From the IMG/VR virus record IMGVR_UViG_3300036880_000015, positions 873-64,872 of that record: a stretch of 64,000 nucleotides of DNA. One strand, 5' to 3'. Shown here one piece after another: positions 1 through 64,000 of the stretch. The translations under genes were made by a program, and so were the position numbers. The notes under the pieces are model-generated. The model worked only from the letters and a program-made list of their open reading frames with translations. It was not told the DNA's origin and did not search any database. Source of the stretch: a virus. Taxonomy: Duplodnaviria; Caudoviricetes. Each line of letters begins with the position of its first letter. Within the stretch, counting starts at the first letter, position 1.

Positions 1-2720
1 ACGCTGACCGGCTCGCCTTGGTTGTGTTGCAGTCGCAAGATCGCCGTAAAGGTTCCCGTCCCGCCTGTGATTACCGCCACCACTTCTTCATTTGAAGGGT
101 TGCCGATGATGGCGAGCTGGTTCTGCACGAACACCGCGCCGGTCTGCGCCACAGTCACCGTCTGCGAGCTGAAAGTGCTGTAGATTGAATTCAAACTGGA
201 AAGCGTGGTTGCCGCCGCCAGAGTCGTCTGGATCGGCGTAACAAGCGAGCTGGTCACAGGCGGATCGTTGTCGAGTACCAGGATCTGCGCCTGTTGAATA
301 TAGGCGTCCGCGATCACATCTTTGAAAACAAACTGGCCCGTCCCTGTTACGTTCGGTATCTGGCCGACCTGGACCCAGTTCGATGATAGCGTGCCACCTC
401 GGCGATACTGGCGCACATGAGTTACCTGCGGGTCCGGAGAATACTGGCCCACCACCTGCGCCGCTTGCCTCAAGAAGATTGGAGCGGCTGTCGAAGCCAG
501 GTAGCCGTAGTCTTCATTGAACATCTGCTCCTGGTTTGGCGACGATTCAGTACCCGTGTTTGCATTGTAGTAAGTCTGCCGATAGTCGTAGCCAACTCCC
601 GCGAACGAAGATGGTCCATATCCCCATTGCAGATAAAGTCCATTCACTGAGAACGACACGCCACCATTGGAGTTTGTTGTAACCGTCAGCGTCCAACCAG
701 TCACATTTGCCCAGTCGATTCCCGCTTGTCCCGCTTGTCCAACCGGCAGAAAGTTCCCTCGCGGAATATAGCAGGCTTGCCACGATCCAGAACCTGTCGA
801 GATATTTGTCGGCTGCAGTTGTGCGCTAATCGTTCCAGCAGGCTGCCCGGTAATCAATCCGAGTGTGTCTGCAAGTATCTGACTTTCTGTTGCTTGATAC
901 GCTGTCGTGTTCCCGCTCACAGCTCCTTGGTAATACGCTGGGGAGATAAATGCCGTGTAGTAGTTGTTGGTTCCAGAGGATGTAGTAAACGACAATTCTA
1001 CCTGACTTATATTTTCTGGATTCGACACCAGCAGCGTCAGAACAATCAAGTCGGCATCGGTCACTTGGTTGTTCTGATTTAAATCCAGGTTTACTGTCTT
1101 GCTTATTGTCGCGGTCGAACTCGCTGCCGCAATCGTCCCACTCCATGCGCCAAGAGGAAACGCAGCCGTTGAGGGAGGAACCCATTCATAGAATCCCCAT
1201 GCGGACATCTGCGACGGATATGGAGAAGCATACTGATCTGTTAGAACGCAAGCGGAAGGAACATTGGCATCGCCTGAACCGGAGGTTGTGTAGGTAACGT
1301 ATCCTCCATTCGCCCCAATCTGCACGGCGGACTGAAAAGCAACCGTAAGAGATGTGGTAGTTGGCGCTGAAATCACTTTGTAGAATCCATCAATAATATC
1401 GCTCGACGACGCATAAATAGCCATCAGATCATTCGCAACAAGGCCGTGCGCCGCTGTCGTATTTACGAGCAGTTGAGTGTATATTCCTCCGACAAGCGTC
1501 TGCGACGTAACACTGGAAATCGGGATGGTGACCTGAGTATTTGTATTTAGCAAAGCAATCATGCCGTTTGCGATAGGTCCAAACGCTCCAGGGTTGCTCA
1601 CCACCGCGTAGGGGTTTGTAATAGCCGTAGTAAGCGAGCATGACGGGGAGCCTGTTGGAAAGCATTGCGCTGTGAGAACTATTTGAAATTGAACTAGGTT
1701 AAGGTTTGATACGCCTACAACAAATGACATTTGAGAAGTGGGGTGTGTTCCCGATCCCGACGATGCAGATGTGTTATAAAAAGTATTCCATGTTACCCCT
1801 CCATCAAGGCTGTACTCGTAATTAGCATAAACGTATGCTGCCCCGCTTACGCTCCAACTGCTGCTGACATCTAAATAAATAGTGACGATTTGCCCTGCCG
1901 ATGGCACTACAGACGCAAACCCTCCTCCTACGCTTGTTGTTACCGTGTTGGTTCCAGCCCCTGTTTGAGATACGCTGCCCGATGATCCGGTAACGTATCC
2001 CGTAGATGGATAGCGCGTCCCTCCTCCGGTTGACAAGGATATTCCGTAGAATTGGCTGAAATCTGTAATAAGAGTTCCGTAAGTGGCATCCAAGGTATCC
2101 AACGCCCCATATCCCCAAGCACTCGTTCCTGAGTTGGTGTACGTGTTTCCTGTAGCAAAACTATCAATCATAATAAGCAGCGGGGCGTAGGGAAGCACGT
2201 TGAGCGTGTACGGAGATGGGTCGATGCCAGTGAGTTGCGGGTTGCCTGTTCCTTGGTCTTTGATTGACGCGTTCTGGTCGTAAATGAAAAGATAGGCTTG
2301 GCTCGTCTCGAAGCAACTTTGAACAATGGACTCGAATGGCTGGCCGGAGAGAACAACTTGTGTTCCGGTTACGGTCGTCGGTAGAGTGAGCTGCGTATAA
2401 GCTCCTTGTGTATTTCCTGAACGGCGCTGGAGAGAACCGTCGGCGAGACCGGCGTAACGCCATGCGCTGCCTTGGAATGTGAGTCGCGAAAGAGATGTAA
2501 CCGGCTGGGTGAAATAATGATTGCTGGTTCCTGCGCCGGCGGGGTCGCGATTGATAATCTGCGTGCCGAATCGACTCGACATCGCGTTTTCCTCACGCTC
2601 CAGGCAATTAAGCACTTGAAGATAGGTGTACTCTGGAGCTTGGTCCTCGATGCTGCGCGCAACAAGTCCTTTCGACTTATAGACAAATGGTACTGGCCGA
2701 TATTCTGTATCCTGAGCCAT
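1..2720 (-). CDS. Large virion tail/nozzle-like structural protein (>906 aa, 3' end beyond window)
   Basis: Missing from the ORF track because it is truncated. Manual translation from ATG 2720 (AAGGA SD) stays open to base 1 (MAQDTEYRPVPFVYKSKGLVARS...). Ser/Thr/Gly-rich; lies downstream of the adaptor genes. Confidence 0.7.
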   Translation of the reverse strand, partial: MAQDTEYRPVPFVYKSKGLVARSIEDQAPEYTYLQVLNCLEREENAMSSRFGTQIINRDPAGAGTSNHYFTQPVTSLSRLTFQGSAWRYAGLADGSLQRRSGNTQGAYTQLTLPTTVTGTQVVLSGQPFESIVQSCFETSQAYLFIYDQNASIKDQGTGNPQLTGIDPSPYTLNVLPYAPLLIMIDSFATGNTYTNSGTSAWGYGALDTLDATYGTLITDFSQFYGISLSTGGGTRYPSTGYVTGSSGSVSQTGAGTNTVTTSVGGGFASVVPSAGQIVTIYLDVSSSWSVSGAAYVYANYEYSLDGGVTWNTFYNTSASSGSGTHPTSQMSFVVGVSNLNLVQFQIVLTAQCFPTGSPSCSLTTAITNPYAVVSNPGAFGPIANGMIALLNTNTQVTIPISSVTSQTLVGGIYTQLLVNTTAAHGLVANDLMAIYASSSDIIDGFYKVISAPTTTSLTVAFQSAVQIGANGGYVTYTTSGSGDANVPSACVLTDQYASPYPSQMSAWGFYEWVPPSTAAFPLGAWSGTIAAASSTATISKTVNLDLNQNNQVTDADLIVLTLLVSNPENISQVELSFTTSSGTNNYYTAFISPAYYQGAVSGNTTAYQATESQILADTLGLITGQPAGTISAQLQPTNISTGSGSWQACYIPRGNFLPVGQAGQAGIDWANVTGWTLTVTTNSNGGVSFSVNGLYLQWGYGPSSFAGVGYDYRQTYYNANTGTESSPNQEQMFNEDYGYLASTAAPIFLRQAAQVVGQYSPDPQVTHVRQYRRGGTLSSNWVQVGQIPNVTGTGQFVFKDVIADAYIQQAQILVLDNDPPVTSSLVTPIQTTLAAATTLSSLNSIYSTFSSQTVTVAQTGAVFVQNQLAIIGNPSNEEVVAVITGGTGTFTAILRLQHNQGEPVS

Positions 2721-2730
2721 TCTGTTATCC

Positions 2731-3240
2731 TTACGTCGGAGACGTAAATGCAGTTATAAGACCCGCGGCGAACGTCAGGCTTCCATTCGTTCCGCCGACT
2801 GTTAGTTTGACCAGCGTCACCGTTCCGCTCACTCCAGTTGCCAAGGTTGCCGTGATCGTTGCAAGTGTTGATGCCTGAGAATTTGAGGTCATCTGCAACC
2901 CCGTCAGACCCTTCAATGCGTTTTTACCGCCAATGTCGAGTTGCGGCCCGAGAGACGATGCGCTGTATTGGTTTGCCGCGTGCCCCGCCGATATTGCATC
3001 TGACGGGGAAGTGGGCGCGGCCAGGCCTGTGATCGTGCTGCCGGCCACGTCGATGCCCGAAGGGAGAACACTCGGGCCGCTCGATCCTTGCAGAGATTGA
3101 ATCGCTCCGATGACCTGGTTCAGCGTTACATTGACGCTCCCTGGGTTCTCCGCAAAGTCTTTGGCGGTGAATTGGACGCGCTGAATTGGAAGCGGTGTAG
3201 CGGCCGGGGGTGTGGGACGGGATGTAGGAGAGTTGGCCAT
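2731..3240 (-). CDS. Putative virion structural protein
   Basis: ATG 3240 overlaps the upstream stop (TGATG). Thr/Gly/Ala-rich with a short fibre-like C-terminus; inside the tail operon. Confidence 0.55.
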   Translation of the reverse strand: MANSPTSRPTPPAATPLPIQRVQFTAKDFAENPGSVNVTLNQVIGAIQSLQGSSGPSVLPSGIDVAGSTITGLAAPTSPSDAISAGHAANQYSASSLGPQLDIGGKNALKGLTGLQMTSNSQASTLATITATLATGVSGTVTLVKLTVGGTNGSLTFAAGLITAFTSPT

Positions 3241-3533
3241 CAATCCTCCCAATCCGGAATCTCAACCGTCTGCCCGGCGAGCGCATGAGTGCTGTCGCTG
3301 AGGAATTTAATCTGGCCGTCGGTCACAAAGGAATGGCATACCATTGGCAGAGGTTTGCCGTCTACTTCTTTTACCCACCTGACTAAAATAGACGGCGTGA
3401 ACGTCGGAGTTTCCACGCTTCTGTTCCAGCCCCATGCTTGCGGTCCTTCGACTGGAATACCATGAGAGCACGCGCATCCTAAACAATGGAAAGCGTATTG
3501 TTGGTCGCTCATTTTGCGAATCTTCGCGCTCAT
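3240..3533 (-). CDS. DUF6527-like Zn-binding protein
   Basis: Motifs FHCLGCACSH, WGWNRSVETPTFTPSILV and CHSFVTDGQIKFLSDSTHALAGQTV; ATGA coupling to the upstream gene. Confidence 0.75.
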   Translation of the reverse strand: MSAKIRKMSDQQYAFHCLGCACSHGIPVEGPQAWGWNRSVETPTFTPSILVRWVKEVDGKPLPMVCHSFVTDGQIKFLSDSTHALAGQTVEIPDWED

Positions 3534-4630
3534 TGTTTCGTCCCCATCTTCATAGCCTGGATGTAGCGCCCGGTCGCCATGACCACCTGAGCATACCGCT
3601 TGAGCGCGAACTCGGCCATCTGTGGTTGTTGAGCTATGCCATCCTTGCCCCAGGCATACGCCAGAGCGAGATATTTGATCCCATGAAGGCAACAATCCGG
3701 CGCGAGGAAGCCATCCAAAAAGCCCAGCGTGTCCGTGTCTCGCACCGCGCAGAGCAACTCGACCGGGAAGTTCGACGATGGCCGCCCGCCAACTCCCCAG
3801 CGGTAGAGCCCGGCCCGGTCCTCGAACCAGCTTTGCAGTGGCCCAACGTAATTAGACTGCCAACTACGATCTTGCTGGACGAGCTCCTCCTGCGTCAACT
3901 CGTACAGTCTACGCATGGATTGAATCGTGCCGCCTGTCGTCGATCCATCGGCGCCGACCTGCCGGTAAGTGATGACGTTGGGTGACGGCGCGCTGATGAC
4001 CGCGAAGACGCCGGCGAAGGATGGGTCGGTCGGATTGACCACGGCGAAGGTGTTGTACTGGACCAGGTCCGTCGGCCCGCCCGCGGTGAGCGTTACAACT
4101 CCGCCGGCGCGCACCATGCTGGTGATGCCGATGTCAATGGCCGAGGCCGCGATGCGATCGATCAGGATGGCTGTAGGCGGCGTGGCCTGGTAGATCAGGC
4201 CTGTATTCACCGTCTGGAAGAACCGCTGGTAGAAGCACGGCACGGCCGTCAGGAACTCGTTCTGCGCGCGCGACAGGTACTGCAGCATCTCCGCCTGGGT
4301 GAAGATCGGGTCCGTAGCCTGCTGCGTGGGGAAGGTAGCGCCCCAAACCGGCGCGGCGGCGGCGTGCGCGTTGGCGAAGTTGGCGGTGAAAGTGGTAGGA
4401 GAGGGAACCGTTAGGACGGTGACGACTTCTTGCGTGGCGTTGCCGGGCTGCTCGACGACGAGTTGCGCGCCAGAATACATCGCGTATGTGCTGCCGACGG
4501 TGGCCGTAACACCTGCGCCGGCGGCGATGGGATTAGAGAGTCCAGCGTAGACCGCAGGCATACAGAGGTGCAGGCTGATCTCAAAGATCAAGTCCGCTGC
4601 CGTCCTGTAGCCTACGCCTGGATTTGCGAT
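3530..4630 (-). CDS. Head-tail adaptor/neck ring-like protein with inserted beta domains (start ATC 4630 or TTG 4591)
   Basis: Helical EMLQYLSRAQNEF segment and LYELTQEELVQQDRSW motif resemble phage adaptor proteins; position after the capsid genes. Confidence 0.55.
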   Translation of the reverse strand: MANPGVGYRTAADLIFEISLHLCMPAVYAGLSNPIAAGAGVTATVGSTYAMYSGAQLVVEQPGNATQEVVTVLTVPSPTTFTANFANAHAAAAPVWGATFPTQQATDPIFTQAEMLQYLSRAQNEFLTAVPCFYQRFFQTVNTGLIYQATPPTAILIDRIAASAIDIGITSMVRAGGVVTLTAGGPTDLVQYNTFAVVNPTDPSFAGVFAVISAPSPNVITYRQVGADGSTTGGTIQSMRRLYELTQEELVQQDRSWQSNYVGPLQSWFEDRAGLYRWGVGGRPSSNFPVELLCAVRDTDTLGFLDGFLAPDCCLHGIKYLALAYAWGKDGIAQQPQMAEFALKRYAQVVMATGRYIQAMKMGTKQ

Positions 4631-4678
4631 GACTCACCCCTCAATGTTCCACGACGCGCCTTTTCCCCGTTTGTTCCC

Positions 4679-4981
4679 TTACGCCGTGACGAGCGCCTCT
4701 TCTGGAACGGCAACCGGGTGCGTCTCGTCCCAGTCCGCCGGCTTGTTGACGCCGAACTTTCCAACTCCACCGCAGCTCGAACACGTCGCCGACATGACGC
4801 CGGGGCCGCCCGCCATCTTCTGCGTGGTCTGGCCGTGGCCGTCACAGCCGAGGCATTCTGCCACGAATGCTCTGCCGAAGCAGATTTTGCAAGCCCGCTC
4901 GCCCGTGCCTTCGGGATGCTTTGCGAGGCCACACGAGCACTCGCTGACTATGCCGTGAAATTGCTGGATTCCGTTCGCCAT
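4679..4981 (-). CDS. DnaJ-type CxxCxGxG zinc-finger protein
   Basis: CKICFG, CLGCDGHG and CSSCGGVG repeats. Confidence 0.6.
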   Translation of the reverse strand: MANGIQQFHGIVSECSCGLAKHPEGTGERACKICFGRAFVAECLGCDGHGQTTQKMAGGPGVMSATCSSCGGVGKFGVNKPADWDETHPVAVPEEALVTA

Positions 4982-4990
4982 AGAAATCTC

Positions 4991-5683
4991 CTATCTCTTG
5001 GTTGTTGGGTTGACGTTCTGCCCGGCGCCGTAGCCGGACGTAAAGAGCAGCGGGTCGCGCAGGTCTTGAATCGCCGTCATGCGTTTCGCGCCCTGCAGGT
5101 ACTGGTCGAAAAGTTTCATGCCCTCCTGGAACTCTCCTCCGAGTTCCTTGATTCGGCAGTAAAAAGCTGCGTACTCCTCGATCAACTGGAAGAAGTTGTC
5201 CTCGAAGACCACGCTCTCGCTTCCAGTGTACGGCCAAACATCGGTCGTTGGATACTGAATTGCGGTAACGTTCACGGTTTGGGGCGTGGAGACTGCCGGG
5301 TGAACGACAAAGAGGTTGAAGCCGATCGGCGCCCAGCGCACGGCAACGTCGTCAACGTCCTGCATCCAGTCCGATTGCCAGCTCGTTTGGAGGTAATCGA
5401 GATCCCACAAATTCACCTTGTAGAGAGGTGAGCCCGCGCCCTGAATATCGGTGATCGCCAGGTAGCCTTTCGGCACGGCCTGCCAGACCGAGTTGGCGGT
5501 CAGAGTGAAGGGGATGTTGACGATTTGCGTGGGCCGGCCGACGAGCAAGAGCAGATCTGATTGCGCTTCCATGATCGCCGAGTAAATCTCGTACTGCGCA
5601 GACCACCACTGCCCAGGCCCGCCCGGATTTTCTTCCAAGCGGGACTGAACATTCGCGGCGAGCGTGGAGATCGGCGTGGCCAT
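4991..5683 (-). CDS. Head-tail adaptor-like protein
   Basis: N-terminal MATPISTLAANVQSRL...EIYSAIMEAQ, LWDLDYLQTSW motif, C-terminal IEEYAAFYCRIKE helix. Confidence 0.6.
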   Translation of the reverse strand: MATPISTLAANVQSRLEENPGGPGQWWSAQYEIYSAIMEAQSDLLLLVGRPTQIVNIPFTLTANSVWQAVPKGYLAITDIQGAGSPLYKVNLWDLDYLQTSWQSDWMQDVDDVAVRWAPIGFNLFVVHPAVSTPQTVNVTAIQYPTTDVWPYTGSESVVFEDNFFQLIEEYAAFYCRIKELGGEFQEGMKLFDQYLQGAKRMTAIQDLRDPLLFTSGYGAGQNVNPTTKR

Positions 5684-5686
5684 GGG

Positions 5687-6262
5687 CTATATCTGCGTGA
5701 AGCGCGGGACAAGAGTGCCGGACCCGAGCACCCAGAACTGCGACAACTGCATGGGTTGGCTCTGTCCGATAGACTCAAAATCGAGCGGCGCCGTGGCCCC
5801 GGATGCGAGGTAGTCCATGACGCTCAGGTCGGTAAAGGCCACAGTCGAAGCGTTCCCGATGTAGGTTGCCGCGGAAAGAGAGACTGGCTGGATATGCACG
5901 TTGCCGGCGTCCTCATTGAGCACACACCATTCGCCGCTGCCCGCATGGGACTGCTTCAGGCCTTGAATCACCATCACGGTTCCAGATGTAATAGTCTTCA
6001 CTGTCCCTTGATCTGGAATGGAGCCGACAGCGACAATGCCTGGCAGAAACGCCGCGGCCAGGCCGACAGCTACGCGATCGCCCGGCAAGAACCCTTTGGT
6101 TGAGGTGACGGTCAAAGAGCACCGCGTCTCGTTTGAGCCCGGCGTGAGGACTCCGCTGAATTGGTCCGGCGGTGGTGTGACGGCAGCAGTGACGGCCGAC
6201 CCGAATAGCGGTTGCGCGGCCCCTGAAAGTGTGATGATTCCTGCAAATGGTCTGACGGCCAT
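5687..6262 (-). CDS. Putative virion structural protein
   Basis: 191-aa beta-rich ORF tightly packed in the structural operon. Confidence 0.55.
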   Translation of the reverse strand: MAVRPFAGIITLSGAAQPLFGSAVTAAVTPPPDQFSGVLTPGSNETRCSLTVTSTKGFLPGDRVAVGLAAAFLPGIVAVGSIPDQGTVKTITSGTVMVIQGLKQSHAGSGEWCVLNEDAGNVHIQPVSLSAATYIGNASTVAFTDLSVMDYLASGATAPLDFESIGQSQPMQLSQFWVLGSGTLVPRFTQI

Positions 6263-6265
6263 GGC

Positions 6266-6625
6266 TTAGTCTCCCTTCAATCTAGTCAACGGATTCTTGG
6301 CGTCGCGACCATACGGCGACGGGCAGCAACCTGGTCCTTCCGTGCTGGTCACCTCGACTGGATCGTTCGTGTTGCGGTAGCTGGACTTGTAGCCGATGCC
6401 GCCCATGGCGCCACGAACATTATCCATAATGCTGTTCGGCTTCGGAACGTACTTGCCGGTCCCGCCCCAATCGTTCTTGACCTCGGGGTCGTACTCCTCG
6501 TGCATCCCCAGGCGCGCACGATCGATGTGGAAGTTGTCGGTGGCCGGCTTCGAGTTGGCTGGCGCGTCCACCTTGCCAAAACTCTTGCGCCGGAATACGT
6601 CGGTGACTCGTTCCGATGGGTTCAT
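6266..6625 (-). CDS. Hypothetical protein
   Basis: 119-aa ORF with ATGA coupling in the operon. Confidence 0.55.
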   Translation of the reverse strand: MNPSERVTDVFRRKSFGKVDAPANSKPATDNFHIDRARLGMHEEYDPEVKNDWGGTGKYVPKPNSIMDNVRGAMGGIGYKSSYRNTNDPVEVTSTEGPGCCPSPYGRDAKNPLTRLKGD

Positions 6626-6789
6626 GGTTGCCTGCTTCCTGCCCTGCGCTTTGTGGCGCGGTGCAACTTGCGCTTTTTCGTTTTGCGCTTCACCGTCTTC
6701 CGCTTAGAAGAAAGCCTGGCCGCCTTCTTCAAGAACCTCGACGAGTGGCTACGAGCTTCCATTTCTGGAGTTTCTTTGTCTTCACGCAT
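6622..6789 (-). CDS. Small Lys/Arg-rich protein (55 aa)
   Basis: Manual translation MREDKETPEMEARSHSSRFLKKAARLSSKRKTVKRKTKKRKLHRATKRRAGSRQP; overlaps both neighbours and fills the operon gap. Confidence 0.6.
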   Translation of the reverse strand: MREDKETPEMEARSHSSRFLKKAARLSSKRKTVKRKTKKRKLHRATKRRAGSRQP

Positions 6790-7132
6790 ACCTTTGCCTC
6801 ATTTGAGAGAATTTCCTCTTGACAAGATCGCTTACCGTTACCTCGCGCTGCTGCGGTGGGTCATCGAAGTTCTGCGCGTCCGAGTTCAGGACTACGCTTT
6901 GGAAACCGAGGCGCTTCTCGGCCGCTTCCAACTCCCGAATACTTGAGACGTGCAGGTGACCTCCTAGCTCATCGGCCACATGGTCGAAGGTGATGTCGAA
7001 GGGGTTGCCGGTCCCCTTTGGTATCCGATCTGCCGCCAGGCAGCCGCAATCGAAGCCCAGCCATTTTTTCTGTATGGCCATAAACCGCATCCGATAAACC
7101 ACCTTGCCGCATTGTCCACAGGTCTGTGCCAT
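6782..7132 (-). CDS. Zinc-ribbon phage protein (FmdB-like)
   Basis: CxxC...CxC plus the VSSIRELEAAEKRLG motif typical of head-operon Zn-ribbon proteins. Confidence 0.55.
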   Translation of the reverse strand: MAQTCGQCGKVVYRMRFMAIQKKWLGFDCGCLAADRIPKGTGNPFDITFDHVADELGGHLHVSSIRELEAAEKRLGFQSVVLNSDAQNFDDPPQQREVTVSDLVKRKFSQMRQRYA

Positions 7133-7141
7133 GAAAGCAGT

Positions 7142-8164
7142 TTACCACCCTTCCGACGCGCTGGCCGACATACAGGCGTGAGAAGCCTCCCAATAGGCTC
7201 CACCCGGCGTGTAGAACGGCAGATCTTCGCCCTGGATCGTCGCGCTCGTCCGGTACAGATTCTCGTCCTCGTTCATCATCTCGACCAGCAGGCCTTCATA
7301 CTCCTGGTGGAAGGTGCTCGCCAGCGACAGCGCCGTCTGCGGGTCATAGCCGGGGTTGTCCTTCGGCTTGTAGCGCAGCGCCCAGCACATCGCTTCCTTG
7401 ATCACCACGTCGCAGCGGATGTACGGCGGCAGGCTATCAGTATCATTTTGCAAATTCGCCGGCTGACAGTAGGCCATAAAAGGGAGCGCCTGTTGCGTGA
7501 AGGGTGCCGACCATAATTCAATCAGATAGTTCCCATTCGGATCCGCTGGCATCGGCGCCAGTCCCCACGGGAAGTTCACGGTGATGCGCCACGGGTCGCG
7601 GTTATCGAGATAATCCTGAGTGAGATTCGTCCACAACTTGAATCCCATCTGCATATTGACGCAGGTCTTGATGTACTTGATGTTCGGGCCGAAACTGTAA
7701 TACATCTGCACGATGTAGTAGCCGGTCGTCTGCGTCGTCTGCCCCGGTGGGAACGGGCCGCCCCATGGAAGCTCCAGCGTCAGCACCTGCGCAAAGGGAT
7801 CAACTCCCGTGATCGTGTAGATCGGAGTGTTGAGCCCGGCGCGGAACTGGCGGCCGATGAGCGTCTGGTCCCATGTTGTATTGTTGCCCTGCACGGTGTT
7901 GGAGTTAAAGGTGACCGTGGCCGTTCCGCCGCTGACTGAGGCCGGGCAGATGATCTGGCCTTTTGTGAAGAGGCCGTACCAAGTGCGACGAGAATACAGA
8001 CCTCGAACAATGTTATTGATCCATCCGGGTATCTGGGCTATACAGTTAGGATTCCAAGAACTAACTTGCCCGATCATTCCTCCGAAGTTCATTTGTTGAA
8101 CGAACGGGAGAACTCCCACGTTAGGTTGCACTTGCTGAGGTATAACAATCGGTGGCACTGGCAC
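7142..8164 (-). CDS. Head-tail adaptor-like protein with inserted beta domain
   Basis: MNFGGMIGQV...GWINNIVRGL N-terminus, LTQDYLDNRDPW motif, C-terminal helical region. Confidence 0.55.
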   Translation of the reverse strand: MPVPPIVIPQQVQPNVGVLPFVQQMNFGGMIGQVSSWNPNCIAQIPGWINNIVRGLYSRRTWYGLFTKGQIICPASVSGGTATVTFNSNTVQGNNTTWDQTLIGRQFRAGLNTPIYTITGVDPFAQVLTLELPWGGPFPPGQTTQTTGYYIVQMYYSFGPNIKYIKTCVNMQMGFKLWTNLTQDYLDNRDPWRITVNFPWGLAPMPADPNGNYLIELWSAPFTQQALPFMAYCQPANLQNDTDSLPPYIRCDVVIKEAMCWALRYKPKDNPGYDPQTALSLASTFHQEYEGLLVEMMNEDENLYRTSATIQGEDLPFYTPGGAYWEASHACMSASASEGW

Positions 8165-8165
8165 A

Positions 8166-8894
8166 TTACACCTCGCATCCTTCTAAGGGATGAATCCACT
8201 CTCCGGCAAGAATTGGAAGTCCTATACATTGCGCCATAAGAGTGTTTCCTATCCTCTCCGCCATTTGATGGATTGTCGAATGCTCTGATTTTGTAACCAC
8301 TTGGAGATTTTCTTTACGATTATCCCCTTTCTTTCCGTTTCTGTGATGAACAACCTCTTCTTTCGTCAAAGGTCTGCCTATCATTTTTTCAGCTATTACA
8401 CAATGCTCCTGCCGCCATTTTCCATCTTCTGTTTTAACGCGCTTGTATCCTTTTGCGCTATCTCTCACGGTTCCAGAATCGTCACGATAATACGCAAACC
8501 AGCACTCTCGACTGCAAGTTATCTGGTTGATTTTCTTTCTAGGATTCGCCGGTAGGAATTCTTTCCCGCAAACAGCACATTTGGCGCGCGTCAATTCACG
8601 AGCTACGTTCCATCTGGCTTCTCTCTTCTCTCCCGCCACGTTGCAGCATCCCGGACTGCAATACTTACGAGTTGCATCCTTATGGGAGCGAAATGTTTTT
8701 TTGCATACAGGGCAAGTTTTTACCGCAATATCTCCGACTCTCCCCAAGCGTAAAGCGCAGGAACAGGTACGGCTGCACGTCTTCTGATCGATCTTCTTCT
8801 TGCTGACAAGAAAGACCTGTCCGCATGACGGGCAGGTCTTCTCGATGGTCTTTTGTCTCGAAGGGCAGTTGGCGAAAATGGAGGCGGAAGTCAT
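8166..8894 (-). CDS. HNH homing endonuclease with N-terminal Zn-finger repeats
   Basis: EHCVIAEKMIGRPLTKEEVVHHRNGKKGDNRKENLQV (HNH_3); three CxxC...CSxxC repeats; lower GC than the flanks. Confidence 0.88.
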   Translation of the reverse strand: MTSASIFANCPSRQKTIEKTCPSCGQVFLVSKKKIDQKTCSRTCSCALRLGRVGDIAVKTCPVCKKTFRSHKDATRKYCSPGCCNVAGEKREARWNVARELTRAKCAVCGKEFLPANPRKKINQITCSRECWFAYYRDDSGTVRDSAKGYKRVKTEDGKWRQEHCVIAEKMIGRPLTKEEVVHHRNGKKGDNRKENLQVVTKSEHSTIHQMAERIGNTLMAQCIGLPILAGEWIHPLEGCEV

Positions 8895-8900
8895 AATCGA

Positions 8901-8930
8901 ATTGTACTCCCGCCTCACCTCGATATGGAA
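8901..8930 (-). promoter_or_regulatory. Sigma70-like promoter, leaderless start of the HNH gene
   Basis: TTCCAT-18-TACAAT-6 nt-ATG(8894). Confidence 0.5.
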
Positions 8931-8979
8931 GCCTTTCAAGGGGAGGGATCTGTGACCCCGCCCCTCTTTGGTTGATGCC

Positions 8980-10200
8980 TTACATTCCGCCGTTCAGGAA
9001 GCTCGCGAACCAGGTGCAGGCACTCAGATCGGTTCCGGGCGATACCTGCGGGAAACCAGTCGGGTTGCCGGTAACCATCAAAGCGGCCGTGCCAGAATCG
9101 GCGGCGGTGGTGAATCCCGCATTGATGTGGTTCGAGACGAACAGCTTGCCTGTCAGGGAAGCCGCATTGACCACCAACTGATCGCCGTTGACTCCGGCTC
9201 CGTTGGTCAATCCCTGAATCACAACGATGTTTCCGGGGACCAGGCTGTTGAGTGCGGTCAGCGTTACCACGCCCGCCGTACCCGCCGAGTTCGCGGTCGC
9301 AAGAGAGTTGGAAATCGCAAACGCCGTTCCCACTGTTACGGGAGCGCCGCCGGAGGTGACCAGCAACTTGGCCGTGCCGACATCTGCTCCGGTCAAGAAC
9401 GAAGATCCCGTCCAGTTCGCGGTGAACTGCGTGGCCGAAGCGGTGAGAATCTGAGCGATGACGCCGTTGGCCGCCGCGCCGTTGGTCAGGCCTTGGATGA
9501 CAACGAACTGGCCGGGGGTAAAACTGTTGGCGCAAGTCATGGTCAACAGGCTGGCGGTAGCCAGCGAGTTGGTGATGGCTGCCGACGTGCCCGTGGTCAA
9601 AAGATTGCCGGGGCCGGCCTGGACGAGCTGATAGGTTCCTGTGGTGTCAGCCGTCGCGGCGGTGATGTTCGCTGTCGGATAGTTGGCCGTGAATCCCGTG
9701 GCGGAGGCCGTTGCCACCTGGACGATGTGGCCATTCAGCGCGCCACCAGCGGTGAAGCTCTGGAGGTACACGAACTGGCCAGCAACCAGATTGTTGGCGA
9801 TGGCCACCGTGATGACGTTTGATGCCACGCCAATCGTAGTGGACTTCGCAGCGGACACGGTGCCAAGGCCAAGCGGGATGCCAGCGCCGACGCCAAGCAA
9901 ACCGACCTGCATGGTCACGGTCGTAGCCGGAGAGGGAGTCGCGCCGAAAGAACCAGCCGGGAGGATGAAGTCGGCCATGTAGGCAGCCGCGGCAGCGTTC
10001 TCCCCTATCTGGTCTACTCCGTAGGTGAACTCCGCACCAAAGTTTCCGATGACAGTCGTGCTGGTTGTCAGGGCTCCTGGAATAACGTAGCCTCCAGACG
10101 GATAATCCGAAGCGGCGGGCTGCGCCTGAAAAATCGTGCTTACCTGAGAAACGCCGACATTCTGCGTGCTGTCAGGAACTTTTGTGAGCGTCAAAGACAT
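8980..10200 (-). CDS. Capsid decoration/head-fibre-like protein with three internal repeats
   Basis: Repeats NNLVAGQFVYLQ / NSFTPGQFVVIQGLTNG / NSLVPGNIVVIQGLTNG; follows the capsid and cement genes; AAGGAG SD. Confidence 0.55.
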   Translation of the reverse strand: MSLTLTKVPDSTQNVGVSQVSTIFQAQPAASDYPSGGYVIPGALTTSTTVIGNFGAEFTYGVDQIGENAAAAAYMADFILPAGSFGATPSPATTVTMQVGLLGVGAGIPLGLGTVSAAKSTTIGVASNVITVAIANNLVAGQFVYLQSFTAGGALNGHIVQVATASATGFTANYPTANITAATADTTGTYQLVQAGPGNLLTTGTSAAITNSLATASLLTMTCANSFTPGQFVVIQGLTNGAAANGVIAQILTASATQFTANWTGSSFLTGADVGTAKLLVTSGGAPVTVGTAFAISNSLATANSAGTAGVVTLTALNSLVPGNIVVIQGLTNGAGVNGDQLVVNAASLTGKLFVSNHINAGFTTAADSGTAALMVTGNPTGFPQVSPGTDLSACTWFASFLNGGM

Positions 10201-10251
10201 GGCTGCTCCTTGGTTGCATCCCGCGCATCACTCCGACGCGCGGGTTTCCGA

Positions 10252-10908
10252 TTAGAAAGTGGGATCGCAGTTGATCCAGATGTCGGCGGTTACGTTTGCG
10301 GTGACAGCCGACAGGGCGAGCGCGAGTTTCGAGCAGAGCGGAGCCGAGCCGGACGCCGTGCGCGTCACGATGAAGTTGCCCGAAGCGCCAATCAGCGCGT
10401 CGCCAACTGCTGTCGACGCACACACTGCCGCTGCCGGCAAGAATCCTTTGGTTGCGATGAAGCAGAAATTGCCGTTCAAAGCCGTGGTGGCCGCTGCGCC
10501 GGTCTTGCTGAGGGCGGTGAAGTTCGGCAACAGCCATCCGGCCAGTGAGTTCAGGTTGCCGGTGGCTGCCGGGTTGCCTTCGGAGAAGGTGCCGGTGACG
10601 GTCGTGTACGTCTCGTCTGTCCAGTAGACAGGGGCGGGATACGCGAGCATGGCCGCGGCGGTCGACGAGTTGTAGCGCACATAGCGCACGATCAGCGGAG
10701 CGCCGTACCCGTTGCCGCCGTACAGCATGGTCGGACCCTCGGATGCGCCCGGCGAAAGCAGATACGCCGCGCCGATGGGATTCTGCGCACCATTCGGCCA
10801 GCTTGGCGAGTTGACCGGAGGCTGAGTCGTGATCGTCGACGCATATGTGTCGATCGCGGTGTACAGGTTGCCAGTTGTGATGATCGGAAATTCTGTTCCG
10901 AGAGCCAT
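10252..10908 (-). CDS. Capsid cement/minor capsid protein
   Basis: Directly after the major capsid gene; GGAGG SD before ATG 10908; RYVRY...PVYW...FCFIATKG...GDALI pattern. Confidence 0.6.
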   Translation of the reverse strand: MALGTEFPIITTGNLYTAIDTYASTITTQPPVNSPSWPNGAQNPIGAAYLLSPGASEGPTMLYGGNGYGAPLIVRYVRYNSSTAAAMLAYPAPVYWTDETYTTVTGTFSEGNPAATGNLNSLAGWLLPNFTALSKTGAAATTALNGNFCFIATKGFLPAAAVCASTAVGDALIGASGNFIVTRTASGSAPLCSKLALALSAVTANVTADIWINCDPTF

Positions 10909-10983
10909 GTGAAGCCTCCAGCGCCGTTGCGCCATTGCAAAATTCTTGTGGGCGGGAATCACCCCGCCCCGTTCAAACCACTA

Positions 10984-11958
10984 CTAGCCCGTCACCCCGG
11001 ACAAAATGAAGCCCAGCCGCGGAGCGCTAACCACGATGTTGCCGCCGAAGCAGAGCTGGCCGGCGGAGTCAACCGAGTTCGGCAGTTCCTTGAACCCGGT
11101 GAACCCGAAGCCGAACAACTCGTGGTCCGAGATGTGGACGTTCATGAAGTCGGTGTTCATGCCGAAAACGTAGCCGCTGGGCACGTACTGGTCGACCACG
11201 AGCCGCTGGTTGTTGAACCGGATGGCCGTGAAGCCGATGTTTTGCGCCTGGTCGACCATGATGTTGTCGTTGACGCGCTGCGCCGGGACCAGCTTGTTGT
11301 AGAGCTGGTTGTAGATCGACTGCGTGGTCGCGATCAGGTTCGGTTGGCGATTGCCAAAGGTGCCCTGGCCGTAGGCCTTCTGCAGTGCGGTGATCGACAG
11401 CGGCCCACCGACATTCTGGTAGTAGCCGTTGATGCCGGTCGAGGCGCCCGAGCCGATAGCCGCGCGCGGCAAGCCGCCGTAGGTCGGATAGTTGGTGCCG
11501 TCATCGTACCCGGCGAGCAGGCCGTCCAACGCAATCTGCGAGGACACGGTTCCCTGGCCGTCGTTGTAGATGTCGATTGCCAACGCTTGAGCCAGTGCCT
11601 GCGAGCCGTTGATCATCTTCTCTTCGACGAAGCTCATCACCGCGTTGTTGCCCATGTTGATCGGCAACTGCGTGCCTTGGAGGGTCACGTTCGCGTAGTA
11701 GAACTTCACCGCGAAGGTCATCGCCGTGTCCGTTTGGACATAGGAGATGTCGAAGGTGGAGCCTGGGGCGAACGGACCAGCCTTCAGCGGCGCATACTGG
11801 ATGGGCTGCTGAATGTAGAGGCCACCCGGAAAGGGCTTGACTGTATCGCCCTTGAAGATTTGAACGAAAACTGGAGATACCTTGTAATACTCGTCCACGA
11901 TCTCGGGGACAATCTCCTGCTTCGTTACTGCGCTGATGTCATTGATGTTAAGCGCCAT
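10984..11958 (-). CDS. Major capsid protein (HK97 fold)
   Basis: 324 aa; GGLYIQQPIQY, QIALDGL, PNLIATTQSIY and GFTAIRFNNQRLVVDQYVP motifs; follows the scaffold gene. Confidence 0.88.
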   Translation of the reverse strand: MALNINDISAVTKQEIVPEIVDEYYKVSPVFVQIFKGDTVKPFPGGLYIQQPIQYAPLKAGPFAPGSTFDISYVQTDTAMTFAVKFYYANVTLQGTQLPINMGNNAVMSFVEEKMINGSQALAQALAIDIYNDGQGTVSSQIALDGLLAGYDDGTNYPTYGGLPRAAIGSGASTGINGYYQNVGGPLSITALQKAYGQGTFGNRQPNLIATTQSIYNQLYNKLVPAQRVNDNIMVDQAQNIGFTAIRFNNQRLVVDQYVPSGYVFGMNTDFMNVHISDHELFGFGFTGFKELPNSVDSAGQLCFGGNIVVSAPRLGFILSGVTG

Positions 11959-11990
11959 CACTGGCCTCCGTGGTTAAAGTTTGTTGAGTC

Positions 11991-12707
11991 CTAGCTCGCC
12001 ATTTCAACTTGGCGGGCTTGAATCCTGTCGAGTGCTGCTGCCGCGCGCCCCGCGCCGGTCGCTGGAGCACCATCCGCGCCGGTCTTGCCGCGGTTGATGA
12101 ACATTCGGATGTTGCTGTTGGTCGCCGGCGGCGGAGTGGTTCCCGGTACGCCTGCGGATCCAGACCTTGCCTTCACGCGCTTCTCGACTTCTGTTTCGAT
12201 GGTGCGCTCTGTCACAACCGGCGCCACGTAGTCGTTGTATGCGTCGGTGATCGAACGATACCCGCGCGCCTTGCTTTCCGGCTTCTCCAAGAACGTATTG
12301 AACTCGGCGGAGTCGAACGGCTTGCCAGTCTCGCGCTCATGGCGGCCGTAAATACGGTTCAACTCATCGGCCCGCTGAATCGAAATCTTCACAGCGCTGT
12401 TGACTAGCTCGTCGCCGCGCGTCTTCACCACGTCGGCAATCCGAGCATCAACCGTCTCGTTGATTTTGCCGAGTTTTGCGTCGAGCATCCGATCGATCGC
12501 ACTCAAATCGAACTGCCCAGCGGCGGGCGGCGGTGTGCTGCGCGCCGGAGGCGGATCGACCACTGCAGCCACTGGCGGCTCATCGCCGTCATAGTAACTG
12601 ACCAACTCTTCGCCACGGGCAAGGCGAGTCGCCACCGCGCTGTTGCCCTGAATCTTCGCGAATTCTGCCGGGCTCAAAAGCCCTTTCAAATCGTCGAGCA
12701 ATGCCAT
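11991..12707 (-). CDS. Capsid scaffolding protein
   Basis: Helical/low-complexity protein immediately upstream of the major capsid gene. Confidence 0.6.
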   Translation of the reverse strand: MALLDDLKGLLSPAEFAKIQGNSAVATRLARGEELVSYYDGDEPPVAAVVDPPPARSTPPPAAGQFDLSAIDRMLDAKLGKINETVDARIADVVKTRGDELVNSAVKISIQRADELNRIYGRHERETGKPFDSAEFNTFLEKPESKARGYRSITDAYNDYVAPVVTERTIETEVEKRVKARSGSAGVPGTTPPPATNSNIRMFINRGKTGADGAPATGAGRAAAALDRIQARQVEMAS

Positions 12708-12724
12708 ACACTACTCCCTTCGCA

Positions 12725-13099
12725 CTAAGCTGCGTGCGACTCGTCTGTTTGGGATGGTGGAGGTGATGGAGGCCCGCCAGCCGGCGGCTCCGGTGGTGCT
12801 GATTCTGCCGGCTTATCGTCGCCGGAATCCAAGTCTTTCGGATCTTTCTTCAAACCTTGGACAACCAGAACTTTGATGTCTTCCTTGATCTTGTCGATGC
12901 CAGGCTTCAGTTCCTTTTTGAGCTTCGACATCTTGCTCAGGACACGGTACACGCCCGTCAACCCCTTCATCAACTCCTCGTCCGCATCCGGTTCGCCGCC
13001 GGGCTTCTTTTGGGGAGGTCCACCCGCCGCAGCATCCCCGCCCGCAGGCAGGTTGTCGTAGAAATTCGGAGGGGCGGCTGTGGGGGCTGGCATTGGCAT
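12725..13099 (-). CDS. Pro-rich hypothetical protein (head operon)
   Basis: Pro-rich ends around a helical core; packed in the operon. Confidence 0.55.
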   Translation of the reverse strand: MPMPAPTAAPPNFYDNLPAGGDAAAGGPPQKKPGGEPDADEELMKGLTGVYRVLSKMSKLKKELKPGIDKIKEDIKVLVVQGLKKDPKDLDSGDDKPAESAPPEPPAGGPPSPPPSQTDESHAA

Positions 13100-13102
13100 G
13101 GC

Positions 13103-13288
13103 TTAGTTACTCTTTCCGCGACCGTTTACCGGGTTGCCGGTTTTGACATTGACACTGTAGCCGCGCGACGGAATCGGTTCGCCGTCGTGGATCGTATGGC
13201 CGAAGAGCGCGATCTTGCCGCCGGTCATCTTGGGGGCCGTCACGGTCGGGCCAAAGGTCTCTTCGCTGACGCGATCATTCTTTGCCAT
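13103..13288 (-). CDS. Small hypothetical protein (61 aa)
   Basis: CAGGAG SD before ATG 13288. Confidence 0.55.
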   Translation of the reverse strand: MAKNDRVSEETFGPTVTAPKMTGGKIALFGHTIHDGEPIPSRGYSVNVKTGNPVNGRGKSN

Positions 13289-13365
13289 GGGAATACTCCT
13301 GGGTGGTGGGGGCCGGCGCACCGGCCCCAGTTCACTGTTGTGGTTGGTGCTTGACTACGCGAGAA

Positions 13366-13437
13366 CTACTTCTCGCGCTTGGAGCCGCGATGAGCCTTCC
13401 GCGACTTGTGTCCGCGCTTGTGACCTTTGCGAGCCAT
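13366..13437 (-). CDS. Protamine-like 23-aa microprotein
   Basis: MARKGHKRGHKSRKAHRGSKREK preceded by a perfect AAGGAGG SD. Confidence 0.6.
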   Translation of the reverse strand: MARKGHKRGHKSRKAHRGSKREK

Positions 13438-13587
13438 AGGCGTCCTCCTTTTCTGGAGCGGTTTTTTTACGTGGCCTTCACCACGGTCAAGCAAGATGTT
13501 GCCATCAAGCCTTCGATGCCAATATCGCACCACCGAGGAGGTTCCAGTCCCGCCTTGCGTCGCAAAATTTGAGGGAAAATTACAGAT

Positions 13588-13617
13588 TTGCAACAATGCG
13601 CTACAATGCGCTACTAT
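13588..13617 (+). promoter_or_regulatory. Sigma70-like promoter containing a 10-bp tandem repeat (possible operator)
   Basis: TTGCAA-18-TACTAT-6 nt-ATG(13624); ACAATGCGCT x2 at 13593-13612. Confidence 0.55.
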
Positions 13618-13623
13618 TCGTGC

Positions 13624-13806
13624 ATGGGAAACTTTTACCTCTCACCCACGCAGGTTGCATCCAAACTCCACGTTGGGGTCGAATCGATTCGCCGCTATTT
13701 GAGATCAGGTGAATTGGTTGGGGTTCATGTCAGCCGAAAATGCTGGCGCATCTCCGATGACGACCTGAATGAGTTTTTAAAGAAACGGAAGATGATGAGG
13801 CTGTAA
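13624..13806 (+). CDS. Excisionase-like HTH_17 DNA-binding protein
   Basis: YLSPTQVASKLHVGVESIRRYLRSGELVGVHV..CWRISDDDLNEFL. Confidence 0.85.
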   Translation: MGNFYLSPTQVASKLHVGVESIRRYLRSGELVGVHVSRKCWRISDDDLNEFLKKRKMMRL

Positions 13807-14373
13807 ATGAATAGTGTTGTTGAAATGTCGTCAGCAGAAGCAGTGGAAGGACTTCTATCTTTAGTCAATGCGCAAGAGCCGATCCTTGATGCTACTTATG
13901 GCAGTGGGGATTTTTGGCGCGGGTCTGCGCGTACGGTCATTGGCTGCGACGTTGATCCTCTTCGAGCCAGGGATAAGGTTGCCGATTTCCGTGCGCTACC
14001 TTTCACGGACGGAGAATACCCGACCGTAGTTTACGATCCTCCGTTTCACCCTTACGTTGGCAGCATTGAAGAGGGCCAGTTTAAGGGGATGGGGCAGAAT
14101 GACAAGGAGCTACGCACACAGTTCGATGCGGGGTTACGGGAGTGTTGGCGAGTGAGTTCCCGGCATCTACTCCTTAAATGCCAAGGATTTGTTCATAATC
14201 ACACGCCGCAATGGATGCCGCTTTGGGCTGTGGTAATCTGCGGAGAACCGTTCGAGTGGTTAATCGTGGCAAGAGATCACAAGATTATCAGCGGACGGTG
14301 GAAGAATACTTTCTCGCTGCGTCGCAACCATGCAGATTATTTGATATTTGACAAAAAAGGGAACAAGCGGTGA
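13807..14373 (+). CDS. Small SAM-dependent DNA amino-methyltransferase
   Basis: ILDATYGSGDFW (motif I) and VVYDPPF (motif IV). Confidence 0.75.
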   Translation: MNSVVEMSSAEAVEGLLSLVNAQEPILDATYGSGDFWRGSARTVIGCDVDPLRARDKVADFRALPFTDGEYPTVVYDPPFHPYVGSIEEGQFKGMGQNDKELRTQFDAGLRECWRVSSRHLLLKCQGFVHNHTPQWMPLWAVVICGEPFEWLIVARDHKIISGRWKNTFSLRRNHADYLIFDKKGNKR

Positions 14374-14389
14374 ATTGAGAGTCGCAGCC

Positions 14390-16180
14390 CTACTTCTTCC
14401 CGTGTGGATGCTGCATCGCGCCCGCCGCGCCGGCCATCGCAATCTTCTCTGCGGCCTCTTCTTTGAGCTCGGCTTCAATCTTCTCTGCGTCAGCTTTTGG
14501 CACGCCGAGCTTGCGATAAAGGCCTTTGCGAGACAAGTCTCCGAACTTGCGCATGACGAACGCCACCTGCACCTCGTCCTGTTTCTCGATAGCCAGTAGA
14601 CTGCCCTTGCGAATCGAGAAGATCGCCTGGCGGACGAACTCTTCCGGCTCCATTCCCTTTTCCAGCCACTGCCCGTAGAGCGGCTCGAAGTCCGCGTCCG
14701 TCAATCCCTTGACGCCGAATTTCTTGATGCGGCTCTTGGAGGTCTCGAACTGCATTTTGTTGGCTGTGACCATCGTGCCGACATCAGTGAGAAAACTGTG
14801 CAGGCCGCGGCCCATGAAGCGAATCGGAATGGACCGGGAGTTCATGATCATCTCCAGCGAGTCGCCGCCGGGAACTTGCTTCTTCTGCGCCACCTGGTTG
14901 ATGGCCGCCGCTCCCGAGGTCATGTCCTGCTCTTTTTCCACATCCTGCTTCATTTGGAGGACGTAGGCCGGCAACTCAGGCGGCTTCGGGAACTCAGGAG
15001 ACTTCGGCGCATTGTTGTTGTACATGATCTTGCCGCCGGGCGCGCCAGGATCCATCGAATCCCAAACTGACTGCGCAAACGCCGCCTTCGGCGCCACCAT
15101 GCGCGGCTCGATCGCCGCCCGGATCATATCCATGATCCCGCCGTTGATCCGGTTCACGATGTCGCTCATCATGGCGATCGGCTCCAAAGGTGACGCGCCA
15201 TTAGGCGACCATGGAACCCGAATCAGCCGGAGCTTGGCGAAGGGATACATCGCGTGCCAGTAGGGATTCGGACCATCCTGCAGGAGCTTGCCGCCGGCCG
15301 CGATAACGAACCTGCCGCGGGGATACCAGAGGCAACCGGGTTCAACCATGTACGACCAGTTGTAATTGGCGTCGCCGACCCGCTTTGTCTCGCCGGTTTC
15401 GTTTTTTGCCCCATCTTTGAACCAAAATTGCTTAAGCATGGCCTTGGGATAGCGCGACCGCTTCCCGTCAGCCTGCTTTTTGCCGAGCAACTTTTTGAGC
15501 GCCGGGTTCAGCCGGACCCACGAGGCTTCGGACATCTTGCCGGGCCTGGACATATCCCCGGTTGGCTCATTGCCTTCGAGATCCGGGTGTACATCGTTGG
15601 CCAAGTCTCCGTAGGCGCGTTTCAGGGTTTCGATGGTCACAGGCCAGCGCGCGATAACGCATTCATCGTCCTGGATACGGCTGCCCGCGCCAATCGTCAT
15701 CACGTTGAGCGGGCCAAGCGGCATGAACTCGCAATCGCCCATTCCGTTGTTGAGCGCGGAGTTCCACTGGATTTTGGCGTAGCCCGTGTGGAGAAGTGCC
15801 CACATCACCGCCTGGGTCAGCTCCGCCTCGAAGTCGGTGAATCGCGCCCACATCCCGATCATCTCGTTGAGTAGGTCTTGAAGTTTAGTAAACTCCTCAT
15901 CCTCGTTAGCGAATTTGACCTGGAAGTCGGGTTCGATGTCAGTAAGCAGGCCGGCCATCTCAACGAATTGCCGAAAGAGGCGGTTGACCGTGGGGCGGGA
16001 GCGTCCAAACCGGGACTTCGCGTTCCACTGCTGGCCGGAGATGTAGTCGATGAGCCGGGAGGTCAGACGGATCTCGCGGGAGTCCGCAAGTTCGCGCTCT
16101 CCCTCTTCGTAAACGGCATCTGCCCAAGCGAGAACATCCCGCTCCAGCGCCTTTTCCGGTCTCTCTTTGAAGTCAGCCAT
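14390..16180 (-). CDS. Portal protein
   Basis: About 596 aa between terminase and head genes; RPTVNR, ALLHTGYAKIQW, LQDGPNPYWHAMYPF and INGGIMDMI..AIEP pattern. Confidence 0.85.
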   Translation of the reverse strand: MADFKERPEKALERDVLAWADAVYEEGERELADSREIRLTSRLIDYISGQQWNAKSRFGRSRPTVNRLFRQFVEMAGLLTDIEPDFQVKFANEDEEFTKLQDLLNEMIGMWARFTDFEAELTQAVMWALLHTGYAKIQWNSALNNGMGDCEFMPLGPLNVMTIGAGSRIQDDECVIARWPVTIETLKRAYGDLANDVHPDLEGNEPTGDMSRPGKMSEASWVRLNPALKKLLGKKQADGKRSRYPKAMLKQFWFKDGAKNETGETKRVGDANYNWSYMVEPGCLWYPRGRFVIAAGGKLLQDGPNPYWHAMYPFAKLRLIRVPWSPNGASPLEPIAMMSDIVNRINGGIMDMIRAAIEPRMVAPKAAFAQSVWDSMDPGAPGGKIMYNNNAPKSPEFPKPPELPAYVLQMKQDVEKEQDMTSGAAAINQVAQKKQVPGGDSLEMIMNSRSIPIRFMGRGLHSFLTDVGTMVTANKMQFETSKSRIKKFGVKGLTDADFEPLYGQWLEKGMEPEEFVRQAIFSIRKGSLLAIEKQDEVQVAFVMRKFGDLSRKGLYRKLGVPKADAEKIEAELKEEAAEKIAMAGAAGAMQHPHGKK

Positions 16181-16245
16181 CGCGGAAAGTTTACCTGATG
16201 CCAAGGGTTTCGGTGAGAACTTGCGGGGATATTTTCCTGAGTTGG

Positions 16246-16734
16246 CTATTCAGTATGAGCCAGAGCCCCGGCGATGCGCGTCTCCCACTTGACGACCTCA
16301 GCGGTCAGATTTTCCACCTGGCCAGAGAGTTCGACGTTTAATTTGGCCGCAGCCACCATCTCGGCGCCGTTCTTCACGCCTAGCTTTCGCAGTTCGGCCG
16401 CCTGTGCGCCGTCGATCAGAACCGGCTCGCCGGCCATGCAGCACCGGATGAGAGAGGCTATTGTCGGATGGAAGCGCTCGCCCAGCGCCTCTTTCGCTCT
16501 CATCAGAACTTCCTGGTTCACCCAGACCTCGGCTTTTACGTCGCCGGCCCCCGCCGCAAACCGGACCTCGGTCTTCATCATGTCCGGCTTCATCGCCCAG
16601 AACTGCGCGTGGCTGAGCCGGTGGCCCATCAAGCAGAAGCAATCCCTGTTATCCCGCATCGCCTGGACCGCGGGGCTTCCATTGTTGCGGCACATCGGGC
16701 AGTACGCCCCGGTCACATTGTCGCCTGTCAGCAT
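16246..16734 (-). CDS. Hypothetical protein with N-terminal Zn site
   Basis: CPMC...CFCLMGH; C-terminal coiled coil; between terminase and portal. Confidence 0.6.
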   Translation of the reverse strand: MLTGDNVTGAYCPMCRNNGSPAVQAMRDNRDCFCLMGHRLSHAQFWAMKPDMMKTEVRFAAGAGDVKAEVWVNQEVLMRAKEALGERFHPTIASLIRCCMAGEPVLIDGAQAAELRKLGVKNGAEMVAAAKLNVELSGQVENLTAEVVKWETRIAGALAHTE

Positions 16735-16743
16735 TCTCGTCTC

Positions 16744-18876
16744 CTACCATTCATCGCCGAAGTCTTCCAATCCTCGCCCTGGCCCGGCGTTGGCCATAGC
16801 CTGCTTATACGACCACACCAAATCCGGAGTGATCTCCGTCGTGGCGAGGCCGTGCTTCGAGTGTAAATCAAATTCTGCGCCCATCGCATCGAAAATCGGC
16901 GAGTAGAGTGTATTCGCGTTACAAACCAGAATTGGCTTTACCTGCCAGCCAGCCTTGCCTTTGATCATTCCGTCGGCTTCCGCTTGAGTGTTGTACTGCC
17001 CGCGCTGGCGCATGATGTTGTCGTAGACGCCATAGATGTGGAGCTCGCCGCTCTGCCGGACGTGCTCGGTCGCCGCGCTGGTCTTCAAGTGCTTCGTCGT
17101 CTCGCGCAGGCAATAGAGGCCGATCATTGCCGTGAGTACGCCATCATCTTCATTCCCCTGCCCTTGAGATTTCCCGCCAGTCTCTAGCGCCGCAAAGTCT
17201 ACCATCTCGTCGAGCAGGTCGGCATCTCGGATAACAACTGTCCGGTCGAGCAGTGCCTCATTCATGGTTCCAATAATCTCGTCGCGAGTCTTTGATGTGG
17301 TCAGCCAATGCAGGTAATTGCTCGCTTGATGCGTCAGCCGGTCTTTGAATTGCGGACGATACAGGTTTGGATAATCCATGTCGCGCAGTTCGTTGCCGGT
17401 CGTGATACCGTCCTTCATGTATTCGTTGGCTACTTCGGCACCATTGTAGAAGAGGCCGATCGCCGCGACAACGTGCGCAAATTTCTTCGGAGGTATCCAG
17501 CCCCACCAGGTCGCAACTTGTGTATCTGGCTCTATACCTTGCCCGGCACGAAAAACATTCGCAACCGAGAAGTCTCCTCCATTTCCTAGCGCAACGTCAT
17601 CGGACACGTAGTAAGTTGCCCCCTGCTCCGGCATCTCCCAGATATGCATTCTCTTCCCGCCACGTCCCGACTTGCGCCTTGGGAGAATCTCATCGTCGGC
17701 TACCGGCATAATGTCGTCAGTGTTGAATCGCGGCGGCTCCATCGAAACCAGACTAATCTCTCCGGCATAGAGCGGCTTGCAAACCTTGTTGATTTCCTGC
17801 CATTCAAGAGAGTCGCGATCAAACGCGCATAGGCCTGATGATTGAAACGCTTCATTTGGTGTGAGAGGATACGACTCAAGGAATCCAGCCTTGGTCCCCG
17901 AGCGCTTCGCTGCGCGCAGACGAACACGCCGGAAGTTCCAGAATGTATCCGGTATCTCAAAGTGCTCTTCTTTTTTTATGCGCTCGTTAAACGTCGTCTC
18001 TTCTTCAGATAGTTCGAATGTACTCTTGAGTGGGAGATAGTATTTCTTGACCTTGTAAACTGGAATCCAAACCGGGCGTATATCGCTATCTCCATCCACT
18101 GCCGCGCACCACTGGTCATAAAACAAACCTTGGCGGCCATATCCGGTTGACTCAAATACTTGGAAAGTGTCGAGCGCATTAAGAGATGGCTTTATATCTG
18201 ACTCCCATATTTCATCGTTAGGCCACCTTGAAACTTCGCTTCCATGTAAAGCTCTTATAGTTCTTCCAATCGATACCCCGCTGGTTTGTGTTGCCGGAGA
18301 AACCTGCAATGTTGAGCCAAGTCCAGGGTCAACCAGTCTTTCCTTTTCGTCAGACCGCTGAAACTCAATAGCTCCCTTCTTCGTCTTATACATATACTCT
18401 GGCCTCAGCCACCACGGAAGATTCGCATAGGCATTCAAGCTGAGTTTGTAGATATGCTCCGATGTTACCTCATTCTGTGCAATAATCATTGTGAAGCAGT
18501 GCGGAGTGAAGATAGTCCGATGGAACATAGCTGCCGCAGTCCACACCGAGATACCTGTCTGTCGCGGCTTGAGAACGATGATCTTGCAATAACCGTTCGC
18601 CGCCCACTCTTCACACATCGCCTGATAAACAATCTCTTGATGGTCCCAGAATGGATAGAGGGATTTTAAGACACCTTGCTCGGTTGTGATGAAGTGGTAG
18701 TTCTCAAGATAGTAGCGGAGGTCGAGAGCTTTTTGCACTTCGTTTTCTATGAATACAAGACCATCTTTGGGAAGTTCCGCCCAAGCGCGAGTAATATCCT
18801 GATCGCAGCGGATATAGTGGTCTTGCAGAACATCGATAGCGTCGTTGAGTGAGGAGTCTTTACGTGGTACTCTCAT
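16744..18876 (-). CDS. Terminase large subunit
   Basis: Walker A LKPRQTGIS, Walker B LHGSE, coupling motif FESTG, RNase H-like YVSDDVALG..DFS and DDGV. Confidence 0.93.
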   Translation of the reverse strand: MRVPRKDSSLNDAIDVLQDHYIRCDQDITRAWAELPKDGLVFIENEVQKALDLRYYLENYHFITTEQGVLKSLYPFWDHQEIVYQAMCEEWAANGYCKIIVLKPRQTGISVWTAAAMFHRTIFTPHCFTMIIAQNEVTSEHIYKLSLNAYANLPWWLRPEYMYKTKKGAIEFQRSDEKERLVDPGLGSTLQVSPATQTSGVSIGRTIRALHGSEVSRWPNDEIWESDIKPSLNALDTFQVFESTGYGRQGLFYDQWCAAVDGDSDIRPVWIPVYKVKKYYLPLKSTFELSEEETTFNERIKKEEHFEIPDTFWNFRRVRLRAAKRSGTKAGFLESYPLTPNEAFQSSGLCAFDRDSLEWQEINKVCKPLYAGEISLVSMEPPRFNTDDIMPVADDEILPRRKSGRGGKRMHIWEMPEQGATYYVSDDVALGNGGDFSVANVFRAGQGIEPDTQVATWWGWIPPKKFAHVVAAIGLFYNGAEVANEYMKDGITTGNELRDMDYPNLYRPQFKDRLTHQASNYLHWLTTSKTRDEIIGTMNEALLDRTVVIRDADLLDEMVDFAALETGGKSQGQGNEDDGVLTAMIGLYCLRETTKHLKTSAATEHVRQSGELHIYGVYDNIMRQRGQYNTQAEADGMIKGKAGWQVKPILVCNANTLYSPIFDAMGAEFDLHSKHGLATTEITPDLVWSYKQAMANAGPGRGLEDFGDEW

Positions 18877-18883
18877 CTATTCT

Positions 18884-19213
18884 TCACCCAGATACTCGTT
18901 TGTAGCGACCTTCGCTAATCGCCTTAATTGTCGTTTCGTATGCCCATCCACATTTTGGGCAAATTGGAGGAACTCCAAAGTACCAACGAAAGCGAGTTCC
19001 ACATCCCCACACGCGGCCAGGATACTCTTTCTCGTATTCAGTAAGATCTTTTGGATCCCAGTTTGATTTCCCGTGATCGCAAACATGCTCATACATAATC
19101 GGACCAATCACCTCGTCGTCGGCTTTATTGATCTCAACTACTCCAAATGGAGTCGCCACTGCCGCTATAGCAACAGTTCCTATGTTAAAGAATTTTCTCC
19201 GAGACTCATCCAT
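18884..19213 (-). CDS. Zn-ribbon protein with twin-arginine (Tat)-like signal
   Basis: MDESRRKFFNIGTVAIAAVATPFG; GCG...CPKCG. Confidence 0.55.
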   Translation of the reverse strand: MDESRRKFFNIGTVAIAAVATPFGVVEINKADDEVIGPIMYEHVCDHGKSNWDPKDLTEYEKEYPGRVWGCGTRFRWYFGVPPICPKCGWAYETTIKAISEGRYKRVSG

Positions 19214-19922
19214 TGTTTTCCTCCTCGTCTTCTTCGCCGTTCTCGTTTTCGTCTCCGCCAAAATCCTTGAATTCGTCGGCAATTTCGTCTTCGGCGCTGA
19301 CTACCTCGGCCTCTTCGATCTCCTGTTCGTTCGCCAGACCGATCTGCTCGCGCTTCTTGCGAAGGATTTGCTCGAAACTCATGCCGGGACCGAAACCACC
19401 GCCGGCAATACCTCCGGCATTGAATTGTTGATTCAACTGCAGAGCTGGAGTCTTCGGCTGGACCGTCTCCATCATGCCGCGGACTTGCTCAACAGTTTTC
19501 AGGCGCATCGCGGTGTCGGGATGGGTTTTCACCTTCCCGGTTTCCTTGTCCACGAAGATGACCTTCTCTGCTTTCATGCCGTCTTTGAAAACAGTGCTCA
19601 CGCCTTCAAGTTGATCCATCAGCACCTGGACTGCTTTGACGTTGAGCACGGAGAGTTGGTTGCGGAATGTCCATTCCTTGATGCGGTCGATCGACGCCTT
19701 GACGGTGAGCGGGTTGACGCCCTCCTCGGCCGCCAACTGCATTTCGGTCTTCTGGAGGCCTTCGATCTGGAACCAGCGCCGGAGATCCGCCTCGGTGGGA
19801 CTCGCCAGATTCCGATAGCGGTTCACGCGGCTCTTGCTGCGCACGGCCAGCGCTGAGCCCGGCGGCGGTATGGGAGCTTTGAGTGGTCCGTCTCCCCGCT
19901 TTTTCTTTGCCGCTGCGGGCAT
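19206..19922 (-). CDS. Probable terminase small subunit
   Basis: HTH-like N-terminal half, oligomerisation helices, acidic tail; upstream of the large terminase. Confidence 0.55.
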   Translation of the reverse strand: MPAAAKKKRGDGPLKAPIPPPGSALAVRSKSRVNRYRNLASPTEADLRRWFQIEGLQKTEMQLAAEEGVNPLTVKASIDRIKEWTFRNQLSVLNVKAVQVLMDQLEGVSTVFKDGMKAEKVIFVDKETGKVKTHPDTAMRLKTVEQVRGMMETVQPKTPALQLNQQFNAGGIAGGGFGPGMSFEQILRKKREQIGLANEQEIEEAEVVSAEDEIADEFKDFGGDENENGEEDEEENNG

Positions 19923-19925
19923 AGA

Positions 19926-20519
19926 CTAGACCTCTGCCTGGGATTCTGTGAGGAGCGCCTGCTCTTCGGCTTGGGCTTGCTGGTCGAGGGCCGCGGTTGG
20001 GCTCAAGCCAAACCCGGACGGCGGAGCGCCGAAAGTGGACTCCTCGGGCGCAAATTCTTCGGCGCCGTACTCGTGCGTCGACCTGGACTCGGTTTCGAGG
20101 AAGAGTTGCTGGAGGACGCCGATCGCCTTTTCCAGCCGGAGACACGCTTGGATGCTGCGCGCGGCGGCACCCTGTAGAGCCTCAGCGTTGATCTTGTCGA
20201 TCCCGGCCTGCATGGCGGCGCGGTGCGCCTCCAGGATGGCGGCCAGCTCCCGGCGGTGATCTTCGAGCAGCCCGCGGACCTCGGTGCGAATTGCGACGAA
20301 ACTTGACTTGGCTGACTCGATGGTAGCCTTGCTCTCCGCCTGGTGTGCGGCCAGTAGCCGGCCAGTCTCTGCGTAGACTGCCGCTGATTCCGCTTTTGCT
20401 CCGGCCAGTTGGCGCTTCAGGTTGAAGGCCAGCCAGATCAGCACGGCAACCCCGCCTAGCAGCAGGAACAGGAATAGGGCGGCGAAGATGGAGAGGGACA
20501 CGATTCCGACAATGCTCAT
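19926..20519 (-). CDS. Membrane-anchored coiled-coil protein
   Basis: About 30-aa hydrophobic N-terminus followed by a coiled coil; first gene of the terminase operon. Confidence 0.6.
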   Translation of the reverse strand: MSIVGIVSLSIFAALFLFLLLGGVAVLIWLAFNLKRQLAGAKAESAAVYAETGRLLAAHQAESKATIESAKSSFVAIRTEVRGLLEDHRRELAAILEAHRAAMQAGIDKINAEALQGAAARSIQACLRLEKAIGVLQQLFLETESRSTHEYGAEEFAPEESTFGAPPSGFGLSPTAALDQQAQAEEQALLTESQAEV

Positions 20520-20526
20520 GGTTGGC

Positions 20527-20555
20527 AGTTTACTCCAACATATTCCCGCTTGCAA
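20527..20555 (-). promoter_or_regulatory. Sigma70-like promoter (leaderless) of the terminase operon
   Basis: TTGCAA-17-TAAACT-7 nt-ATG(20519). Confidence 0.65.
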
Positions 20556-20585
20556 AATAAATTTCAAATATACTGTTTTGTCACA

Positions 20586-20613
20586 TTGACACGGCGTTAT
20601 GTTGTGATATATT
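20586..20613 (+). promoter_or_regulatory. Sigma70-like promoter (leaderless), divergent
   Basis: TTGACA-16-TATATT with an extended TG, 7 nt to ATG 20621. Confidence 0.65.
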
Positions 20614-20620
20614 TTTTCTC

Positions 20621-21070
20621 ATGGCCTTCGTAAAACTCGACACTGGAATCCTTGATTCAACCCTTTGGATCGAACGTGATCTGCGGGAAGTCTTCATCAC
20701 AGCCCTGCTTATGGCAGAGCCAAAAGAGTTTGATGAACCAAGCCGGCAGATCGAAGTCAGCCGCCTAGAGTTCACTGGCTTTGTAGCGCCACCTGGCTGG
20801 TATGGGTTTGTCCCTGCTGCCAGTTTTGGCATTATCAACCGAGCTGGAGTTGGAAGAGAGGCTGGTATCGAAGCCCTCCGCCGTATGGGAGAGCCGGAGA
20901 TTGAGAGCCGATCAAAAGACTTTGAAGGCCGCCGAATGATCCGCATTGACGGCGGATATTTAATCCTTAACTATATGAAATATAGAGACAAAGACCACAC
21001 TGCAGCTGAGCGACAAAGGCGGCTCCGCGCCCGAAGAAAAGCTTTGGAAGAGGAGATTGTCACGGCGTAA
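20621..21070 (+). CDS. Phage replication initiator N-terminal (replisome organizer-like) domain, short or truncated
   Basis: MAFVKLDTGILDSTLW...GYLILNYMKYRD...AERQRRLRAR. Confidence 0.7.
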   Translation: MAFVKLDTGILDSTLWIERDLREVFITALLMAEPKEFDEPSRQIEVSRLEFTGFVAPPGWYGFVPAASFGIINRAGVGREAGIEALRRMGEPEIESRSKDFEGRRMIRIDGGYLILNYMKYRDKDHTAAERQRRLRARRKALEEEIVTA

Positions 21071-21145
21071 CGTACATAATGTCACGCCGCTATGAGTCGT
21101 TACAGTAACGTAACATCACACAGTCAGATGCAGATGCAGATGCAT
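21058..21145. repeat. Iteron-like repeats, putative replication origin
   Basis: Repeated TGTCACG and GTAAC/GTTAC words plus (CAGATG)x3, followed by an AT-rich tract. Confidence 0.45.
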
Positions 21146-21251
21146 TTCTTAAAAGCATAGGTTTTTCTATGTAGTGTATTTATCTCTCTGTACTTTTGTG
21201 GGCAAAACATCGAATTTGAATGATTTACAACGGTTACGAAAGGAAACTTCA

Positions 21252-21923
21252 ATGCCAGCAAACCTCGAGCTTCTAGCCGCAAGCCGCGTGATGGTCGACC
21301 AGGTGATCGCCCGCGGACAGGTTCCCGTCATGTTCTTTATGAACCGCGCAACCTCCCAGGCGCTCGCCGAGACGCTGGCCGCCGCCTACAGGGAGCGCTT
21401 GTCCACCTTCCGGCGGCTGTGGCTGCGAATCCAGCACGGGAAGGCTGCGCCTCAACTGGAGTCCCTGCACGGCATCCCTGTGGGCCGGGCCGACTACCTG
21501 CCAGATGGGGGCTTGTTCCTGCAGAGCGTGGACCGAGCTCAGATGGGCCAGCCAGCGGCGCCAGCAGTTCCAACGTCGATGGGACCACCTGCCGGCTTGG
21601 AACAGGCTGCCCAGGACGCGCGGCAGCAGCTCGCGGCGCGGGGCGAGGAGTTCTGGAAGAAGGATCGCGTCGACGCGATGGACGGCGTAGCGGCTGGCGA
21701 GATCCGGCCGACATTGAACGACCTGTCGAGTGGAAACGGCGAGCGGCCGTCGGCGAGCGACGTGCTGATGAAGGCGATGGATGACGTGGACGATCTGAAC
21801 GGTGTGGTGGTTGTGCGGGTCCATAGGAACGGCAGTGTGGACCTATGCCTCAATGTAGACCAGTTCGCCGCCCAGGGTGTGCTGCAGCGCGCGCAGATGT
21901 TTTTGGCGCAGAGGGGGTACTGA
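21252..21923 (+). CDS. Hypothetical protein
   Basis: AAGGA SD; GC-rich codon usage; coupled to the downstream methyltransferase. Confidence 0.6.
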   Translation: MPANLELLAASRVMVDQVIARGQVPVMFFMNRATSQALAETLAAAYRERLSTFRRLWLRIQHGKAAPQLESLHGIPVGRADYLPDGGLFLQSVDRAQMGQPAAPAVPTSMGPPAGLEQAAQDARQQLAARGEEFWKKDRVDAMDGVAAGEIRPTLNDLSSGNGERPSASDVLMKAMDDVDDLNGVVVVRVHRNGSVDLCLNVDQFAAQGVLQRAQMFLAQRGY

Positions 21924-22471
21924 TGCGCGGCGTGCAAGGCATCGGTGGCCACACGTTGCCAAACAAAGGCGCGGATGTGATTTGGCTGACTCCGCCAAGC
22001 ATCATCCAAACGCTTGGAGTTTTTGACCTCGACCCATGTGCGGCGCCTTCACCGCTCCCATGGAGAACAGCGACCACTCACTTTGAACTTCCCGAAGATG
22101 GTCTTTCTTTACCATGGAAAGGCAGGGTCTGGCTCAACCCTCCCTACGACGAGAACATCGGGAAGTGGATGGAGAAGATGGGTCTTCATGGAAGCGGGAT
22201 CGCTTTGATCTTTGCGCGCACAGAGATAGATGTTTGGCAGAGATGGGTGTGGCCTTACGCTAACAAGATACTCTTCATCGCGGGACGGCTTCATTTCTAT
22301 CTTCCAGATGGATCACGGGCAAAAGGTAATGCTGGTGGGCCATCCGCTTTGATTTCATACTCCAAAAAAGACTCCGAGATACTCTATAACTCAGGTATCG
22401 CCGGAGCCTTTGTTGATATAATCAGACCAAGAGTAGGTCAATCCTCTACCAGCGTCCAGCAGTCGTGGTGA
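21923..22471 (+). CDS. Phage DNA N6-adenine methyltransferase (Dam-like)
   Basis: WLTPP, FDLDPCA, WLNPPY, ALIFARTE and GRLHF motifs. Confidence 0.88.
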   Translation: MRGVQGIGGHTLPNKGADVIWLTPPSIIQTLGVFDLDPCAAPSPLPWRTATTHFELPEDGLSLPWKGRVWLNPPYDENIGKWMEKMGLHGSGIALIFARTEIDVWQRWVWPYANKILFIAGRLHFYLPDGSRAKGNAGGPSALISYSKKDSEILYNSGIAGAFVDIIRPRVGQSSTSVQQSW

Positions 22472-22677
22472 ACAAACTTTTTGCCCTTCGGCGCAAGATA
22501 CTTGAGGACCAGATCATTTCCCACACTGCGATCACCCTTGAAGATTTGGGACAAGAGCTGCATGGAAATCCCAATCTCAGTCGCGAACTGGACCTGGGTC
22601 ATTCCGCCTTGACGGTCCTTGAGCATATCCCGCAGTTCGCTGGCTGTGTAGGGATCTGGTGTGGGCTTATTACTCAT
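22438..22677 (-). CDS. XRE/Cro-like HTH protein
   Basis: MTQVQFATEIGISMQLLSQIFKGDR. Confidence 0.75.
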   Translation of the reverse strand: MSNKPTPDPYTASELRDMLKDRQGGMTQVQFATEIGISMQLLSQIFKGDRSVGNDLVLKYLAPKGKKFVHHDCWTLVED

Positions 22678-23527
22678 CGTCATCTTCCTTCTGCGGTATG
22701 CCGTCGAATGCCGCCTGTAGAACATCGACCTGTTTTTGGAGAGTTTCCCTGATACGCTCAGCGTGTCCCACTCCATACTTCGCCTGGTCGAGAACGGTTT
22801 TTATGTTGGCTTTCCCGTCCATCAACATCCTCACCACCTTGCCGATCTTCTCTGGTTGAGTCCATCCATACGAAATCAATAATCCAGACGCTTTCTCATA
22901 AGCGTCGACTTTCTCTTTTAATTCTTTGTAGTATTTCTCGTATTCGTCCGTTCTTGTGCGAGACACCCCTTGCTTGTATCCCTCATCTCGCGCTGCGGTT
23001 AAAGCCGCAGCATCGGCTTTTGATTGGCGGTTACTCACCGCATAAATGAGAGCGGTTAACATTGTGATACTCATGGGGATCGGGTCCAAGATAGGACAAG
23101 GAACAACACATTTGAGCCGGTTCTTTTGCGCCACATACATTCCCCAAGATTCCGGCAACTCTCCGAGCTTTACGATGTCTTTATTAGGAACAACGAGAGC
23201 CCATCGATTACAATACCGAAGAATCGACTCTGACTTCTCTGGTTGCTTCAACTCGTGAAGCCAATCACTGCGTGAGACTTTCATCTCAAATCCCCATATT
23301 GCCTTGCCCCGGCTCCGGTAAAGGCTGATCGCTATAGCGTCCGCTGTTCGCACTCCGTCAAATCCCGTAGCGTCTCTCACTTCTTCCAGGGTTATGTACG
23401 CGGGTGCCGAGAAGCTAGATTGAAGACGCAAGAATAGATCATGAGCCGCGAGTTTGGCCCCTTCTTCCAAATCTTCATCCGCCACTGCTTCCGGTCCGAT
23501 CAATTCTTCATATGTGGGATCGCTCAT
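22670..23527 (-). CDS. MmcB-like PD-(D/E)XK nuclease
   Basis: EEV...RTADAIAISLYRSRG.AIWGFEMKVSRSDWLHELKQPEK...ELPESWG. Confidence 0.75.
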   Translation of the reverse strand: MSDPTYEELIGPEAVADEDLEEGAKLAAHDLFLRLQSSFSAPAYITLEEVRDATGFDGVRTADAIAISLYRSRGKAIWGFEMKVSRSDWLHELKQPEKSESILRYCNRWALVVPNKDIVKLGELPESWGMYVAQKNRLKCVVPCPILDPIPMSITMLTALIYAVSNRQSKADAAALTAARDEGYKQGVSRTRTDEYEKYYKELKEKVDAYEKASGLLISYGWTQPEKIGKVVRMLMDGKANIKTVLDQAKYGVGHAERIRETLQKQVDVLQAAFDGIPQKEDDDE

Positions 23528-23940
23528 GCCTTCTTCCCCCAGGCGCCGATCTTGTCGAGTCCGAATGGAAGCGTCCAGGTCGACGGCAACACCCAGAGCA
23601 CGCGCAGATGCAACTTCGTCTGCCATTCATCGACAAGCGCCGGGTAGACCTCGACCGCAACAACTTCCGGTCCGAATATCTCATGCAGCGCGCGCTGCAG
23701 TTCCTCCCACGCCAACTGCTCAATGTCGCCGTGACGAATGAAGGTTGCCTGGACGACTCCTCCGATCGAAGTCTCCACCTTGAATAACTGGCATTCGATG
23801 CGGCTGTTGGCGTAGATAGCCATGCAGTTGATGAGCAGTGGATAGTCTTGCTCCATCTGCGAGGTGATCTCCACTTTCTCGAACGGCGTCCATTGCCGGC
23901 CATAGGCTTTGAGTAATGCTGTCTTGCGAACCTTCGTCAT
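23524..23940 (-). CDS. Conserved phage protein (DUF7694-like)
   Basis: WEELQRALHEIFGPEVVAVEVYP...LWVLP motif. Confidence 0.6.
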   Translation of the reverse strand: MTKVRKTALLKAYGRQWTPFEKVEITSQMEQDYPLLINCMAIYANSRIECQLFKVETSIGGVVQATFIRHGDIEQLAWEELQRALHEIFGPEVVAVEVYPALVDEWQTKLHLRVLWVLPSTWTLPFGLDKIGAWGKKA

Positions 23941-24266
23941 CGTAACGCCTCCATAACCGTGTCGATCGCTTCCGCACTCTTGACCATCGCAGTCGTAAAC
24001 CTCAGTAGCTTGAAGCCGGCTAAAGATGCCGCGTTATACTTACGACAATCCCACTCAAAACCATCTCCGCGCGAATGACGGCTCTTACCGAATTTAATTG
24101 CTCCTTCGATTTCGACAACCAAGTTTCGCTCGGGAAAGAAAAAGTCGAAGCGCCACTTTCGGCCGGGAATCAATTCCACTTCGCGTTGAGGATCCAATCC
24201 GCGGGCCTTACAGTGCAAGAAAAAAGTTTCTTCTCCTTCGCTAAGTTCTTGTGGTATCTTGCTCAT
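23937..24266 (-). CDS. Vsr/DUF559-like endonuclease (possible start extension to 24362)
   Basis: REV..GRKWRFDFFFPERNLVVEIEG...RH..G...DCRKYNAA..G..LLRFT. Confidence 0.8.
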   Translation of the reverse strand: MSKIPQELSEGEETFFLHCKARGLDPQREVELIPGRKWRFDFFFPERNLVVEIEGAIKFGKSRHSRGDGFEWDCRKYNAASLAGFKLLRFTTAMVKSAEAIDTVMEALR

Positions 24267-24380
24267 CGCCCCCGCCTCTCTTCCGGAACTCAGTTCTTTG
24301 GGTATCTTCACCGTTTCACTGCGTCCTCGTATGCCGCGTGGACCTCTGATTCCTGTTTTCATCGCCCCCGCCTCTCTTCC
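24263..24380. repeat. 22-bp direct repeat, 96 bp apart
   Basis: TCATCGCCCCCGCCTCTCTTCC at 24263 and 24359. Confidence 0.8.
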
Positions 24381-24550
24381 CCGCTGCGTCTGTTCCATGC
24401 ACGCAGCCACGCATCAGGTAAACTCCCTTGTTCAGTTCGCCGTTGTGCCTTGCGCCGCTCCCTGCCCCACTTCACTCGCACGAACACTACCGCGCACAGT
24501 GCGCCGAGTAGGACCAGAAGTGCGGCCTTGAGCAACGAGTCAATGGTCAT
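24359..24550 (-). CDS. Small membrane protein
   Basis: Single TM segment, basic tail; ATGA coupling. Confidence 0.5.
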   Translation of the reverse strand: MTIDSLLKAALLVLLGALCAVVFVRVKWGRERRKAQRRTEQGSLPDAWLRAWNRRSGEERRGR

Positions 24551-24771
24551 CGGCCACACTCGAAAATATGGTTGCCGTTGTGATCAGCTTCAAGGGGGCA
24601 GGTTCTTCCTCCGCCTCCCTTGGCGTAACCGCAGCGTCCGTGCTTGGCCACCATTTCAGCAAGCCATTCCCCCGGCTCGTATCCGCTATCGGGGTTACAT
24701 CGTGGGCACGGAGAAACATCTTCTCCATGACGCACAAATCCTTTATCTCTACAAGTACGACATTCGCTCAT
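24547..24771 (-). CDS. Small Cys-rich protein
   Basis: CRTC..G...CPRC and C...H.G.H motifs. Confidence 0.5.
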   Translation of the reverse strand: MSECRTCRDKGFVRHGEDVSPCPRCNPDSGYEPGEWLAEMVAKHGRCGYAKGGGGRTCPLEADHNGNHIFECGR

Positions 24772-25046
24772 GGCTTGCTCCCTTCCGGCGCTGGCGGGTT
24801 GATGAACCAGCCTCCGTAATGCATATACGGCCAATCTACTGTCGCAGGAAACGCTGCCCGTTCTATCACATCAGTTAGGACAATTTGTCCTTTCTTTGGC
24901 AGGTTCTCCGGCGTGATCTTCTGCCATGCCGCAGCCTTTCGCGCCTCGGCCAGTTTGCACTCAAGATCGGCAATGCGCCGGTCTAATTCGGGCTTCTCAC
25001 ATTCCACGCCCATCGAGTCGGTGCGTCCGCAGTATCCGTTCATCAC
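24768..25046 (-). CDS. Hypothetical protein (Ead/DUF551-like)
   Basis: Coiled coil followed by WQKITPENLP; coupled overlaps. Confidence 0.45.
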   Translation of the reverse strand: MMNGYCGRTDSMGVECEKPELDRRIADLECKLAEARKAAAWQKITPENLPKKGQIVLTDVIERAAFPATVDWPYMHYGGWFINPPAPEGSKP

Positions 25047-25354
25047 TCACCATCCCTTAGCGTGCGATATTTCTTGTACGTCTCTGTGTTTCTGTTGTAG
25101 GTTTGAAAAAGACCTGTGAGATACTTACCAAGCTCTCTCCATTTGTCGTGGTAGAGGGCTGCTCGTACTAAATCCTCTAACTCACGCAGATCGTCAGCCT
25201 TTCCGTCCTCGGCAAAGGCGTTCATCCAGCCTCGTGCGCAGTCTGCAAAATGAATCGGCCCCCAGCCTACGTTGATTTGTAGGCCCAGGACCAAGTCGGG
25301 AGCTGGCATTAGTTTTGAAGATTTCATCCCGTCCGGTATCTTCAACTCACTCAT
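25043..25354 (-). CDS. Hypothetical protein
   Basis: Overlapping start/stop in the operon. Confidence 0.5.
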   Translation of the reverse strand: MSELKIPDGMKSSKLMPAPDLVLGLQINVGWGPIHFADCARGWMNAFAEDGKADDLRELEDLVRAALYHDKWRELGKYLTGLFQTYNRNTETYKKYRTLRDGE

Positions 25355-25757
25355 GCTGTGCCTCGCTTTCCTTGAGTGCGTGCCACTTTCCGTGAATGGC
25401 TTGGTCTATTACAACAGAGCCGCAATCCTTGCACATCAAAGCAGACGGCTCAGGCCACGCGACAATCATATAGCGTGGTCGCAAAGGCTCCGACGTCTTC
25501 GGCTTGGGCGCGGTGAGACGGCCGAGCCATTGAAGAAGTAGCTCTTGCCGCCCTGTTGAAACCCCAGCATAATCTAATGCCGCTCTGATCTGATCCACCG
25601 AGTACAACGCGGGGCGGTTGGCGAGATGAGTACGAAGCAGTATAAGAAGATTACCCCAATCAGAAAGCATATTGATACCACGAGGAAATGCCTTACGAAC
25701 CTGCGCCCACATCTCAACGCTCAGCGCCCCGTTCGCGGGCTGCTGCTCAGTTGCCAT
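25347..25757 (-). CDS. Hypothetical protein with C-terminal C2H2-like site
   Basis: CKDCGSVV....H..WH; GAGGAGG SD. Confidence 0.5.
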   Translation of the reverse strand: MATEQQPANGALSVEMWAQVRKAFPRGINMLSDWGNLLILLRTHLANRPALYSVDQIRAALDYAGVSTGRQELLLQWLGRLTAPKPKTSEPLRPRYMIVAWPEPSALMCKDCGSVVIDQAIHGKWHALKESEAQHE

Positions 25758-25950
25758 GTGGTGCCTCCTCGTTCATGGGTGGGAAATTGGGCTGTAAATC
25801 AGCTTGCGACCAAGCATTGACGGGACTCCATTGATACGATGATAGTTGCTTCCCGTCAACTTCGATGCAATAACCGAGTCTCCGATAGAACTTCAATTCC
25901 GCTGCAGGGTGTTTCCGCTGAACCGGCCATTTGTGTGTTCCCTTTGCCAT
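25747..25950 (-). CDS. Hypothetical protein
   Basis: GAGGAGG SD before ATG 25950. Confidence 0.45.
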   Translation of the reverse strand: MAKGTHKWPVQRKHPAAELKFYRRLGYCIEVDGKQLSSYQWSPVNAWSQADLQPNFPPMNEEAPHGN

Positions 25951-25982
25951 CTCAGTCCTCCTCTGCCAGTATCGCGCTGGCC

Positions 25983-26414
25983 TCATCCTTCGTTGTGAAC
26001 AAAGAAGTAACTATCGTCGTCGCGGTACTCCTTCTTGGGAGCGCACCAGCACTCAGGAACCAGGCAGTGATTACGGCCGAATGTCGGAATGCAATGATCG
26101 ACCGATCCGTGTTCATCGCGCCAGTTGATAACTACCCAGCCATGCGCTTCAACCTCTTCCAGCGTCGGCACATACTCGTCGTCTACCTCGTGCCCGTCAG
26201 AGAAACAAAGCGGTGCCTTCGCCTTATAGTGCTCGCTGTCCGCGATGAAGAATTTGATGTACTGTCCATTCTCGAACATGAGTTGGATGAAGCCGTCTGC
26301 GTCCGGATCGGCGAGCTCGCCAACCTCGTTCTGTGTGATCTCCAGCAGACGCTGGCCGATGAACAAGCCGAGAATTTCGCGGATGTTGGCTACGACTTCG
26401 GGTTGGTCGCTCAT
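25983..26414 (-). CDS. Acidic hypothetical protein
   Basis: H..C.C.P...VHN C-terminal motif; ATGA coupling. Confidence 0.55.
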   Translation of the reverse strand: MSDQPEVVANIREILGLFIGQRLLEITQNEVGELADPDADGFIQLMFENGQYIKFFIADSEHYKAKAPLCFSDGHEVDDEYVPTLEEVEAHGWVVINWRDEHGSVDHCIPTFGRNHCLVPECWCAPKKEYRDDDSYFFVHNEG

Positions 26415-26623
26415 CGTTCTTCTCTCTCCATGCAGTGGAACATCCAGTGCTTGAATTTGTCCACAAGGAAGTTGGCCTGGGCCACCGTCAATTCGTTGTC
26501 GAGCGAGTAGCCTTCTCCTGTGGATTTCAGCGTGTAGATGACCAACACCTCTTCGATGTCGTCAGCATTGCCGGCAATGTCCGCGGCGAGATCCACGATG
26601 CTTTCGATGTGCTCTGAATTCAT
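26411..26623 (-). CDS. Hypothetical protein
   Basis: MNSEHIESIV... with ATGA coupling. Confidence 0.55.
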   Translation of the reverse strand: MNSEHIESIVDLAADIAGNADDIEEVLVIYTLKSTGEGYSLDNELTVAQANFLVDKFKHWMFHCMEREER

Positions 26624-26793
26624 GCAGCCTTCTTGTGCAGCGGGTAATCCGCCGGGAAACCGCAGTGGCCGCAGCCCTTGCAGCACGGCTTACCCATGGG
26701 CACGAACTGGTGGGCACCATCGATCAGCACCGGAGGCGGCGTGCGCCATCCGGAGAAATGAAGCGTGATCTTGTTTTCGTTGAGCGTCGGCAT
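26620..26793 (-). CDS. Small Cys/His protein (57 aa)
   Basis: Manual translation MPTLNENK...CCKGCGHCG...H; AGGAGG SD. Confidence 0.55.
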   Translation of the reverse strand: MPTLNENKITLHFSGWRTPPPVLIDGAHQFVPMGKPCCKGCGHCGFPADYPLHKKAA

Positions 26794-26810
26794 GGGAACC
26801 TCCTAAATGC

Positions 26811-26839
26811 ATACTACGCAAGATTGCGGAAAATAGCAA
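26811..26839 (-). promoter_or_regulatory. Sigma70-like promoter
   Basis: TTGCTA-17-TAGTAT. Confidence 0.6.
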
Positions 26840-26842
26840 GCG

Positions 26843-27061
26843 TTAAATTGGTGGCGCGTCTTTGGCTATCATCGGAAATGGGATAACCTTGTCTACCTTG
26901 CCGGCGGCGATGAGCATCAAGGCCTGTTGGCGCCAGGCGACGGCCTCATCCTTGGTGATGGCCCATCCCACTGTTTTTAGGTTGGTAAGGTCACAAAGAT
27001 TGCCAGAGACAGGGACCAACTCAGCGCCGCCCAGGCCAGAGCATACCGACAAGAAGCGCAT
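26843..27061 (-). pseudogene. Remnant of a C5-cytosine DNA methyltransferase start fused to unrelated sequence
   Basis: Begins MRFLSVCSGLGGAEL (motif I-like) but is only 72 aa, with no catalytic PC motif. Confidence 0.5.
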
Positions 27062-27258
27062 CACTCCGCCGCCTTCGCCACATACTCCACCGCCCGCTCG
27101 CGCCAATCCGCGCAATGCGCAATCCGAGCGTGTTCCTCGTTATCCTTCGCCACAAGTTTCTCCGCTGTCGCCTGCTTCAACTTGAAGCCCGACGTCTGCA
27201 ACGGCCGCCAAGTCCGCCCCGCGTCTTCGCTCCGCTCGATAATCCAGATGGGGGTCAT
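27061..27258 (-). CDS. Hypothetical protein
   Basis: GGAGG SD; coupled overlaps. Confidence 0.5.
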   Translation of the reverse strand: MTPIWIIERSEDAGRTWRPLQTSGFKLKQATAEKLVAKDNEEHARIAHCADWRERAVEYVAKAAE

Positions 27259-28475
27259 TTAGCGATTACCTCCACTTGGTTGAACATCGGTGACTCTTCT
27301 CCGATGCGCTTCTGTGCGAGTCCTGCGTAAGTGGGATTCAGTTCAATCCCCACAAAGTCACGGTGATAGAGCAGCGCCACCACGCCGGTTGTTCCTGATC
27401 CGCAGAATGGATCGAGCACCACATCCCTCGGCTTGCTGCCAGCCAGAATGCACGGCTCAACCAGCGCTTCAGGGAAAGTGGCGAAGTGCGCCTCCTTATA
27501 AGGCTGAGTGGAGACGGTCCAAACGTCGCGCTTGTTACGTTGTGCGTAGGGTGTGTCAGCTATCTTCAGCAGTCCTGCGGCAGTGCGGTGCTCCTCAGTG
27601 TCACTGCGTTCATACTCAGTCACGGTTTTGTGAGTCTTATTGCCGGCGGTCCTATAGTTACGAGCTAAACCAGCATTGTTGCCACCACCCGGAACTTGCT
27701 CATATAAAGCCGTACCACACTCCCGGTCGCAGGTCGCCGGTTCCTTGATCGCCTCCGCGTCGTAGAAGTACCGCGCGCTCTTGGTCAGCAGGAACAGATA
27801 TTCGTGGCTCTTGGTGCAGCGGTCGGTCACGCTCTCCGGCATCGGATTCGGCTTGGCCCAAATGATGTCGCTGCGAAGCCACCACCCATCGGCGCGCAGC
27901 GCGAAGGCTAAGAGCCAGGGGATGCCTACGAGGTCTTTCTCTTTCAGTCCAGTCGGGCACGGCTTGAATCCGGATCGAATACTGCCCTCACTTGTGTTCT
28001 GCTTCTCTCCCGCGTGCGCCGTCCCGGATTGTCGCAATGAGTGCGCATAACTATCCCCGATATTCAGCCAAAGCGTTCCATCGTCGCGCAGTACACGTCG
28101 CACTTCCGAGAACACGGCTACCATCTTGGCCACGTACTCATCCGGCGTCTTCTCCAGTCCGAGTTGGGCATCGACGCGGGTTGCGCCGCACTTACCACAA
28201 ATATCCTTGAAGGTTGCGCCTACGCCGGCGAGCAGTGTCCTAGTCTGAGCGTATCCGTCGGTATCGGCTGGCCTCCCGTCACCATGCGGCAATTGTCTGC
28301 GTTCGCCGTTGGCCCTGTGGTCACATCCCGCATCCCCGCCATCCCACTGGCCAGTTCCATAATCCCTCAAGCCCCAGTATGGCGGCGAAGTAATCGCGCA
28401 CTGCACCGAGGCATCCGGCATCTCGCTCAGCCGGTCCCGCACGTCACCAATGTAGATCGTCGCTTTCATCTCCAC
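27255..28475 (-). CDS. DNA N4-cytosine/N6-adenine methyltransferase (beta class)
   Basis: TSPPY, LWLNIGDSY, IIWAKPNPMPES, HFATFP and VLDPFCGSGTT motifs. Confidence 0.93.
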   Translation of the reverse strand: MEMKATIYIGDVRDRLSEMPDASVQCAITSPPYWGLRDYGTGQWDGGDAGCDHRANGERRQLPHGDGRPADTDGYAQTRTLLAGVGATFKDICGKCGATRVDAQLGLEKTPDEYVAKMVAVFSEVRRVLRDDGTLWLNIGDSYAHSLRQSGTAHAGEKQNTSEGSIRSGFKPCPTGLKEKDLVGIPWLLAFALRADGWWLRSDIIWAKPNPMPESVTDRCTKSHEYLFLLTKSARYFYDAEAIKEPATCDRECGTALYEQVPGGGNNAGLARNYRTAGNKTHKTVTEYERSDTEEHRTAAGLLKIADTPYAQRNKRDVWTVSTQPYKEAHFATFPEALVEPCILAGSKPRDVVLDPFCGSGTTGVVALLYHRDFVGIELNPTYAGLAQKRIGEESPMFNQVEVIAK

Positions 28476-28908
28476 CTTCCGATTTCACGCTACGCTATTT
28501 TGCAGAAACAATCAAGGAAATAATAATGCAAAATTGTGGTAGCAAAACAAATCAGCGGATTTGAAGAGGGGAGCCGAGAAAAATGCATGGGAACGGTTGG
28601 TCGTGGGTCGTGGGCGTGCGGAAGACCCCCACCCCTTCACATCGCGTTGGGCGCGGAGGGCGTTGCGCGGTGGGGGCGCGTCGAGCCGGCCGGGGCAGGA
28701 ATGGGCGCCGCACGGGGGGCGCGCGCTCCGCAAACAGGGCCGACGGCAGGGAAAACGCTCCTTCGGCTATGTTCTCGATGAATTTTATCTATCTTTAATG
28801 GTATCTACAACTTACGCCGATCTCTACCCTCTCATGTGTTGAGGCTATACACAAGGGCCGCATTGTATCCTTATATATGGTAGATGTTTGAGCACATCGC
28901 CGGGATGG

Positions 28909-29364
28909 TTAGCGCCTTGCCGGGTTGCAGGATGGACAGGTGAGCCAGTTAGCCCAGCCGTGCGGGCATCGCTCGCCAAACTTATGAGGCGCGCCGAGTT
29001 GCTCGACAAGCTGAGCGAAGCGGGCCGGGTTGCCTGCACCAGACGGCGGTACAGTCTCCACTTGGCCGGAGTGAACGGGCGAGACCTGGCCACCAGACCG
29101 GGAAGGATCGGCCGGCGCGCTCGCCTTGCGCTGTCTCTTGCCGGTAGAGCGTCGCGGCTGGGCCTGGGTCCGAGAAGTGACCGGCGCCGGGTTTGCCTCT
29201 TGTCCCTGCTCGACGGCCGACGGCTGCACCTGGGCGCGCGCCGATGCGTTCCACTTGCGGGATCGGCATTTCTGCGAGGCGCAATTGTCGGGAAGTTGCT
29301 CGCCTTGCTTGAGCCACGCGAACCCGCAGACCTCACAGACCAGACACCGGCGCCACTCGATCAT
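28909..29364 (-). CDS. Zn-finger protein
   Basis: CEVCGFAW...C...KCRSRKWN N-terminus and CPHG...CPSC C-terminus. Confidence 0.6.
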   Translation of the reverse strand: MIEWRRCLVCEVCGFAWLKQGEQLPDNCASQKCRSRKWNASARAQVQPSAVEQGQEANPAPVTSRTQAQPRRSTGKRQRKASAPADPSRSGGQVSPVHSGQVETVPPSGAGNPARFAQLVEQLGAPHKFGERCPHGWANWLTCPSCNPARR

Positions 29365-29370
29365 GTGGCA

Positions 29371-29399
29371 AGTGTAGACGCTCTGTGAGTACTACGCAA
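29371..29399 (-). promoter_or_regulatory. Sigma70-like promoter (leaderless)
   Basis: TTGCGT-17-TACACT-6 nt-ATG(29364). Confidence 0.6.
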
Positions 29400-29714
29400 G
29401 CGCCATTTCTGCCATGCCGTAGCCTGTCCGAGTCCTCGCCGACGCGTCCTAGAGGCTCCCATGAGGCAGTTTTCGGCCGGATTCGGGCCTTTCGCGGCTG
29501 CGTGTGAAGATAGCCCGCCAGATTCCCGCGCGCCGTTTTCCCCTCTTTTCCGCCCTCGATAGACAACGTCCGGCGACAAGTTTACTTTCCATGCGTTCGA
29601 GGCCCGGAGAAGGCCAAACAGTACATAAGGCGTCGAAAACAGGGTAAAAGCGCCTTCATTATTTTCTGTGGATAACGCTGGAAGTGTGCGTCTTTATTGA
29701 TTAAAAAATAGTGC

Positions 29715-29746
29715 TTGACATCATGCTTGCTATTAGAGTATAGGTT
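29715..29746 (+). promoter_or_regulatory. Promoter of the rightward early operon
   Basis: TTGACA at 29715 after an A/T-rich UP-like tract; -10 assignment ambiguous. Confidence 0.5.
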
Positions 29747-29800
29747 ATTCAGTGACCTGTGGCAGGGGTCATAGAGGCTCTACCAGAGCCGGGAGCTAAG

Positions 29801-30079
29801 ATGGAAGCCAACAGCCACAATACGCGCGGAGAGTGCCAGAGGTGCGGACGGGTTCGCTCGTTCGTGCTGGCCTCCGCGTTCAATGCTGACGGTTCGTTCC
29901 GGTTTCTGTGCTCATCCTGTGACCGCGTGGAGAGCTGGCAGAATCAGCGCCGTCTATTTGAAGGCATTGCGCCGATCTTCATTGGTGAGCCTGAGCCGGT
30001 AGAAGAAGTGTCGTTGATACTGGATGGGTTCGAGCCGGTATCCAATCAACTGAGTTTGTTTGTGGAGGTTTACCAGTGA
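29801..30079 (+). CDS. Zn-finger hypothetical protein
   Basis: CQRC...CSSC; GGGAG SD. Confidence 0.55.
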   Translation: MEANSHNTRGECQRCGRVRSFVLASAFNADGSFRFLCSSCDRVESWQNQRRLFEGIAPIFIGEPEPVEEVSLILDGFEPVSNQLSLFVEVYQ

Positions 30080-30363
30080 CGGGCCCTGAAGTTCACAATC
30101 TGACCACCGATGAAGTATTCATCTACGACAGCAGCCTAACGCCCGCTCAAGCTGTCCGGAACGCCTACGCTGCAACGATAAGCGGCAACAGTTACGAGTG
30201 GGCCCAGCGTTTCCCATTGTCGATGGTACGCGAGGCGCGCTATGGTTCGCGCGTGGTTTACTCGCTGGGAGATTTCTCCTGCGTCACCATCGACCGGGAG
30301 TATTACAGCGTCAACAATACCACCCGCACCGGGCCTGATGGATGTTTCCCAGCCTTGAGCTAA
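30076..30363 (+). CDS. Hypothetical protein
   Basis: GGAGG SD; GTGA overlap. Confidence 0.55.
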   Translation: MTGPEVHNLTTDEVFIYDSSLTPAQAVRNAYAATISGNSYEWAQRFPLSMVREARYGSRVVYSLGDFSCVTIDREYYSVNNTTRTGPDGCFPALS

Positions 30364-30394
30364 ACGCATCACAACACCTGGGAGAGAGGACAAA

Positions 30395-30634
30395 ATGAAG
30401 GCAATCCGCACAGCTTCGATCTTGCACAACGAATCTGATTATCCTGAGAGCATCCACTTTGGCGAGCGCGTGAAGCTCAATTTGCGCAAAATGGCAGATG
30501 GATGCTACGAATTTTGCATCGGCGAAAACGACGAGACCACTGGTGTATCAGGCTCCACAGTCGCAGATGCTTGTCGTGCAGCACATCGCGCCTGGAATAC
30601 CTCTCATGTATGGGATTTTCGCGCTGCCTGGTAG
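30395..30634 (+). CDS. Hypothetical protein
   Basis: GAGGA SD. Confidence 0.55.
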   Translation: MKAIRTASILHNESDYPESIHFGERVKLNLRKMADGCYEFCIGENDETTGVSGSTVADACRAAHRAWNTSHVWDFRAAW

Positions 30635-30790
30635 CCTAACCGCCGTCAAACGATCATGCGCTTGGCCACCGGCGCCAAGGTTCCGCAAGCCAAGTGTGGG
30701 ATTCATGCCGTTATGGATGCAGTGTCCGCGCTGGACTCCACCATTTCACGTTACTGAACACCGGCCACCAGCCGGAGAGGAGCTAAACCA

Positions 30791-31033
30791 ATGAAAACGT
30801 CCTTCACATACGAAGAGATCGAGCGCCGCTATCCGTTGACCATCGACGCGATGAAGTGGGCCGCCATTCTCTCTACCACCGAGGCCGCGGATTGTGTCCG
30901 AGCCATAGGCGAACGGCGCGGGAGCGGTGAAGCTGTCCAGCATTTCGGCGGGCCTGTTGCCGTATTGCGGGCCGCGCTCCGTTGCCGCCGCTTCGCTCAC
31001 CAGTTGCGCCAGTCACGGAAGGCCGCCCAATGA
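30791..31033 (+). CDS. Hypothetical protein
   Basis: GAGGAG SD; MKWAAILSTTEA motif. Confidence 0.6.
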   Translation: MKTSFTYEEIERRYPLTIDAMKWAAILSTTEAADCVRAIGERRGSGEAVQHFGGPVAVLRAALRCRRFAHQLRQSRKAAQ

Positions 31034-31311
31034 TCGCCCCTCACCCATTCACACCCACGGTCTTTCAAGGCGCGCCGCTCCTCCGCTGTGACCTGTGCGC
31101 GCGCTTCGCCGGAGATCCGCTGCACGTCCTGGCCCTTCCCGGTTGCGAGACCTCCGACACAGACCGCGAGACCGCGCGCCAGTTCCAGCAGGCCGCCGAC
31201 CTCACCGCAGCTATGCGCCAGCCGCGCGCCAGTATTTCGGCCAAGGCTGGCAAGATGGAACGATACGCGCCGCTCTTCTTTGGGACCGGCGACAACCCGA
31301 TTTTGTTTTGA
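31030..31311 (+). CDS. Hypothetical protein
   Basis: ATGA coupling; H...CxxC...H. Confidence 0.5.
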   Translation: MIAPHPFTPTVFQGAPLLRCDLCARFAGDPLHVLALPGCETSDTDRETARQFQQAADLTAAMRQPRASISAKAGKMERYAPLFFGTGDNPILF

Positions 31312-31331
31312 CGCGCCCGGAGGCGCAAACA

Positions 31332-31517
31332 ATGAACCCTTACGGCTATATCGCAATCTTGGCCCTGATCGGCGCCGCCATCTTCTATGCCTTCTACCGG
31401 ATGGACCGGAAGGAAAAGGATAACGCCTATTGGCGCGCAATCGCCACCGAGCAGGCAAGACGCGACAAACTAGCAGCCGAGCGGTACAACCGCGCGGTAA
31501 TGAACCGGGAAGACTGA
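31332..31517 (+). CDS. Small membrane protein
   Basis: GGAGG SD; N-terminal TM segment. Confidence 0.55.
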   Translation: MNPYGYIAILALIGAAIFYAFYRMDRKEKDNAYWRAIATEQARRDKLAAERYNRAVMNRED

Positions 31518-31555
31518 ACCGGAGCCGGCCGCAACCGGCAGAAAGTAGACCACTC

Positions 31556-31753
31556 GTGACCATCCAAGAGAACGCCTGGCAGGGAAACAACGAAGAGGCC
31601 GACGCGCAATTCTGCGACCGGCTCACGAACATTCTAGGCACGGAGCCGAACGTCTCAATTCTTCCACCCGAACCCAAAAACGAGTTTACAACCTTTGACC
31701 CGCTAGGCCTGGCCGTTATCGTCCTGGCCGTGCTTGTTCTCCTCTACCTCTAA
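31556..31753 (+). CDS. Tail-anchored membrane protein
   Basis: C-terminal hydrophobic helix; start codon uncertain. Confidence 0.45.
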   Translation: MTIQENAWQGNNEEADAQFCDRLTNILGTEPNVSILPPEPKNEFTTFDPLGLAVIVLAVLVLLYL

Positions 31754-31803
31754 CCGTTGCCGGAGCGTAACCGGGCCGCGACCAGCGGCAGGAGCTTTAT
31801 AAA

Positions 31804-32745
31804 ATGGCTACTCATTGCCTGAATTGCGACACAACAGCCACCGCATTCTGTGAAGAAAATCACGATCTCGGAGAGCCTGAGACCATCGACACAACACCAG
31901 AACCGGCGGCAGTTCCGGCCACTTGGAACGGTGAACCCGTGAGCGACAATGAATCTTTTGTGGATTCCCTCGACGATCCTGACGAAACCGACGCCAAGCG
32001 GAAAGACCCGCCGGCGAAGGTTCCGGAGTCCGCCCCAGCGCCCACGGTTGATCTTTTTCAGAACCGCATCGACGCCGAAGAGCTCGAAGCGAGAACGGCA
32101 CGGCTCAAGGCGGCCAACGCCGCAAGGGACACGCGCGAGGCTGCCGCGGCACCGTTTGAAGCCCTGGCCGAGCAGATGAAGGCGGGCGTCAAGGTTGCCG
32201 TGGTTCCGCAGTTGTTCCCCACTCCGCCGGAGCTGGCCGCACGCATGGCAGGCGAAGCCGACATTCAGCCGAGCAGCCGCATACTTGAGCCCAGCGCAGG
32301 GACGGGAAACCTTATCCGCGCCATTGCCAACGATACGACCGGCTTTGATTGCTTGCGCGAGATTACAGCCGTCGAGTACAATCACGCGCTAGTGGCCCAT
32401 CTTATCGAACAGCGCGAGCGGACACTGTACGCCAACGAAAACAACTTCAAGATCGTTTGCGGAGACTTCATGGAGCAAAACGACAACTTGGGAATGTTTG
32501 ACCGCATCGTAATGAATCCACCATTTCAGAACGGCGCCGACATCAAGCACATCCAGCACGCGGCGAAGTTTCTAGCCGACGGCGGCCGGCTCGTCGCACT
32601 CTGCGCCAACGGTCCCAGGCAGCGCGAGATCCTGAAGCCCATAGCCGAAGAGTCCGGCGGATGGTGGGAAGACTTGCCGGCGGGAACCTTTAGCGAGCAG
32701 GGAACCGGGGTAAATGTAGCCCTGTTGCTCATCTGCAACGGATAG
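31804..32745 (+). CDS. Class I SAM-dependent (N6-adenine-type) methyltransferase
   Basis: LFPTP, ILEPSAGTG, GDF, IVMNPPF, LPAGTF and GTGV motifs. Confidence 0.85.
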   Translation: MATHCLNCDTTATAFCEENHDLGEPETIDTTPEPAAVPATWNGEPVSDNESFVDSLDDPDETDAKRKDPPAKVPESAPAPTVDLFQNRIDAEELEARTARLKAANAARDTREAAAAPFEALAEQMKAGVKVAVVPQLFPTPPELAARMAGEADIQPSSRILEPSAGTGNLIRAIANDTTGFDCLREITAVEYNHALVAHLIEQRERTLYANENNFKIVCGDFMEQNDNLGMFDRIVMNPPFQNGADIKHIQHAAKFLADGGRLVALCANGPRQREILKPIAEESGGWWEDLPAGTFSEQGTGVNVALLLICNG

Positions 32746-32762
32746 CCAGTCCACGCATAGAC
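32745..32762 (+). repeat. 18-bp direct repeat, copy 1
   Basis: GCCAGTCCACGCATAGAC, identical to 36675-36692. Confidence 0.85.
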
Positions 32763-32828
32763 CGAACCCAAGCCCGAGGCCGGCGGCGAGCAGTACCGGC
32801 CAAGTCCACCAGGACAGGAGCAAAGCAG

Positions 32829-33137
32829 ATGGAACCCGAAGTCACTTTAATCAGAGTCCGTGACAATGACGGCAAGCCGTGGGATTCTTCATTTGTCGAA
32901 GTGAACGGAATCAAGCGCGGAATCATCCGGCAAGACAACAGCGGAGGATGGGCAGCCGAAATGATGGGCTGCTACAAGACAACGAACGCCGCTAACGTCT
33001 TCGGATACTTCGCCACTCAACAGCGCGCCATAGACGCCATTGTAAAAGCAACGGCCAACTATCCGGCACACATCGTCTATCCGCCGCAAGACTTCAACGT
33101 CCGCGCCAACTGGAACGCCCTGGGGGTATCGGCTTGA
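32829..33137 (+). CDS. Hypothetical protein
   Basis: AGGAG SD. Confidence 0.55.
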   Translation: MEPEVTLIRVRDNDGKPWDSSFVEVNGIKRGIIRQDNSGGWAAEMMGCYKTTNAANVFGYFATQQRAIDAIVKATANYPAHIVYPPQDFNVRANWNALGVSA

Positions 33138-33385
33138 TCTTCCCAACGATCCACCTCAACGGCACCAGCAAACAACAGTTACTCGATGACTATTGCGACA
33201 TCCGGCAAGCCCTCGACGCCGCAATGGAAAAGATGATCGAGAACGGACCCAACGCCCGCGACTATTACCCGGCAGGCGACCAGGCATTCCGGCAGGCGAT
33301 CAAGGAACACCACGACCGCATCGAACAGATTCACCGGGTACGGTTCGATATTGAGACAATCGCCGAACACATTGCAGACGCTTAA
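33134..33385 (+). CDS. Conserved small phage protein
   Basis: PTIHLNGTS..L...PNARDYYP motif. Confidence 0.6.
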   Translation: MIFPTIHLNGTSKQQLLDDYCDIRQALDAAMEKMIENGPNARDYYPAGDQAFRQAIKEHHDRIEQIHRVRFDIETIAEHIADA

Positions 33386-33399
33386 CGGAAGGACCGCCA

Positions 33400-33567
33400 G
33401 TGAGAGACAATAGCCCATATCGTGAGCCGGGAATCGACGCCAACAGGACACCGCGCGTCGAAATTTACGACGATAGCGCCTGCGCCGCTTGCGGCAGCAC
33501 AGAGAATCTTGGAGTTGTACGCGACGACATTCTTTGTACTGCCTGTGAGCGGAAATATGAAGACTAA
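33400..33567 (+). CDS. Small Zn-finger protein
   Basis: Manual translation with CAAC...LCTAC; GAAGGA SD. Confidence 0.45.
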   Translation: MRDNSPYREPGIDANRTPRVEIYDDSACAACGSTENLGVVRDDILCTACERKYED

Positions 33568-33601
33568 CGCACCAGCAACCCGCAAGGAAAGGAATCAAAC
33601 C

Positions 33602-33778
33602 GTGAAAGTTGAAATCAAAGGAAATGACCTCGTTATCACGATGCCGATGGGCACGCCCACGCGCAGCGCCAGCGGTAAGACTCTTGTAGTCGCCAGCAGC
33701 CGCGGCAACGTCACGACCAATTGCATGATCGACGGCAAGCCGGTAACGGTCGGCCTTAACGCCTACATCAAAGCGTAG
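33602..33778 (+). CDS. Conserved small beta protein
   Basis: SASGKTLVVASSRGN...GLNAY motif; AAGGA SD. Confidence 0.65.
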   Translation: MKVEIKGNDLVITMPMGTPTRSASGKTLVVASSRGNVTTNCMIDGKPVTVGLNAYIKA

Positions 33779-33882
33779 GCCCAGCCCGGCAGCAATGCCG
33801 GCAAGTTCTCAAGAGTCCACCTCCAGGCGAACAGCCACGGCGAGAACGGCACAGCCAACGGACCAGAAAGGAAAGTAATCAA

Positions 33883-34587
33883 ATGCGCACCCTGCTAGAA
33901 ATTGCAAACAGCCCATGGGACCAGGTGCAAACCTGTGAACGGCTCGCCAATGGAGTATGGTGGGTTACGACATCCAGCCACGGCGGCCTGATGGTGGACG
34001 TATCCACCGCAACCGAAGAGTTGAGCGCGCCAGCTCGCCAGCACGGCATGAAGTGGGGCCGGTTCATATGCTACGAGGAAGATTGCCAGTGCGCGATTGC
34101 CTTCTTCGAGCGCCCGGACTGGTACGCCACATTCAAGCGCCGCCCGCTCACCGAAGCCGACACCGCCAGCACGCTGAAAACCTGCAAAGATTGGGAATGG
34201 CGCTATTACGAGGCCCGCACCCACACGATCCTTGCGCCCGGCGAGTCGTACTGCAAGGATGAATTTACCTTCAGCCAGGACCACGCCGACGACCTGATTG
34301 TGGTTTCGGCCACCAGCGGCAACAGTTGGGAGCCACCGTTGCCGGCCGGCATGGTCAAGGTGACAGCCGTCAAAGGTGGACGCAATAAGCACGGCGGATA
34401 CACCGGCGAGCGCGAGTTTCTTGTACCGGCGGCAGAGTATCGCGGGACCGATCCGGGGTGCTATCCGTGGAAATTTGCTTTTATTGTTGACCCGGCGCGC
34501 CACCAGGAGATTATCAAGGCGGCGCTTGCGCCCATCGTCGAGCAGCCGCAAAGTTCGCGCCTGTTGCTGCCCATGGCCATTGCCTGA
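33883..34587 (+). CDS. DUF7007-like protein
   Basis: SPW..VQ.....GVWWVTTSSHGG...YEEDC motif. Confidence 0.7.
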   Translation: MRTLLEIANSPWDQVQTCERLANGVWWVTTSSHGGLMVDVSTATEELSAPARQHGMKWGRFICYEEDCQCAIAFFERPDWYATFKRRPLTEADTASTLKTCKDWEWRYYEARTHTILAPGESYCKDEFTFSQDHADDLIVVSATSGNSWEPPLPAGMVKVTAVKGGRNKHGGYTGEREFLVPAAEYRGTDPGCYPWKFAFIVDPARHQEIIKAALAPIVEQPQSSRLLLPMAIA

Positions 34588-34645
34588 ACCCGCGGGCGGC
34601 CACGTCGCCGCCTGCACTTACCCGCAACCACTGCGAAAGGAATTT

Positions 34646-35155
34646 ATGAAAATCGAAGAAATCTACGCAACACCCATCGACGGAGACGGGTGGAGACTGT
34701 TGCCGAATGGTAACAAACTGATGATCGGCGCGAACGTGTCAGCGCCTTACGGCATTGATATTGCCAGCATCGGCGAGGGGGCCAGCATCGGCGAGGGGGC
34801 CAGAATCGGCGCGTGGGCCAGCATCGGCGCGGAGGCCAGCATCGGCGCGTGGGCCAGAATCGGCGCGTGGGCCAGCATCGGCGAGAGGGCCAGCATCGGC
34901 GACAAAGTTCAATGGCTCAAATCTCCTCTTGCCGTACAAGGAACACGTCACATCGTTATCAACTGCGCCCCAGGCCAGATCGGTATCGGGTGTAGATTCT
35001 TCACCTTTGACGAGTTTTTGAAGGCGACACCCAAAGAGCGCACAGCCTACCAAGTAAGCAATGGCTACACGCCCGAAGAATGCGCCGAGTACATCAAGAT
35101 TGTAAAATTTGTCATCGCCAACGGAGTACCGGCAGAAAGCGAGGCCACCGCATGA
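34646..35155 (+). CDS. Left-handed beta-helix (hexapeptide repeat) protein
   Basis: A(S/R)IGxx repeated about 8 times; C-terminal IGC motif. Confidence 0.75.
   Translation: MKIEEIYATPIDGDGWRLLPNGNKLMIGANVSAPYGIDIASIGEGASIGEGARIGAWASIGAEASIGAWARIGAWASIGERASIGDKVQWLKSPLAVQGTRHIVINCAPGQIGIGCRFFTFDEFLKATPKERTAYQVSNGYTPEECAEYIKIVKFVIANGVPAESEATA
34763..34902 (+). repeat. 18-bp coding tandem repeat (about 7.7 copies)
   Basis: Unit GCCAG(C/A)ATCGGCG(A/C)GNNG. Confidence 0.9.
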
Positions 35156-35463
35156 AGTATCTTGTCCGTTGGGAGATTGACTCAGACGCCGCGACACCGC
35201 TCGAAGCCGCAAGAGAGGCGCGCGCGGCACAACTCAGGCCCAACACCACGGCGACCGTCTTCGACGTGTACGAACCAGATGCGCCCTTCACCGAGGAAGA
35301 CAACCAATTCCGCCGTGGACTGCATGGACCCAAGGCAACCCGCATCGACCTGCAAGAGCACGAAGAGGAAATCTTCACCTGCCGCGGATGTGGCCGCGAA
35401 GAGAGCGTATGCAGCGCGGACCCATGCCTAGGCGTGATTGCAGATCGTGAGGGAAGAAATTGA
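35152..35463 (+). CDS. Hypothetical protein
   Basis: YLVRWEID.DA.TPLEAAREA...ATVFDV domain plus CxxC tail. Confidence 0.6.
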   Translation: MKYLVRWEIDSDAATPLEAAREARAAQLRPNTTATVFDVYEPDAPFTEEDNQFRRGLHGPKATRIDLQEHEEEIFTCRGCGREESVCSADPCLGVIADREGRN

Positions 35464-35678
35464 GATCCCGCCGCCTGCCATTCCCTGCCGATCCGCGCTG
35501 GATCGAAGCCCGCTTCACCAGCCATTGCGCCCGCTGCCCGCGTATCATCAAACCGGGAGAGAGTGCCTACTATTTTCCCCAATCAAAAACCATCTTCTGT
35601 GACTCAGAAGATTGCGGCAAGCACGAAGCGCGACTGGTCGAGGCCGCGCTATTCGATGAAAGGATGTGCGCGGCATGA
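35460..35678 (+). CDS. Small Zn-finger protein
   Basis: ARFTSHCARC...I.PGE...FC..C. Confidence 0.6.
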   Translation: MRSRRLPFPADPRWIEARFTSHCARCPRIIKPGESAYYFPQSKTIFCDSEDCGKHEARLVEAALFDERMCAA

Positions 35679-35905
35679 AACACATTGCGGTTTGTTGCGA
35701 CTGGCGACACGGGCGCATCGGGTTTGTAATCACCGCCCCAACTCCTGACGACTGCGAGCGAGTCGCCGACTTACTGGAAAACCGGCTGGGCTACACGGGG
35801 ACCGGATGCGATACTCTCATTGAAGCCGAGCGCACAGCTAAGAGATTGAAAAACTCGAACTGGGGGACGAATCCAGTTTACGGAAAGGTTCACGGCAAAT
35901 CATGA
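35675..35905 (+). CDS. Hypothetical protein
   Basis: ATGA coupling at both ends. Confidence 0.5.
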   Translation: MKHIAVCCDWRHGRIGFVITAPTPDDCERVADLLENRLGYTGTGCDTLIEAERTAKRLKNSNWGTNPVYGKVHGKS

Positions 35906-36159
35906 GGAAAGCCGGTTTCCACCTGAAGCACGGTTACGTGGTTATGGCGATTCCCGACAGCGGCCTGTTCTTGAAAGACGGCCGCCTTGTCTCGGGCCAC
36001 GAGACCGACATGAAGTTTGACGAGCTCATCCTGTACTCACGGGACGAAGACGCCGCCAGGCTCGTCGATCAGTTACGGACGCAATGGGCGGACCCGGACA
36101 ATAACGGCCACCAGTGGAACTTTCACGTCCTGCCCGTCTTAGTTCACGAACGGCTGTAA
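35902..36159 (+). CDS. Hypothetical protein
   Basis: ATGA coupling. Confidence 0.5.
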   Translation: MRKAGFHLKHGYVVMAIPDSGLFLKDGRLVSGHETDMKFDELILYSRDEDAARLVDQLRTQWADPDNNGHQWNFHVLPVLVHERL

Positions 36160-36178
36160 GATACACGGAGGGGAATTT

Positions 36179-36352
36179 ATGAACTTGCAGGTTGATCACG
36201 AAGTTGTGCCGGCGCCGTCCATACTCTGCCGCCACTGCGCCCAGCCCATCGAACAGACCGGGGACGGCGACTGGATACACGCCAGCGGATTTTATTCTTG
36301 CTTCGATGCTGGGTGCTGGAAACAAGCCACACCGAAAGAGGCCACCGAATGA
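36179..36352 (+). CDS. Small Zn-binding protein
   Basis: Manual translation CRHC...WIH...C; GGAGG SD. Confidence 0.5.
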   Translation: MNLQVDHEVVPAPSILCRHCAQPIEQTGDGDWIHASGFYSCFDAGCWKQATPKEATE

Positions 36353-36690
36353 CGATCCAACCCGTACTCTTCGCCCACCTCATCGACGACTGCGCCAGTG
36401 TGCGCGACACCCCGCTTCAGGTCTCCGTCTCCGCGGCGCTGCTCGAAAGCGACTGGCTGGCCGGCGACACGATGGTTGCGGCCAATGCCTTCCATGAAGC
36501 CCTGAGGGCGTTCGTGCAGCCAGCGCAACTCCAGAAGGCGCTGATCGCCGTCCTCGACGTTCACACTACCCACCGCGCCCGGCTGGCCACTGTGCTGACG
36601 GCCGCCGCTCACCGCATAGGCCAGGCCGATTGGCTGGATGAACTGGCCGAGATGAAAGACGACCGTGACAACCCGCCAGTCCACGCATAG
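36349..36690 (+). CDS. Hypothetical protein
   Basis: ATGA coupling; its 3' end carries repeat copy 2. Confidence 0.55.
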   Translation: MTIQPVLFAHLIDDCASVRDTPLQVSVSAALLESDWLAGDTMVAANAFHEALRAFVQPAQLQKALIAVLDVHTTHRARLATVLTAAAHRIGQADWLDELAEMKDDRDNPPVHA

Positions 36691-36692
36691 AC
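36675..36692 (+). repeat. 18-bp direct repeat, copy 2
   Basis: Identical to 32745-32762. Confidence 0.85.
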
Positions 36693-36695
36693 TGA

Positions 36696-36724
36696 TTGAC
36701 AAGGACGCGCCGAAAGTGTACGCT
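36696..36724 (+). promoter_or_regulatory. Sigma70-like promoter
   Basis: TTGACA-17-TACGCT. Confidence 0.65.
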
Positions 36725-36767
36725 TGCAAGTAACCAGACCCGCGACCAGAGCGGACAAAGGAGTGGA

Positions 36768-36959
36768 ATGAGCAACAATCGTAAAACAGAGACGTGTCCG
36801 GCCTGTGAGAGTGGATGGCTACGCCGCCAGGTTCCAAGTCCGACAAGCCCCGGCAAGATGATCACCGTTACCCGTGTCTGCCAGTATTGCGCTGGGTTAG
36901 GCAAGCGTGAGCCGCTACCGGATGCCTTGCGGGAGAGTCTTGAGAGGCAACAAGGTTGA
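36768..36959 (+). CDS. Small Zn-finger protein
   Basis: CPAC...CQYCAG.G; AAGGAG SD. Confidence 0.55.
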   Translation: MSNNRKTETCPACESGWLRRQVPSPTSPGKMITVTRVCQYCAGLGKREPLPDALRESLERQQG

Positions 36960-37072
36960 CATTCGCCGGCCAGCTCCGGCCGCGAATCGCAGTGTTGGGC
37001 CTGGTAATCCAACACCAGCCGGGCTCGCGTTAGAAGCCCGGCACGAGTTTGGAAAGGAAAGGAAAGGAACCA

Positions 37073-37189
37073 ATGAAAGCGACCGAGTTGAAGTTTCCGA
37101 AGATCAGGATGGACATGAAGCGCAGCCTTCGCCGGCGCGCGCAAGCCAGAACCCGCCAAGCGGCGCGGAGAGCGAAAGGGTGCAGGTGA
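37073..37189 (+). CDS. Basic 38-aa peptide
   Basis: MKATELKFPKIRMDMKRSLRRRAQARTRQAARRAKGCR after a triple GGAAA SD-like repeat. Confidence 0.5.
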   Translation: MKATELKFPKIRMDMKRSLRRRAQARTRQAARRAKGCR

Positions 37190-37398
37190 GCGAAGGAACG
37201 AGAGAGCGCTGTTTGGATTGTGATCGGTGGCCGTGTATCTGCGCCATTCTGATAGATGAAGACGAGGATGCCGTGGATGCTGTGCTTTGTGAAGAGTGCG
37301 GCGATGATGTTTGTGAAGGTTGCGGAAGATGCCCTGATTGCGATGGGTGCGACTGCGATGAAGACGAGGAAGATGAGGATTACTACGATGACGAGTAA
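37186..37398 (+). CDS. Cys-rich, highly acidic 70-aa protein
   Basis: 13 Cys and an Asp/Glu tail; GTGA coupling. Confidence 0.55.
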   Translation: MSEGTRERCLDCDRWPCICAILIDEDEDAVDAVLCEECGDDVCEGCGRCPDCDGCDCDEDEEDEDYYDDE

Positions 37399-37903
37399 AG
37401 GAGAAATCTTGAACTCACCCATGCTACCGATCGTTTGCAGTTTGCCGCATTGCGGGAAGACATGGACGCCGACAAACAACTGGCGCGCCATCACCGTTGA
37501 CGACGAAGAGACTATCACGATCTACAAGTGGCCAGTGGCTGAGGCTCAAGGCTTACTCTCGACTGCCCGGCTTGTTTGCGGCCCAGGCCATGCCCAGATG
37601 TGCGTCAGTGACCTGTTGATGCCGGGACCGTCGAAGGATCGGGAATCGACGCTGGTACTGAAGCCACCGTTGACGCGGGAAGGGACGGCGCCACCGCCAG
37701 AAGTTGCTCTCTCCCCCGCCGATGGCGAATGTCTCGGTCCCAGTACATCAGATCCTCTTTTGTCAGCAGCAGCCGCTCCGGAACCCGGTACGTCCGCGTC
37801 TCAACAATCTTCCCCTCAACCTCATCCACAACCATCGAGCCCGTCTCCAGAAGGCCCAGGTCCAGTAGCAGATTCAGCCGGCGAGCCTGCCGCTTTTCGT
37901 TGA
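37388..37903 (+). CDS. Zn-binding hypothetical protein with low-complexity tail
   Basis: C....CGK....NNW...VCGPGHA motif. Confidence 0.5.
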   Translation: MTSKGEILNSPMLPIVCSLPHCGKTWTPTNNWRAITVDDEETITIYKWPVAEAQGLLSTARLVCGPGHAQMCVSDLLMPGPSKDRESTLVLKPPLTREGTAPPPEVALSPADGECLGPSTSDPLLSAAAAPEPGTSASQQSSPQPHPQPSSPSPEGPGPVADSAGEPAAFR

Positions 37904-38051
37904 AGCCGTAGAGTTCCACCAGCCGGTGCAGGGAGATTGCCCGGAAGTGCGACAGTTCAAAGTCGCAGAGCATTTGCAGGAACATCCGGAGCGCCACCTC
38001 GGGCATGTAGTCCGGATTCGATAGTTTGCGATAGGCAACCAAGTTCAGCAT
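37605..38051 (-). CDS. Winged-HTH protein (RepL-like)
   Basis: ISLHRLVELYG...ARRLNLLLDLGLLETG...RTYRV. Confidence 0.5.
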   Translation of the reverse strand: MLNLVAYRKLSNPDYMPEVALRMFLQMLCDFELSHFRAISLHRLVELYGFNEKRQARRLNLLLDLGLLETGSMVVDEVEGKIVETRTYRVPERLLLTKEDLMYWDRDIRHRRGREQLLAVAPSLPASTVASVPASIPDPSTVPASTGH

Positions 38052-38345
38052 GAAGAAAGGATATACCCAAATGGCAAGCCAAAATTGTAAACCTTTTGAG
38101 AAACGCCGTTTGCTTATAGGCGACGATCCTCACGGCTTCAATCTCCGTCGTCATCCCCGCAATGCTCCTGCGGTACGAGCGGCTGGGCGGCATGAGGAAA
38201 AGTGCAAGATGGACGGATTTACACAAGACTTAATGGACGATACTCCGGACGGGGATGTGTGCTGCGGGTTTTGCTGCTCGGCTTGCGATTGGATACGGGA
38301 GTTCGCGTACATCGGGAAGCATCGGCGCGGAAAGGATACACTCAG

Positions 38346-38645
38346 ATGAGCGAAGCATTAAAACCGTGCTGGTGCGGGGCGAAAGCGTACTTGAACACGA
38401 TTGTCCGCGAAGGTTGGCAGGGAAGGTCTGGGGTATATGTGTCCTGCCAACGTAAATCATGCGCTTTGCATGGCCGCGTCTATTCGACTCGGATTAAAGC
38501 CGTCGCCGCATGGAACACGCGCCCGGTCGAAGATGCGCTGGCCGGTGCGCTGAAATTCGTGCAGGAGCACTGTCAACTCTACGGCGCAGCGGACGCGGCA
38601 CGGGAGAAGATCGACGCCGCGCTCAGAAAGGCTGGCGTGCTGTGA
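38346..38645 (+). CDS. Lar-family restriction alleviation protein
   Basis: LKPCWCG.KA...VSC...C...AVAAWNTR. Confidence 0.7.
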   Translation: MSEALKPCWCGAKAYLNTIVREGWQGRSGVYVSCQRKSCALHGRVYSTRIKAVAAWNTRPVEDALAGALKFVQEHCQLYGAADAAREKIDAALRKAGVL

Positions 38646-39409
38646 CCCACGAACCCAACTTTAACCTGATCGATGCCTTAGTCCATCATCGCGACGTGCC
38701 CTACTTCCCTTGGTCCGGAGTCTCTGAGGACCGCTGGGCAGCGCAAGACGCCGTGGTGACCCTCTACGCAGCCCTGCAGCTCCCCAAGCCCCGCATGGCC
38801 TGGTGCCCGTCGCCCGCGGCCATGTTCCGCGCGAGCCGGATGCTGCGCACAATCCAGCACGGGACCGCCTACCAGATGGTTCAAAGCCTCGTGCCCATGG
38901 ACGGTGACCGAATCGAGCGCGAGGCCCGCGTGTCACTGCTGGCCGCCATGATCGATCAGGATGTGGTCACGCAATCCGGCGGCCTGCTGATCGGCATGAT
39001 TCAAGGGGTCTTCGGAAAAAATGTTTACAACATCGAGGCGCTTTGCGACCTCAAGAACCGGATTCAGTTCAAAGACCAAGACCCATCGGGCAGTGTTGCG
39101 CCTGCGCGCTTCTCCGAGCAATGCCTCTGGCCCGTCTTCTATCCCGGCTTCCATGTACCGCGGCTTGATCCTCTCCAGCGCCAGGCGCTCATCATCATGC
39201 CTTTCGCGAAGCTTTGCTGGCTCTGCCGGCCGCCGCTGTTCGTGAAGACGGACGAGTTTGGCTACCTGCACTGCGCAACCGGCCCGGCCGCTGAGTGGTC
39301 CGACGGGTTCCAAGTGTTCTGCGACCGCACGCCTCCCGAGGAGCGCGAGAAGTTGAAGGCCGCGGAGATGCTGGCGCTGCCGGCGGGGGAGGGCGATCAT
39401 GCCGAATAA
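38642..39409 (+). CDS. DUF6745-like protein
   Basis: P....WCPSP and CWLCRPP...DEFGYLHCATGPAAEWSDGF motifs. Confidence 0.7.
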   Translation: MTHEPNFNLIDALVHHRDVPYFPWSGVSEDRWAAQDAVVTLYAALQLPKPRMAWCPSPAAMFRASRMLRTIQHGTAYQMVQSLVPMDGDRIEREARVSLLAAMIDQDVVTQSGGLLIGMIQGVFGKNVYNIEALCDLKNRIQFKDQDPSGSVAPARFSEQCLWPVFYPGFHVPRLDPLQRQALIIMPFAKLCWLCRPPLFVKTDEFGYLHCATGPAAEWSDGFQVFCDRTPPEEREKLKAAEMLALPAGEGDHAE

Positions 39410-39614
39410 TTTGCGGCCATGCCCCTTTTGCGGCAATTCTGCAATGTGGGCGGCATCGCCATTTGAGGGAGACTTCGAGATCCAATGCTCATATCAAGAC
39501 TGCGAGGTGTTGATTATCTGCGGAGGAAAGACTGAAGCTCAAGCCGCGGCCAAGTGGAACCATCGCTGCCCCGATCCATGGAAGGCACCGCCGCCTTGCG
39601 AGGTGCTTCTATGA
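39399..39614 (+). CDS. Lar-family restriction alleviation protein
   Basis: LRPCPFCG...IQC...C...AAAKWNHR. Confidence 0.75.
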   Translation: MPNNLRPCPFCGNSAMWAASPFEGDFEIQCSYQDCEVLIICGGKTEAQAAAKWNHRCPDPWKAPPPCEVLL

Positions 39615-39699
39615 CCTGGCCCCAGATCGTCGCCCTGCCGTGCGCTATGCTGGTTGTCGCTTTCATACGTGTGGGGATCGAACTGTTGAGGCGGAAACC

Positions 39700-40032
39700 C
39701 TAGACTACAAGTTGCGGATTCTGGACTGTAGATAGAGCCGCTTCGACTGGCAAAGTGTACTGGATGAAAGTGCAGATTTCGCACATGATCAGCATCACCA
39801 GAGAGTTGGTATCTTCGTCATACTCCTGCTGAAGCATGGGACTGTTTTGATAGTGACCGCAGCCCGCCGCCATTGACCCTGAGAGCTCGCTGAACGGGTG
39901 CGTCGAGAAGTAATCGACGCCCGTAGCTTGAGCTGGGAATACTTGAGTCCCTGGACCGCCGGGCTGCCGAAACAGCCCGTTCGGCCCGTTAGGTCGGACG
40001 TACATCGTGCCTATGGTCCAAGAATTTGCCAT
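39700..40032 (-). CDS. Hypothetical Zn-binding protein
   Basis: GCGH...CEIC. Confidence 0.55.
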   Translation of the reverse strand: MANSWTIGTMYVRPNGPNGLFRQPGGPGTQVFPAQATGVDYFSTHPFSELSGSMAAGCGHYQNSPMLQQEYDEDTNSLVMLIMCEICTFIQYTLPVEAALSTVQNPQLVV

Positions 40033-40034
40033 CG

Positions 40035-40553
40035 TTAGCTACTCGTGACCGCCACCAGCGCGTCCTTGACTTGCTTGGCAATATACTCTGCCGGATCTTC
40101 GCCGGCTCCGTCGGCCCAGCTAAGGAGCGGCGTTGCCTCATCCACGTCGAGCGTCACCCCTAGCCGAATCCCGCCGCCAGGCAGCCGCTCAAGCCCTACC
40201 GGGATGCCGGCCTTGGCTTGGTCCTTCAGCATCCTTGCCACACCCAGGTCGATGCGCAGCTCGCTGATCGTCTCGTTCTTCTTCTTGCTGTACTCGACCA
40301 GCTCATCGATTTTGGCGTTCTTCGCCGTGATGGTCTCGTTGAGCGCGATGATGGTGGCGCCGGCCGCTTCTGCTTCTTCCTTGAAGCGCTGAACGTCTTC
40401 CCTCATGCCGGTGATGAACTCGTCGACAGTCTGGCCGTAAACGGTCATGGTGTCGCGCTGGGCGATGAACGGCTGCGCCTGGGCCTCGCCGGCCTCGGGC
40501 GCCGGAACATCAAACGATTCGCCGGCTTTCAGGTTTCTCGGTGGATTTGCCAT
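40035..40553 (-). CDS. Coiled-coil protein with C-terminal RHH-like segment
   Basis: GAGG SD; LGVTLDVDEATPLLSWA...AEYIAKQV. Confidence 0.55.
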   Translation of the reverse strand: MANPPRNLKAGESFDVPAPEAGEAQAQPFIAQRDTMTVYGQTVDEFITGMREDVQRFKEEAEAAGATIIALNETITAKNAKIDELVEYSKKKNETISELRIDLGVARMLKDQAKAGIPVGLERLPGGGIRLGVTLDVDEATPLLSWADGAGEDPAEYIAKQVKDALVAVTSS

Positions 40554-40558
40554 GTGTT

Positions 40559-40753
40559 TCACCTCGTCTTGGTTTTTCGGTAGGCCTTGCGGTGTTTGGA
40601 TCTGCGGCGGTTATTTAGGACGGCTGCAATACGTTGGCGATCGGCGCGCTTCTTGTCAAACCGTCTTTTGGTACGGGCATACGTCTTCCCGCGGCCAAAC
40701 TCTTCAAAGTTCCGTTTCGTGACGGCCTTGGACGTTCCTTTTGCCAGCGGCAT
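40559..40753 (-). CDS. Small highly basic phage protein
   Basis: MPLAKGTSKAVTKRNFEEF...QRIAAVL, Arg/Lys tail; GGAGG SD. Confidence 0.65.
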   Translation of the reverse strand: MPLAKGTSKAVTKRNFEEFGRGKTYARTKRRFDKKRADRQRIAAVLNNRRRSKHRKAYRKTKTR

Positions 40754-40891
40754 ACCCACCTCCAGCCTATTTTCGCCAGTCTACCACAAAAGGTTCGCGG
40801 CGGGAGCCGGCTGCGGCTACCTTGCGCCTCTGAGCAATCCGAGACAGCCATCCCGCCCCGCCTGCGGTACGCTTGCGGTGAGGTGTACCCC

Positions 40892-41038
40892 ATGCTGACC
40901 CTGATCCTGCTCGTTCTCGCCTTCGTGTGCGAACTGCTCGCCGCTTTCTGGACCCCGCAGCCGCCCCGCGTCAACCTGATTGCCGCTGGCCTCGCTGCAT
41001 ACTTTCTGTCTGTCATCGCCGCTTCGCACGGCCTGTAA
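40892..41038 (+). CDS. Small two-TM membrane protein
   Basis: MLTLILLVLAFVCELLAAF...NLIAAGLAAYFLSVI; GAGG SD; opposite strand to its neighbours. Confidence 0.6.
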   Translation: MLTLILLVLAFVCELLAAFWTPQPPRVNLIAAGLAAYFLSVIAASHGL

Positions 41039-41099
41039 GCGCACGAAAACCGGAGCATGACGCCCCGGCCCCGTGCCTGCTCTAGTTCCGTGTCTCCTT

Positions 41100-41339
41100 T
41101 CAGGTGGGATTACTTGCGCGGAACTCAGGCTTCCTGTCCCGCCGCCGGATGTACTCGTAGCGAATCGCGGCCTCGATCTGTCCCTCATACACGCGGTAAT
41201 CTTCCGCCAACCATGCTACAGACTTTCCAGATGCAAAACTCGCGGCGATAGAGGAGGTAGGAATTCGTCTACCTTCGATGCAGGGCGTTCCCGACATCAC
41301 ATCCCACTGGGCGGTGATACCTGGGGCTAGTCTTCTCAT
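41100..41339 (-). CDS. DUF433-domain protein (antitoxin-like)
   Basis: PGIT...VMSGTPCIEGRRIP...G.S...LAEDY.....IEAAIRY. Confidence 0.8.
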   Translation of the reverse strand: MRRLAPGITAQWDVMSGTPCIEGRRIPTSSIAASFASGKSVAWLAEDYRVYEGQIEAAIRYEYIRRRDRKPEFRASNPT

Positions 41340-41845
41340 TTCAAAGCCCTCGCCGTCCAGGTCTGTAGGTAGTGGGCCAGTTCCGGCTTCGCGGCTGCAA
41401 TGGCCTTGTAGTGCGCGACACGCTTATCCTTGAAAGCCTCCACGAGCGCATCTGGATCGTCAGCGTTTACCCCTACTACCGTGTGCGGCCCCCATTGACC
41501 ATCGACAACTAACGGAGGGTAAGAGTTCACCGCTTCCTGCAAGCACCGCACAGCCGCCACACTACCGGCATTCACGCTGAAATCGAACACGCGCTTGGCC
41601 ACTTCGTCGCTGGTCAGTTGCGAGTACCAGGCGCTCCAAAAGTTCTGCGAATAAAATGATTCTACCTGCGCCCCTCGCTCGGCTTGGGGAAGTGCCGCTA
41701 TTGTCGCGTACCACACGGGAAAAGATGCGCTATTGATACCTGCGCATGCAAAGGCGCCAGGAGGAGCATCTGGTACGACCTTGTACTCGCGGTTGCGGTC
41801 CTCCGAATCGAGCATCCAGTTGTAACAAACTTCAAACGATGCCAT
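41336..41845 (-). CDS. Endolysin, glycoside hydrolase family 108
   Basis: F...LDSE, GI, FY...FW, VFDFSVNAG, LQ, VDG.WGP.T and W..RA motifs; AGGAG SD. Confidence 0.85.
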   Translation of the reverse strand: MASFEVCYNWMLDSEDRNREYKVVPDAPPGAFACAGINSASFPVWYATIAALPQAERGAQVESFYSQNFWSAWYSQLTSDEVAKRVFDFSVNAGSVAAVRCLQEAVNSYPPLVVDGQWGPHTVVGVNADDPDALVEAFKDKRVAHYKAIAAAKPELAHYLQTWTARALK

Positions 41846-41975
41846 TCTCACTCCTAAACTCAGCAGCGCCCCGAAGGACGCTGCCGGTTGAACTGGAGCC
41901 GGTTGCCCACTCAAGGGCTAATCATTGGATATGCGACCGCCTAAGCGAATCATCCGCAGATTCCCGGCAAAATGG

Positions 41976-42131
41976 TTACTGCGTCCATGCCCCCGTTTGC
42001 AGGTATACCATGCAGCGCATCGCGCCGTAGGGTATGGCGACAATGCTGTACATGACGCATAGTGCCCAGCACAACGGCCATAGCGGAGTCAAGCCGAGAC
42101 AGGCAAAGCCGATGATGATGAGCGCCTTCAT
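41976..42131 (-). CDS. Small membrane protein
   Basis: Hydrophobic 51 aa; GGAGG SD. Confidence 0.45.
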   Translation of the reverse strand: MKALIIIGFACLGLTPLWPLCWALCVMYSIVAIPYGAMRCMVYLQTGAWTQ

Positions 42132-42132
42132 G

Positions 42133-42390
42133 TTAAGCTGAACCTCCGTGCATCCCCAGCGGTCCTGAGAACTTGAACGTCTTCGCCGCGTCCCCAAGTT
42201 CTTTGACTGCATCCGCGATCTCTTGGATGCTAGTTTGCGCCACCGGGATCTCCGTCTGAATCGCCGCGGCCGTAGTGGAAACCTTGTCTGCCAGCGTCGA
42301 GTATTTCTGGACCGCCAAGCGGAGATCAGCGATTAAGCCGTCGATCTCCGCTTGCGTTGCCGGGGGGAGCGTGATGGTGAATGCGGCCAT
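42133..42390 (-). CDS. Hypothetical protein (lysis region)
   Basis: AGGAGG SD; helical. Confidence 0.55.
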   Translation of the reverse strand: MAAFTITLPPATQAEIDGLIADLRLAVQKYSTLADKVSTTAAAIQTEIPVAQTSIQEIADAVKELGDAAKTFKFSGPLGMHGGSA

Positions 42391-42401
42391 GGTGCCTCCT
42401 G

Positions 42402-42647
42402 TTACTGAGTTGGCGCGTCCAGATTCAGGGTTACCTTGAGCGCCTGCACGTCGGCTACGGTGATCTCAGCTACGCCACTTGCTGTTGACCACGCCTTGAG
42501 TGCGATATTCGCCAGCGCTTCGAGTTCTGTGACGGCCGCGACGGGAAGCGCCAGAGCTGGGTCAAGTGTTGTGATGGTAGACATGACCGCGTTGGAAACG
42601 GCCTCAACTTCCTGCACAATTGTGATAACCTGTCCGACTGTTGCCAT
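42402..42647 (-). CDS. Hypothetical protein (lysis region)
   Basis: TAATG coupling; amphipathic. Confidence 0.55.
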   Translation of the reverse strand: MATVGQVITIVQEVEAVSNAVMSTITTLDPALALPVAAVTELEALANIALKAWSTASGVAEITVADVQALKVTLNLDAPTQ

Positions 42648-43003
42648 TACTTCACCCCCTGGTAGAGTGCCTTGACATCGGTAATGAGCGCCGGGAGATT
42701 CGCCAGCGCAATGGTTACATCGTTCTGAGCGGCTGTAAGGCTTGCCGTGGTGCCGCCCGCCGCCTTTGCCTCTTCATACGTCACCATCAGATCGACGGCA
42801 GCATTGTGGGCTTGCGCGGCTTTGGTGATGGTATCGTGCGCGGCCTGGGTCTGCGGGATGGCCTTCGCGTTGTAGTCGGTCTGCGCCTGGTTGATGGTTG
42901 CCTGGGTTGCCGAGAGCGTCTGGTATGTCGTCTTCTCCCAAGACGAGCAACCGACTGTCAGCGTCAGCATTGCAAGAGCGGTCAGCATTGCGATTCGTTT
43001 CAT
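42647..43003 (-). CDS. Lipoprotein (possible spanin component)
   Basis: MKRIAMLTALAMLTLTVG-C lipobox; helical mature part. Confidence 0.65.
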   Translation of the reverse strand: MKRIAMLTALAMLTLTVGCSSWEKTTYQTLSATQATINQAQTDYNAKAIPQTQAAHDTITKAAQAHNAAVDLMVTYEEAKAAGGTTASLTAAQNDVTIALANLPALITDVKALYQGVK

Positions 43004-43037
43004 GGTTCCTGTCTCCTGTGCTGCGGGTTGTGGTGCG

Positions 43038-43337
43038 TTACTTGATTGATGCCGCGTCTACTGGCGTTGGCGTCGGAACCGGCCCGGTGGTCTGCAAAGT
43101 GACGACTGCGGGAGTGGTTTGCGCCGGGATGTTTGGATCGGACTGCACGTAATTCTGGAGCATCCCAACCCATACGCGAGCGATCAGACCAGCGCAAGTC
43201 AACGCACCGGCAAAAGCCGCCGCCTTCGGGCTATTCATGGCTGCGAGATAAGCCGTTAATGGCCCCACTGCACCGATAAAAGCCGACAGCGAACCGGCTG
43301 CGGTTGTCTTCCAATCATTGCCTACGAGTACCTTCAT
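43038..43337 (-). CDS. Holin-like protein
   Basis: DWKTT.AG motif, two TM segments, near the endolysin. Confidence 0.6.
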   Translation of the reverse strand: MKVLVGNDWKTTAAGSLSAFIGAVGPLTAYLAAMNSPKAAAFAGALTCAGLIARVWVGMLQNYVQSDPNIPAQTTPAVVTLQTTGPVPTPTPVDAASIK

Positions 43338-43456
43338 GATACGTGTCCTTCCTCTTTCAGTTTCTTCAAAGCATCCTTGACTTGCTCGTGCGTTGGCTCC
43401 GGCGCGGGCTTGCGCGGCGGAGCTGGTTTCTTCGGCGGCTTAGGCGGTTCGGTCAT
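43334..43456 (-). CDS. Pro/Lys-rich 40-aa peptide
   Basis: MTEPPKPPKKPAPPRKPAPEPTHEQVKDALKKLKEEGHVS; GGAG SD; ATGA coupling. Confidence 0.5.
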   Translation of the reverse strand: MTEPPKPPKKPAPPRKPAPEPTHEQVKDALKKLKEEGHVS

Positions 43457-43469
43457 GGAGTTGCTCCGG

Positions 43470-43838
43470 TCAGTTTCCAACACACTCGCAGCTTGTTCCA
43501 AGACACTGGCAGTTTGGCATCATATGGGGAATAGATTTCGCTTGCGATTCCTCCGGGACAATCGCCTTGAAGTCTGTGCTGAACTCGAATCCGGAAGCCC
43601 ACTGTGAGCCACACCAGAACCCCACGTTCTTCTCCGCCGCACAGACGGGGTCAAGGTACTTCACCTTCAGTACGTCTTTGAGCGCGTTGATCTTGGTGTC
43701 GATTGCGGCTCTCTGCGTGTAGAGATCAGCAGCGGCCTGCGCGTCGGCGGGCGACAACACGACCACCTGCGCGGTCTGCGCGTACAGCGCCGGAGCGAGC
43801 AGCAGGGTGAGAATCATTGCGATGGTGCGTGGGTTCAT
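43470..43838 (-). CDS. Secreted hypothetical protein
   Basis: Signal peptide MNPRTIAMILTLLLAPALYA-Q. Confidence 0.6.
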   Translation of the reverse strand: MNPRTIAMILTLLLAPALYAQTAQVVVLSPADAQAAADLYTQRAAIDTKINALKDVLKVKYLDPVCAAEKNVGFWCGSQWASGFEFSTDFKAIVPEESQAKSIPHMMPNCQCLGTSCECVGN

Positions 43839-44008
43839 GGCTTGGCCTTCCCTTGCGCGGCGGTTGTTACGGCTGTACGTTCCTTACGTTTCATATTCCA
43901 CCAATGCGAAAGAGCAAAGGAGGCGAGTGTTTCGATAGTCTGACCGCGATCTGCTGCCAGAGATTTGATCTGGCGATGCAGCTCGTCGGTAATCTTGACT
44001 GTCTTCAT
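43835..44008 (-). CDS. Ribbon-helix-helix protein (57 aa)
   Basis: Manual translation MKTVKITDELHRQIKSLAADRGQTIETLASFAL... Confidence 0.7.
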   Translation of the reverse strand: MKTVKITDELHRQIKSLAADRGQTIETLASFALSHWWNMKRKERTAVTTAAQGKAKP

Positions 44009-44015
44009 GTAGCGT

Positions 44016-44045
44016 ACTTTACTACTTTGCTACCGCACCTGTCAA
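44016..44045 (-). promoter_or_regulatory. Sigma70-like promoter (leaderless)
   Basis: TTGACA-18-TAAAGT-7 nt-ATG(44008). Confidence 0.65.
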
Positions 44046-44158
44046 GCCTGATCTTCCGGCTCCGGTTCGGGCTGCTCCGGGGCTGGCTTTGGCGCACATG
44101 GGATGATCGGCTCTGGCGGAGGCTGTCCAGGCTTGGGGATTTGAACGGGTTCTGACAT
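44042..44158 (-). CDS. Pro/Glu-rich 38-aa peptide
   Basis: MSEPVQIPKPGQPPPEPIIPCAPKPAPEQPEPEPEDQA; AAGGAG SD. Confidence 0.5.
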   Translation of the reverse strand: MSEPVQIPKPGQPPPEPIIPCAPKPAPEQPEPEPEDQA

Positions 44159-44170
44159 AGCGGTTCTCCT

Positions 44171-44638
44171 TTACCAGTTTGGGTGGTTAATGGTTGAGTC
44201 TTGCGGGGGAGGGGCTACTTTTGTTTCATAGATTGTACCGGCGAACGGGTCCGCCTTGCTGTGCGGCTTCGGTGGAAGCGCAACAAAGCCTTCTTCGCTT
44301 TCCATTGGCGGAAGATAGTGGTGCGGAGAATCCGGTATCCGCAACTTGTTTTTCATTTGATCCAGGTCTTGAATCACCTGATCGAGTTTCGCATCGTGCT
44401 TGCTCAACATCGCTTCGCGCTTGGCGTCGGTCTCGGTAAGTTTCTGAATCTGCTTCTCGTGCTCGTCGAGTTGGTCGATTACATGGCTGATAGAATATCC
44501 GATTTTAACCAGACCGCCGCATACGCCACCCACTCCAATGACTATCGATAGGAGGAGCGCAAACATCTTCACGTCTCGATTCAAAACTACCAGAGCGGCA
44601 GCAACTAGGTTTTTCTGTTCTTTCGTCTCTTCGGCCAT
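44171..44638 (-). CDS. Membrane protein with coiled coil
   Basis: One TM segment then heptad repeats. Confidence 0.55.
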   Translation of the reverse strand: MAEETKEQKNLVAAALVVLNRDVKMFALLLSIVIGVGGVCGGLVKIGYSISHVIDQLDEHEKQIQKLTETDAKREAMLSKHDAKLDQVIQDLDQMKNKLRIPDSPHHYLPPMESEEGFVALPPKPHSKADPFAGTIYETKVAPPPQDSTINHPNW

Positions 44639-44718
44639 CTGCTTTACCTCGTTCCCGCAACTTCCAGCCGTCCCGATTCTACGGAGCCATTACTGCATAA
44701 GGCCGGTTCTACCTTACC

Positions 44719-45051
44719 TCAATGCCGCCTACTTATCTGCCTCAATCTGCACACCCGGTTCCTTCGATGCTTAACAAACAGCGATATTGCCCACCCGATA
44801 ATTCCGCCGAGTCCCGTTGCTCCGACTGCAATCCCAACCATTTTCCAGCGCCAGTTCTCAAGCGCCGTCACTCGATCAGTAAGAACCGGCAGGCCTTTTG
44901 TGCGCTCCTCAATCAAACAGACTTTCGTACTAATATCTCCTAAGAGTCGCGTATGTTCAGTGAGGAGAGCGGTCTGCGCCTGCTCTCGTTCGCGCAGCAG
45001 CCCTGCAAGCTGAGTCGCCAACGCGGTTTGATTTTCCTCTGTCTCGCTCAT
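44719..45051 (-). CDS. XhlA-like coiled-coil/TM protein
   Basis: RVTALENWRWKMVGIAVG C-terminal TM. Confidence 0.55.
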   Translation of the reverse strand: MSETEENQTALATQLAGLLREREQAQTALLTEHTRLLGDISTKVCLIEERTKGLPVLTDRVTALENWRWKMVGIAVGATGLGGIIGWAISLFVKHRRNRVCRLRQISRRH

Positions 45052-45157
45052 CTCTACTCACCACCTTGCGACTGTCAAATTGATCCCGGCCCGTTCTCGG
45101 CCCGTCACTGCTTCAAGCACATCGCCCAAACCTGCGCGTCCGTGTTCCGCGTGCAGA

Positions 45158-47869
45158 CTACTTTCCAGAGCACGTATAACTGAATGTCATGGCCGTGTTT
45201 GCTGGGAGTGCTCCCGAATAATAGAAATAACCGTAGGAAGTTGTCATACCACTAGGAGCCACCGCGTAAGGAACCAGCGTCGCGGGCCACAACGATACTA
45301 CACAGGTGGGGATGTTCGTTCTGGTGGTCGAGAAAGCGATATAAATCACATTCGATGCCCCTGTGGGAGCACTCCCGGTCGTTAGAGTTCCGGTGCCGCT
45401 TACCGAGTTGCAGCCGTAACCTGTGGCGCAAGCCGGGGCCACAAAGCTGCCCCCTGTTCCTTGGCCTACTTGGGCTACAAAAGTTGCCGTCCCTGTTCCT
45501 GAATAGGCATTGGCCGTGGAAGTCGTGGCATTAACAGGCTCCGGCGTACTGCTTCCGTACCCAGCCGTGGGTGGTGTGGCGAAGGCATTGATAACAGTAT
45601 TGTCAGTTGCCAGTTTAGCGTCTGCCGAGTTCGCAGCTTGCGTCGTTCCCGTAGTGCCGTTTGGTAGGGCTGGAGTGCCGCTGAGATTAGCAGCCGTAGT
45701 TGCTGCTGTGGCATTAGCAACCGCCGTGGCGCCGATTACAGCTACCACCTGAGCGGCCGATGCTGCTGCTGGAGCCCCCGAACCTGACCAATACTCCAAT
45801 CCTGTAAACGGCGTTGTTCCGCTGACCGCTGCCCCCGTTGCGTTGTAGAAGGCTGGCGACCACCGCGTACCGGAGTTGACCGGTGTTCCAGCGCCCGTTC
45901 CGTCGGCCGCCACATAAGACCCAGCCGGAGCGCTGGGAAGCGTATAGCTTGGAGCAGTCAACGATCCAGAAGCATTGAGTATCTTCACGCCAAACTGATA
46001 CAAATTACCTAGATTGTCAACATCCAAAGCGCACAATAGCGCGCCAGCCGCTCCGTTGTAGCACAGAGTAAAGTCAGAATCAGTGATACCGTAGTAAGAA
46101 CCCATTGACCAGTATCGCCCTGTAGTGATGTAGGAAGAATAAATTCTAAGTGCTTGTTGGTTATTGGCCGCCGTCGTGTGAAACCTTGGAGGATTTGCAA
46201 AACTGTTTAGACCTGTGAAATTACGCGAGAACACATCAACAGAAATTGCTCCCGTTATAGTGTTTATGATGGTATTAAGGCCCGCTGGATCATAAGCCGG
46301 TTTATCCAACTGACCGATGAAATAGTTATTTTCCGTGTTTCCGAAGTTTCCCGCGTTGTAAAAGGAGTACGTATTTCCGTCCCACATATTGCATTGAAAT
46401 TGATTAGACGTAATTACCGCAGAATTCTCAAAATAAACCCCATATCCAGTCACGCTCGGAGACTGTTCAATGTTACAATTTGTGAACATATTACCCCCAA
46501 TCTCGCCACCACCCGTGTTCATTACAATTCCATTTCCGGTATCTCCTGGCATCGGTGAGGGACTTAGCGCAAAGTTGCTGAATGTGTTCGCATTTATGAA
46601 TCCACCGGTTGTTGTGGTCAAAGCGATATTGGCAGCGGTCCCGTAGATCGAGAAGTCAGAAACATCAATGTAGTAGGCAGGAGTTGTCGAGCCAGCGGTA
46701 ATCGCAACGCCAGTTCCGGTCCCTTGGTGCATAGCAGTGATAAGAAAATTGTGTAAGGATGTCACAAGCCCGTCCGTATAGAAGCCTTTGAAATTAAAGA
46801 CTGCACCGGCCCAGGTATCCGCCACAAGGTTGCTCATGTCTACCCAGATTCCATCTACTCTCCCATTAGGAACGATATTAAACATTGGCGCGCCTTGAGA
46901 GGTTAGAGTAAGAGTGCCAGAGCATGTCGCCGTGCCGCTGCTGCAAGTTGCCATGGTGGGAGCGCCCGTGCAGGATGTCCCGCCGTTGGTAACGACTATG
47001 CTGCCCAAGACAGGAACTCCGCCCGCTACAGCCATAGTTGCCGTAGCGCCAGAGCACGATGCGTTGAATGTATTTAGGGTCACACTTCCATCACCGCTGA
47101 AAGTCCCTCCACTCACATAAGTCGCTGTTGTAATGCTGCTACCGAGAAATCCCGCAGCTGGTTGAAATTTTTCTCCAAGATCGCCAAGTAGTGTCACACC
47201 ACTGGGTACAGTAACAGTTGCCGCGACGCTCTGTGTCGTGCCTCCCCAGCCTCGAATATCACAAGTACCCCTTGGAAGCGCCGCTGTTAAGCAGGTATTA
47301 AGTGACACATCTGCCGTTGTGCCAGAATAGTTCTCTGCGAATCGGATAGGTGCTTCAATGCTTGCCTTCGCACAGGTCGCCGTGGTGCAGTCCGTGCCGC
47401 CCTGCGATATAAGAACAGGATTGAATAATCCAGCTGCGCTCACTTGATATGCGTAGGAATAGGTTATTGTTCCATTTACTCGCACTTGAACAAGATAACT
47501 TGCAGGGGAAACATAAAATGTGGCGTTGCCGTATTGATCTGCGGAAAAAGGCTGTGCCAAAGGTACAGTCAACCCAATGTCAGCGTAAATCTGAGTTTGA
47601 GGATAGCACGGGATGCCACTCGCGGTGTAAGGGCACACGTATATCTGCGCGTGGGCTGCCGGCGTTCCTCCGGGCGTGATCCATTGGCCGCTGATCGGCG
47701 CGCCCGCCTGCGCAAAAGCGCTAGTCGTCAAACTCAGGATCAGGATCGAAGCCGCGAGGAATAGCAGGCTGAAAATGTCGGCTACCCTTTTTCTGGTTGC
47801 ACCGAGAATGGCAAAGCGAGTTAATTGGCTGGCCGTGCTCATTGATGATTCTGTCGTCAAAGTGTCCAC
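45158..47869 (-). CDS. Tailspike/depolymerase-like beta-helix protein with N-terminal signal peptide (start 47869 or 47842)
   Basis: AAGGGAG SD before GTG 47869; hydrophobic LLFLAASILILSLTTSAFA-Q; PFSADQYGNATFYV domain; Asn/Gly/Thr-rich beta-helix-like centre. Confidence 0.6.
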   Translation of the reverse strand: MDTLTTESSMSTASQLTRFAILGATRKRVADIFSLLFLAASILILSLTTSAFAQAGAPISGQWITPGGTPAAHAQIYVCPYTASGIPCYPQTQIYADIGLTVPLAQPFSADQYGNATFYVSPASYLVQVRVNGTITYSYAYQVSAAGLFNPVLISQGGTDCTTATCAKASIEAPIRFAENYSGTTADVSLNTCLTAALPRGTCDIRGWGGTTQSVAATVTVPSGVTLLGDLGEKFQPAAGFLGSSITTATYVSGGTFSGDGSVTLNTFNASCSGATATMAVAGGVPVLGSIVVTNGGTSCTGAPTMATCSSGTATCSGTLTLTSQGAPMFNIVPNGRVDGIWVDMSNLVADTWAGAVFNFKGFYTDGLVTSLHNFLITAMHQGTGTGVAITAGSTTPAYYIDVSDFSIYGTAANIALTTTTGGFINANTFSNFALSPSPMPGDTGNGIVMNTGGGEIGGNMFTNCNIEQSPSVTGYGVYFENSAVITSNQFQCNMWDGNTYSFYNAGNFGNTENNYFIGQLDKPAYDPAGLNTIINTITGAISVDVFSRNFTGLNSFANPPRFHTTAANNQQALRIYSSYITTGRYWSMGSYYGITDSDFTLCYNGAAGALLCALDVDNLGNLYQFGVKILNASGSLTAPSYTLPSAPAGSYVAADGTGAGTPVNSGTRWSPAFYNATGAAVSGTTPFTGLEYWSGSGAPAAASAAQVVAVIGATAVANATAATTAANLSGTPALPNGTTGTTQAANSADAKLATDNTVINAFATPPTAGYGSSTPEPVNATTSTANAYSGTGTATFVAQVGQGTGGSFVAPACATGYGCNSVSGTGTLTTGSAPTGASNVIYIAFSTTRTNIPTCVVSLWPATLVPYAVAPSGMTTSYGYFYYSGALPANTAMTFSYTCSGK

Positions 47870-48092
47870 TGGTTCTCCCTTGTGCGTGTTCGAAGGTTCC
47901 CTCAATAAGCGATAGAGAGGTGTTGCAGAGACTGCAAAGGCCATTCTGGCGCTGCCACATAAGCATTTTACGATGCTTGTATTCCGCGCGTCCGGCTTCG
48001 TTCTGCATACAGATTTCACGGCCGTCCTCCATTCTTTTTATCGCGGTACGATTTCTCTCGGGCGGCTTGAATCGCTTGCGAGTAGCCCTCAT
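47721..48092 (-). CDS. HNH endonuclease
   Basis: RQNGLCSLC...TFEH...N.LCHSRCNQKKGS; GGAGG SD. Confidence 0.75.
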   Translation of the reverse strand: MRATRKRFKPPERNRTAIKRMEDGREICMQNEAGRAEYKHRKMLMWQRQNGLCSLCNTSLSLIEGTFEHAQGRTSGHFDDRIINEHGQPINSLCHSRCNQKKGSRHFQPAIPRGFDPDPEFDD

Positions 48093-48831
48093 TGAGAACC
48101 TCCTGGGCCAGCGAGACCCAAACTTTCTCTTCGCTCTCCGGACCTCCCCGGCGCTCCATGGATTTTATGACGCCGCCGAGCAACTTCCGGGCCTGGTCGA
48201 CGAAGGCGAGCAGACTTTGGTCGTGTTGCCGATCGGCTACCATCAATTCCAGCGCCTGCCCCTTGCTGGAGAGTTCGTGCCGGTCCTTGTAAGCCTCCAG
48301 CATCTCCTCAATGGCGCGCTTGGCGAGGAATGGAAGTCGGACATTCAGGGCCACCATCGGCTCCCGATCGCTTCCAGCCGCCTTGTTGCGCGAGGTGACG
48401 AGTTCGGCGAGCTTGGCCGGCTCCATCGTCTTCGCCTCCAGCACCCAGGAAAAGTCGTGGATGATCGCGGGGTCGACTTGAATCAGCAACTCGGCGTTCG
48501 TGACCGGGATCTTCTCGAGTTCCGCCAGCGGGAGTTGATGTAAACTCTGCCCTATGCGCACAAACTTATAGTAGGTGGACCGCGGGATGCCCAAGCTCTC
48601 CCGGTAGGCGTCTTCCCCGCGGGGACCGGGTTCTAGCCCGAATGCTGTCCAGCCCTCGGAAAGTCTCATCCTAAAGCCGTAGTAGGCGATCTGGTAGAGG
48701 CTTTTGCGCAGGTTGCGCGCGGCCTGCAACAGCGCTCCGTGATACTCGGCAACGGGCTGGGATTCTGGGGCGAGAACTTCCCCGGCTGGTGGCAAGATGT
48801 CGGGCGTCGGCAGTGCAAGAGCAGTAGCCAT
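48016..48831 (-). CDS. Hypothetical protein (HTH-like segment)
   Basis: SLGIPRSTYYKFVRIG; own promoter. Confidence 0.6.
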   Translation of the reverse strand: MATALALPTPDILPPAGEVLAPESQPVAEYHGALLQAARNLRKSLYQIAYYGFRMRLSEGWTAFGLEPGPRGEDAYRESLGIPRSTYYKFVRIGQSLHQLPLAELEKIPVTNAELLIQVDPAIIHDFSWVLEAKTMEPAKLAELVTSRNKAAGSDREPMVALNVRLPFLAKRAIEEMLEAYKDRHELSSKGQALELMVADRQHDQSLLAFVDQARKLLGGVIKSMERRGGPESEEKVWVSLAQEVLNEGYSQAIQAAREKSYRDKKNGGRP

Positions 48832-48838
48832 CGCCGTC

Positions 48839-48866
48839 ATTTTAATGAAAGATGGGGTGTTTGCAA
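48839..48866 (-). promoter_or_regulatory. Sigma70-like promoter (leaderless)
   Basis: TTGCAA-16-TAAAAT-7 nt-ATG(48831). Confidence 0.6.
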
Positions 48867-48899
48867 GGGGGTTGCGGAGGATATTTAGGTGTTTTCAGC

Positions 48900-48936
48900 A
48901 AAAAAGCGCCGCCGGGGTCATTGACCTTCCGGCGGC
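48900..48936 (-). terminator. Rho-independent terminator
   Basis: GCCGCCGG...CCGGCGGC stem followed by GC and T6 on the minus strand. Confidence 0.7.
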
Positions 48937-49088
48937 AATCCATCCGCATTGTTCTTCGCAGTTTCTATTCTACCACAAGAACACTCGCAGGGCGCGAGCC
49001 CATTGTGAGGAATTTTCCTCGTCCCTCTACAAAGACCGTGCTCGCCTCGTCGGCAGCGCCAGCAGACTTTGGATGTGGGACGTTTCAT
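48918..49088 (-). CDS. Small Cys-rich protein
   Basis: CWRC...H..C...CECSC; ATGA coupling. Confidence 0.5.
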   Translation of the reverse strand: MKRPTSKVCWRCRRGEHGLCRGTRKIPHNGLAPCECSCGRIETAKNNADGLPPEGQ

Positions 49089-49618
49089 CCAGCGCGCTCC
49101 AGATCCGAGCCGGTCCGGTCCATGCGTGGATTGGAGTCGTCGCGGTACAATTCGCGGAAGTCTTTGTATCGAAAACTCCAGTTCGACGTGTCGGCCAGCG
49201 CAGACCACCCGCCCAGCGCCTGCACAGCTCGCAGGACAGCCGGCGGCACCAGGGGGATCGGCGTCACCTCAGCCACGCCATCGCGCAGCACGACTTTCTC
49301 TTCGAGCCGGTAGCGGCCTTCCGGGTCCAGGCGCGCATGGTTGAGGAAAGTCTGTGTCGCGAAGTCCCAGGCGGCGGCCACCCGGCTCTGTGGCGGCTCG
49401 TAGCGCAGCCCGGCCATCTCGCGGATCCTAGCGACGGAACAATCCCAGCGGCTCCGGCTGACGGCAATGGCGTCCTTCACGGCCCTCAAGAAGCGCTCGG
49501 AGCCTACAGCGGCCACCACCTCGGCGAGAAGTTCGATGCGCAGCCGCGCCGCGGCATCGCTCTCCGGCTGATTGGTGGGGAAAAACTCGCGCACCATGGC
49601 GAGACCCACAGCAGCCAT
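49085..49618 (-). CDS. Helicase loader/inhibitor-like protein (DUF6475-like; start may be 49675)
   Basis: AAAW...AVQALGGWSAL...KDFRELY; directly after the initiator-like gene. Confidence 0.55.
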   Translation of the reverse strand: MAAVGLAMVREFFPTNQPESDAAARLRIELLAEVVAAVGSERFLRAVKDAIAVSRSRWDCSVARIREMAGLRYEPPQSRVAAAWDFATQTFLNHARLDPEGRYRLEEKVVLRDGVAEVTPIPLVPPAVLRAVQALGGWSALADTSNWSFRYKDFRELYRDDSNPRMDRTGSDLERAG

Positions 49619-49628
49619 ACGCTCGTTC

Positions 49629-50318
49629 TCAATTAACGAGACGCTGGAGCTGGGACCGCTCTTGCTCAAAGCCATTGACGGGCCTTCTTGCCCAGGTTGC
49701 TTCATCATGCTCGTACCTCGCTTCGTCAAAAAACTTGGCCGGCGCCGGGACAAACTGCATCTCATCCACTGGCCAGGTTGAGACCGCATCCCTGTAAGCC
49801 GCTACGCGCTCACTCAGGTAGACTTCCGCGTTCGCCTCTTGCTTGGCATAGCCGACGCGCAAAGGATTCTCTTCCATCCGCTCCAGCGCCTTGTCGATCG
49901 CGTTCAGAGCCGGCACGAAAGCCGCCACTCGGTCAGAGAGCACGTTGATCCCCGGCATTTTCGGGTAGAGCGCCAAGATGCGCACGCAGGCCTTCAAACG
50001 CTTCGGCATCGCAGCGGCCTGGGCCAGTGTCACTCGCAGATAACGCATCTGATGGAGCCATGTAGCCATGAGCGGAATGAATTTCTGCTCTCTGGCACCC
50101 ATCTGGACGCGCGCCTCTTCCGTCTTCATGCGCAAGAACTCGATGGCCTCGGCCTGGGTGCGGGGCGCGCCGTCGATCTCGCCCATGCAGATGCGGTTCA
50201 GGGCTTCGCGGATGCGGCGGAGCGCTTGCGGCCGGCCTGTGCGTCGCGGGTAGGCGTTGTAGATCGAGACCAGGGTGGACTCGGGGTAGTCGGCGGGTTC
50301 GGTGAAGAGGTCGGTCAT
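49629..50318 (-). CDS. Protein of two tandem replication-initiator C-terminal-like domains
   Basis: IYNAYPRRTGRPQA...FIPLMATWLHQMRY and ILALYPK...FVPAPAKFFDEARYE. Confidence 0.6.
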   Translation of the reverse strand: MTDLFTEPADYPESTLVSIYNAYPRRTGRPQALRRIREALNRICMGEIDGAPRTQAEAIEFLRMKTEEARVQMGAREQKFIPLMATWLHQMRYLRVTLAQAAAMPKRLKACVRILALYPKMPGINVLSDRVAAFVPALNAIDKALERMEENPLRVGYAKQEANAEVYLSERVAAYRDAVSTWPVDEMQFVPAPAKFFDEARYEHDEATWARRPVNGFEQERSQLQRLVN

Positions 50319-50575
50319 CCTTTGCTTTCCTTTTCGATCTTCGCCTTGGTTGCCCGATACTGCTCTTTGTTCCAGATGAGCAGGCAGATGTGGAGTTCGT
50401 TCGTTATGATAGCACCGATTACGTTGCCTGTAACGCCGATGGTGATGTCGGTGTCTTTGCCTTTGTGGACGAGGTTCATGCTCCGAAGGTTATCCGAGGC
50501 CGCAAGACGAATGTCAAGATCATCTTCGCTCATCCGTTTCAGCACATCAAAAGAACTGATTTTGGTTTCACTCAT
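50315..50575 (-). CDS. Hypothetical protein
   Basis: AAGGA SD; ATGA coupling. Confidence 0.55.
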   Translation of the reverse strand: MSETKISSFDVLKRMSEDDLDIRLAASDNLRSMNLVHKGKDTDITIGVTGNVIGAIITNELHICLLIWNKEQYRATKAKIEKESKG

Positions 50576-50727
50576 TGTTTTCCTTTCGGGTCCGGCTTGT
50601 ACCGCTCCCCGCACTTGCTGCAGTAGGCCTCGCGCTCCTCGAAGTCAAAGAGGATGCGCTCGCCCTCGTCGATATTGCGAGTACAACTCACGCACTCTCC
50701 TTTGAACTTGGCCGTCATCCAGTTCAT
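50572..50727 (-). CDS. Small Zn-finger protein (similar to 35460-35678)
   Basis: Manual translation MNWMTAKFKGECVSC...I.EGE.I...YCSKC. Confidence 0.6.
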   Translation of the reverse strand: MNWMTAKFKGECVSCTRNIDEGERILFDFEEREAYCSKCGERYKPDPKGKQ

Positions 50728-51548
50728 ACGCCCTCCATCTTACGAATAGGCACACCGTAGCTCCACGACAGCGACTCAAGCCCCTCTTCGAGCAACCACA
50801 ATTCTTTTGGGTAAGCAAACTCCGAGCGGAAGCCGTTCGTGCATTCGATGACTCTGCCCCAAATCTCAACCGTGCCGACCACCTTCACGTTGTTGGCGTA
50901 GCCTTCCAGCACCTTCACCATATCCTCGAACTTCTTGAAGGACCAGTAGCCGCAAGCGCATTTCATTTGCGGGGCGGGATGATTGTGGTTTCGGCAATCT
51001 GCCTGTTCTGCTTTCTTTGGCCGCCATGTTGCATCGGAACCCAGCGCCGCAAGCCGTCCATTGTCGATGTCCCAGCCACGCCAGGCGGTGATGGTATGCA
51101 CGTAGTCGGGCGACTTGACTGGCTCTGGCGGTTCCGGGTCGGCGATCTTTGCGGCATTGACGCACTTCAATTTCTTGATCTTTCTCCCGAGCTTCGCGTA
51201 GGGAGTTTCGGTGAGTGGTGCCACACCAGGATTTGTGCCGGGCGCGTAAGCTCCACGCAGGATGCCGCCGTAGGTTGGATACGATGGCGAAGCCCAGAAC
51301 GGCATTGATGTAAACGCATTATTCATAATCGCATTCAAGGTGTCCTGCAAACTTCTCTTCGCCCAGATCGGAAACTCCGGCGTGCCCACGTTCTCGTAGT
51401 CGCCCTGCTTGAAGATGTCGTACTTATCCATCTTCTCTTCGAGAGCGGAGCGCGGCGGGGCAACAATTCCACTCGGAGCCTCGGAGGGAAAATGCGTACT
51501 CACCTCAAGGCTGTCGAGGATTGCTTCGAGTTTCTTGCGATCAAACAC
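50724..51548 (-). CDS. Zn-binding putative enzyme
   Basis: C-terminal domain PDY...AWRGW...C..H.H.AP...CACGYWS...VVGTVEIWGRVIE...GFRSE.AYP. Confidence 0.6.
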   Translation of the reverse strand: MFDRKKLEAILDSLEVSTHFPSEAPSGIVAPPRSALEEKMDKYDIFKQGDYENVGTPEFPIWAKRSLQDTLNAIMNNAFTSMPFWASPSYPTYGGILRGAYAPGTNPGVAPLTETPYAKLGRKIKKLKCVNAAKIADPEPPEPVKSPDYVHTITAWRGWDIDNGRLAALGSDATWRPKKAEQADCRNHNHPAPQMKCACGYWSFKKFEDMVKVLEGYANNVKVVGTVEIWGRVIECTNGFRSEFAYPKELWLLEEGLESLSWSYGVPIRKMEGV

Positions 51549-51669
51549 GGGCTGGCTCCTCTTCGGGCTGTCTCTCTGGCTGATGGTCCGGCTCCGGCTG
51601 CTCGCGCAACGGCTCCGGTAACTCGATCGGCTCGACGATGATCTCGCGCTGCGGTTCGCCTATGTTCAT
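51541..51669 (-). CDS. Acidic Pro/Glu-rich 42-aa peptide
   Basis: MNIGEPQREIIVEPIELPEPLREQPEPDHQPERQPEEEPARV; GGAGGA SD. Confidence 0.65.
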   Translation of the reverse strand: MNIGEPQREIIVEPIELPEPLREQPEPDHQPERQPEEEPARV

Positions 51670-52070
51670 GGTTCCTCCACTGGTATTCCGAGTTTGGCGC
51701 AGACTTCGGCCATGGTTCCATCTGCGGATTTCGACCACGGCTCGCCCTTCATGCCAATACTCACCGCCGGCTTGTCTTCGATGCCGGTATAAAGCGGAGC
51801 TACGCCAGTAACTTCGTTGCGGTCAACTACAAACGGCTTTCTATCGAAGGTCAACCACACCCACGGCGATTCCGCGTTGATCGGGTAGGTGATCTTCTTC
51901 ATGTGTTCAAGGTCTTCTGCCAACTGCCCGGCAATCTCTGCCAGCCAAAAGCAGACGCCGAGCATCATTTCTTCCTGCCGCTGAATGTCCGATTGGCCAT
52001 CGACAGACTCTCTTGCGTCCATGTCCTTGTTGATGGCGTCTTGCCGGGTACGAATTTCTGATGGTGTCAT
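51666..52070 (-). CDS. Hypothetical protein with C-terminal FlbD-like domain
   Basis: WVWLT....VVDRNEVTGV...GTMAEVCAKLG. Confidence 0.5.
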   Translation of the reverse strand: MTPSEIRTRQDAINKDMDARESVDGQSDIQRQEEMMLGVCFWLAEIAGQLAEDLEHMKKITYPINAESPWVWLTFDRKPFVVDRNEVTGVAPLYTGIEDKPAVSIGMKGEPWSKSADGTMAEVCAKLGIPVEEP

Positions 52071-52561
52071 GGTTGCCTCCGTTGAAGTCGGTCAATCTCA
52101 GCCGCGATCAATGCGCCAGCTTTCACTAAGTCTCGGATGCGACGAGGAATTGGGAACTGGCAGTATCGAGGTCTTCCGCTTGCATCGTGTTCACGTTTAT
52201 CCCAAGAGGTATCCCAATCAAAGGGCCACGGGTCTTCAAATACAATACCTTTTGCGATTCCGCTATTCCCTTTATCGCGCATCCGATAAAGAGGTTCGGT
52301 GGCCGCGTAGCATACAGCAGCCTCTGCTAACGACCCGCACAGATGCTCGTCGTCATGCTCTGGCGTCCAGCCTTCAACTTCGATCTGACGCTGGCGCTCC
52401 GCTGTGATTAGCTGAACTCCGGTCGCAATTGGTTCCGTGGTTCCTGTAGCGCAAAGGCTTCGATGTTTAGCAATTTCCGCCTCTGTGATCGGTCCGTTAT
52501 ATCCGCAAGACTGACAGCGGAAGTAGTGCAGCGCGCTATGCCCTTGTCTGCGCTCTGTCAT
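52067..52561 (-). CDS. MazG-like (all-alpha NTP-PPase-like) phage protein
   Basis: ERQRQIEVEGWTPEHDD...LAEAAVCYA...WP...DLVKAGALIAAEIDRL. Confidence 0.65.
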   Translation of the reverse strand: MTERRQGHSALHYFRCQSCGYNGPITEAEIAKHRSLCATGTTEPIATGVQLITAERQRQIEVEGWTPEHDDEHLCGSLAEAAVCYAATEPLYRMRDKGNSGIAKGIVFEDPWPFDWDTSWDKREHDASGRPRYCQFPIPRRIRDLVKAGALIAAEIDRLQRRQP

Positions 52562-52821
52562 GGTTTCACCTTCTTTTGCTTCTGAATTTCCTTTTGCTCT
52601 GTCGTATTCCCGGCAACGAAATCGGCAATATCCCAGAGACAGTGGCAATCGAAGAGCATATCGGGAGATGGAAAGAAGCAGTACCGCCTCCAGTGCGCCC
52701 ACCAGCGAACAAAGCCCAGAATGGTTCCTGTCTTACTTTGGCAGCTCCAGACTTTCGTCACACGTTTGGATGCACCGACCTGGCTCTCAAAAAAGACGAC
52801 ATGTTTGTAGTTCTTTATCAA
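52558..52821 (-). CDS. Conserved phage protein
   Basis: LG.VRWWAHWRRYCFFP...FD..CL.DIADF. Confidence 0.6.
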   Translation of the reverse strand: MIKNYKHVVFFESQVGASKRVTKVWSCQSKTGTILGFVRWWAHWRRYCFFPSPDMLFDCHCLWDIADFVAGNTTEQKEIQKQKKVKP

Positions 52822-53222
52822 GGTTGCACCTCTTTCTTCGGTTCGATCTTCTCAATCAACTCCGCCGCCTGTTTCAACTCGCAGACAAACACCAAAGCCT
52901 CCATGTGGAAATCGGGAGATGAATCCTTCTCGGTGTTCCGCACAAGGTATCCGCTCTCGATCCTGGCAAGTAAGGCCTTGAGGGAAACCAGCATGGCGGG
53001 AGCGTTGACGAGCAGGGGAGCGTGTTCCTTTGGAACTGTCTCGCAAATCAGGACGCCTCCATAGTAAGCTCGGCGTCTAGCCTGTGCGCATCCGGGGCAT
53101 CCGGTTTTCGGTCGGCACAAGCCATCGGGAGTATCAAAGGCCATCATGTAGCAACCCGGCTCTAATTCAACTAGGTCCGGGTCTGTAATGTCACCGCGCT
53201 CGGGGTTGTATTGCCAGGTCAT
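52818..53222 (-). CDS. Hypothetical protein
   Basis: A.LLVNAPAMLVSLK motif. Confidence 0.55.
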   Translation of the reverse strand: MTWQYNPERGDITDPDLVELEPGCYMMAFDTPDGLCRPKTGCPGCAQARRRAYYGGVLICETVPKEHAPLLVNAPAMLVSLKALLARIESGYLVRNTEKDSSPDFHMEALVFVCELKQAAELIEKIEPKKEVQP

Positions 53223-53524
53223 GATTGCACCTCCGCCGGCGGTTCGGTCTTTGGCTCCTCGATGAACGGCTCAATGATGTCCAGGGAGTTGATGACGCCC
53301 TCCAGGGTCTTACGCACGGTTTCGATCTCCCGCTTGCGCTGGCCGTTGCGGTAAATCTGCGTGAAGGCGTTGACAATGTTGAACTTTGTCCCAAGAACAT
53401 AGAGTAGGTCATTTTCTTGGCCGTTAGCATTCTTGCAAGTCAATCTTCCGGCGAGCTTATCGATTTCATCTGAAGTTGCTTCGAGAATATAAGCTCTTGG
53501 ACCTGACTTTGCGATGATCTTCAT
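53219..53524 (-). CDS. Hypothetical protein
   Basis: AAGGA SD before ATG 53524. Confidence 0.55.
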   Translation of the reverse strand: MKIIAKSGPRAYILEATSDEIDKLAGRLTCKNANGQENDLLYVLGTKFNIVNAFTQIYRNGQRKREIETVRKTLEGVINSLDIIEPFIEEPKTEPPAEVQS

Positions 53525-53613
53525 AATTTCCTTTCTGCCGTGTGTTCGTTCGATAGACAAGGGAGCTTGATTTTGCAGCCGAACTCCCACTTATGGGAAA
53601 ATTCAGGGAAGAG

Positions 53614-53889
53614 TTACTTACGGGACTTCATCATCCAATCGGCCATCTGATATGCCAGCCCCGCTGTTGATTGATGCGCCTGCACTTGCGGATCAGCTAG
53701 CATCCCGTTCAGCGCCGCCATCGCAAACTGATCGCGCAGGGTGGCCATCTCCGGCATCGGCGTGTAGGTGATCTTGCCGGGCTGGAGGCCGAGGCAAAAG
53801 AACTCAGCTCCGCAGCCGTCGCAGTTCCAAGAATCTCCGGTTGCCGAGCGGTTGACGGTTTCGTGCTTGCAGGTCTTTTGGTCACTCAT
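53614..53889 (-). CDS. Conserved small phage protein (TLRD.FA...AY..AD.M family) with N-terminal Zn site
   Basis: GAGGA SD before ATG 53889; TLRDQFAMAALNGML...AYQMADWMM. Confidence 0.65.
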   Translation of the reverse strand: MSDQKTCKHETVNRSATGDSWNCDGCGAEFFCLGLQPGKITYTPMPEMATLRDQFAMAALNGMLADPQVQAHQSTAGLAYQMADWMMKSRK

Positions 53890-54642
53890 GCGGTCCTCGC
53901 TTTCTGGCCGCGCCGGAAGCACTCCGCCATGCGCTCGTTGACCACTTCCGGCTTGAAGAATCCTTCCCGTATGTCTGCCAAGAGTAGGTCTTTTGATCTC
54001 CTCCGGCACTCCTGACGCATGGATACGCAATGCAGCAGCTTCCCACGGATCGCCACTTACATAGGGTCCAACTTGTACCCATTTGTTCTCAGGCCAATCC
54101 TCTTTCGTGGCAGGGCGCACGATGCAATAATCAGCGGATGGTGCTCCGCTTGCGTCGGGCATCTCCGTTGCGCCGGGATAAACCGCCAACACGCGCTGTT
54201 TCGCATCCAGAACTTCTGGATTCGACTTCTTCTTGCACGGGCAACTGTCTCCTATGAAGTAGGTTCCGCAGTCCAAGCAGCGAATCGGCGAACGCAAGAA
54301 TTCCCCTCCTAAGCGAACCTGCTCTTCGGTCGGCTTCCATGGCCGATACTCACCGTCCGAACCTTTGACATAAAAATCAACGCGGTCCACTTCCGGCTCC
54401 GGAGCGAGGTACATCCGGCGCTGCCACTCGGCGATTACCTCATCCATACAAACATGAGCATCTGCCGCCATGTCACTCAATTGTTGTTCGGTTGGCACCT
54501 GCGGGTTCTCTGACTGCCAGCGCAGAGCCGCTTCGAGAAATTCCCAATACGCCACGATGTTTGGCGTATGCGCTGGATCGTCGAGAGACATCAACGCAGC
54601 CCCTCTCATCCCTTCCGGTAATACGTATCGCTTTTCGCTCAT
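53886..54642 (-). CDS. Hypothetical protein containing a +1 frameshift at about 53991
   Basis: Frame 0 reads into the next gene; the +1 frame gives PEEIKDLLLADIREGFF...RRGQKARTA* ending in an ATGA overlap. Confidence 0.5.
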
Positions 54643-54818
54643 GGATTCACCTCTTTCTTTGGGCGACCGTAAATCCTCAAACTTAACTCCGGCCACCGGC
54701 TCTCGTCGCCTCGCGTTTCTTTGGCGAGTTGCTTCAGATAGGCCAAATCTTCCGGTTCGTCGGCGTAGAAGGTTCGGCCATAACCCATACCACTCGCAAA
54801 GAGTTTATGTTTGGTCAT
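54639..54818 (-). CDS. Hypothetical protein (59 aa)
   Basis: Manual translation MTKHKLFASGMGYG...; ATGA overlaps at both ends. Confidence 0.5.
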   Translation of the reverse strand: MTKHKLFASGMGYGRTFYADEPEDLAYLKQLAKETRGDESRWPELSLRIYGRPKKEVNP

Positions 54819-54997
54819 CTGCGCAATCCTCGCATCTCGCAGTATTGACTATAGGGAATAAGAACAGCCAATGTCTCATGGCGCTTGGTTACGACAAACT
54901 TCAAGCACTCCATCTCTCGCAAGTCTTTTCTTGTAAGACGGCTGAGTTTGGAAATTGACAGATGTTTCGTATCGCCCTTGTTACGCAGATGAGCCAT
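54815..54997 (-). CDS. Phd/YefM-like antitoxin-type protein
   Basis: LSISKL...FVVTKRHETLAVLIPYSQY; TAATG coupling to the integrase. Confidence 0.55.
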   Translation of the reverse strand: MAHLRNKGDTKHLSISKLSRLTRKDLREMECLKFVVTKRHETLAVLIPYSQYCEMRGLRR

Positions 54998-56142
54998 TAC
55001 GCGGTCCTCCGTGGCAGCATCTCCACAATCTTAGCGTTCTCGGGCCGCAGATGCTCCGCGCTATCCCGGCCGCCATAGGTGTTGATCGTCGTCGCGATTT
55101 TGGCGTGACGCATCAGGCCGCGCTGCGTCTCCATGTCGATGCCGAGAGTGCGCATCATGGCGCGGTGCGTATGCCTGAAAGAATGGAAGCCAAGCCCAGG
55201 CAGACCGATGCGCTCGCCAGCCGGCTGCAGGTACTCTGCGCGCAACCAATCTCGATCTAATGGCCTTCCCGTCCGCTCCGAGCAGAAAATCCAGCGGCTC
55301 TTGAGTGCTTCGTGCGTCTTCCAGCCGCGCAGAATTTCGATGAGCGCGTCGTGGAGCGGCAACGTGGCCGCCGAAGTCTTGCTCTTCGTGTCGTTGGCCT
55401 TGCCGTGGACTACGCTGCGCTGGATGTGGATGGTTTTGGCCTCGAAATTGCAGTCTTCCCATCGGAGGCCGAGGATCTCACTGACGCGCAAGCCGAGCCC
55501 TGCCGCCATTTGTACCATGACTTTCACGACCTCCGGCAACTGCGGATCGTCGAGCAATGCCTGGTACTGATCCAACGTGAGGATAACGAGTTCCTTGGCG
55601 CGCGCGTTCCCTTTCAACCTTACCAACTCAAGAGGATTTCTCTGCGTCTGCAGCGCGCCCCACTTCATCCCGTGCTCGATGAGGGTATGGAAGATATTCT
55701 TGACCTGGGCGCAAAACAATGGGGAGACTGGCGGCTTGACGCCGGGTTTGGGGTGGCGCCCGATCACCTTGAGATCTTTGAGCCAATCCTCCACGGCAAC
55801 CATGTCGAGTGAGAACTGGTCGAGGCGCACATCACCCCACCGCTCGCGGATTCTCCGAAAGATTGACTTGTAGCTGGCCGCGGTCGCTTCGCGCTCCGGC
55901 ATGGCCTCGCGCTCGTACTTGTCGATGAGATTGCCCACGGTGATGATCTCTGTCGGCGTGAAGTTGATGATACTGCGCATCTTCTCGGCTGCTTTCTCTG
56001 CCGAGGCCTTCGTCGGATGCTGCTTGATGGTCCCGATGTAATCTGAGCGCTGAATGCCGTCGAGCCGATAGCGCAATCGCCAGATGTCGCCCGACTTCTG
56101 ATGGACTCGAATGACGCTGCCTTTTTGCCAGGAGGTTCGCAT
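54997..56142 (-). CDS. int: Tyrosine recombinase/integrase
   Basis: GLRVSEILGLRWED, K, FHSFRHT, LMRH and TINTY catalytic residues; N-terminal arm-binding region. Confidence 0.93.
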   Translation of the reverse strand: MRTSWQKGSVIRVHQKSGDIWRLRYRLDGIQRSDYIGTIKQHPTKASAEKAAEKMRSIINFTPTEIITVGNLIDKYEREAMPEREATAASYKSIFRRIRERWGDVRLDQFSLDMVAVEDWLKDLKVIGRHPKPGVKPPVSPLFCAQVKNIFHTLIEHGMKWGALQTQRNPLELVRLKGNARAKELVILTLDQYQALLDDPQLPEVVKVMVQMAAGLGLRVSEILGLRWEDCNFEAKTIHIQRSVVHGKANDTKSKTSAATLPLHDALIEILRGWKTHEALKSRWIFCSERTGRPLDRDWLRAEYLQPAGERIGLPGLGFHSFRHTHRAMMRTLGIDMETQRGLMRHAKIATTINTYGGRDSAEHLRPENAKIVEMLPRRTA

Positions 56143-56168
56143 CGGTGGTTCCTTTCCTTACGATTCCC

Positions 56169-56198
56169 ATTATAAACACAAATCAAAACTAATTGCAA
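56169..56198 (-). promoter_or_regulatory. Integrase promoter
   Basis: TTGCAA-18-TATAAT. Confidence 0.65.
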
Positions 56199-56203
56199 GC
56201 GTG

Positions 56204-56240
56204 AAATTAAAACGACGGGCAACTTTACGTCACCCGCCGT
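56204..56240 (-). terminator. Rho-independent terminator upstream of the integrase
   Basis: ACGGCGGGTGAC-loop-GTTGCCCGTCGT-TTTAATTT on the minus strand. Confidence 0.6.
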
Positions 56241-56270
56241 CAACTCGTCTCTTCTCGCCGGCAGATGCCG

Positions 56271-56576
56271 TTACTTGAGGGTGATAAAACTGGTGAAGTT
56301 GTCCTCGACGCAGATGGCAACGTAGTTCGCCACGGTGCGCCGTTCCTGTTTGGCCGCCGCTTCCAGGGCCGCGTACTGGTCCGGGTTGAGCTGCAAGAGA
56401 ACGCCCTTGGTCCCTGCGGGCCGGTTGGATTTGCGCTCCTTCGTGACTCCGGCCGGAGGTTCTGCTGCGGGTGCTGCGGGTTGATGCGCCGGGTTGAGCT
56501 TCTCCAGGCGCTTGTTGGCTTCTTCGATCTTCTCTTCGCTGAGCCGTTCCGTGTCAAACGATGTTGCGTGTGCCAT
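56271..56576 (-). CDS. Protein with C-terminal ribbon-helix-helix domain
   Basis: GVLLQLNPDQYAALEAAAKQERRTVANYVAICVE. Confidence 0.7.
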   Translation of the reverse strand: MAHATSFDTERLSEEKIEEANKRLEKLNPAHQPAAPAAEPPAGVTKERKSNRPAGTKGVLLQLNPDQYAALEAAAKQERRTVANYVAICVEDNFTSFITLK

Positions 56577-56629
56577 TTTCTCTTTCTCCTCGTCTTTGGA
56601 TTTGTGGTGCGTTGGGTGATTGGTGGGTA

Positions 56630-56866
56630 TCAGTCAGGAATCTTGCAACGTTCGGGATGCTCTTCATAAAAGCGAGCTATTGCATCCCGATGCTCAATGA
56701 CTCGCTGAATCTTTCCTTGGTTGACACCCTTCTCGCGCGCTTTCATGAGCCAGAAGTCAACGGTTTCAAGAGCCAGTAGGTCTTTGCCGAATACGCAGAA
56801 TATCGGCATGTCTGGATCTTCTTCAAAAAGCCTCTTCAATCGATCGATACAGCATTGTGCTGGCAT
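56630..56866 (-). CDS. Conserved small phage protein
   Basis: PIFCVFGKDLLA..TV.FW...K.PD motif; AAGGAG SD. Confidence 0.6.
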   Translation of the reverse strand: MPAQCCIDRLKRLFEEDPDMPIFCVFGKDLLALETVDFWLMKAREKGVNQGKIQRVIEHRDAIARFYEEHPERCKIPD

Positions 56867-56905
56867 CGTCTCAGTTCTCCTTTCTGTGGTGCGTTGAAAG
56901 TGATA

Positions 56906-57157
56906 TTACTGTTTTCCGCTCAATAGTTTCGCGAGCATCTCCTGATCCCCAATCATCGAAGCGCCTAACATCTCGACTTCTTCTCCATCGGATTCGTAGG
57001 AGTCTGCGTAGATCAGCAGGATATTGGCAATCTTGTGCTTCTTGCGCAACTCCACGACTTCCTCGAAGAATTGGTGGTGCGCTGCTTGAAGAGCCTCCCG
57101 GCTCTCATGCGGTTCGCTCATCTCTCGAAACAACTTCTGGTCTTGTGGCATATCCAT
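56906..57157 (-). CDS. Hypothetical protein
   Basis: AAGGA SD. Confidence 0.55.
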   Translation of the reverse strand: MDMPQDQKLFREMSEPHESREALQAAHHQFFEEVVELRKKHKIANILLIYADSYESDGEEVEMLGASMIGDQEMLAKLLSGKQ

Positions 57158-57363
57158 TCCTTTCTGCGTTGAAAGTGATGCGCGGTCCGGCCTCGATTTA
57201 GGCTTGCGCCATCTCCACTCCGGCTATGTGTACATGACGATGCTCTGCCGCGCATTGCGATAGCTTCTCATCGCGGATCAATACCATCACCGCTGATCTT
57301 GGGTTCTCCCGCTAAGGAGATTACCTCTGCGCGTATCGCGCCGCTATCTATTTCTCTGCCAGC

Positions 57364-57600
57364 TTACCCGAGGGGAAGTCGGCAACACACTTGCATCGTC
57401 TTCAGAGACTCGAAGAAATAAACGAACTGATCGTGGTTCTTTTCTTCGCCGCAGAAGGCCGTGGCGATCTTCCCTTCCTCTTTGGTTTTGTAGTAGAGGT
57501 GGCTCATCATCCCATCGACGTAGACGGGCGTCCCCTTCATATAAGGAACCACTTGCAAATCGCGCGTTCCATACCAGAACCATCCCCTCATCTGCTGCAT
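57364..57600 (-). CDS. Hypothetical protein
   Basis: Operon-packed ORF. Confidence 0.5.
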   Translation of the reverse strand: MQQMRGWFWYGTRDLQVVPYMKGTPVYVDGMMSHLYYKTKEEGKIATAFCGEEKNHDQFVYFFESLKTMQVCCRLPLG

Positions 57601-57603
57601 TTC

Positions 57604-57930
57604 CTACACCCCCTCATCAGGTATTCCCAATTTCGAGGATACATCTTTGATGTTCCCATCGACTCGAAAACTCGTATTTCCACCACGCAGGAAGATAGTG
57701 CATCCGCCGAAAGATGAATCGCACACAGATGAAACTTCTTTGGGGTCCACAGCCGTTTTATAGGCACCCTTAGAAAACCACACCCACTTCTTCTCAGCCT
57801 CCACACTCGCACCTTCATGCTCGGAAAGGAACTGTGAAAATAGTGAACTGATACAACGCCCTTCTCTGGTTTGAATCTTTTCCCATAAAGGAAGGTCTAC
57901 GTCTTTTACGTAAATCGTTTTGTTCCCCAT
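57604..57930 (-). CDS. RHH-like plus FlbD-like two-domain protein
   Basis: NKTIYVKDVDLPLWEK...ISSLF; C-terminus resembles 51666-52070. Confidence 0.5.
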   Translation of the reverse strand: MGNKTIYVKDVDLPLWEKIQTREGRCISSLFSQFLSEHEGASVEAEKKWVWFSKGAYKTAVDPKEVSSVCDSSFGGCTIFLRGGNTSFRVDGNIKDVSSKLGIPDEGV

Positions 57931-57959
57931 AACCCCATACCGCCAGTCCAAAATTTGGA

Positions 57960-58391
57960 CTAATTCTCCCGCGTTCCGTGAAGGGGGCATCTCTTGTGAA
58001 ACCCCATCCGGCAAGTGCAATTTGGATCGACGTACCGCATAATCATGTCCTTAGAGTGAGAAACCAAGCCTTGAATCCTCTTATCTGTCTCAGCCTCAAT
58101 GGAGCCCATTCCACGAGCCACGATGTTTTGATAATAACAGTTACCCATCTCTGGCCTTATCCCTCCCTTCACTTGGATGCAAAACTGAGCAGCCGAATCG
58201 AGGGAGTTCTGAGCTTCCTTGAATCCTGTGAATTTTTCCCACGCCACTTCACCGGGGCCGTTACCTTGGAAATAATGCCGCCAATCAGTCGCTCGGATTG
58301 TCCGAATAAATCCAGGCAACCGATCCACGATCATTGCGAACCATCCGACCTCAAACTCTTCTCCATCCCGGTAAATCGTCCATGTCCCCAT
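57960..58391 (-). CDS. Hypothetical protein
   Basis: GAGGAGG SD; C-terminal CTC....CPLHG. Confidence 0.55.
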   Translation of the reverse strand: MGTWTIYRDGEEFEVGWFAMIVDRLPGFIRTIRATDWRHYFQGNGPGEVAWEKFTGFKEAQNSLDSAAQFCIQVKGGIRPEMGNCYYQNIVARGMGSIEAETDKRIQGLVSHSKDMIMRYVDPNCTCRMGFHKRCPLHGTREN

Positions 58392-58446
58392 ATCACCCTC
58401 CTCTGTCAGATACATCATACTCTAAGTCGCCGGAGTGGCAGAGAAG

Positions 58447-58725
58447 TTAAACCAATTTGATTTTGGTCGATTCAGTAGACAAGAGACTTTCATAGCGCTC
58501 TTTCTCGCGCTCCATCTCGTCGGCGACAGCCGCTTCGTACTCCGCCAGGGTGATGATGCCTTTGCCGATCAACAGGCGCGCAATCGCCGCATCGTTGACC
58601 ATGGCAGAGTTCACGCCAACTCTCAGGTGCTTCGGGGTTGTCTCCGCAGTACCTCTCTCCATACACACGGCAACACCGGATTGCATTGCGTGAGCCGCCC
58701 ATACATACCGATCCTGATCGCTCAA
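58447..58725 (-). CDS. Conserved phage protein
   Basis: HAMQSGVA...PKHLRVGVNSAMV..LLI.KGIIT..EY. Confidence 0.65.
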   Translation of the reverse strand: MSDQDRYVWAAHAMQSGVAVCMERGTAETTPKHLRVGVNSAMVNDAAIARLLIGKGIITLAEYEAAVADEMEREKERYESLLSTESTKIKLV

Positions 58726-58964
58726 GATGTAACTCCTTTCAAATTCTTCACCACATCCACAACCTGTCCAACCGTCATCGCCGCGGTGATCGCGCTGTCG
58801 GGGATTATGATGTCAAACTCTTCTTCGAGATCCTGGGCAAGTTCGACCAGTTCGATCGAGTCTAGCCCAAGATCGTCTACAAGGGTATTATCATCCGTGA
58901 CGCTTGCAATGTCAATACCGAAGTTGAAGAGAACGCTGCGTACTTGCTTTGAGATTGTGTCCAC
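58722..58964 (-). CDS. acpP: Acyl carrier protein
   Basis: DDLGLDSIELVELAQDLEEEFDIIIPD...TVGQVVD with the phosphopantetheine-attachment Ser. Confidence 0.88.
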   Translation of the reverse strand: MDTISKQVRSVLFNFGIDIASVTDDNTLVDDLGLDSIELVELAQDLEEEFDIIIPDSAITAAMTVGQVVDVVKNLKGVTS

Positions 58965-59749
58965 TATGCTGCCTCTTTCTTGGCCAATTCGATCTCGGCC
59001 AGTCGTTGATCACGTTCATTGGGGAAGTTAAGGCGAGCAAAGTCGCCAAAGAGTTCCAGGGCTTTGCGATCATAGGCGCGGGCGGCTGTTTCAGATTTCT
59101 CGTAGGAGCCGAGGAAATATTCGCGCCCCATGTACGCCAATCTTGACCTATACCCGACACTGTTTTTGTTTGTACGAACACCCTTAAATCCTGTCTTGTT
59201 GTTGCAGGTTTTACCACGATTAGCCCCGTTCTGTGAAGCGTTGCATGGTCTTAAATTGCCTTGTGTATTGTTTAATCCGCATCCATCTGCGTGATCGAGG
59301 GCCGGTAGCCCATATCTATCTGCAATTTCGCTGTGCATCGACGGCACGGCATGTTTTCCATTTCCGTCTGAATCCCAGATGTTCCTAAAAGCATAGTACC
59401 CTGGCTTCCCTATCCTAGCCTTCCTCGCATACCACTTCCACTGCATTAGCCATAGATAATCAGACTCCCATACAATCGCAAAGAGTGTCTGTGATAAGGG
59501 AATTAACCGACAATAGACGCCATCTATCTTGAACGGTTGCGCTTCTTCAATCACGGGCCGAATACGCCCTTGATGGCCTTTGATATATCGCGCCGGCATA
59601 CCCTTGAAGTAACCGTTGTGTGGGAAATGATATTTTGCGATAGTTGTTTTCTCGCCGCATCCGCAATGGCACTCCCCAAACGGAATTTTGCAGTTGAGAT
59701 CACGGCAGATGCAGAGTCCTGGTGGTAAACTTGGTAAATGGGGTGGCAT
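58964..59749 (-). CDS. HNH-AP2 homing endonuclease
   Basis: CHCGCG, DHADGCGLNN..NLR, TGFKGV...YFLGSY...AARAYD..A..LFGDFARLNFP. Confidence 0.88.
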   Translation of the reverse strand: MPPHLPSLPPGLCICRDLNCKIPFGECHCGCGEKTTIAKYHFPHNGYFKGMPARYIKGHQGRIRPVIEEAQPFKIDGVYCRLIPLSQTLFAIVWESDYLWLMQWKWYARKARIGKPGYYAFRNIWDSDGNGKHAVPSMHSEIADRYGLPALDHADGCGLNNTQGNLRPCNASQNGANRGKTCNNKTGFKGVRTNKNSVGYRSRLAYMGREYFLGSYEKSETAARAYDRKALELFGDFARLNFPNERDQRLAEIELAKKEAA

Positions 59750-59808
59750 ATCGTCCTCCTGAGACGGTGTGGCGTGAGCCGGGCGTTTACAGCGCCCGTC
59801 ACCCTTCA

Positions 59809-61233
59809 TTATACACCCCTCGCCAGATTGTCGAACCGAACAATTTCCGCTTGAAATGCCAATTTGATGACGCCGGTACTCCCATTCCTCTGTTTAAGAA
59901 TCAGCAGTTCCGCCAACCCCTTCACGTCCTCATCGTCAGGACGATAGTAGGCGTCCCGATGAATCGCCGTAACAACGTCGGCATCTTGCTCAAGTTGTCC
60001 ACTTGATCTCAAATCAGACAGGATCGGGCGCTTGTCTTGACGGCCCTCATTGTTCCGATTCAATTGAGCTAGGGCAACGACACTCGTTTCCAGTTCTTTT
60101 GCACACGCCTTCAGTGATTTCGATACGATAGACACACCTTCTTGCTCGTTGGATACCTTGCGCCCTGGGTCTAACAATTGCGCATAGTCCACGGCGATCA
60201 AGTCAAGTCTCCCGTATTTTTGTTTCACCCTGCGCGCTTTTGCCCGCATCTGAGTTGGTGTTAGAGTGGATGAATCATCGATGATAAGATGAGATTCCAC
60301 GAGCGCATTGAGGGCGTTGTGCAGTTTTTCCCTTTCGAGTTTGCTGAGATACCATCCACTCATCGCTCGCTTGACATCGACTCGTGCAATAGCTGACAGC
60401 AACCTTCTCTCGATAGCAGATCGGCTCATCTCTAAACTGAAAAACAAGGCGACGTTATCGGTCCCAAGGCATACATTCTGTAGGATATTAGCCAGAAGCC
60501 CAGTCTTCCCGATTGAAGGTCGTGCGGCTATCACAGTAAGTTCTGATTTCTGCAACCCGCCAGTAGCGTTATCGTAATCTAGGAATCCGGTCATCAGCCC
60601 CGTTTTTTCGACAGGGTTGATAATTGGAGCCATGTAGGAATCGACTCCACCCGCGACCTCAACAGACTCTGCTACTGTCCTTGGCCTTTCGCAGATTGCA
60701 CTTTGCGCGATCTCTAGCAATTGCGACTCGGCAGCTTCGAGTATCTCCAGCGCCGTCTCGCTCTGATCCGCCGCGCGCGCAATGCCGGCGGAGAAGATCA
60801 GCATCATCTTGCGCAGGCGGCTCTTATCGAGGACCAGCCGGATATACTCGCTGATCACCGGGCGCCGGGGAAGCCCCTCCGTCAAACCAGCCAAAAAAGC
60901 CACTCCGCCGATAGTGTCCCGTTCCTTATAACGGTCGAGCTCCGCGGAGAGCGTCACAATGTCGACCGCTTGGTTCGCGTCGATCAGTTCACTTATGCGC
61001 AGGAATATGCGGCGATGGCTGTCGAGGCTGAAATCATCCTCGGAGAGCTTCTCGGCGGCCTCGTTGAAAGCGGCATTGTCTAAGAGCACGCTCCCTAATA
61101 TCGTTCGTTCCGCATCCACATTGGCTGGCAACCCGCTATCGAACGCCAGATTGGGCAGAGTTCTCCCGCGGCCTCGCTCTGCTGGCGGCTCAGGCGCTTT
61201 GTCGGGAAGCCGAAATTCTTGCAGGTCAGCCAC
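59809..61233 (-). CDS. dnaB: Replicative DNA helicase
   Basis: AERTILG, AARPSIGKT, FSLEMS, VDYAQL, AQLNR, DLRSSGQLEQDAD and KQRNG motifs. Confidence 0.96.
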   Translation of the reverse strand: MADLQEFRLPDKAPEPPAERGRGRTLPNLAFDSGLPANVDAERTILGSVLLDNAAFNEAAEKLSEDDFSLDSHRRIFLRISELIDANQAVDIVTLSAELDRYKERDTIGGVAFLAGLTEGLPRRPVISEYIRLVLDKSRLRKMMLIFSAGIARAADQSETALEILEAAESQLLEIAQSAICERPRTVAESVEVAGGVDSYMAPIINPVEKTGLMTGFLDYDNATGGLQKSELTVIAARPSIGKTGLLANILQNVCLGTDNVALFFSLEMSRSAIERRLLSAIARVDVKRAMSGWYLSKLEREKLHNALNALVESHLIIDDSSTLTPTQMRAKARRVKQKYGRLDLIAVDYAQLLDPGRKVSNEQEGVSIVSKSLKACAKELETSVVALAQLNRNNEGRQDKRPILSDLRSSGQLEQDADVVTAIHRDAYYRPDDEDVKGLAELLILKQRNGSTGVIKLAFQAEIVRFDNLARGV

Positions 61234-61236
61234 TAC

Positions 61237-61362
61237 TTACCCTTCCAGTTGAATCACAATCCCGAAGCAGGGAACAGGCAGGATGTACACCCGGCGCTTC
61301 ACGCGGTCGATGTACACCCCCACCCATAAATCGCAAGGCTCGAAGATGAAGTAGAACTTCAT
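61237..61362 (-). CDS. Small hydrophobic protein (41 aa)
   Basis: Manual translation MKFYFIFEPCDLWVGVYIDR...YILPVPCFGIVI. Confidence 0.5.
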   Translation of the reverse strand: MKFYFIFEPCDLWVGVYIDRVKRRVYILPVPCFGIVIQLEG

Positions 61363-61580
61363 CCGACCTTCGTGAAAGTATGCTGGCCTTTGATGTCGGA
61401 GTGAAGGAATTCCCCGTGGCTGTCGGCGTCGGCGAATGCCTGGGCTTTGTCTGCGGAAACTTGATCGTAGACATAAGTTCCGCCGTGGTGAAAGCGAACG
61501 GTCAGCTTCTGTGAATCAGGATCGTAAGCCGCCGAATGGATGTTCTTGGATTGCTTGAGATTGAGAACCCGCTCTGCCAT
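61359..61580 (-). CDS. KTSC-domain protein
   Basis: SKNIHSAAYD...LTVRFHHGGTYVY..V......F..ADSHGEF...IK. Confidence 0.88.
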   Translation of the reverse strand: MAERVLNLKQSKNIHSAAYDPDSQKLTVRFHHGGTYVYDQVSADKAQAFADADSHGEFLHSDIKGQHTFTKVG

Positions 61581-61581
61581 A

Positions 61582-61800
61582 CTACACCTTTGCCTTTCCG
61601 GTTATGACGACTCTGACGGCGACTGGCCGCCCCTTTGGACCATCCTCAACTTCGTAATTAACCTGGTCCCCTTTGTTGAGTGTCCGATGGCCTTCCTGTA
61701 AAATCTCTGAATGATGCACAAAGTTGTCGGGTCCACCTTCATCGCTGCGGATGAAACCCCAGCCTTTTTTGTCGTCGAAACTGATTACTGTTCCTGTCAT
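61582..61800 (-). CDS. Cold-shock domain protein
   Basis: TGTV..FDDKKGWGFI (RNP1), FVHHSEI (RNP2), GPKG..A. Confidence 0.92.
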   Translation of the reverse strand: MTGTVISFDDKKGWGFIRSDEGGPDNFVHHSEILQEGHRTLNKGDQVNYEVEDGPKGRPVAVRVVITGKAKV

Positions 61801-62087
61801 GTCGTGCTGTTCCTTTCGTGAACAAAGTCGGCGAACCGCAAAAGCATTGCCGCTTCCTGGTCAAGTTTTGCTGCGATCCGCTCTTCGATCTTGTGGCTCT
61901 TTTCTTCCTCTTCCCTGCTCTGCAGAGGGAACTTTCGGCCCATCATTTGCTGTGCTAGTTGATGAGCCGCTTTGCGTTCTGCGTCGGAGGCAGGTGTCCG
62001 TGCGTAGCACTTGCGAGATTCAGCCCGCTTCGTTTTATCGTGCGCTTCTTTGCGGAGCCATTGCTCCAGTTCGATAGCCGTGTCCAT
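61797..62087 (-). CDS. Hypothetical protein
   Basis: GAAGGGG SD; ATGA coupling. Confidence 0.5.
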   Translation of the reverse strand: MDTAIELEQWLRKEAHDKTKRAESRKCYARTPASDAERKAAHQLAQQMMGRKFPLQSREEEEKSHKIEERIAAKLDQEAAMLLRFADFVHERNSTT

Positions 62088-62100
62088 GCGGACCCCTTCC

Positions 62101-63558
62101 CTACTTCTTCTTCCTGCGCACCGAAAGAGAACCGACCTCCTTGACGCTGAGGCCAGGAACATTAAACGAAGCGCCGAGAGCTCCAGCCAACTTGTTCGCG
62201 GCTGAAAGATCCCACTTGAGCAATGCCGCCGCCTGCTGCATATCGTACTTCCCGGCAATCACGGCGCGCATGAGAGTCACGATCGAAGCGGTATACGCTT
62301 GATCGTCTTCGATCAAATCCTCGTCCACTTTCCACTTGGTCGACGTGCTCTGCCCTTCGATCTTAGGCGCGGCCGGCGGGACATAAACCGGAGCCACATA
62401 CGGGCGCGGCACCTCGATGACCGGCGCATCGAAGAGGGTCTCGGCGCGCTGCTCGTCGCCTTCGTCGAGCGCATCTTGCACATCGAGGAGTTTGAGCCGG
62501 GCCGCCTCCGCCTCCTGCAGACGGCGCGCCTCGGCATCACGGCGCTCGTTGTCCTCGCGAATCTTCTGCTGCCGGATGCGCTCCTGGGCCTGATCCCATC
62601 CGAGGATCTGCGCCTTGACGTGCTTGATGCCAGCCTCCAGCGGCTCCAGACCGGCCTTGACCTTGCCGCCGGTCTCCATGTAGACATCGTAGAGAATCTT
62701 GCGGAGCGGGTCCAGAGCCGCTTTGGTGGTGTCGGCCTTGCTCACCAGCCGGTTGAGCGTCTCGCTGGCCTCCACGCGCTTCTCGGCGGTGTCGATGCGC
62801 ACAGTCAGCGCCTGCTGGCCGGTATCGACGTTCTGGGCAATGATCGCCTTGATCTCACCTTCGCGCTCGGAGAGCAGGTCCAGCGCCTCTGCCGCGGACT
62901 CGGGCGCGCGCCAGGCGGCAAGGACTTCGCCGACGGGCTGGCGGACGATGGCGGTCTGCTGCTCGACCTCCTGCGCGAAGAAGCCGGGCTTGTCGAAGAC
63001 GGTTGTTGACTTTTCTTCGATCACGCCACAGTTCGGCCAGTCGTTCACGTTGCCAGCGGGCGGCTGTGGCCATGTTCCGATCTCGGAGACGTGCATCTGC
63101 TTCGGAGCGGGTATCGTCGTTTGGCTTCGATCAATGCCGCCATAAACCGGCCAAGTGTGCTCCTCGGTTGGAGCATGCGCTTCGATTCCGTCGTTCTCCG
63201 CCGGGTCGATGCCGTGACCGTTCCAGCCCGGCTCGCACAGTTTTATGTCTTCATCCATCACGCTCAGGGATTCGACAGGCTTCGCCTTCGGCATCTCCGG
63301 CATCTGGCTTGGGTCGGCGCCGAGAACGTCGTACTCCCAGGCCGGGTTGGACTTCACGTTGGCATTCCACCATCTGCCGATCGACGGCGCGGTCAGCGCT
63401 TCGTCGGCCACCTCCGGCGCAACGTTTTTGTAGGCGCGGATTTCCTTTGTTGAGAGGAACTCGAAGAGCAGCTTCCAGGTTGACTCGCTGTAACCGGCCC
63501 GGCTGAACATGCTGGACTTTACCGGCTTCAGGCACTCGTAGATTTTAGTATCAGGCAT
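62101..63558 (-). CDS. KTSC domain fused to a coiled-coil phage protein
   Basis: N-terminal PVKSSMFSRAGY...Y.NV......APSIGRWWNANVK; C-terminal coiled coil ending ...PKIEG.STSTKWK...VPGL. Confidence 0.7.
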   Translation of the reverse strand: MPDTKIYECLKPVKSSMFSRAGYSESTWKLLFEFLSTKEIRAYKNVAPEVADEALTAPSIGRWWNANVKSNPAWEYDVLGADPSQMPEMPKAKPVESLSVMDEDIKLCEPGWNGHGIDPAENDGIEAHAPTEEHTWPVYGGIDRSQTTIPAPKQMHVSEIGTWPQPPAGNVNDWPNCGVIEEKSTTVFDKPGFFAQEVEQQTAIVRQPVGEVLAAWRAPESAAEALDLLSEREGEIKAIIAQNVDTGQQALTVRIDTAEKRVEASETLNRLVSKADTTKAALDPLRKILYDVYMETGGKVKAGLEPLEAGIKHVKAQILGWDQAQERIRQQKIREDNERRDAEARRLQEAEAARLKLLDVQDALDEGDEQRAETLFDAPVIEVPRPYVAPVYVPPAAPKIEGQSTSTKWKVDEDLIEDDQAYTASIVTLMRAVIAGKYDMQQAAALLKWDLSAANKLAGALGASFNVPGLSVKEVGSLSVRRKKK

Positions 63559-63730
63559 CTGGTTTCCTTTCCTTGTTGAATCGTCGTTGTTCTGCAATTG
63601 CATCCTGTTGACTGAACGCCCTACTTCCATCACGAGGATGATACCAGCGCTCTTTGATATACATCCCATGTTTCTTGCGCGACCAAAGACGCCAACCGTG
63701 GCTCTCTAGATACTTCCGGTTTGCGCTCAT
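63551..63730 (-). CDS. Hypothetical protein (59 aa)
   Basis: Manual translation MSANRKYLESHGW... Confidence 0.45.
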   Translation of the reverse strand: MSANRKYLESHGWRLWSRKKHGMYIKERWYHPRDGSRAFSQQDAIAEQRRFNKERKPDA

Positions 63731-63732
63731 GC

Positions 63733-64000
63733 CTAGTGCCCAACCTTCCCATCTTCGGCGGCCTTCTGAACTATAGCCAAAATCTCGCGCTTCCCATCAA
63801 TCATCGGGTCCGCCCCCTTCAGCATCGACTCGGTGAGGATAGTGAAGTGATCGCCATACATCGCCTGTTCCCACGTATCCTTGTGAAGATGCTTCTGAAA
63901 GAACTCGTCAAGTTTCGCCGTGTCCGAAAGAACTCCCCATCCACCAGTCGGGTAATACTTCGCCAGATAAACACGAGCATCATCGAGACTTGTCGTTTCG
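63733..64000 (-). CDS. Hypothetical protein, 5' end beyond window
   Basis: Open frame to TAG at 63733 (...YLAKYYPTGGW...LDEFFQKH). Confidence 0.55.
   Translation of the reverse strand, partial: ETTSLDDARVYLAKYYPTGGWGVLSDTAKLDEFFQKHLHKDTWEQAMYGDHFTILTESMLKGADPMIDGKREILAIVQKAAEDGKVGH

Follow-up and report, generated by a model that had tools for sequence, protein, structure and literature searches.

The phage that carries the window (64,000 nucleotides, positions 873 to 64,872 of IMG/VR record IMGVR_UViG_3300036880_000015) is temperate, measures ~65 kb and comes from peat; the host probably belongs to the family Acidobacteriaceae. On the plus strand lies a hypervariable operon of ~10 kb that encodes two Lar-like proteins and a methyltransferase and contains six small hairpins (Table 1). 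Several small CxxC...CxxC proteins are also encoded there; Pfam reported no Com family for them. The sigma-70-like, host-type promoter of the operon was identified by eye, as a consensus scan missed it because its second hexamer is without the final T. It is kept in the related loci L001, L004, L005, L006 and L040. The promoter and the gene content suggest that this is an early operon.

Table 1. Hairpins and neighbouring features of the plus-strand operon (positions in the window; SD, Shine-Dalgarno sequence).
Feature	Hairpin alone	Whole feature	Strand	Remarks
Sigma-70-like promoter		29715..29744	+	TTGACA 29715-29720, 17-18 nt spacer, TATAGG 29739-29744
Upstream 7-bp hairpin of 5' UTR		29757..29774	+	In MFE fold
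Hairpin 1, GGCTC-TACCA-GAGCC, with SD GGGAGC	29776-29790	29776..29796	+	ATG 29801
Hairpin 2, CCGGC-CACCA-GCCGG, with SD AGAGGAGC	30761-30775	30761..30783	+	ATG 30791
Hairpin 3, GCCGC-GACCA-GCGGC, with SD AGGAGC	31775-31789	31775..31795	+	ATG 31804, methyltransferase
21-nt repeat GCCAGTCCACGCATAGAC.., first copy		32745..32765	+	Starts hairpin-4 intergenic region; family D18
Hairpin 4, GTCC-ACCA-GGAC, with SD AGGAGC	32804-32815	32804..32821	+	ATG 32829
Hairpin 5, CGCA-ACCAC-TGCG, with SD AAAGGAAT	34623-34635	34623..34643	+	ATG 34646, hexapeptide-repeat protein
21-nt repeat, second copy		36675..36695	+	Spans stop of gene preceding hairpin-6 intergenic region
Hairpin 6, CCGC-GACCAGA-GCGG, with SD ACAAAGGAGT	36740-36754	36740..36764	+	ATG 36768

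The six hairpins are all present as the initial annotation had written them. They are 12-15 nt long, with 4-5 G+C-rich pairs and loops of 4-7 nt whose consensus is N-ACCA. A strong SD (GGAG, AGGAG or AAGGA) begins 0-4 nt after the hairpin in 6/6 cases, as had been claimed, and the ATG lies 10-15 nt downstream of each of the six stems. Stem energies range from -2.7 to -9.1 kcal/mol. Hairpins 5 and 6 are both weak in folding: the stem of hairpin 5 has the lowest stability (-2.7 kcal/mol, pair probability 0.47), and hairpin 6 appears in the centroid fold and only partly in the MFE fold. The fold-energy z-scores of the whole intergenic regions 1-6 are mostly unexceptional (-0.97, -2.25, -0.24, -1.74, -3.18 and +0.12). 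In the upstream 7-bp hairpin, two substitutions found in relatives retain pairing as G.U.

Hairpins with ACCA loops are not in excess as such, because a loose scan of both strands of the 64 kb (perfect stem of at least 4, loop N0-2 ACCA N0-3) found 17, equal to the dinucleotide-shuffle mean of 16.9. Only the six operon copies among these 17 have an SD and a start after them. The combination of hairpin, SD and start was thus found six times, compared with expectations of 0.44 across the window (at most 3 in any of 300 dinucleotide shuffles) and 0.05 within the operon (at most 1 in any of the 300); the comparison with shuffles upholds the initial annotation. When all 256 loop 4-mers were ranked by this combination, ACCA was top with 6, and the runner-up had 4 instances, scattered within coding sequence. 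Within the operon, a perfect hairpin precedes the SD at 10 of 26 SD-start ORF heads, and 6 of these 10 are ACCA-type. On the minus-strand arms, a hairpin occurs at 14 of ~82 ORF heads and none is ACCA-type; both lists of heads contain spurious ORFs. The shuffle, loop-4-mer and ORF-head counts confirm that the element is confined to the rightward operon. ACCA is also the second most enriched 4-mer, after the SD, in the operon's 16 intergenic regions (16 against 4.6 expected).

When the six hairpins were aligned, 35/35 cells paired and two-sided changes were seen at 5/5 pairs, but this complete pairing and covariation score is in part a product of site choice, since only hairpins had been taken. 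In orthologous 5' UTRs, 48/48 cells pair, and the covariation there is thin because the relatives are few and close. All three stem substitutions in relatives become G.U on the sense strand (in hairpin 1 of L003, for instance, an A>G change gives U.G) and are wobble-compatible on that strand only. Thus, RNA is favoured over DNA. The leaders of hairpins 3 and 6 have CCGCGACCAG in common, and those of hairpins 5 and 6 have ACCCGC in common. Because the leaders look paralogous in this way, the likeness of the hairpins may be partly due to descent. A covariance model, R1, gave 32.5, 32.7 and 28.2 bits for hairpins 1, 2 and 3, 10 bits for hairpin 4 and 7.0 bits for hairpin 5. It is too specific as a family model because it recovered its own training sites, scored hairpin 5 low and missed hairpin 6; its minus-strand matches (13-17 bits) have poor stems.

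Hairpins 1-4 were found again in four related peat-metagenome phage types, where they often precede different genes, and every copy seen has retained the ACCA loop; for hairpins 5 and 6, no diverged relative was at hand. In L005, L003, L007 and L040, homology is interrupted at the borders of hairpins 1-4. For hairpins 1, 3 and 4 it stops at the SD (+0/+1), and for hairpin 2 it starts 4 nt upstream of the stem. Joints with short sides (24-27 nt, 80% likeness) were used only if the loci had the same arrangement. Three different genes lie behind hairpin 2 in L001, L003 and L040, and in L001 hairpin 3, its loop again ACCA, is followed by a different gene. The gene at 30791 has another leader in L003, and L040 retains hairpins 1-2 though the zinc-ribbon part of its first gene is deleted. 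Compared with L005, the hairpin-bearing intergenic stretches are 89-99% identical and the genes 76-84%; compared with L001, intergenic region 32745-32821, with hairpin 4, is 98.7% identical and its flanking genes 76-84%. Ahead of the gene at 33883, the leader contains an unstructured ACCA, where L005 has ACAC. In RNA run X20 (assembled contigs), 18/30 bins were covered, and the 'hybrid' leader letters of X20 and X4 were absent from all loci compared.

Against Rfam 15, 0 matches reached the gathering score anywhere in the window and 0 reached E<=1 in 29650-37150, so that this check, like the conservation in relatives, agreed with the initial annotation. Among INPHARED phages, blastn matched only a 132-nt acetyltransferase stretch and found no relative, and a search for related loci from a two-sequence alignment found none. 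The exact hairpin-4 18-mer was in no IMG/VR contig beyond the known one, a hairpin-6 23-mer had zero matches, and no relatives of the protein downstream of hairpin 6 were found. The hairpin-2 17-mer occurs in 29 contigs, one of which is the known relative L002 and only one of which, L040, is new; the other 27 are unrelated, lack an SD and start after it and mostly represent one coding gene. Paired matches in L063 were rejected, as they lie within a minus-strand ORF. Homologues of the hexapeptide-repeat protein (34646-35155) in L076-L080, at 36-55% identity, are all without an ACCA leader; in L076, a small hairpin with the loop CAGCA abuts the SD. When the operon was compared with 401 Acidobacteriaceae genomes by blastn, the only match was contig C168 of genome G001; this phage contig and L007 are one and the same. 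In G001, the pattern ACCAN{4,8}GGAGC occurs 296 times against 298 for a reversed control, and the covariance model at E<=1 matched 67 of 151 genomes, about the number expected by chance, with the best matches mostly within ORFs. As these counts are at control or chance level, the hairpin-SD unit does not behave as a host-wide Acidobacteriaceae leader. A limited search of the main texts of published literature found nothing describing such an element.

These results bear out the earlier view of an unnamed cis element that is under selection, lies on the sense strand and is linked to the SDs of one operon's genes. We tentatively propose that it is a lineage-specific RNA operator beside the SD, read by a putative loop-specific factor, and that at mosaic junctions it doubles as a portable leader. 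The six sense-strand elements, which abut the 5' side of the SD and head gene blocks that are obliged to start translation independently, would act as RNA hairpins that present ACCA in the loop. A putative loop-specific RNA-binding factor, of phage or host, may bind there, at about -15 to -20 relative to the start codon, which is where the 30S platform would sit. The bound factor could then raise or lower initiation jointly at all these heads. The hairpin-plus-SD unit also behaves like a portable leader, in keeping with its position before different genes in relatives and with the broken homology at its edges. A more far-reaching form of this proposal is somewhat doubtful. It would make the hairpins an 'ACCA box' regulon, in which one RNA-binding protein or endoribonuclease reads the ACCA loops at the heads of all independently translated accessory, anti-restriction operon genes; the cassette array would be switched post-transcriptionally, and the hairpin-SD unit would be an adaptor for swapped-in genes.

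If a factor does read the loops, this would be multi-site translational control in a temperate phage of a little-studied soil phylum, wired to the fastest-turnover gene cassettes (the methyltransferase, Lar-like and unknown small genes). Regulation would then be tied to mosaic evolution, because a gene landing behind a hairpin-SD would inherit access to ribosomes along with control. Expression control would also gain a useful part, a portable leader of 20 nt that carries a defined protein handle.

Proteins that compete with the 30S subunit by binding a hairpin that overlaps the SD or lies immediately 5' of it are well known, such as MS2 coat protein, the E. coli thrS system and T4 gp43 and RegA. 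Among these classical operators, some are single sites of autoregulation and others are AU-rich and have no hairpin, and we know of none with an ACCA loop repeated across an operon. The lambda N boxB (nut) hairpin has a 5-bp stem and a 5-nt GNRA-like loop read by a phage protein. It resembles our elements in its 5-bp stem and 5-nt loop, with a phage protein as a putative reader here; it differs in that boxB occurs once per early operon, has a boxA partner and acts on transcription elongation, whereas here six sites with an N-ACCA loop consensus each lie at an SD. The T4 translational operators (gp43/RegA) are reviewed in PMC3014915. In phage Mu, the Com protein recognizes a short hairpin through a loop motif, next to the start region of the DNA-modification gene mom (PMC6483171). 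The likeness lies in a short hairpin by a translation start, whose loop is read by a small phage protein there and by a putative one here. Com, however, acts at a single site, recognizes CC(N)2-3GAG in a hexaloop, a motif absent from the six ACCA loops, and opens a neighbouring inhibitory hairpin. Pfam found no Com-family match among the operon proteins tested, and no RNA-binding family was found among them. This speaks against the operator reading, as do the retention of hairpins 1-2 in L040 beside a first gene that has lost its zinc-ribbon part, the mostly unexceptional fold energies of the intergenic regions and the weakness of hairpins 5 and 6. The KTSC and cold-shock proteins named earlier as candidate readers fared unevenly: a KTSC domain is present in a 522-aa protein (62101-63669, minus strand), but nothing ties this domain to RNA, and a crude six-frame regex test found no cold-shock motif. 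A tRNA or tRNA-like reading of ACCA was rejected, as there are no tRNA genes and ACCA directly follows none of the hairpins.

It is possible that the structure acts by itself, the hairpin tuning standby binding of the ribosome or stabilising the downstream mRNA and ACCA being kept by leader ancestry or loop structure. We consider this rather unlikely. The leaders do look paralogous, L076 has a hairpin at its SD with a non-ACCA loop, and structures just upstream of an SD can alter initiation >100-fold (PMC3936740). However, the loop is invariant despite complete stem turnover, and the stems are weak barriers. Moreover, when the hairpin was forbidden in constrained folding, predicted SD accessibility was not lowered and was higher in 4/6 cases, a result that also lends no support to a reading of the hairpin as an insulator that frees the SD. 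Even if there is no factor, the elements remain a clear example from nature of mini-hairpins with compensated stems under selection at standby sites. The position of the hairpins at block boundaries, with a fixed short spacing to the SD, would also suit an endoribonuclease that cuts the polycistronic RNA there, so that downstream mRNAs would start at the SD or close to it, while the pieces upstream would end in the hairpin. Hairpin-specific RNases of such logic, of the Cas6/Csy4 type, are known. When the operon was searched for a nuclease family, however, none was found, and we regard this reading as improbable.

We see an equally small probability that the mosaic junctions reflect a role in DNA, with the conserved leaders serving or surviving as crossover points between gene cassettes. 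One leader with different genes behind it, the other leader of the 30791 gene in L003 and the ends of homology at hairpins 1-4 all fit such a linker, and PeSLs of T4-type phages are a precedent: they are repeated small intergenic regulatory motifs of hyperplastic regions that mark junctions of insertion, deletion or replacement (PMC2839356, PMC4122927). The hairpins share this junction position. PeSLs, however, join a strong sigma-70 promoter to a terminator stem-loop and have a conserved sequence, whereas our unit is a hairpin plus SD without a promoter at 5/6 sites, without a terminator and with stems that are unconserved between sites. A promoter scan showed no promoter-like site at hairpins 1-5 and a weak GTGACA..TAGACT near hairpin 6, and the 11 terminator-like sites in 29400-39900 all lie apart from the hairpins. 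A linker would call for identical sequence rather than for a hairpin whose stems are compensated. The letters shared between sites are only 4-5 plus 6 nt, the stem changes are G.U on the sense strand, and both orientation and SD spacing are strict. Integron attC sites are imperfect palindromes of 57-141 bp with conserved core sites beside the IntI gene; they were ruled out, as our elements are 12-15 nt long and the sole integrase (54997-56142) lies ~18 kb away.

The earlier suggestion of an N4-like DNA hairpin promoter found no support, and there is only a very slight chance that the elements are such a promoter or another transcription signal. N4-type promoters are 3-nt-loop hairpins at early transcription starts, used by a virion RNA polymerase, and the small G+C-rich hairpins here recall them, as they precede genes of an early-looking operon. 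Here, however, the operon is headed by a sigma-70-like promoter, no RNA polymerase family was found among 20 large ORFs scanned, and the elements have loops of 4-7 nt, show wobble on the sense strand only and adjoin the SD, not a transcription start. They also lack the U tracts that follow the G+C-rich stems of intrinsic terminators.

A minor repeat accompanies two of the hairpin regions. The two copies of the 21-nt repeat of family D18, near hairpins 4 and 6, are 95% identical.

All six ACCA-loop hairpins described in the initial annotation are present in the window (hairpins 1-6 in the table). As it had claimed, their 3' feet lie 0-4 nt from a GGAG, AGGAG or AAGGA Shine-Dalgarno (SD) sequence; they are 10-15 nt upstream of the ATG. 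The hairpins occur only at gene blocks that initiate independently, in the 5' UTR or after gaps of 50-156 nt, and most of the remaining operon genes overlap the stop codon of the preceding gene. ACCA hairpins per se are not in excess (17 on both strands versus 16.9 in dinucleotide shuffles). However, in a comparison with shuffled sequence, of the kind that the initial annotation had proposed, the complete unit of hairpin, SD and start was in clear excess, with six observed versus 0.44 expected window-wide (300 dinucleotide shuffles, maximum 3) and six versus 0.05 in the operon (300 shuffles, maximum 1). ACCA ranked top among the 256 loop 4-mers: gene heads account for 6 of its 17 hairpins, and for 4 of 41 in the next-ranked 4-mer, where they are dispersed through coding sequence.

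Centring the count on SD-start heads, in lists that include spurious ORFs, we found a perfect hairpin directly before the SD at 10 of 26 operon heads, six of them ACCA-type, and at 14 of 82 heads in the minus-strand arms, none ACCA-type. Thus, the element is restricted to the rightward operon, as first proposed. In an unbiased k-mer count over 16 operon intergenic regions (1,023 nt), ACCA was second to the SD alone (16 versus 4.6 expected, spread over 11 regions), and ACCAG occurred 10 times versus 2.1 expected.

The window covers 64,000 of the 64,872 bases of the virus record. Judged by its genes, this is a temperate, tailed phage, because the minus strand encodes a terminase, a portal protein, a DnaB-type helicase, a DNA methyltransferase and an integrase. 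Leftward genes occupy 1-29.4 kb and 39.7-64 kb, and a single rightward operon of about 29 small genes (hand-curated list) fills 29.8-39.7 kb, starting downstream of a sigma-70-like promoter. Several small CxxC proteins are encoded there in addition to the products in the table. The operon looks like an accessory, anti-restriction region; the gene content suggests the anti-restriction role, because two Lar-like genes share the operon with a methyltransferase. We infer that its timing is 'early'.

Hairpins, promoter and annotated products of the rightward operon
Feature	Position	Strand	Remark
Sigma-70-like promoter	TTGACA 29715-29720; TATAGG 29739-29744	+	read by eye; conserved in relatives; not listed by consensus scan
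Hairpin 1	29776-29790	+	ATG 29801
Hairpin 2	30761-30775	+	ATG 30791
Hairpin 3	31775-31789	+	ATG 31804
Small-domain methyltransferase	31804-32745	+	operon product
Hairpin 4	32804-32815	+	ATG 32829
DUF7007 protein	33883-34587	+	operon product
Hairpin 5	34623-34635	+	ATG 34646
Hexapeptide-repeat protein	34646-35155	+	operon product
Hairpin 6	36740-36754	+	ATG 36768
Lar-like restriction-alleviation proteins (two)	38346-38645; 39399-39614	+	operon products

Minimum-energy folding recovers the hairpin in all but one of the six intergenic regions, and the remaining region has it in its centroid fold. Isolated hairpins have energies of -2.7 to -9.1 kcal/mol, and their pair probability within a 105-nt context is 0.42-0.99; the whole intergenic regions are mostly unexceptional in stability (z = -0.97, -2.25, -0.24, -1.74, -3.18 and +0.12). 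In an alignment of seven 5-bp members, all five pairs changed on both sides and 35 of 35 cells pair; as hairpin form was the criterion by which these sites had been picked, this mainly reflects that choice. Four orthologous 5' UTRs are a more independent source: 48 of 48 cells pair, and each of the three stem substitutions (one in hairpin 1 and two in the hairpin upstream of it) yields a G.U pair on the sense strand and would be an A-C mismatch if read on the opposite strand. Such wobble-type changes, a small sample, point to an RNA-level element. When longer stretches are folded, CUCC-type segments lying 40-50 nt upstream pair with the SDs that follow hairpins 2 and 3, enclosing the ACCA hairpin (30735-30782 and 31738-31795); in the case of hairpin 2, relatives do not conserve this upstream segment.

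The INPHARED collection held no related phage. Relatives were drawn from IMG/VR, JGI peat metagenomes and a MAG bin labelled 'uncultured Acidobacteriaceae', which contributed a single 5.8-kb contig and is the whole basis of the Acidobacteriaceae host assignment. The related loci fall into four sequence types (L001/L002/L005/L006; L003/L007; L004; L040), and public runs holding parts of the operon are mostly labelled peat, with two permafrost and one freshwater. The conservation anticipated by the initial annotation was found: hairpins 1-4, to which this evidence applies (no relative was informative for hairpins 5 and 6), are kept in every relative covering the position, and the loop always contains ACCA. 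In L003, an A>G change in hairpin 1 gives U.G; L004 has a new 6-bp stem, CCGGTT/AACCGG, with the loop CACCA; and hairpin 3 of L001 has the loop ACCA rather than GACCA. By contrast, where the leader of the gene at 33883 has an unstructured ACCA, L005 has ACAC. On the phages compared, the element is lineage-specific, because it is absent from more distant phages with a homologue of the hexapeptide-repeat gene. In L040 (around 10826-10845), the first operon gene is missing its N-terminal zinc-ribbon portion (window 29797-29978), yet hairpins 1 and 2 are kept. In L005, the counterpart of the operon includes a long array of 30-nt tandem repeats (15440-15920), whose product is a repetitive protein of the pattern AKMP(D/Y)S(V/F)W.

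The hairpin-SD unit stays constant while neighbouring genes differ between relatives. Four different genes follow hairpin 2: one in the window and one each in L001, L003 and L040. Hairpin 3 is followed by the methyltransferase gene in the window and by an unrelated 420-codon ORF in L001; hairpin 4 is followed by the gene at 32829 in the window and, in L001, by a homologue of the next gene (33134). BLAST homology stops +0/+1 from the SD at hairpin 1 (L040) and at hairpins 3 and 4 (L005), and it starts 4 nt upstream of hairpin 2 in all four covering loci (L005, L007, L003 and L040). Identity to L005 is 89-99% in intergenic pieces and 76-84% in genes. Contigs from other runs have the same joints; several have short sides, so we take them as agreement only. 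In L003 and L007, another leader, matching window 37054-37084, precedes the homologue of the gene at 30791. In the window, this leader (37050-37075) consists of GGAAAGG in three copies, followed by the ATG at 37073; as it stands before different genes, leaders and genes have therefore been shuffled independently. A 21-nt direct repeat (GCCAGTCCACGCATAGAC.., 95% identical) at 32745-32765 and 36675-36695 opens two hairpin-bearing intergenic regions. One copy coincides with a gene's final codons and stop, and the other is noncoding, just past the methyltransferase stop. The repeat may be a scar of cassette exchange.

The evidence argues for a sense-strand RNA element that would be read through its loop, because ACCA is constant over stem turnover, its place is fixed at about -15 to -20, it lies on one strand and the stem changes are of the wobble type. 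In the initial annotation, the cis-regulatory reading holds for a selected, unnamed, sense-strand, SD-adjacent element; the proposed N4-like DNA hairpin promoter is not supported, since a sigma-70-like promoter heads the operon, and we find it hardly credible. Our preferred though tentative reading is that the ACCA hairpins are a shared translational operator for a putative factor, because this position, counted from the start codon, is where a bound factor would come up against the 30S platform. Classical SD-adjacent operators follow a comparable logic. So does the phage Mu translational operator, Com/mom (PMC6483171). No RNA-binding families were found among the operon proteins searched. We class the element, as a putative variant, with RNA operators that lie next to an SD and with cassettes of intergenic regulation.

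A purely structural role of the hairpin at a standby site seems rather unlikely to us. Standby-site structure can alter initiation more than 100-fold (PMC3936740), but constrained folding gave no sign of the hairpin freeing the SD, and this role leaves the invariant loop unexplained. The geometry would also fit a processing site, which we consider improbable. Similarly, we give little credence to a DNA recombination linker resembling the promoter and terminator stem-loop cassettes (PeSLs) of T4-type phages (PMC2839356 and PMC4122927); it would account for the mosaic junctions but not for the compensated stems or the strand bias. In our view, the mosaic junctions arise because the element is a leader complete in itself.

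The ACCA element is real, selected, unnamed and narrow in scope. Rfam gave no match at the gathering score across the window or at E<=1 across 29650-37150. In the MAG genome, ACCAN{4,8}GGAGC occurred 296 times and its reversed control 298 times. A covariance model built on the 5-bp class had matches at E<=1 in 67 of 151 Acidobacteriaceae family genomes, about chance (the count includes an unpublished genome, G003, on which no conclusion depends), and strong matches only on the phage contig itself; most of the 20 top-scoring loci were coding, including a pair within a minus-strand ORF. No tRNA genes were found, and no terminator-like sites at the hairpins.

The KTSC protein named in the initial annotation is a 522-aa product (62101-63669, minus) with a KTSC domain and a weak exonuclease PHROG match. 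The top promoter-like match of the operon region is antisense, at 31631-31658 (minus; TTGAGA, 16 nt, TAGAAT, 10/12), pointing into the operon. A 148-codon minus-strand ORF (37605-38051) inside the operon overlaps a plus-strand ORF (37409-37903), neither with a Pfam match. The hexapeptide-repeat gene contains seven tandem 18-nt units at 34745-34919, which match an Aeromonas phage acetyltransferase; nowhere else did the window match the phage collection at the DNA level.
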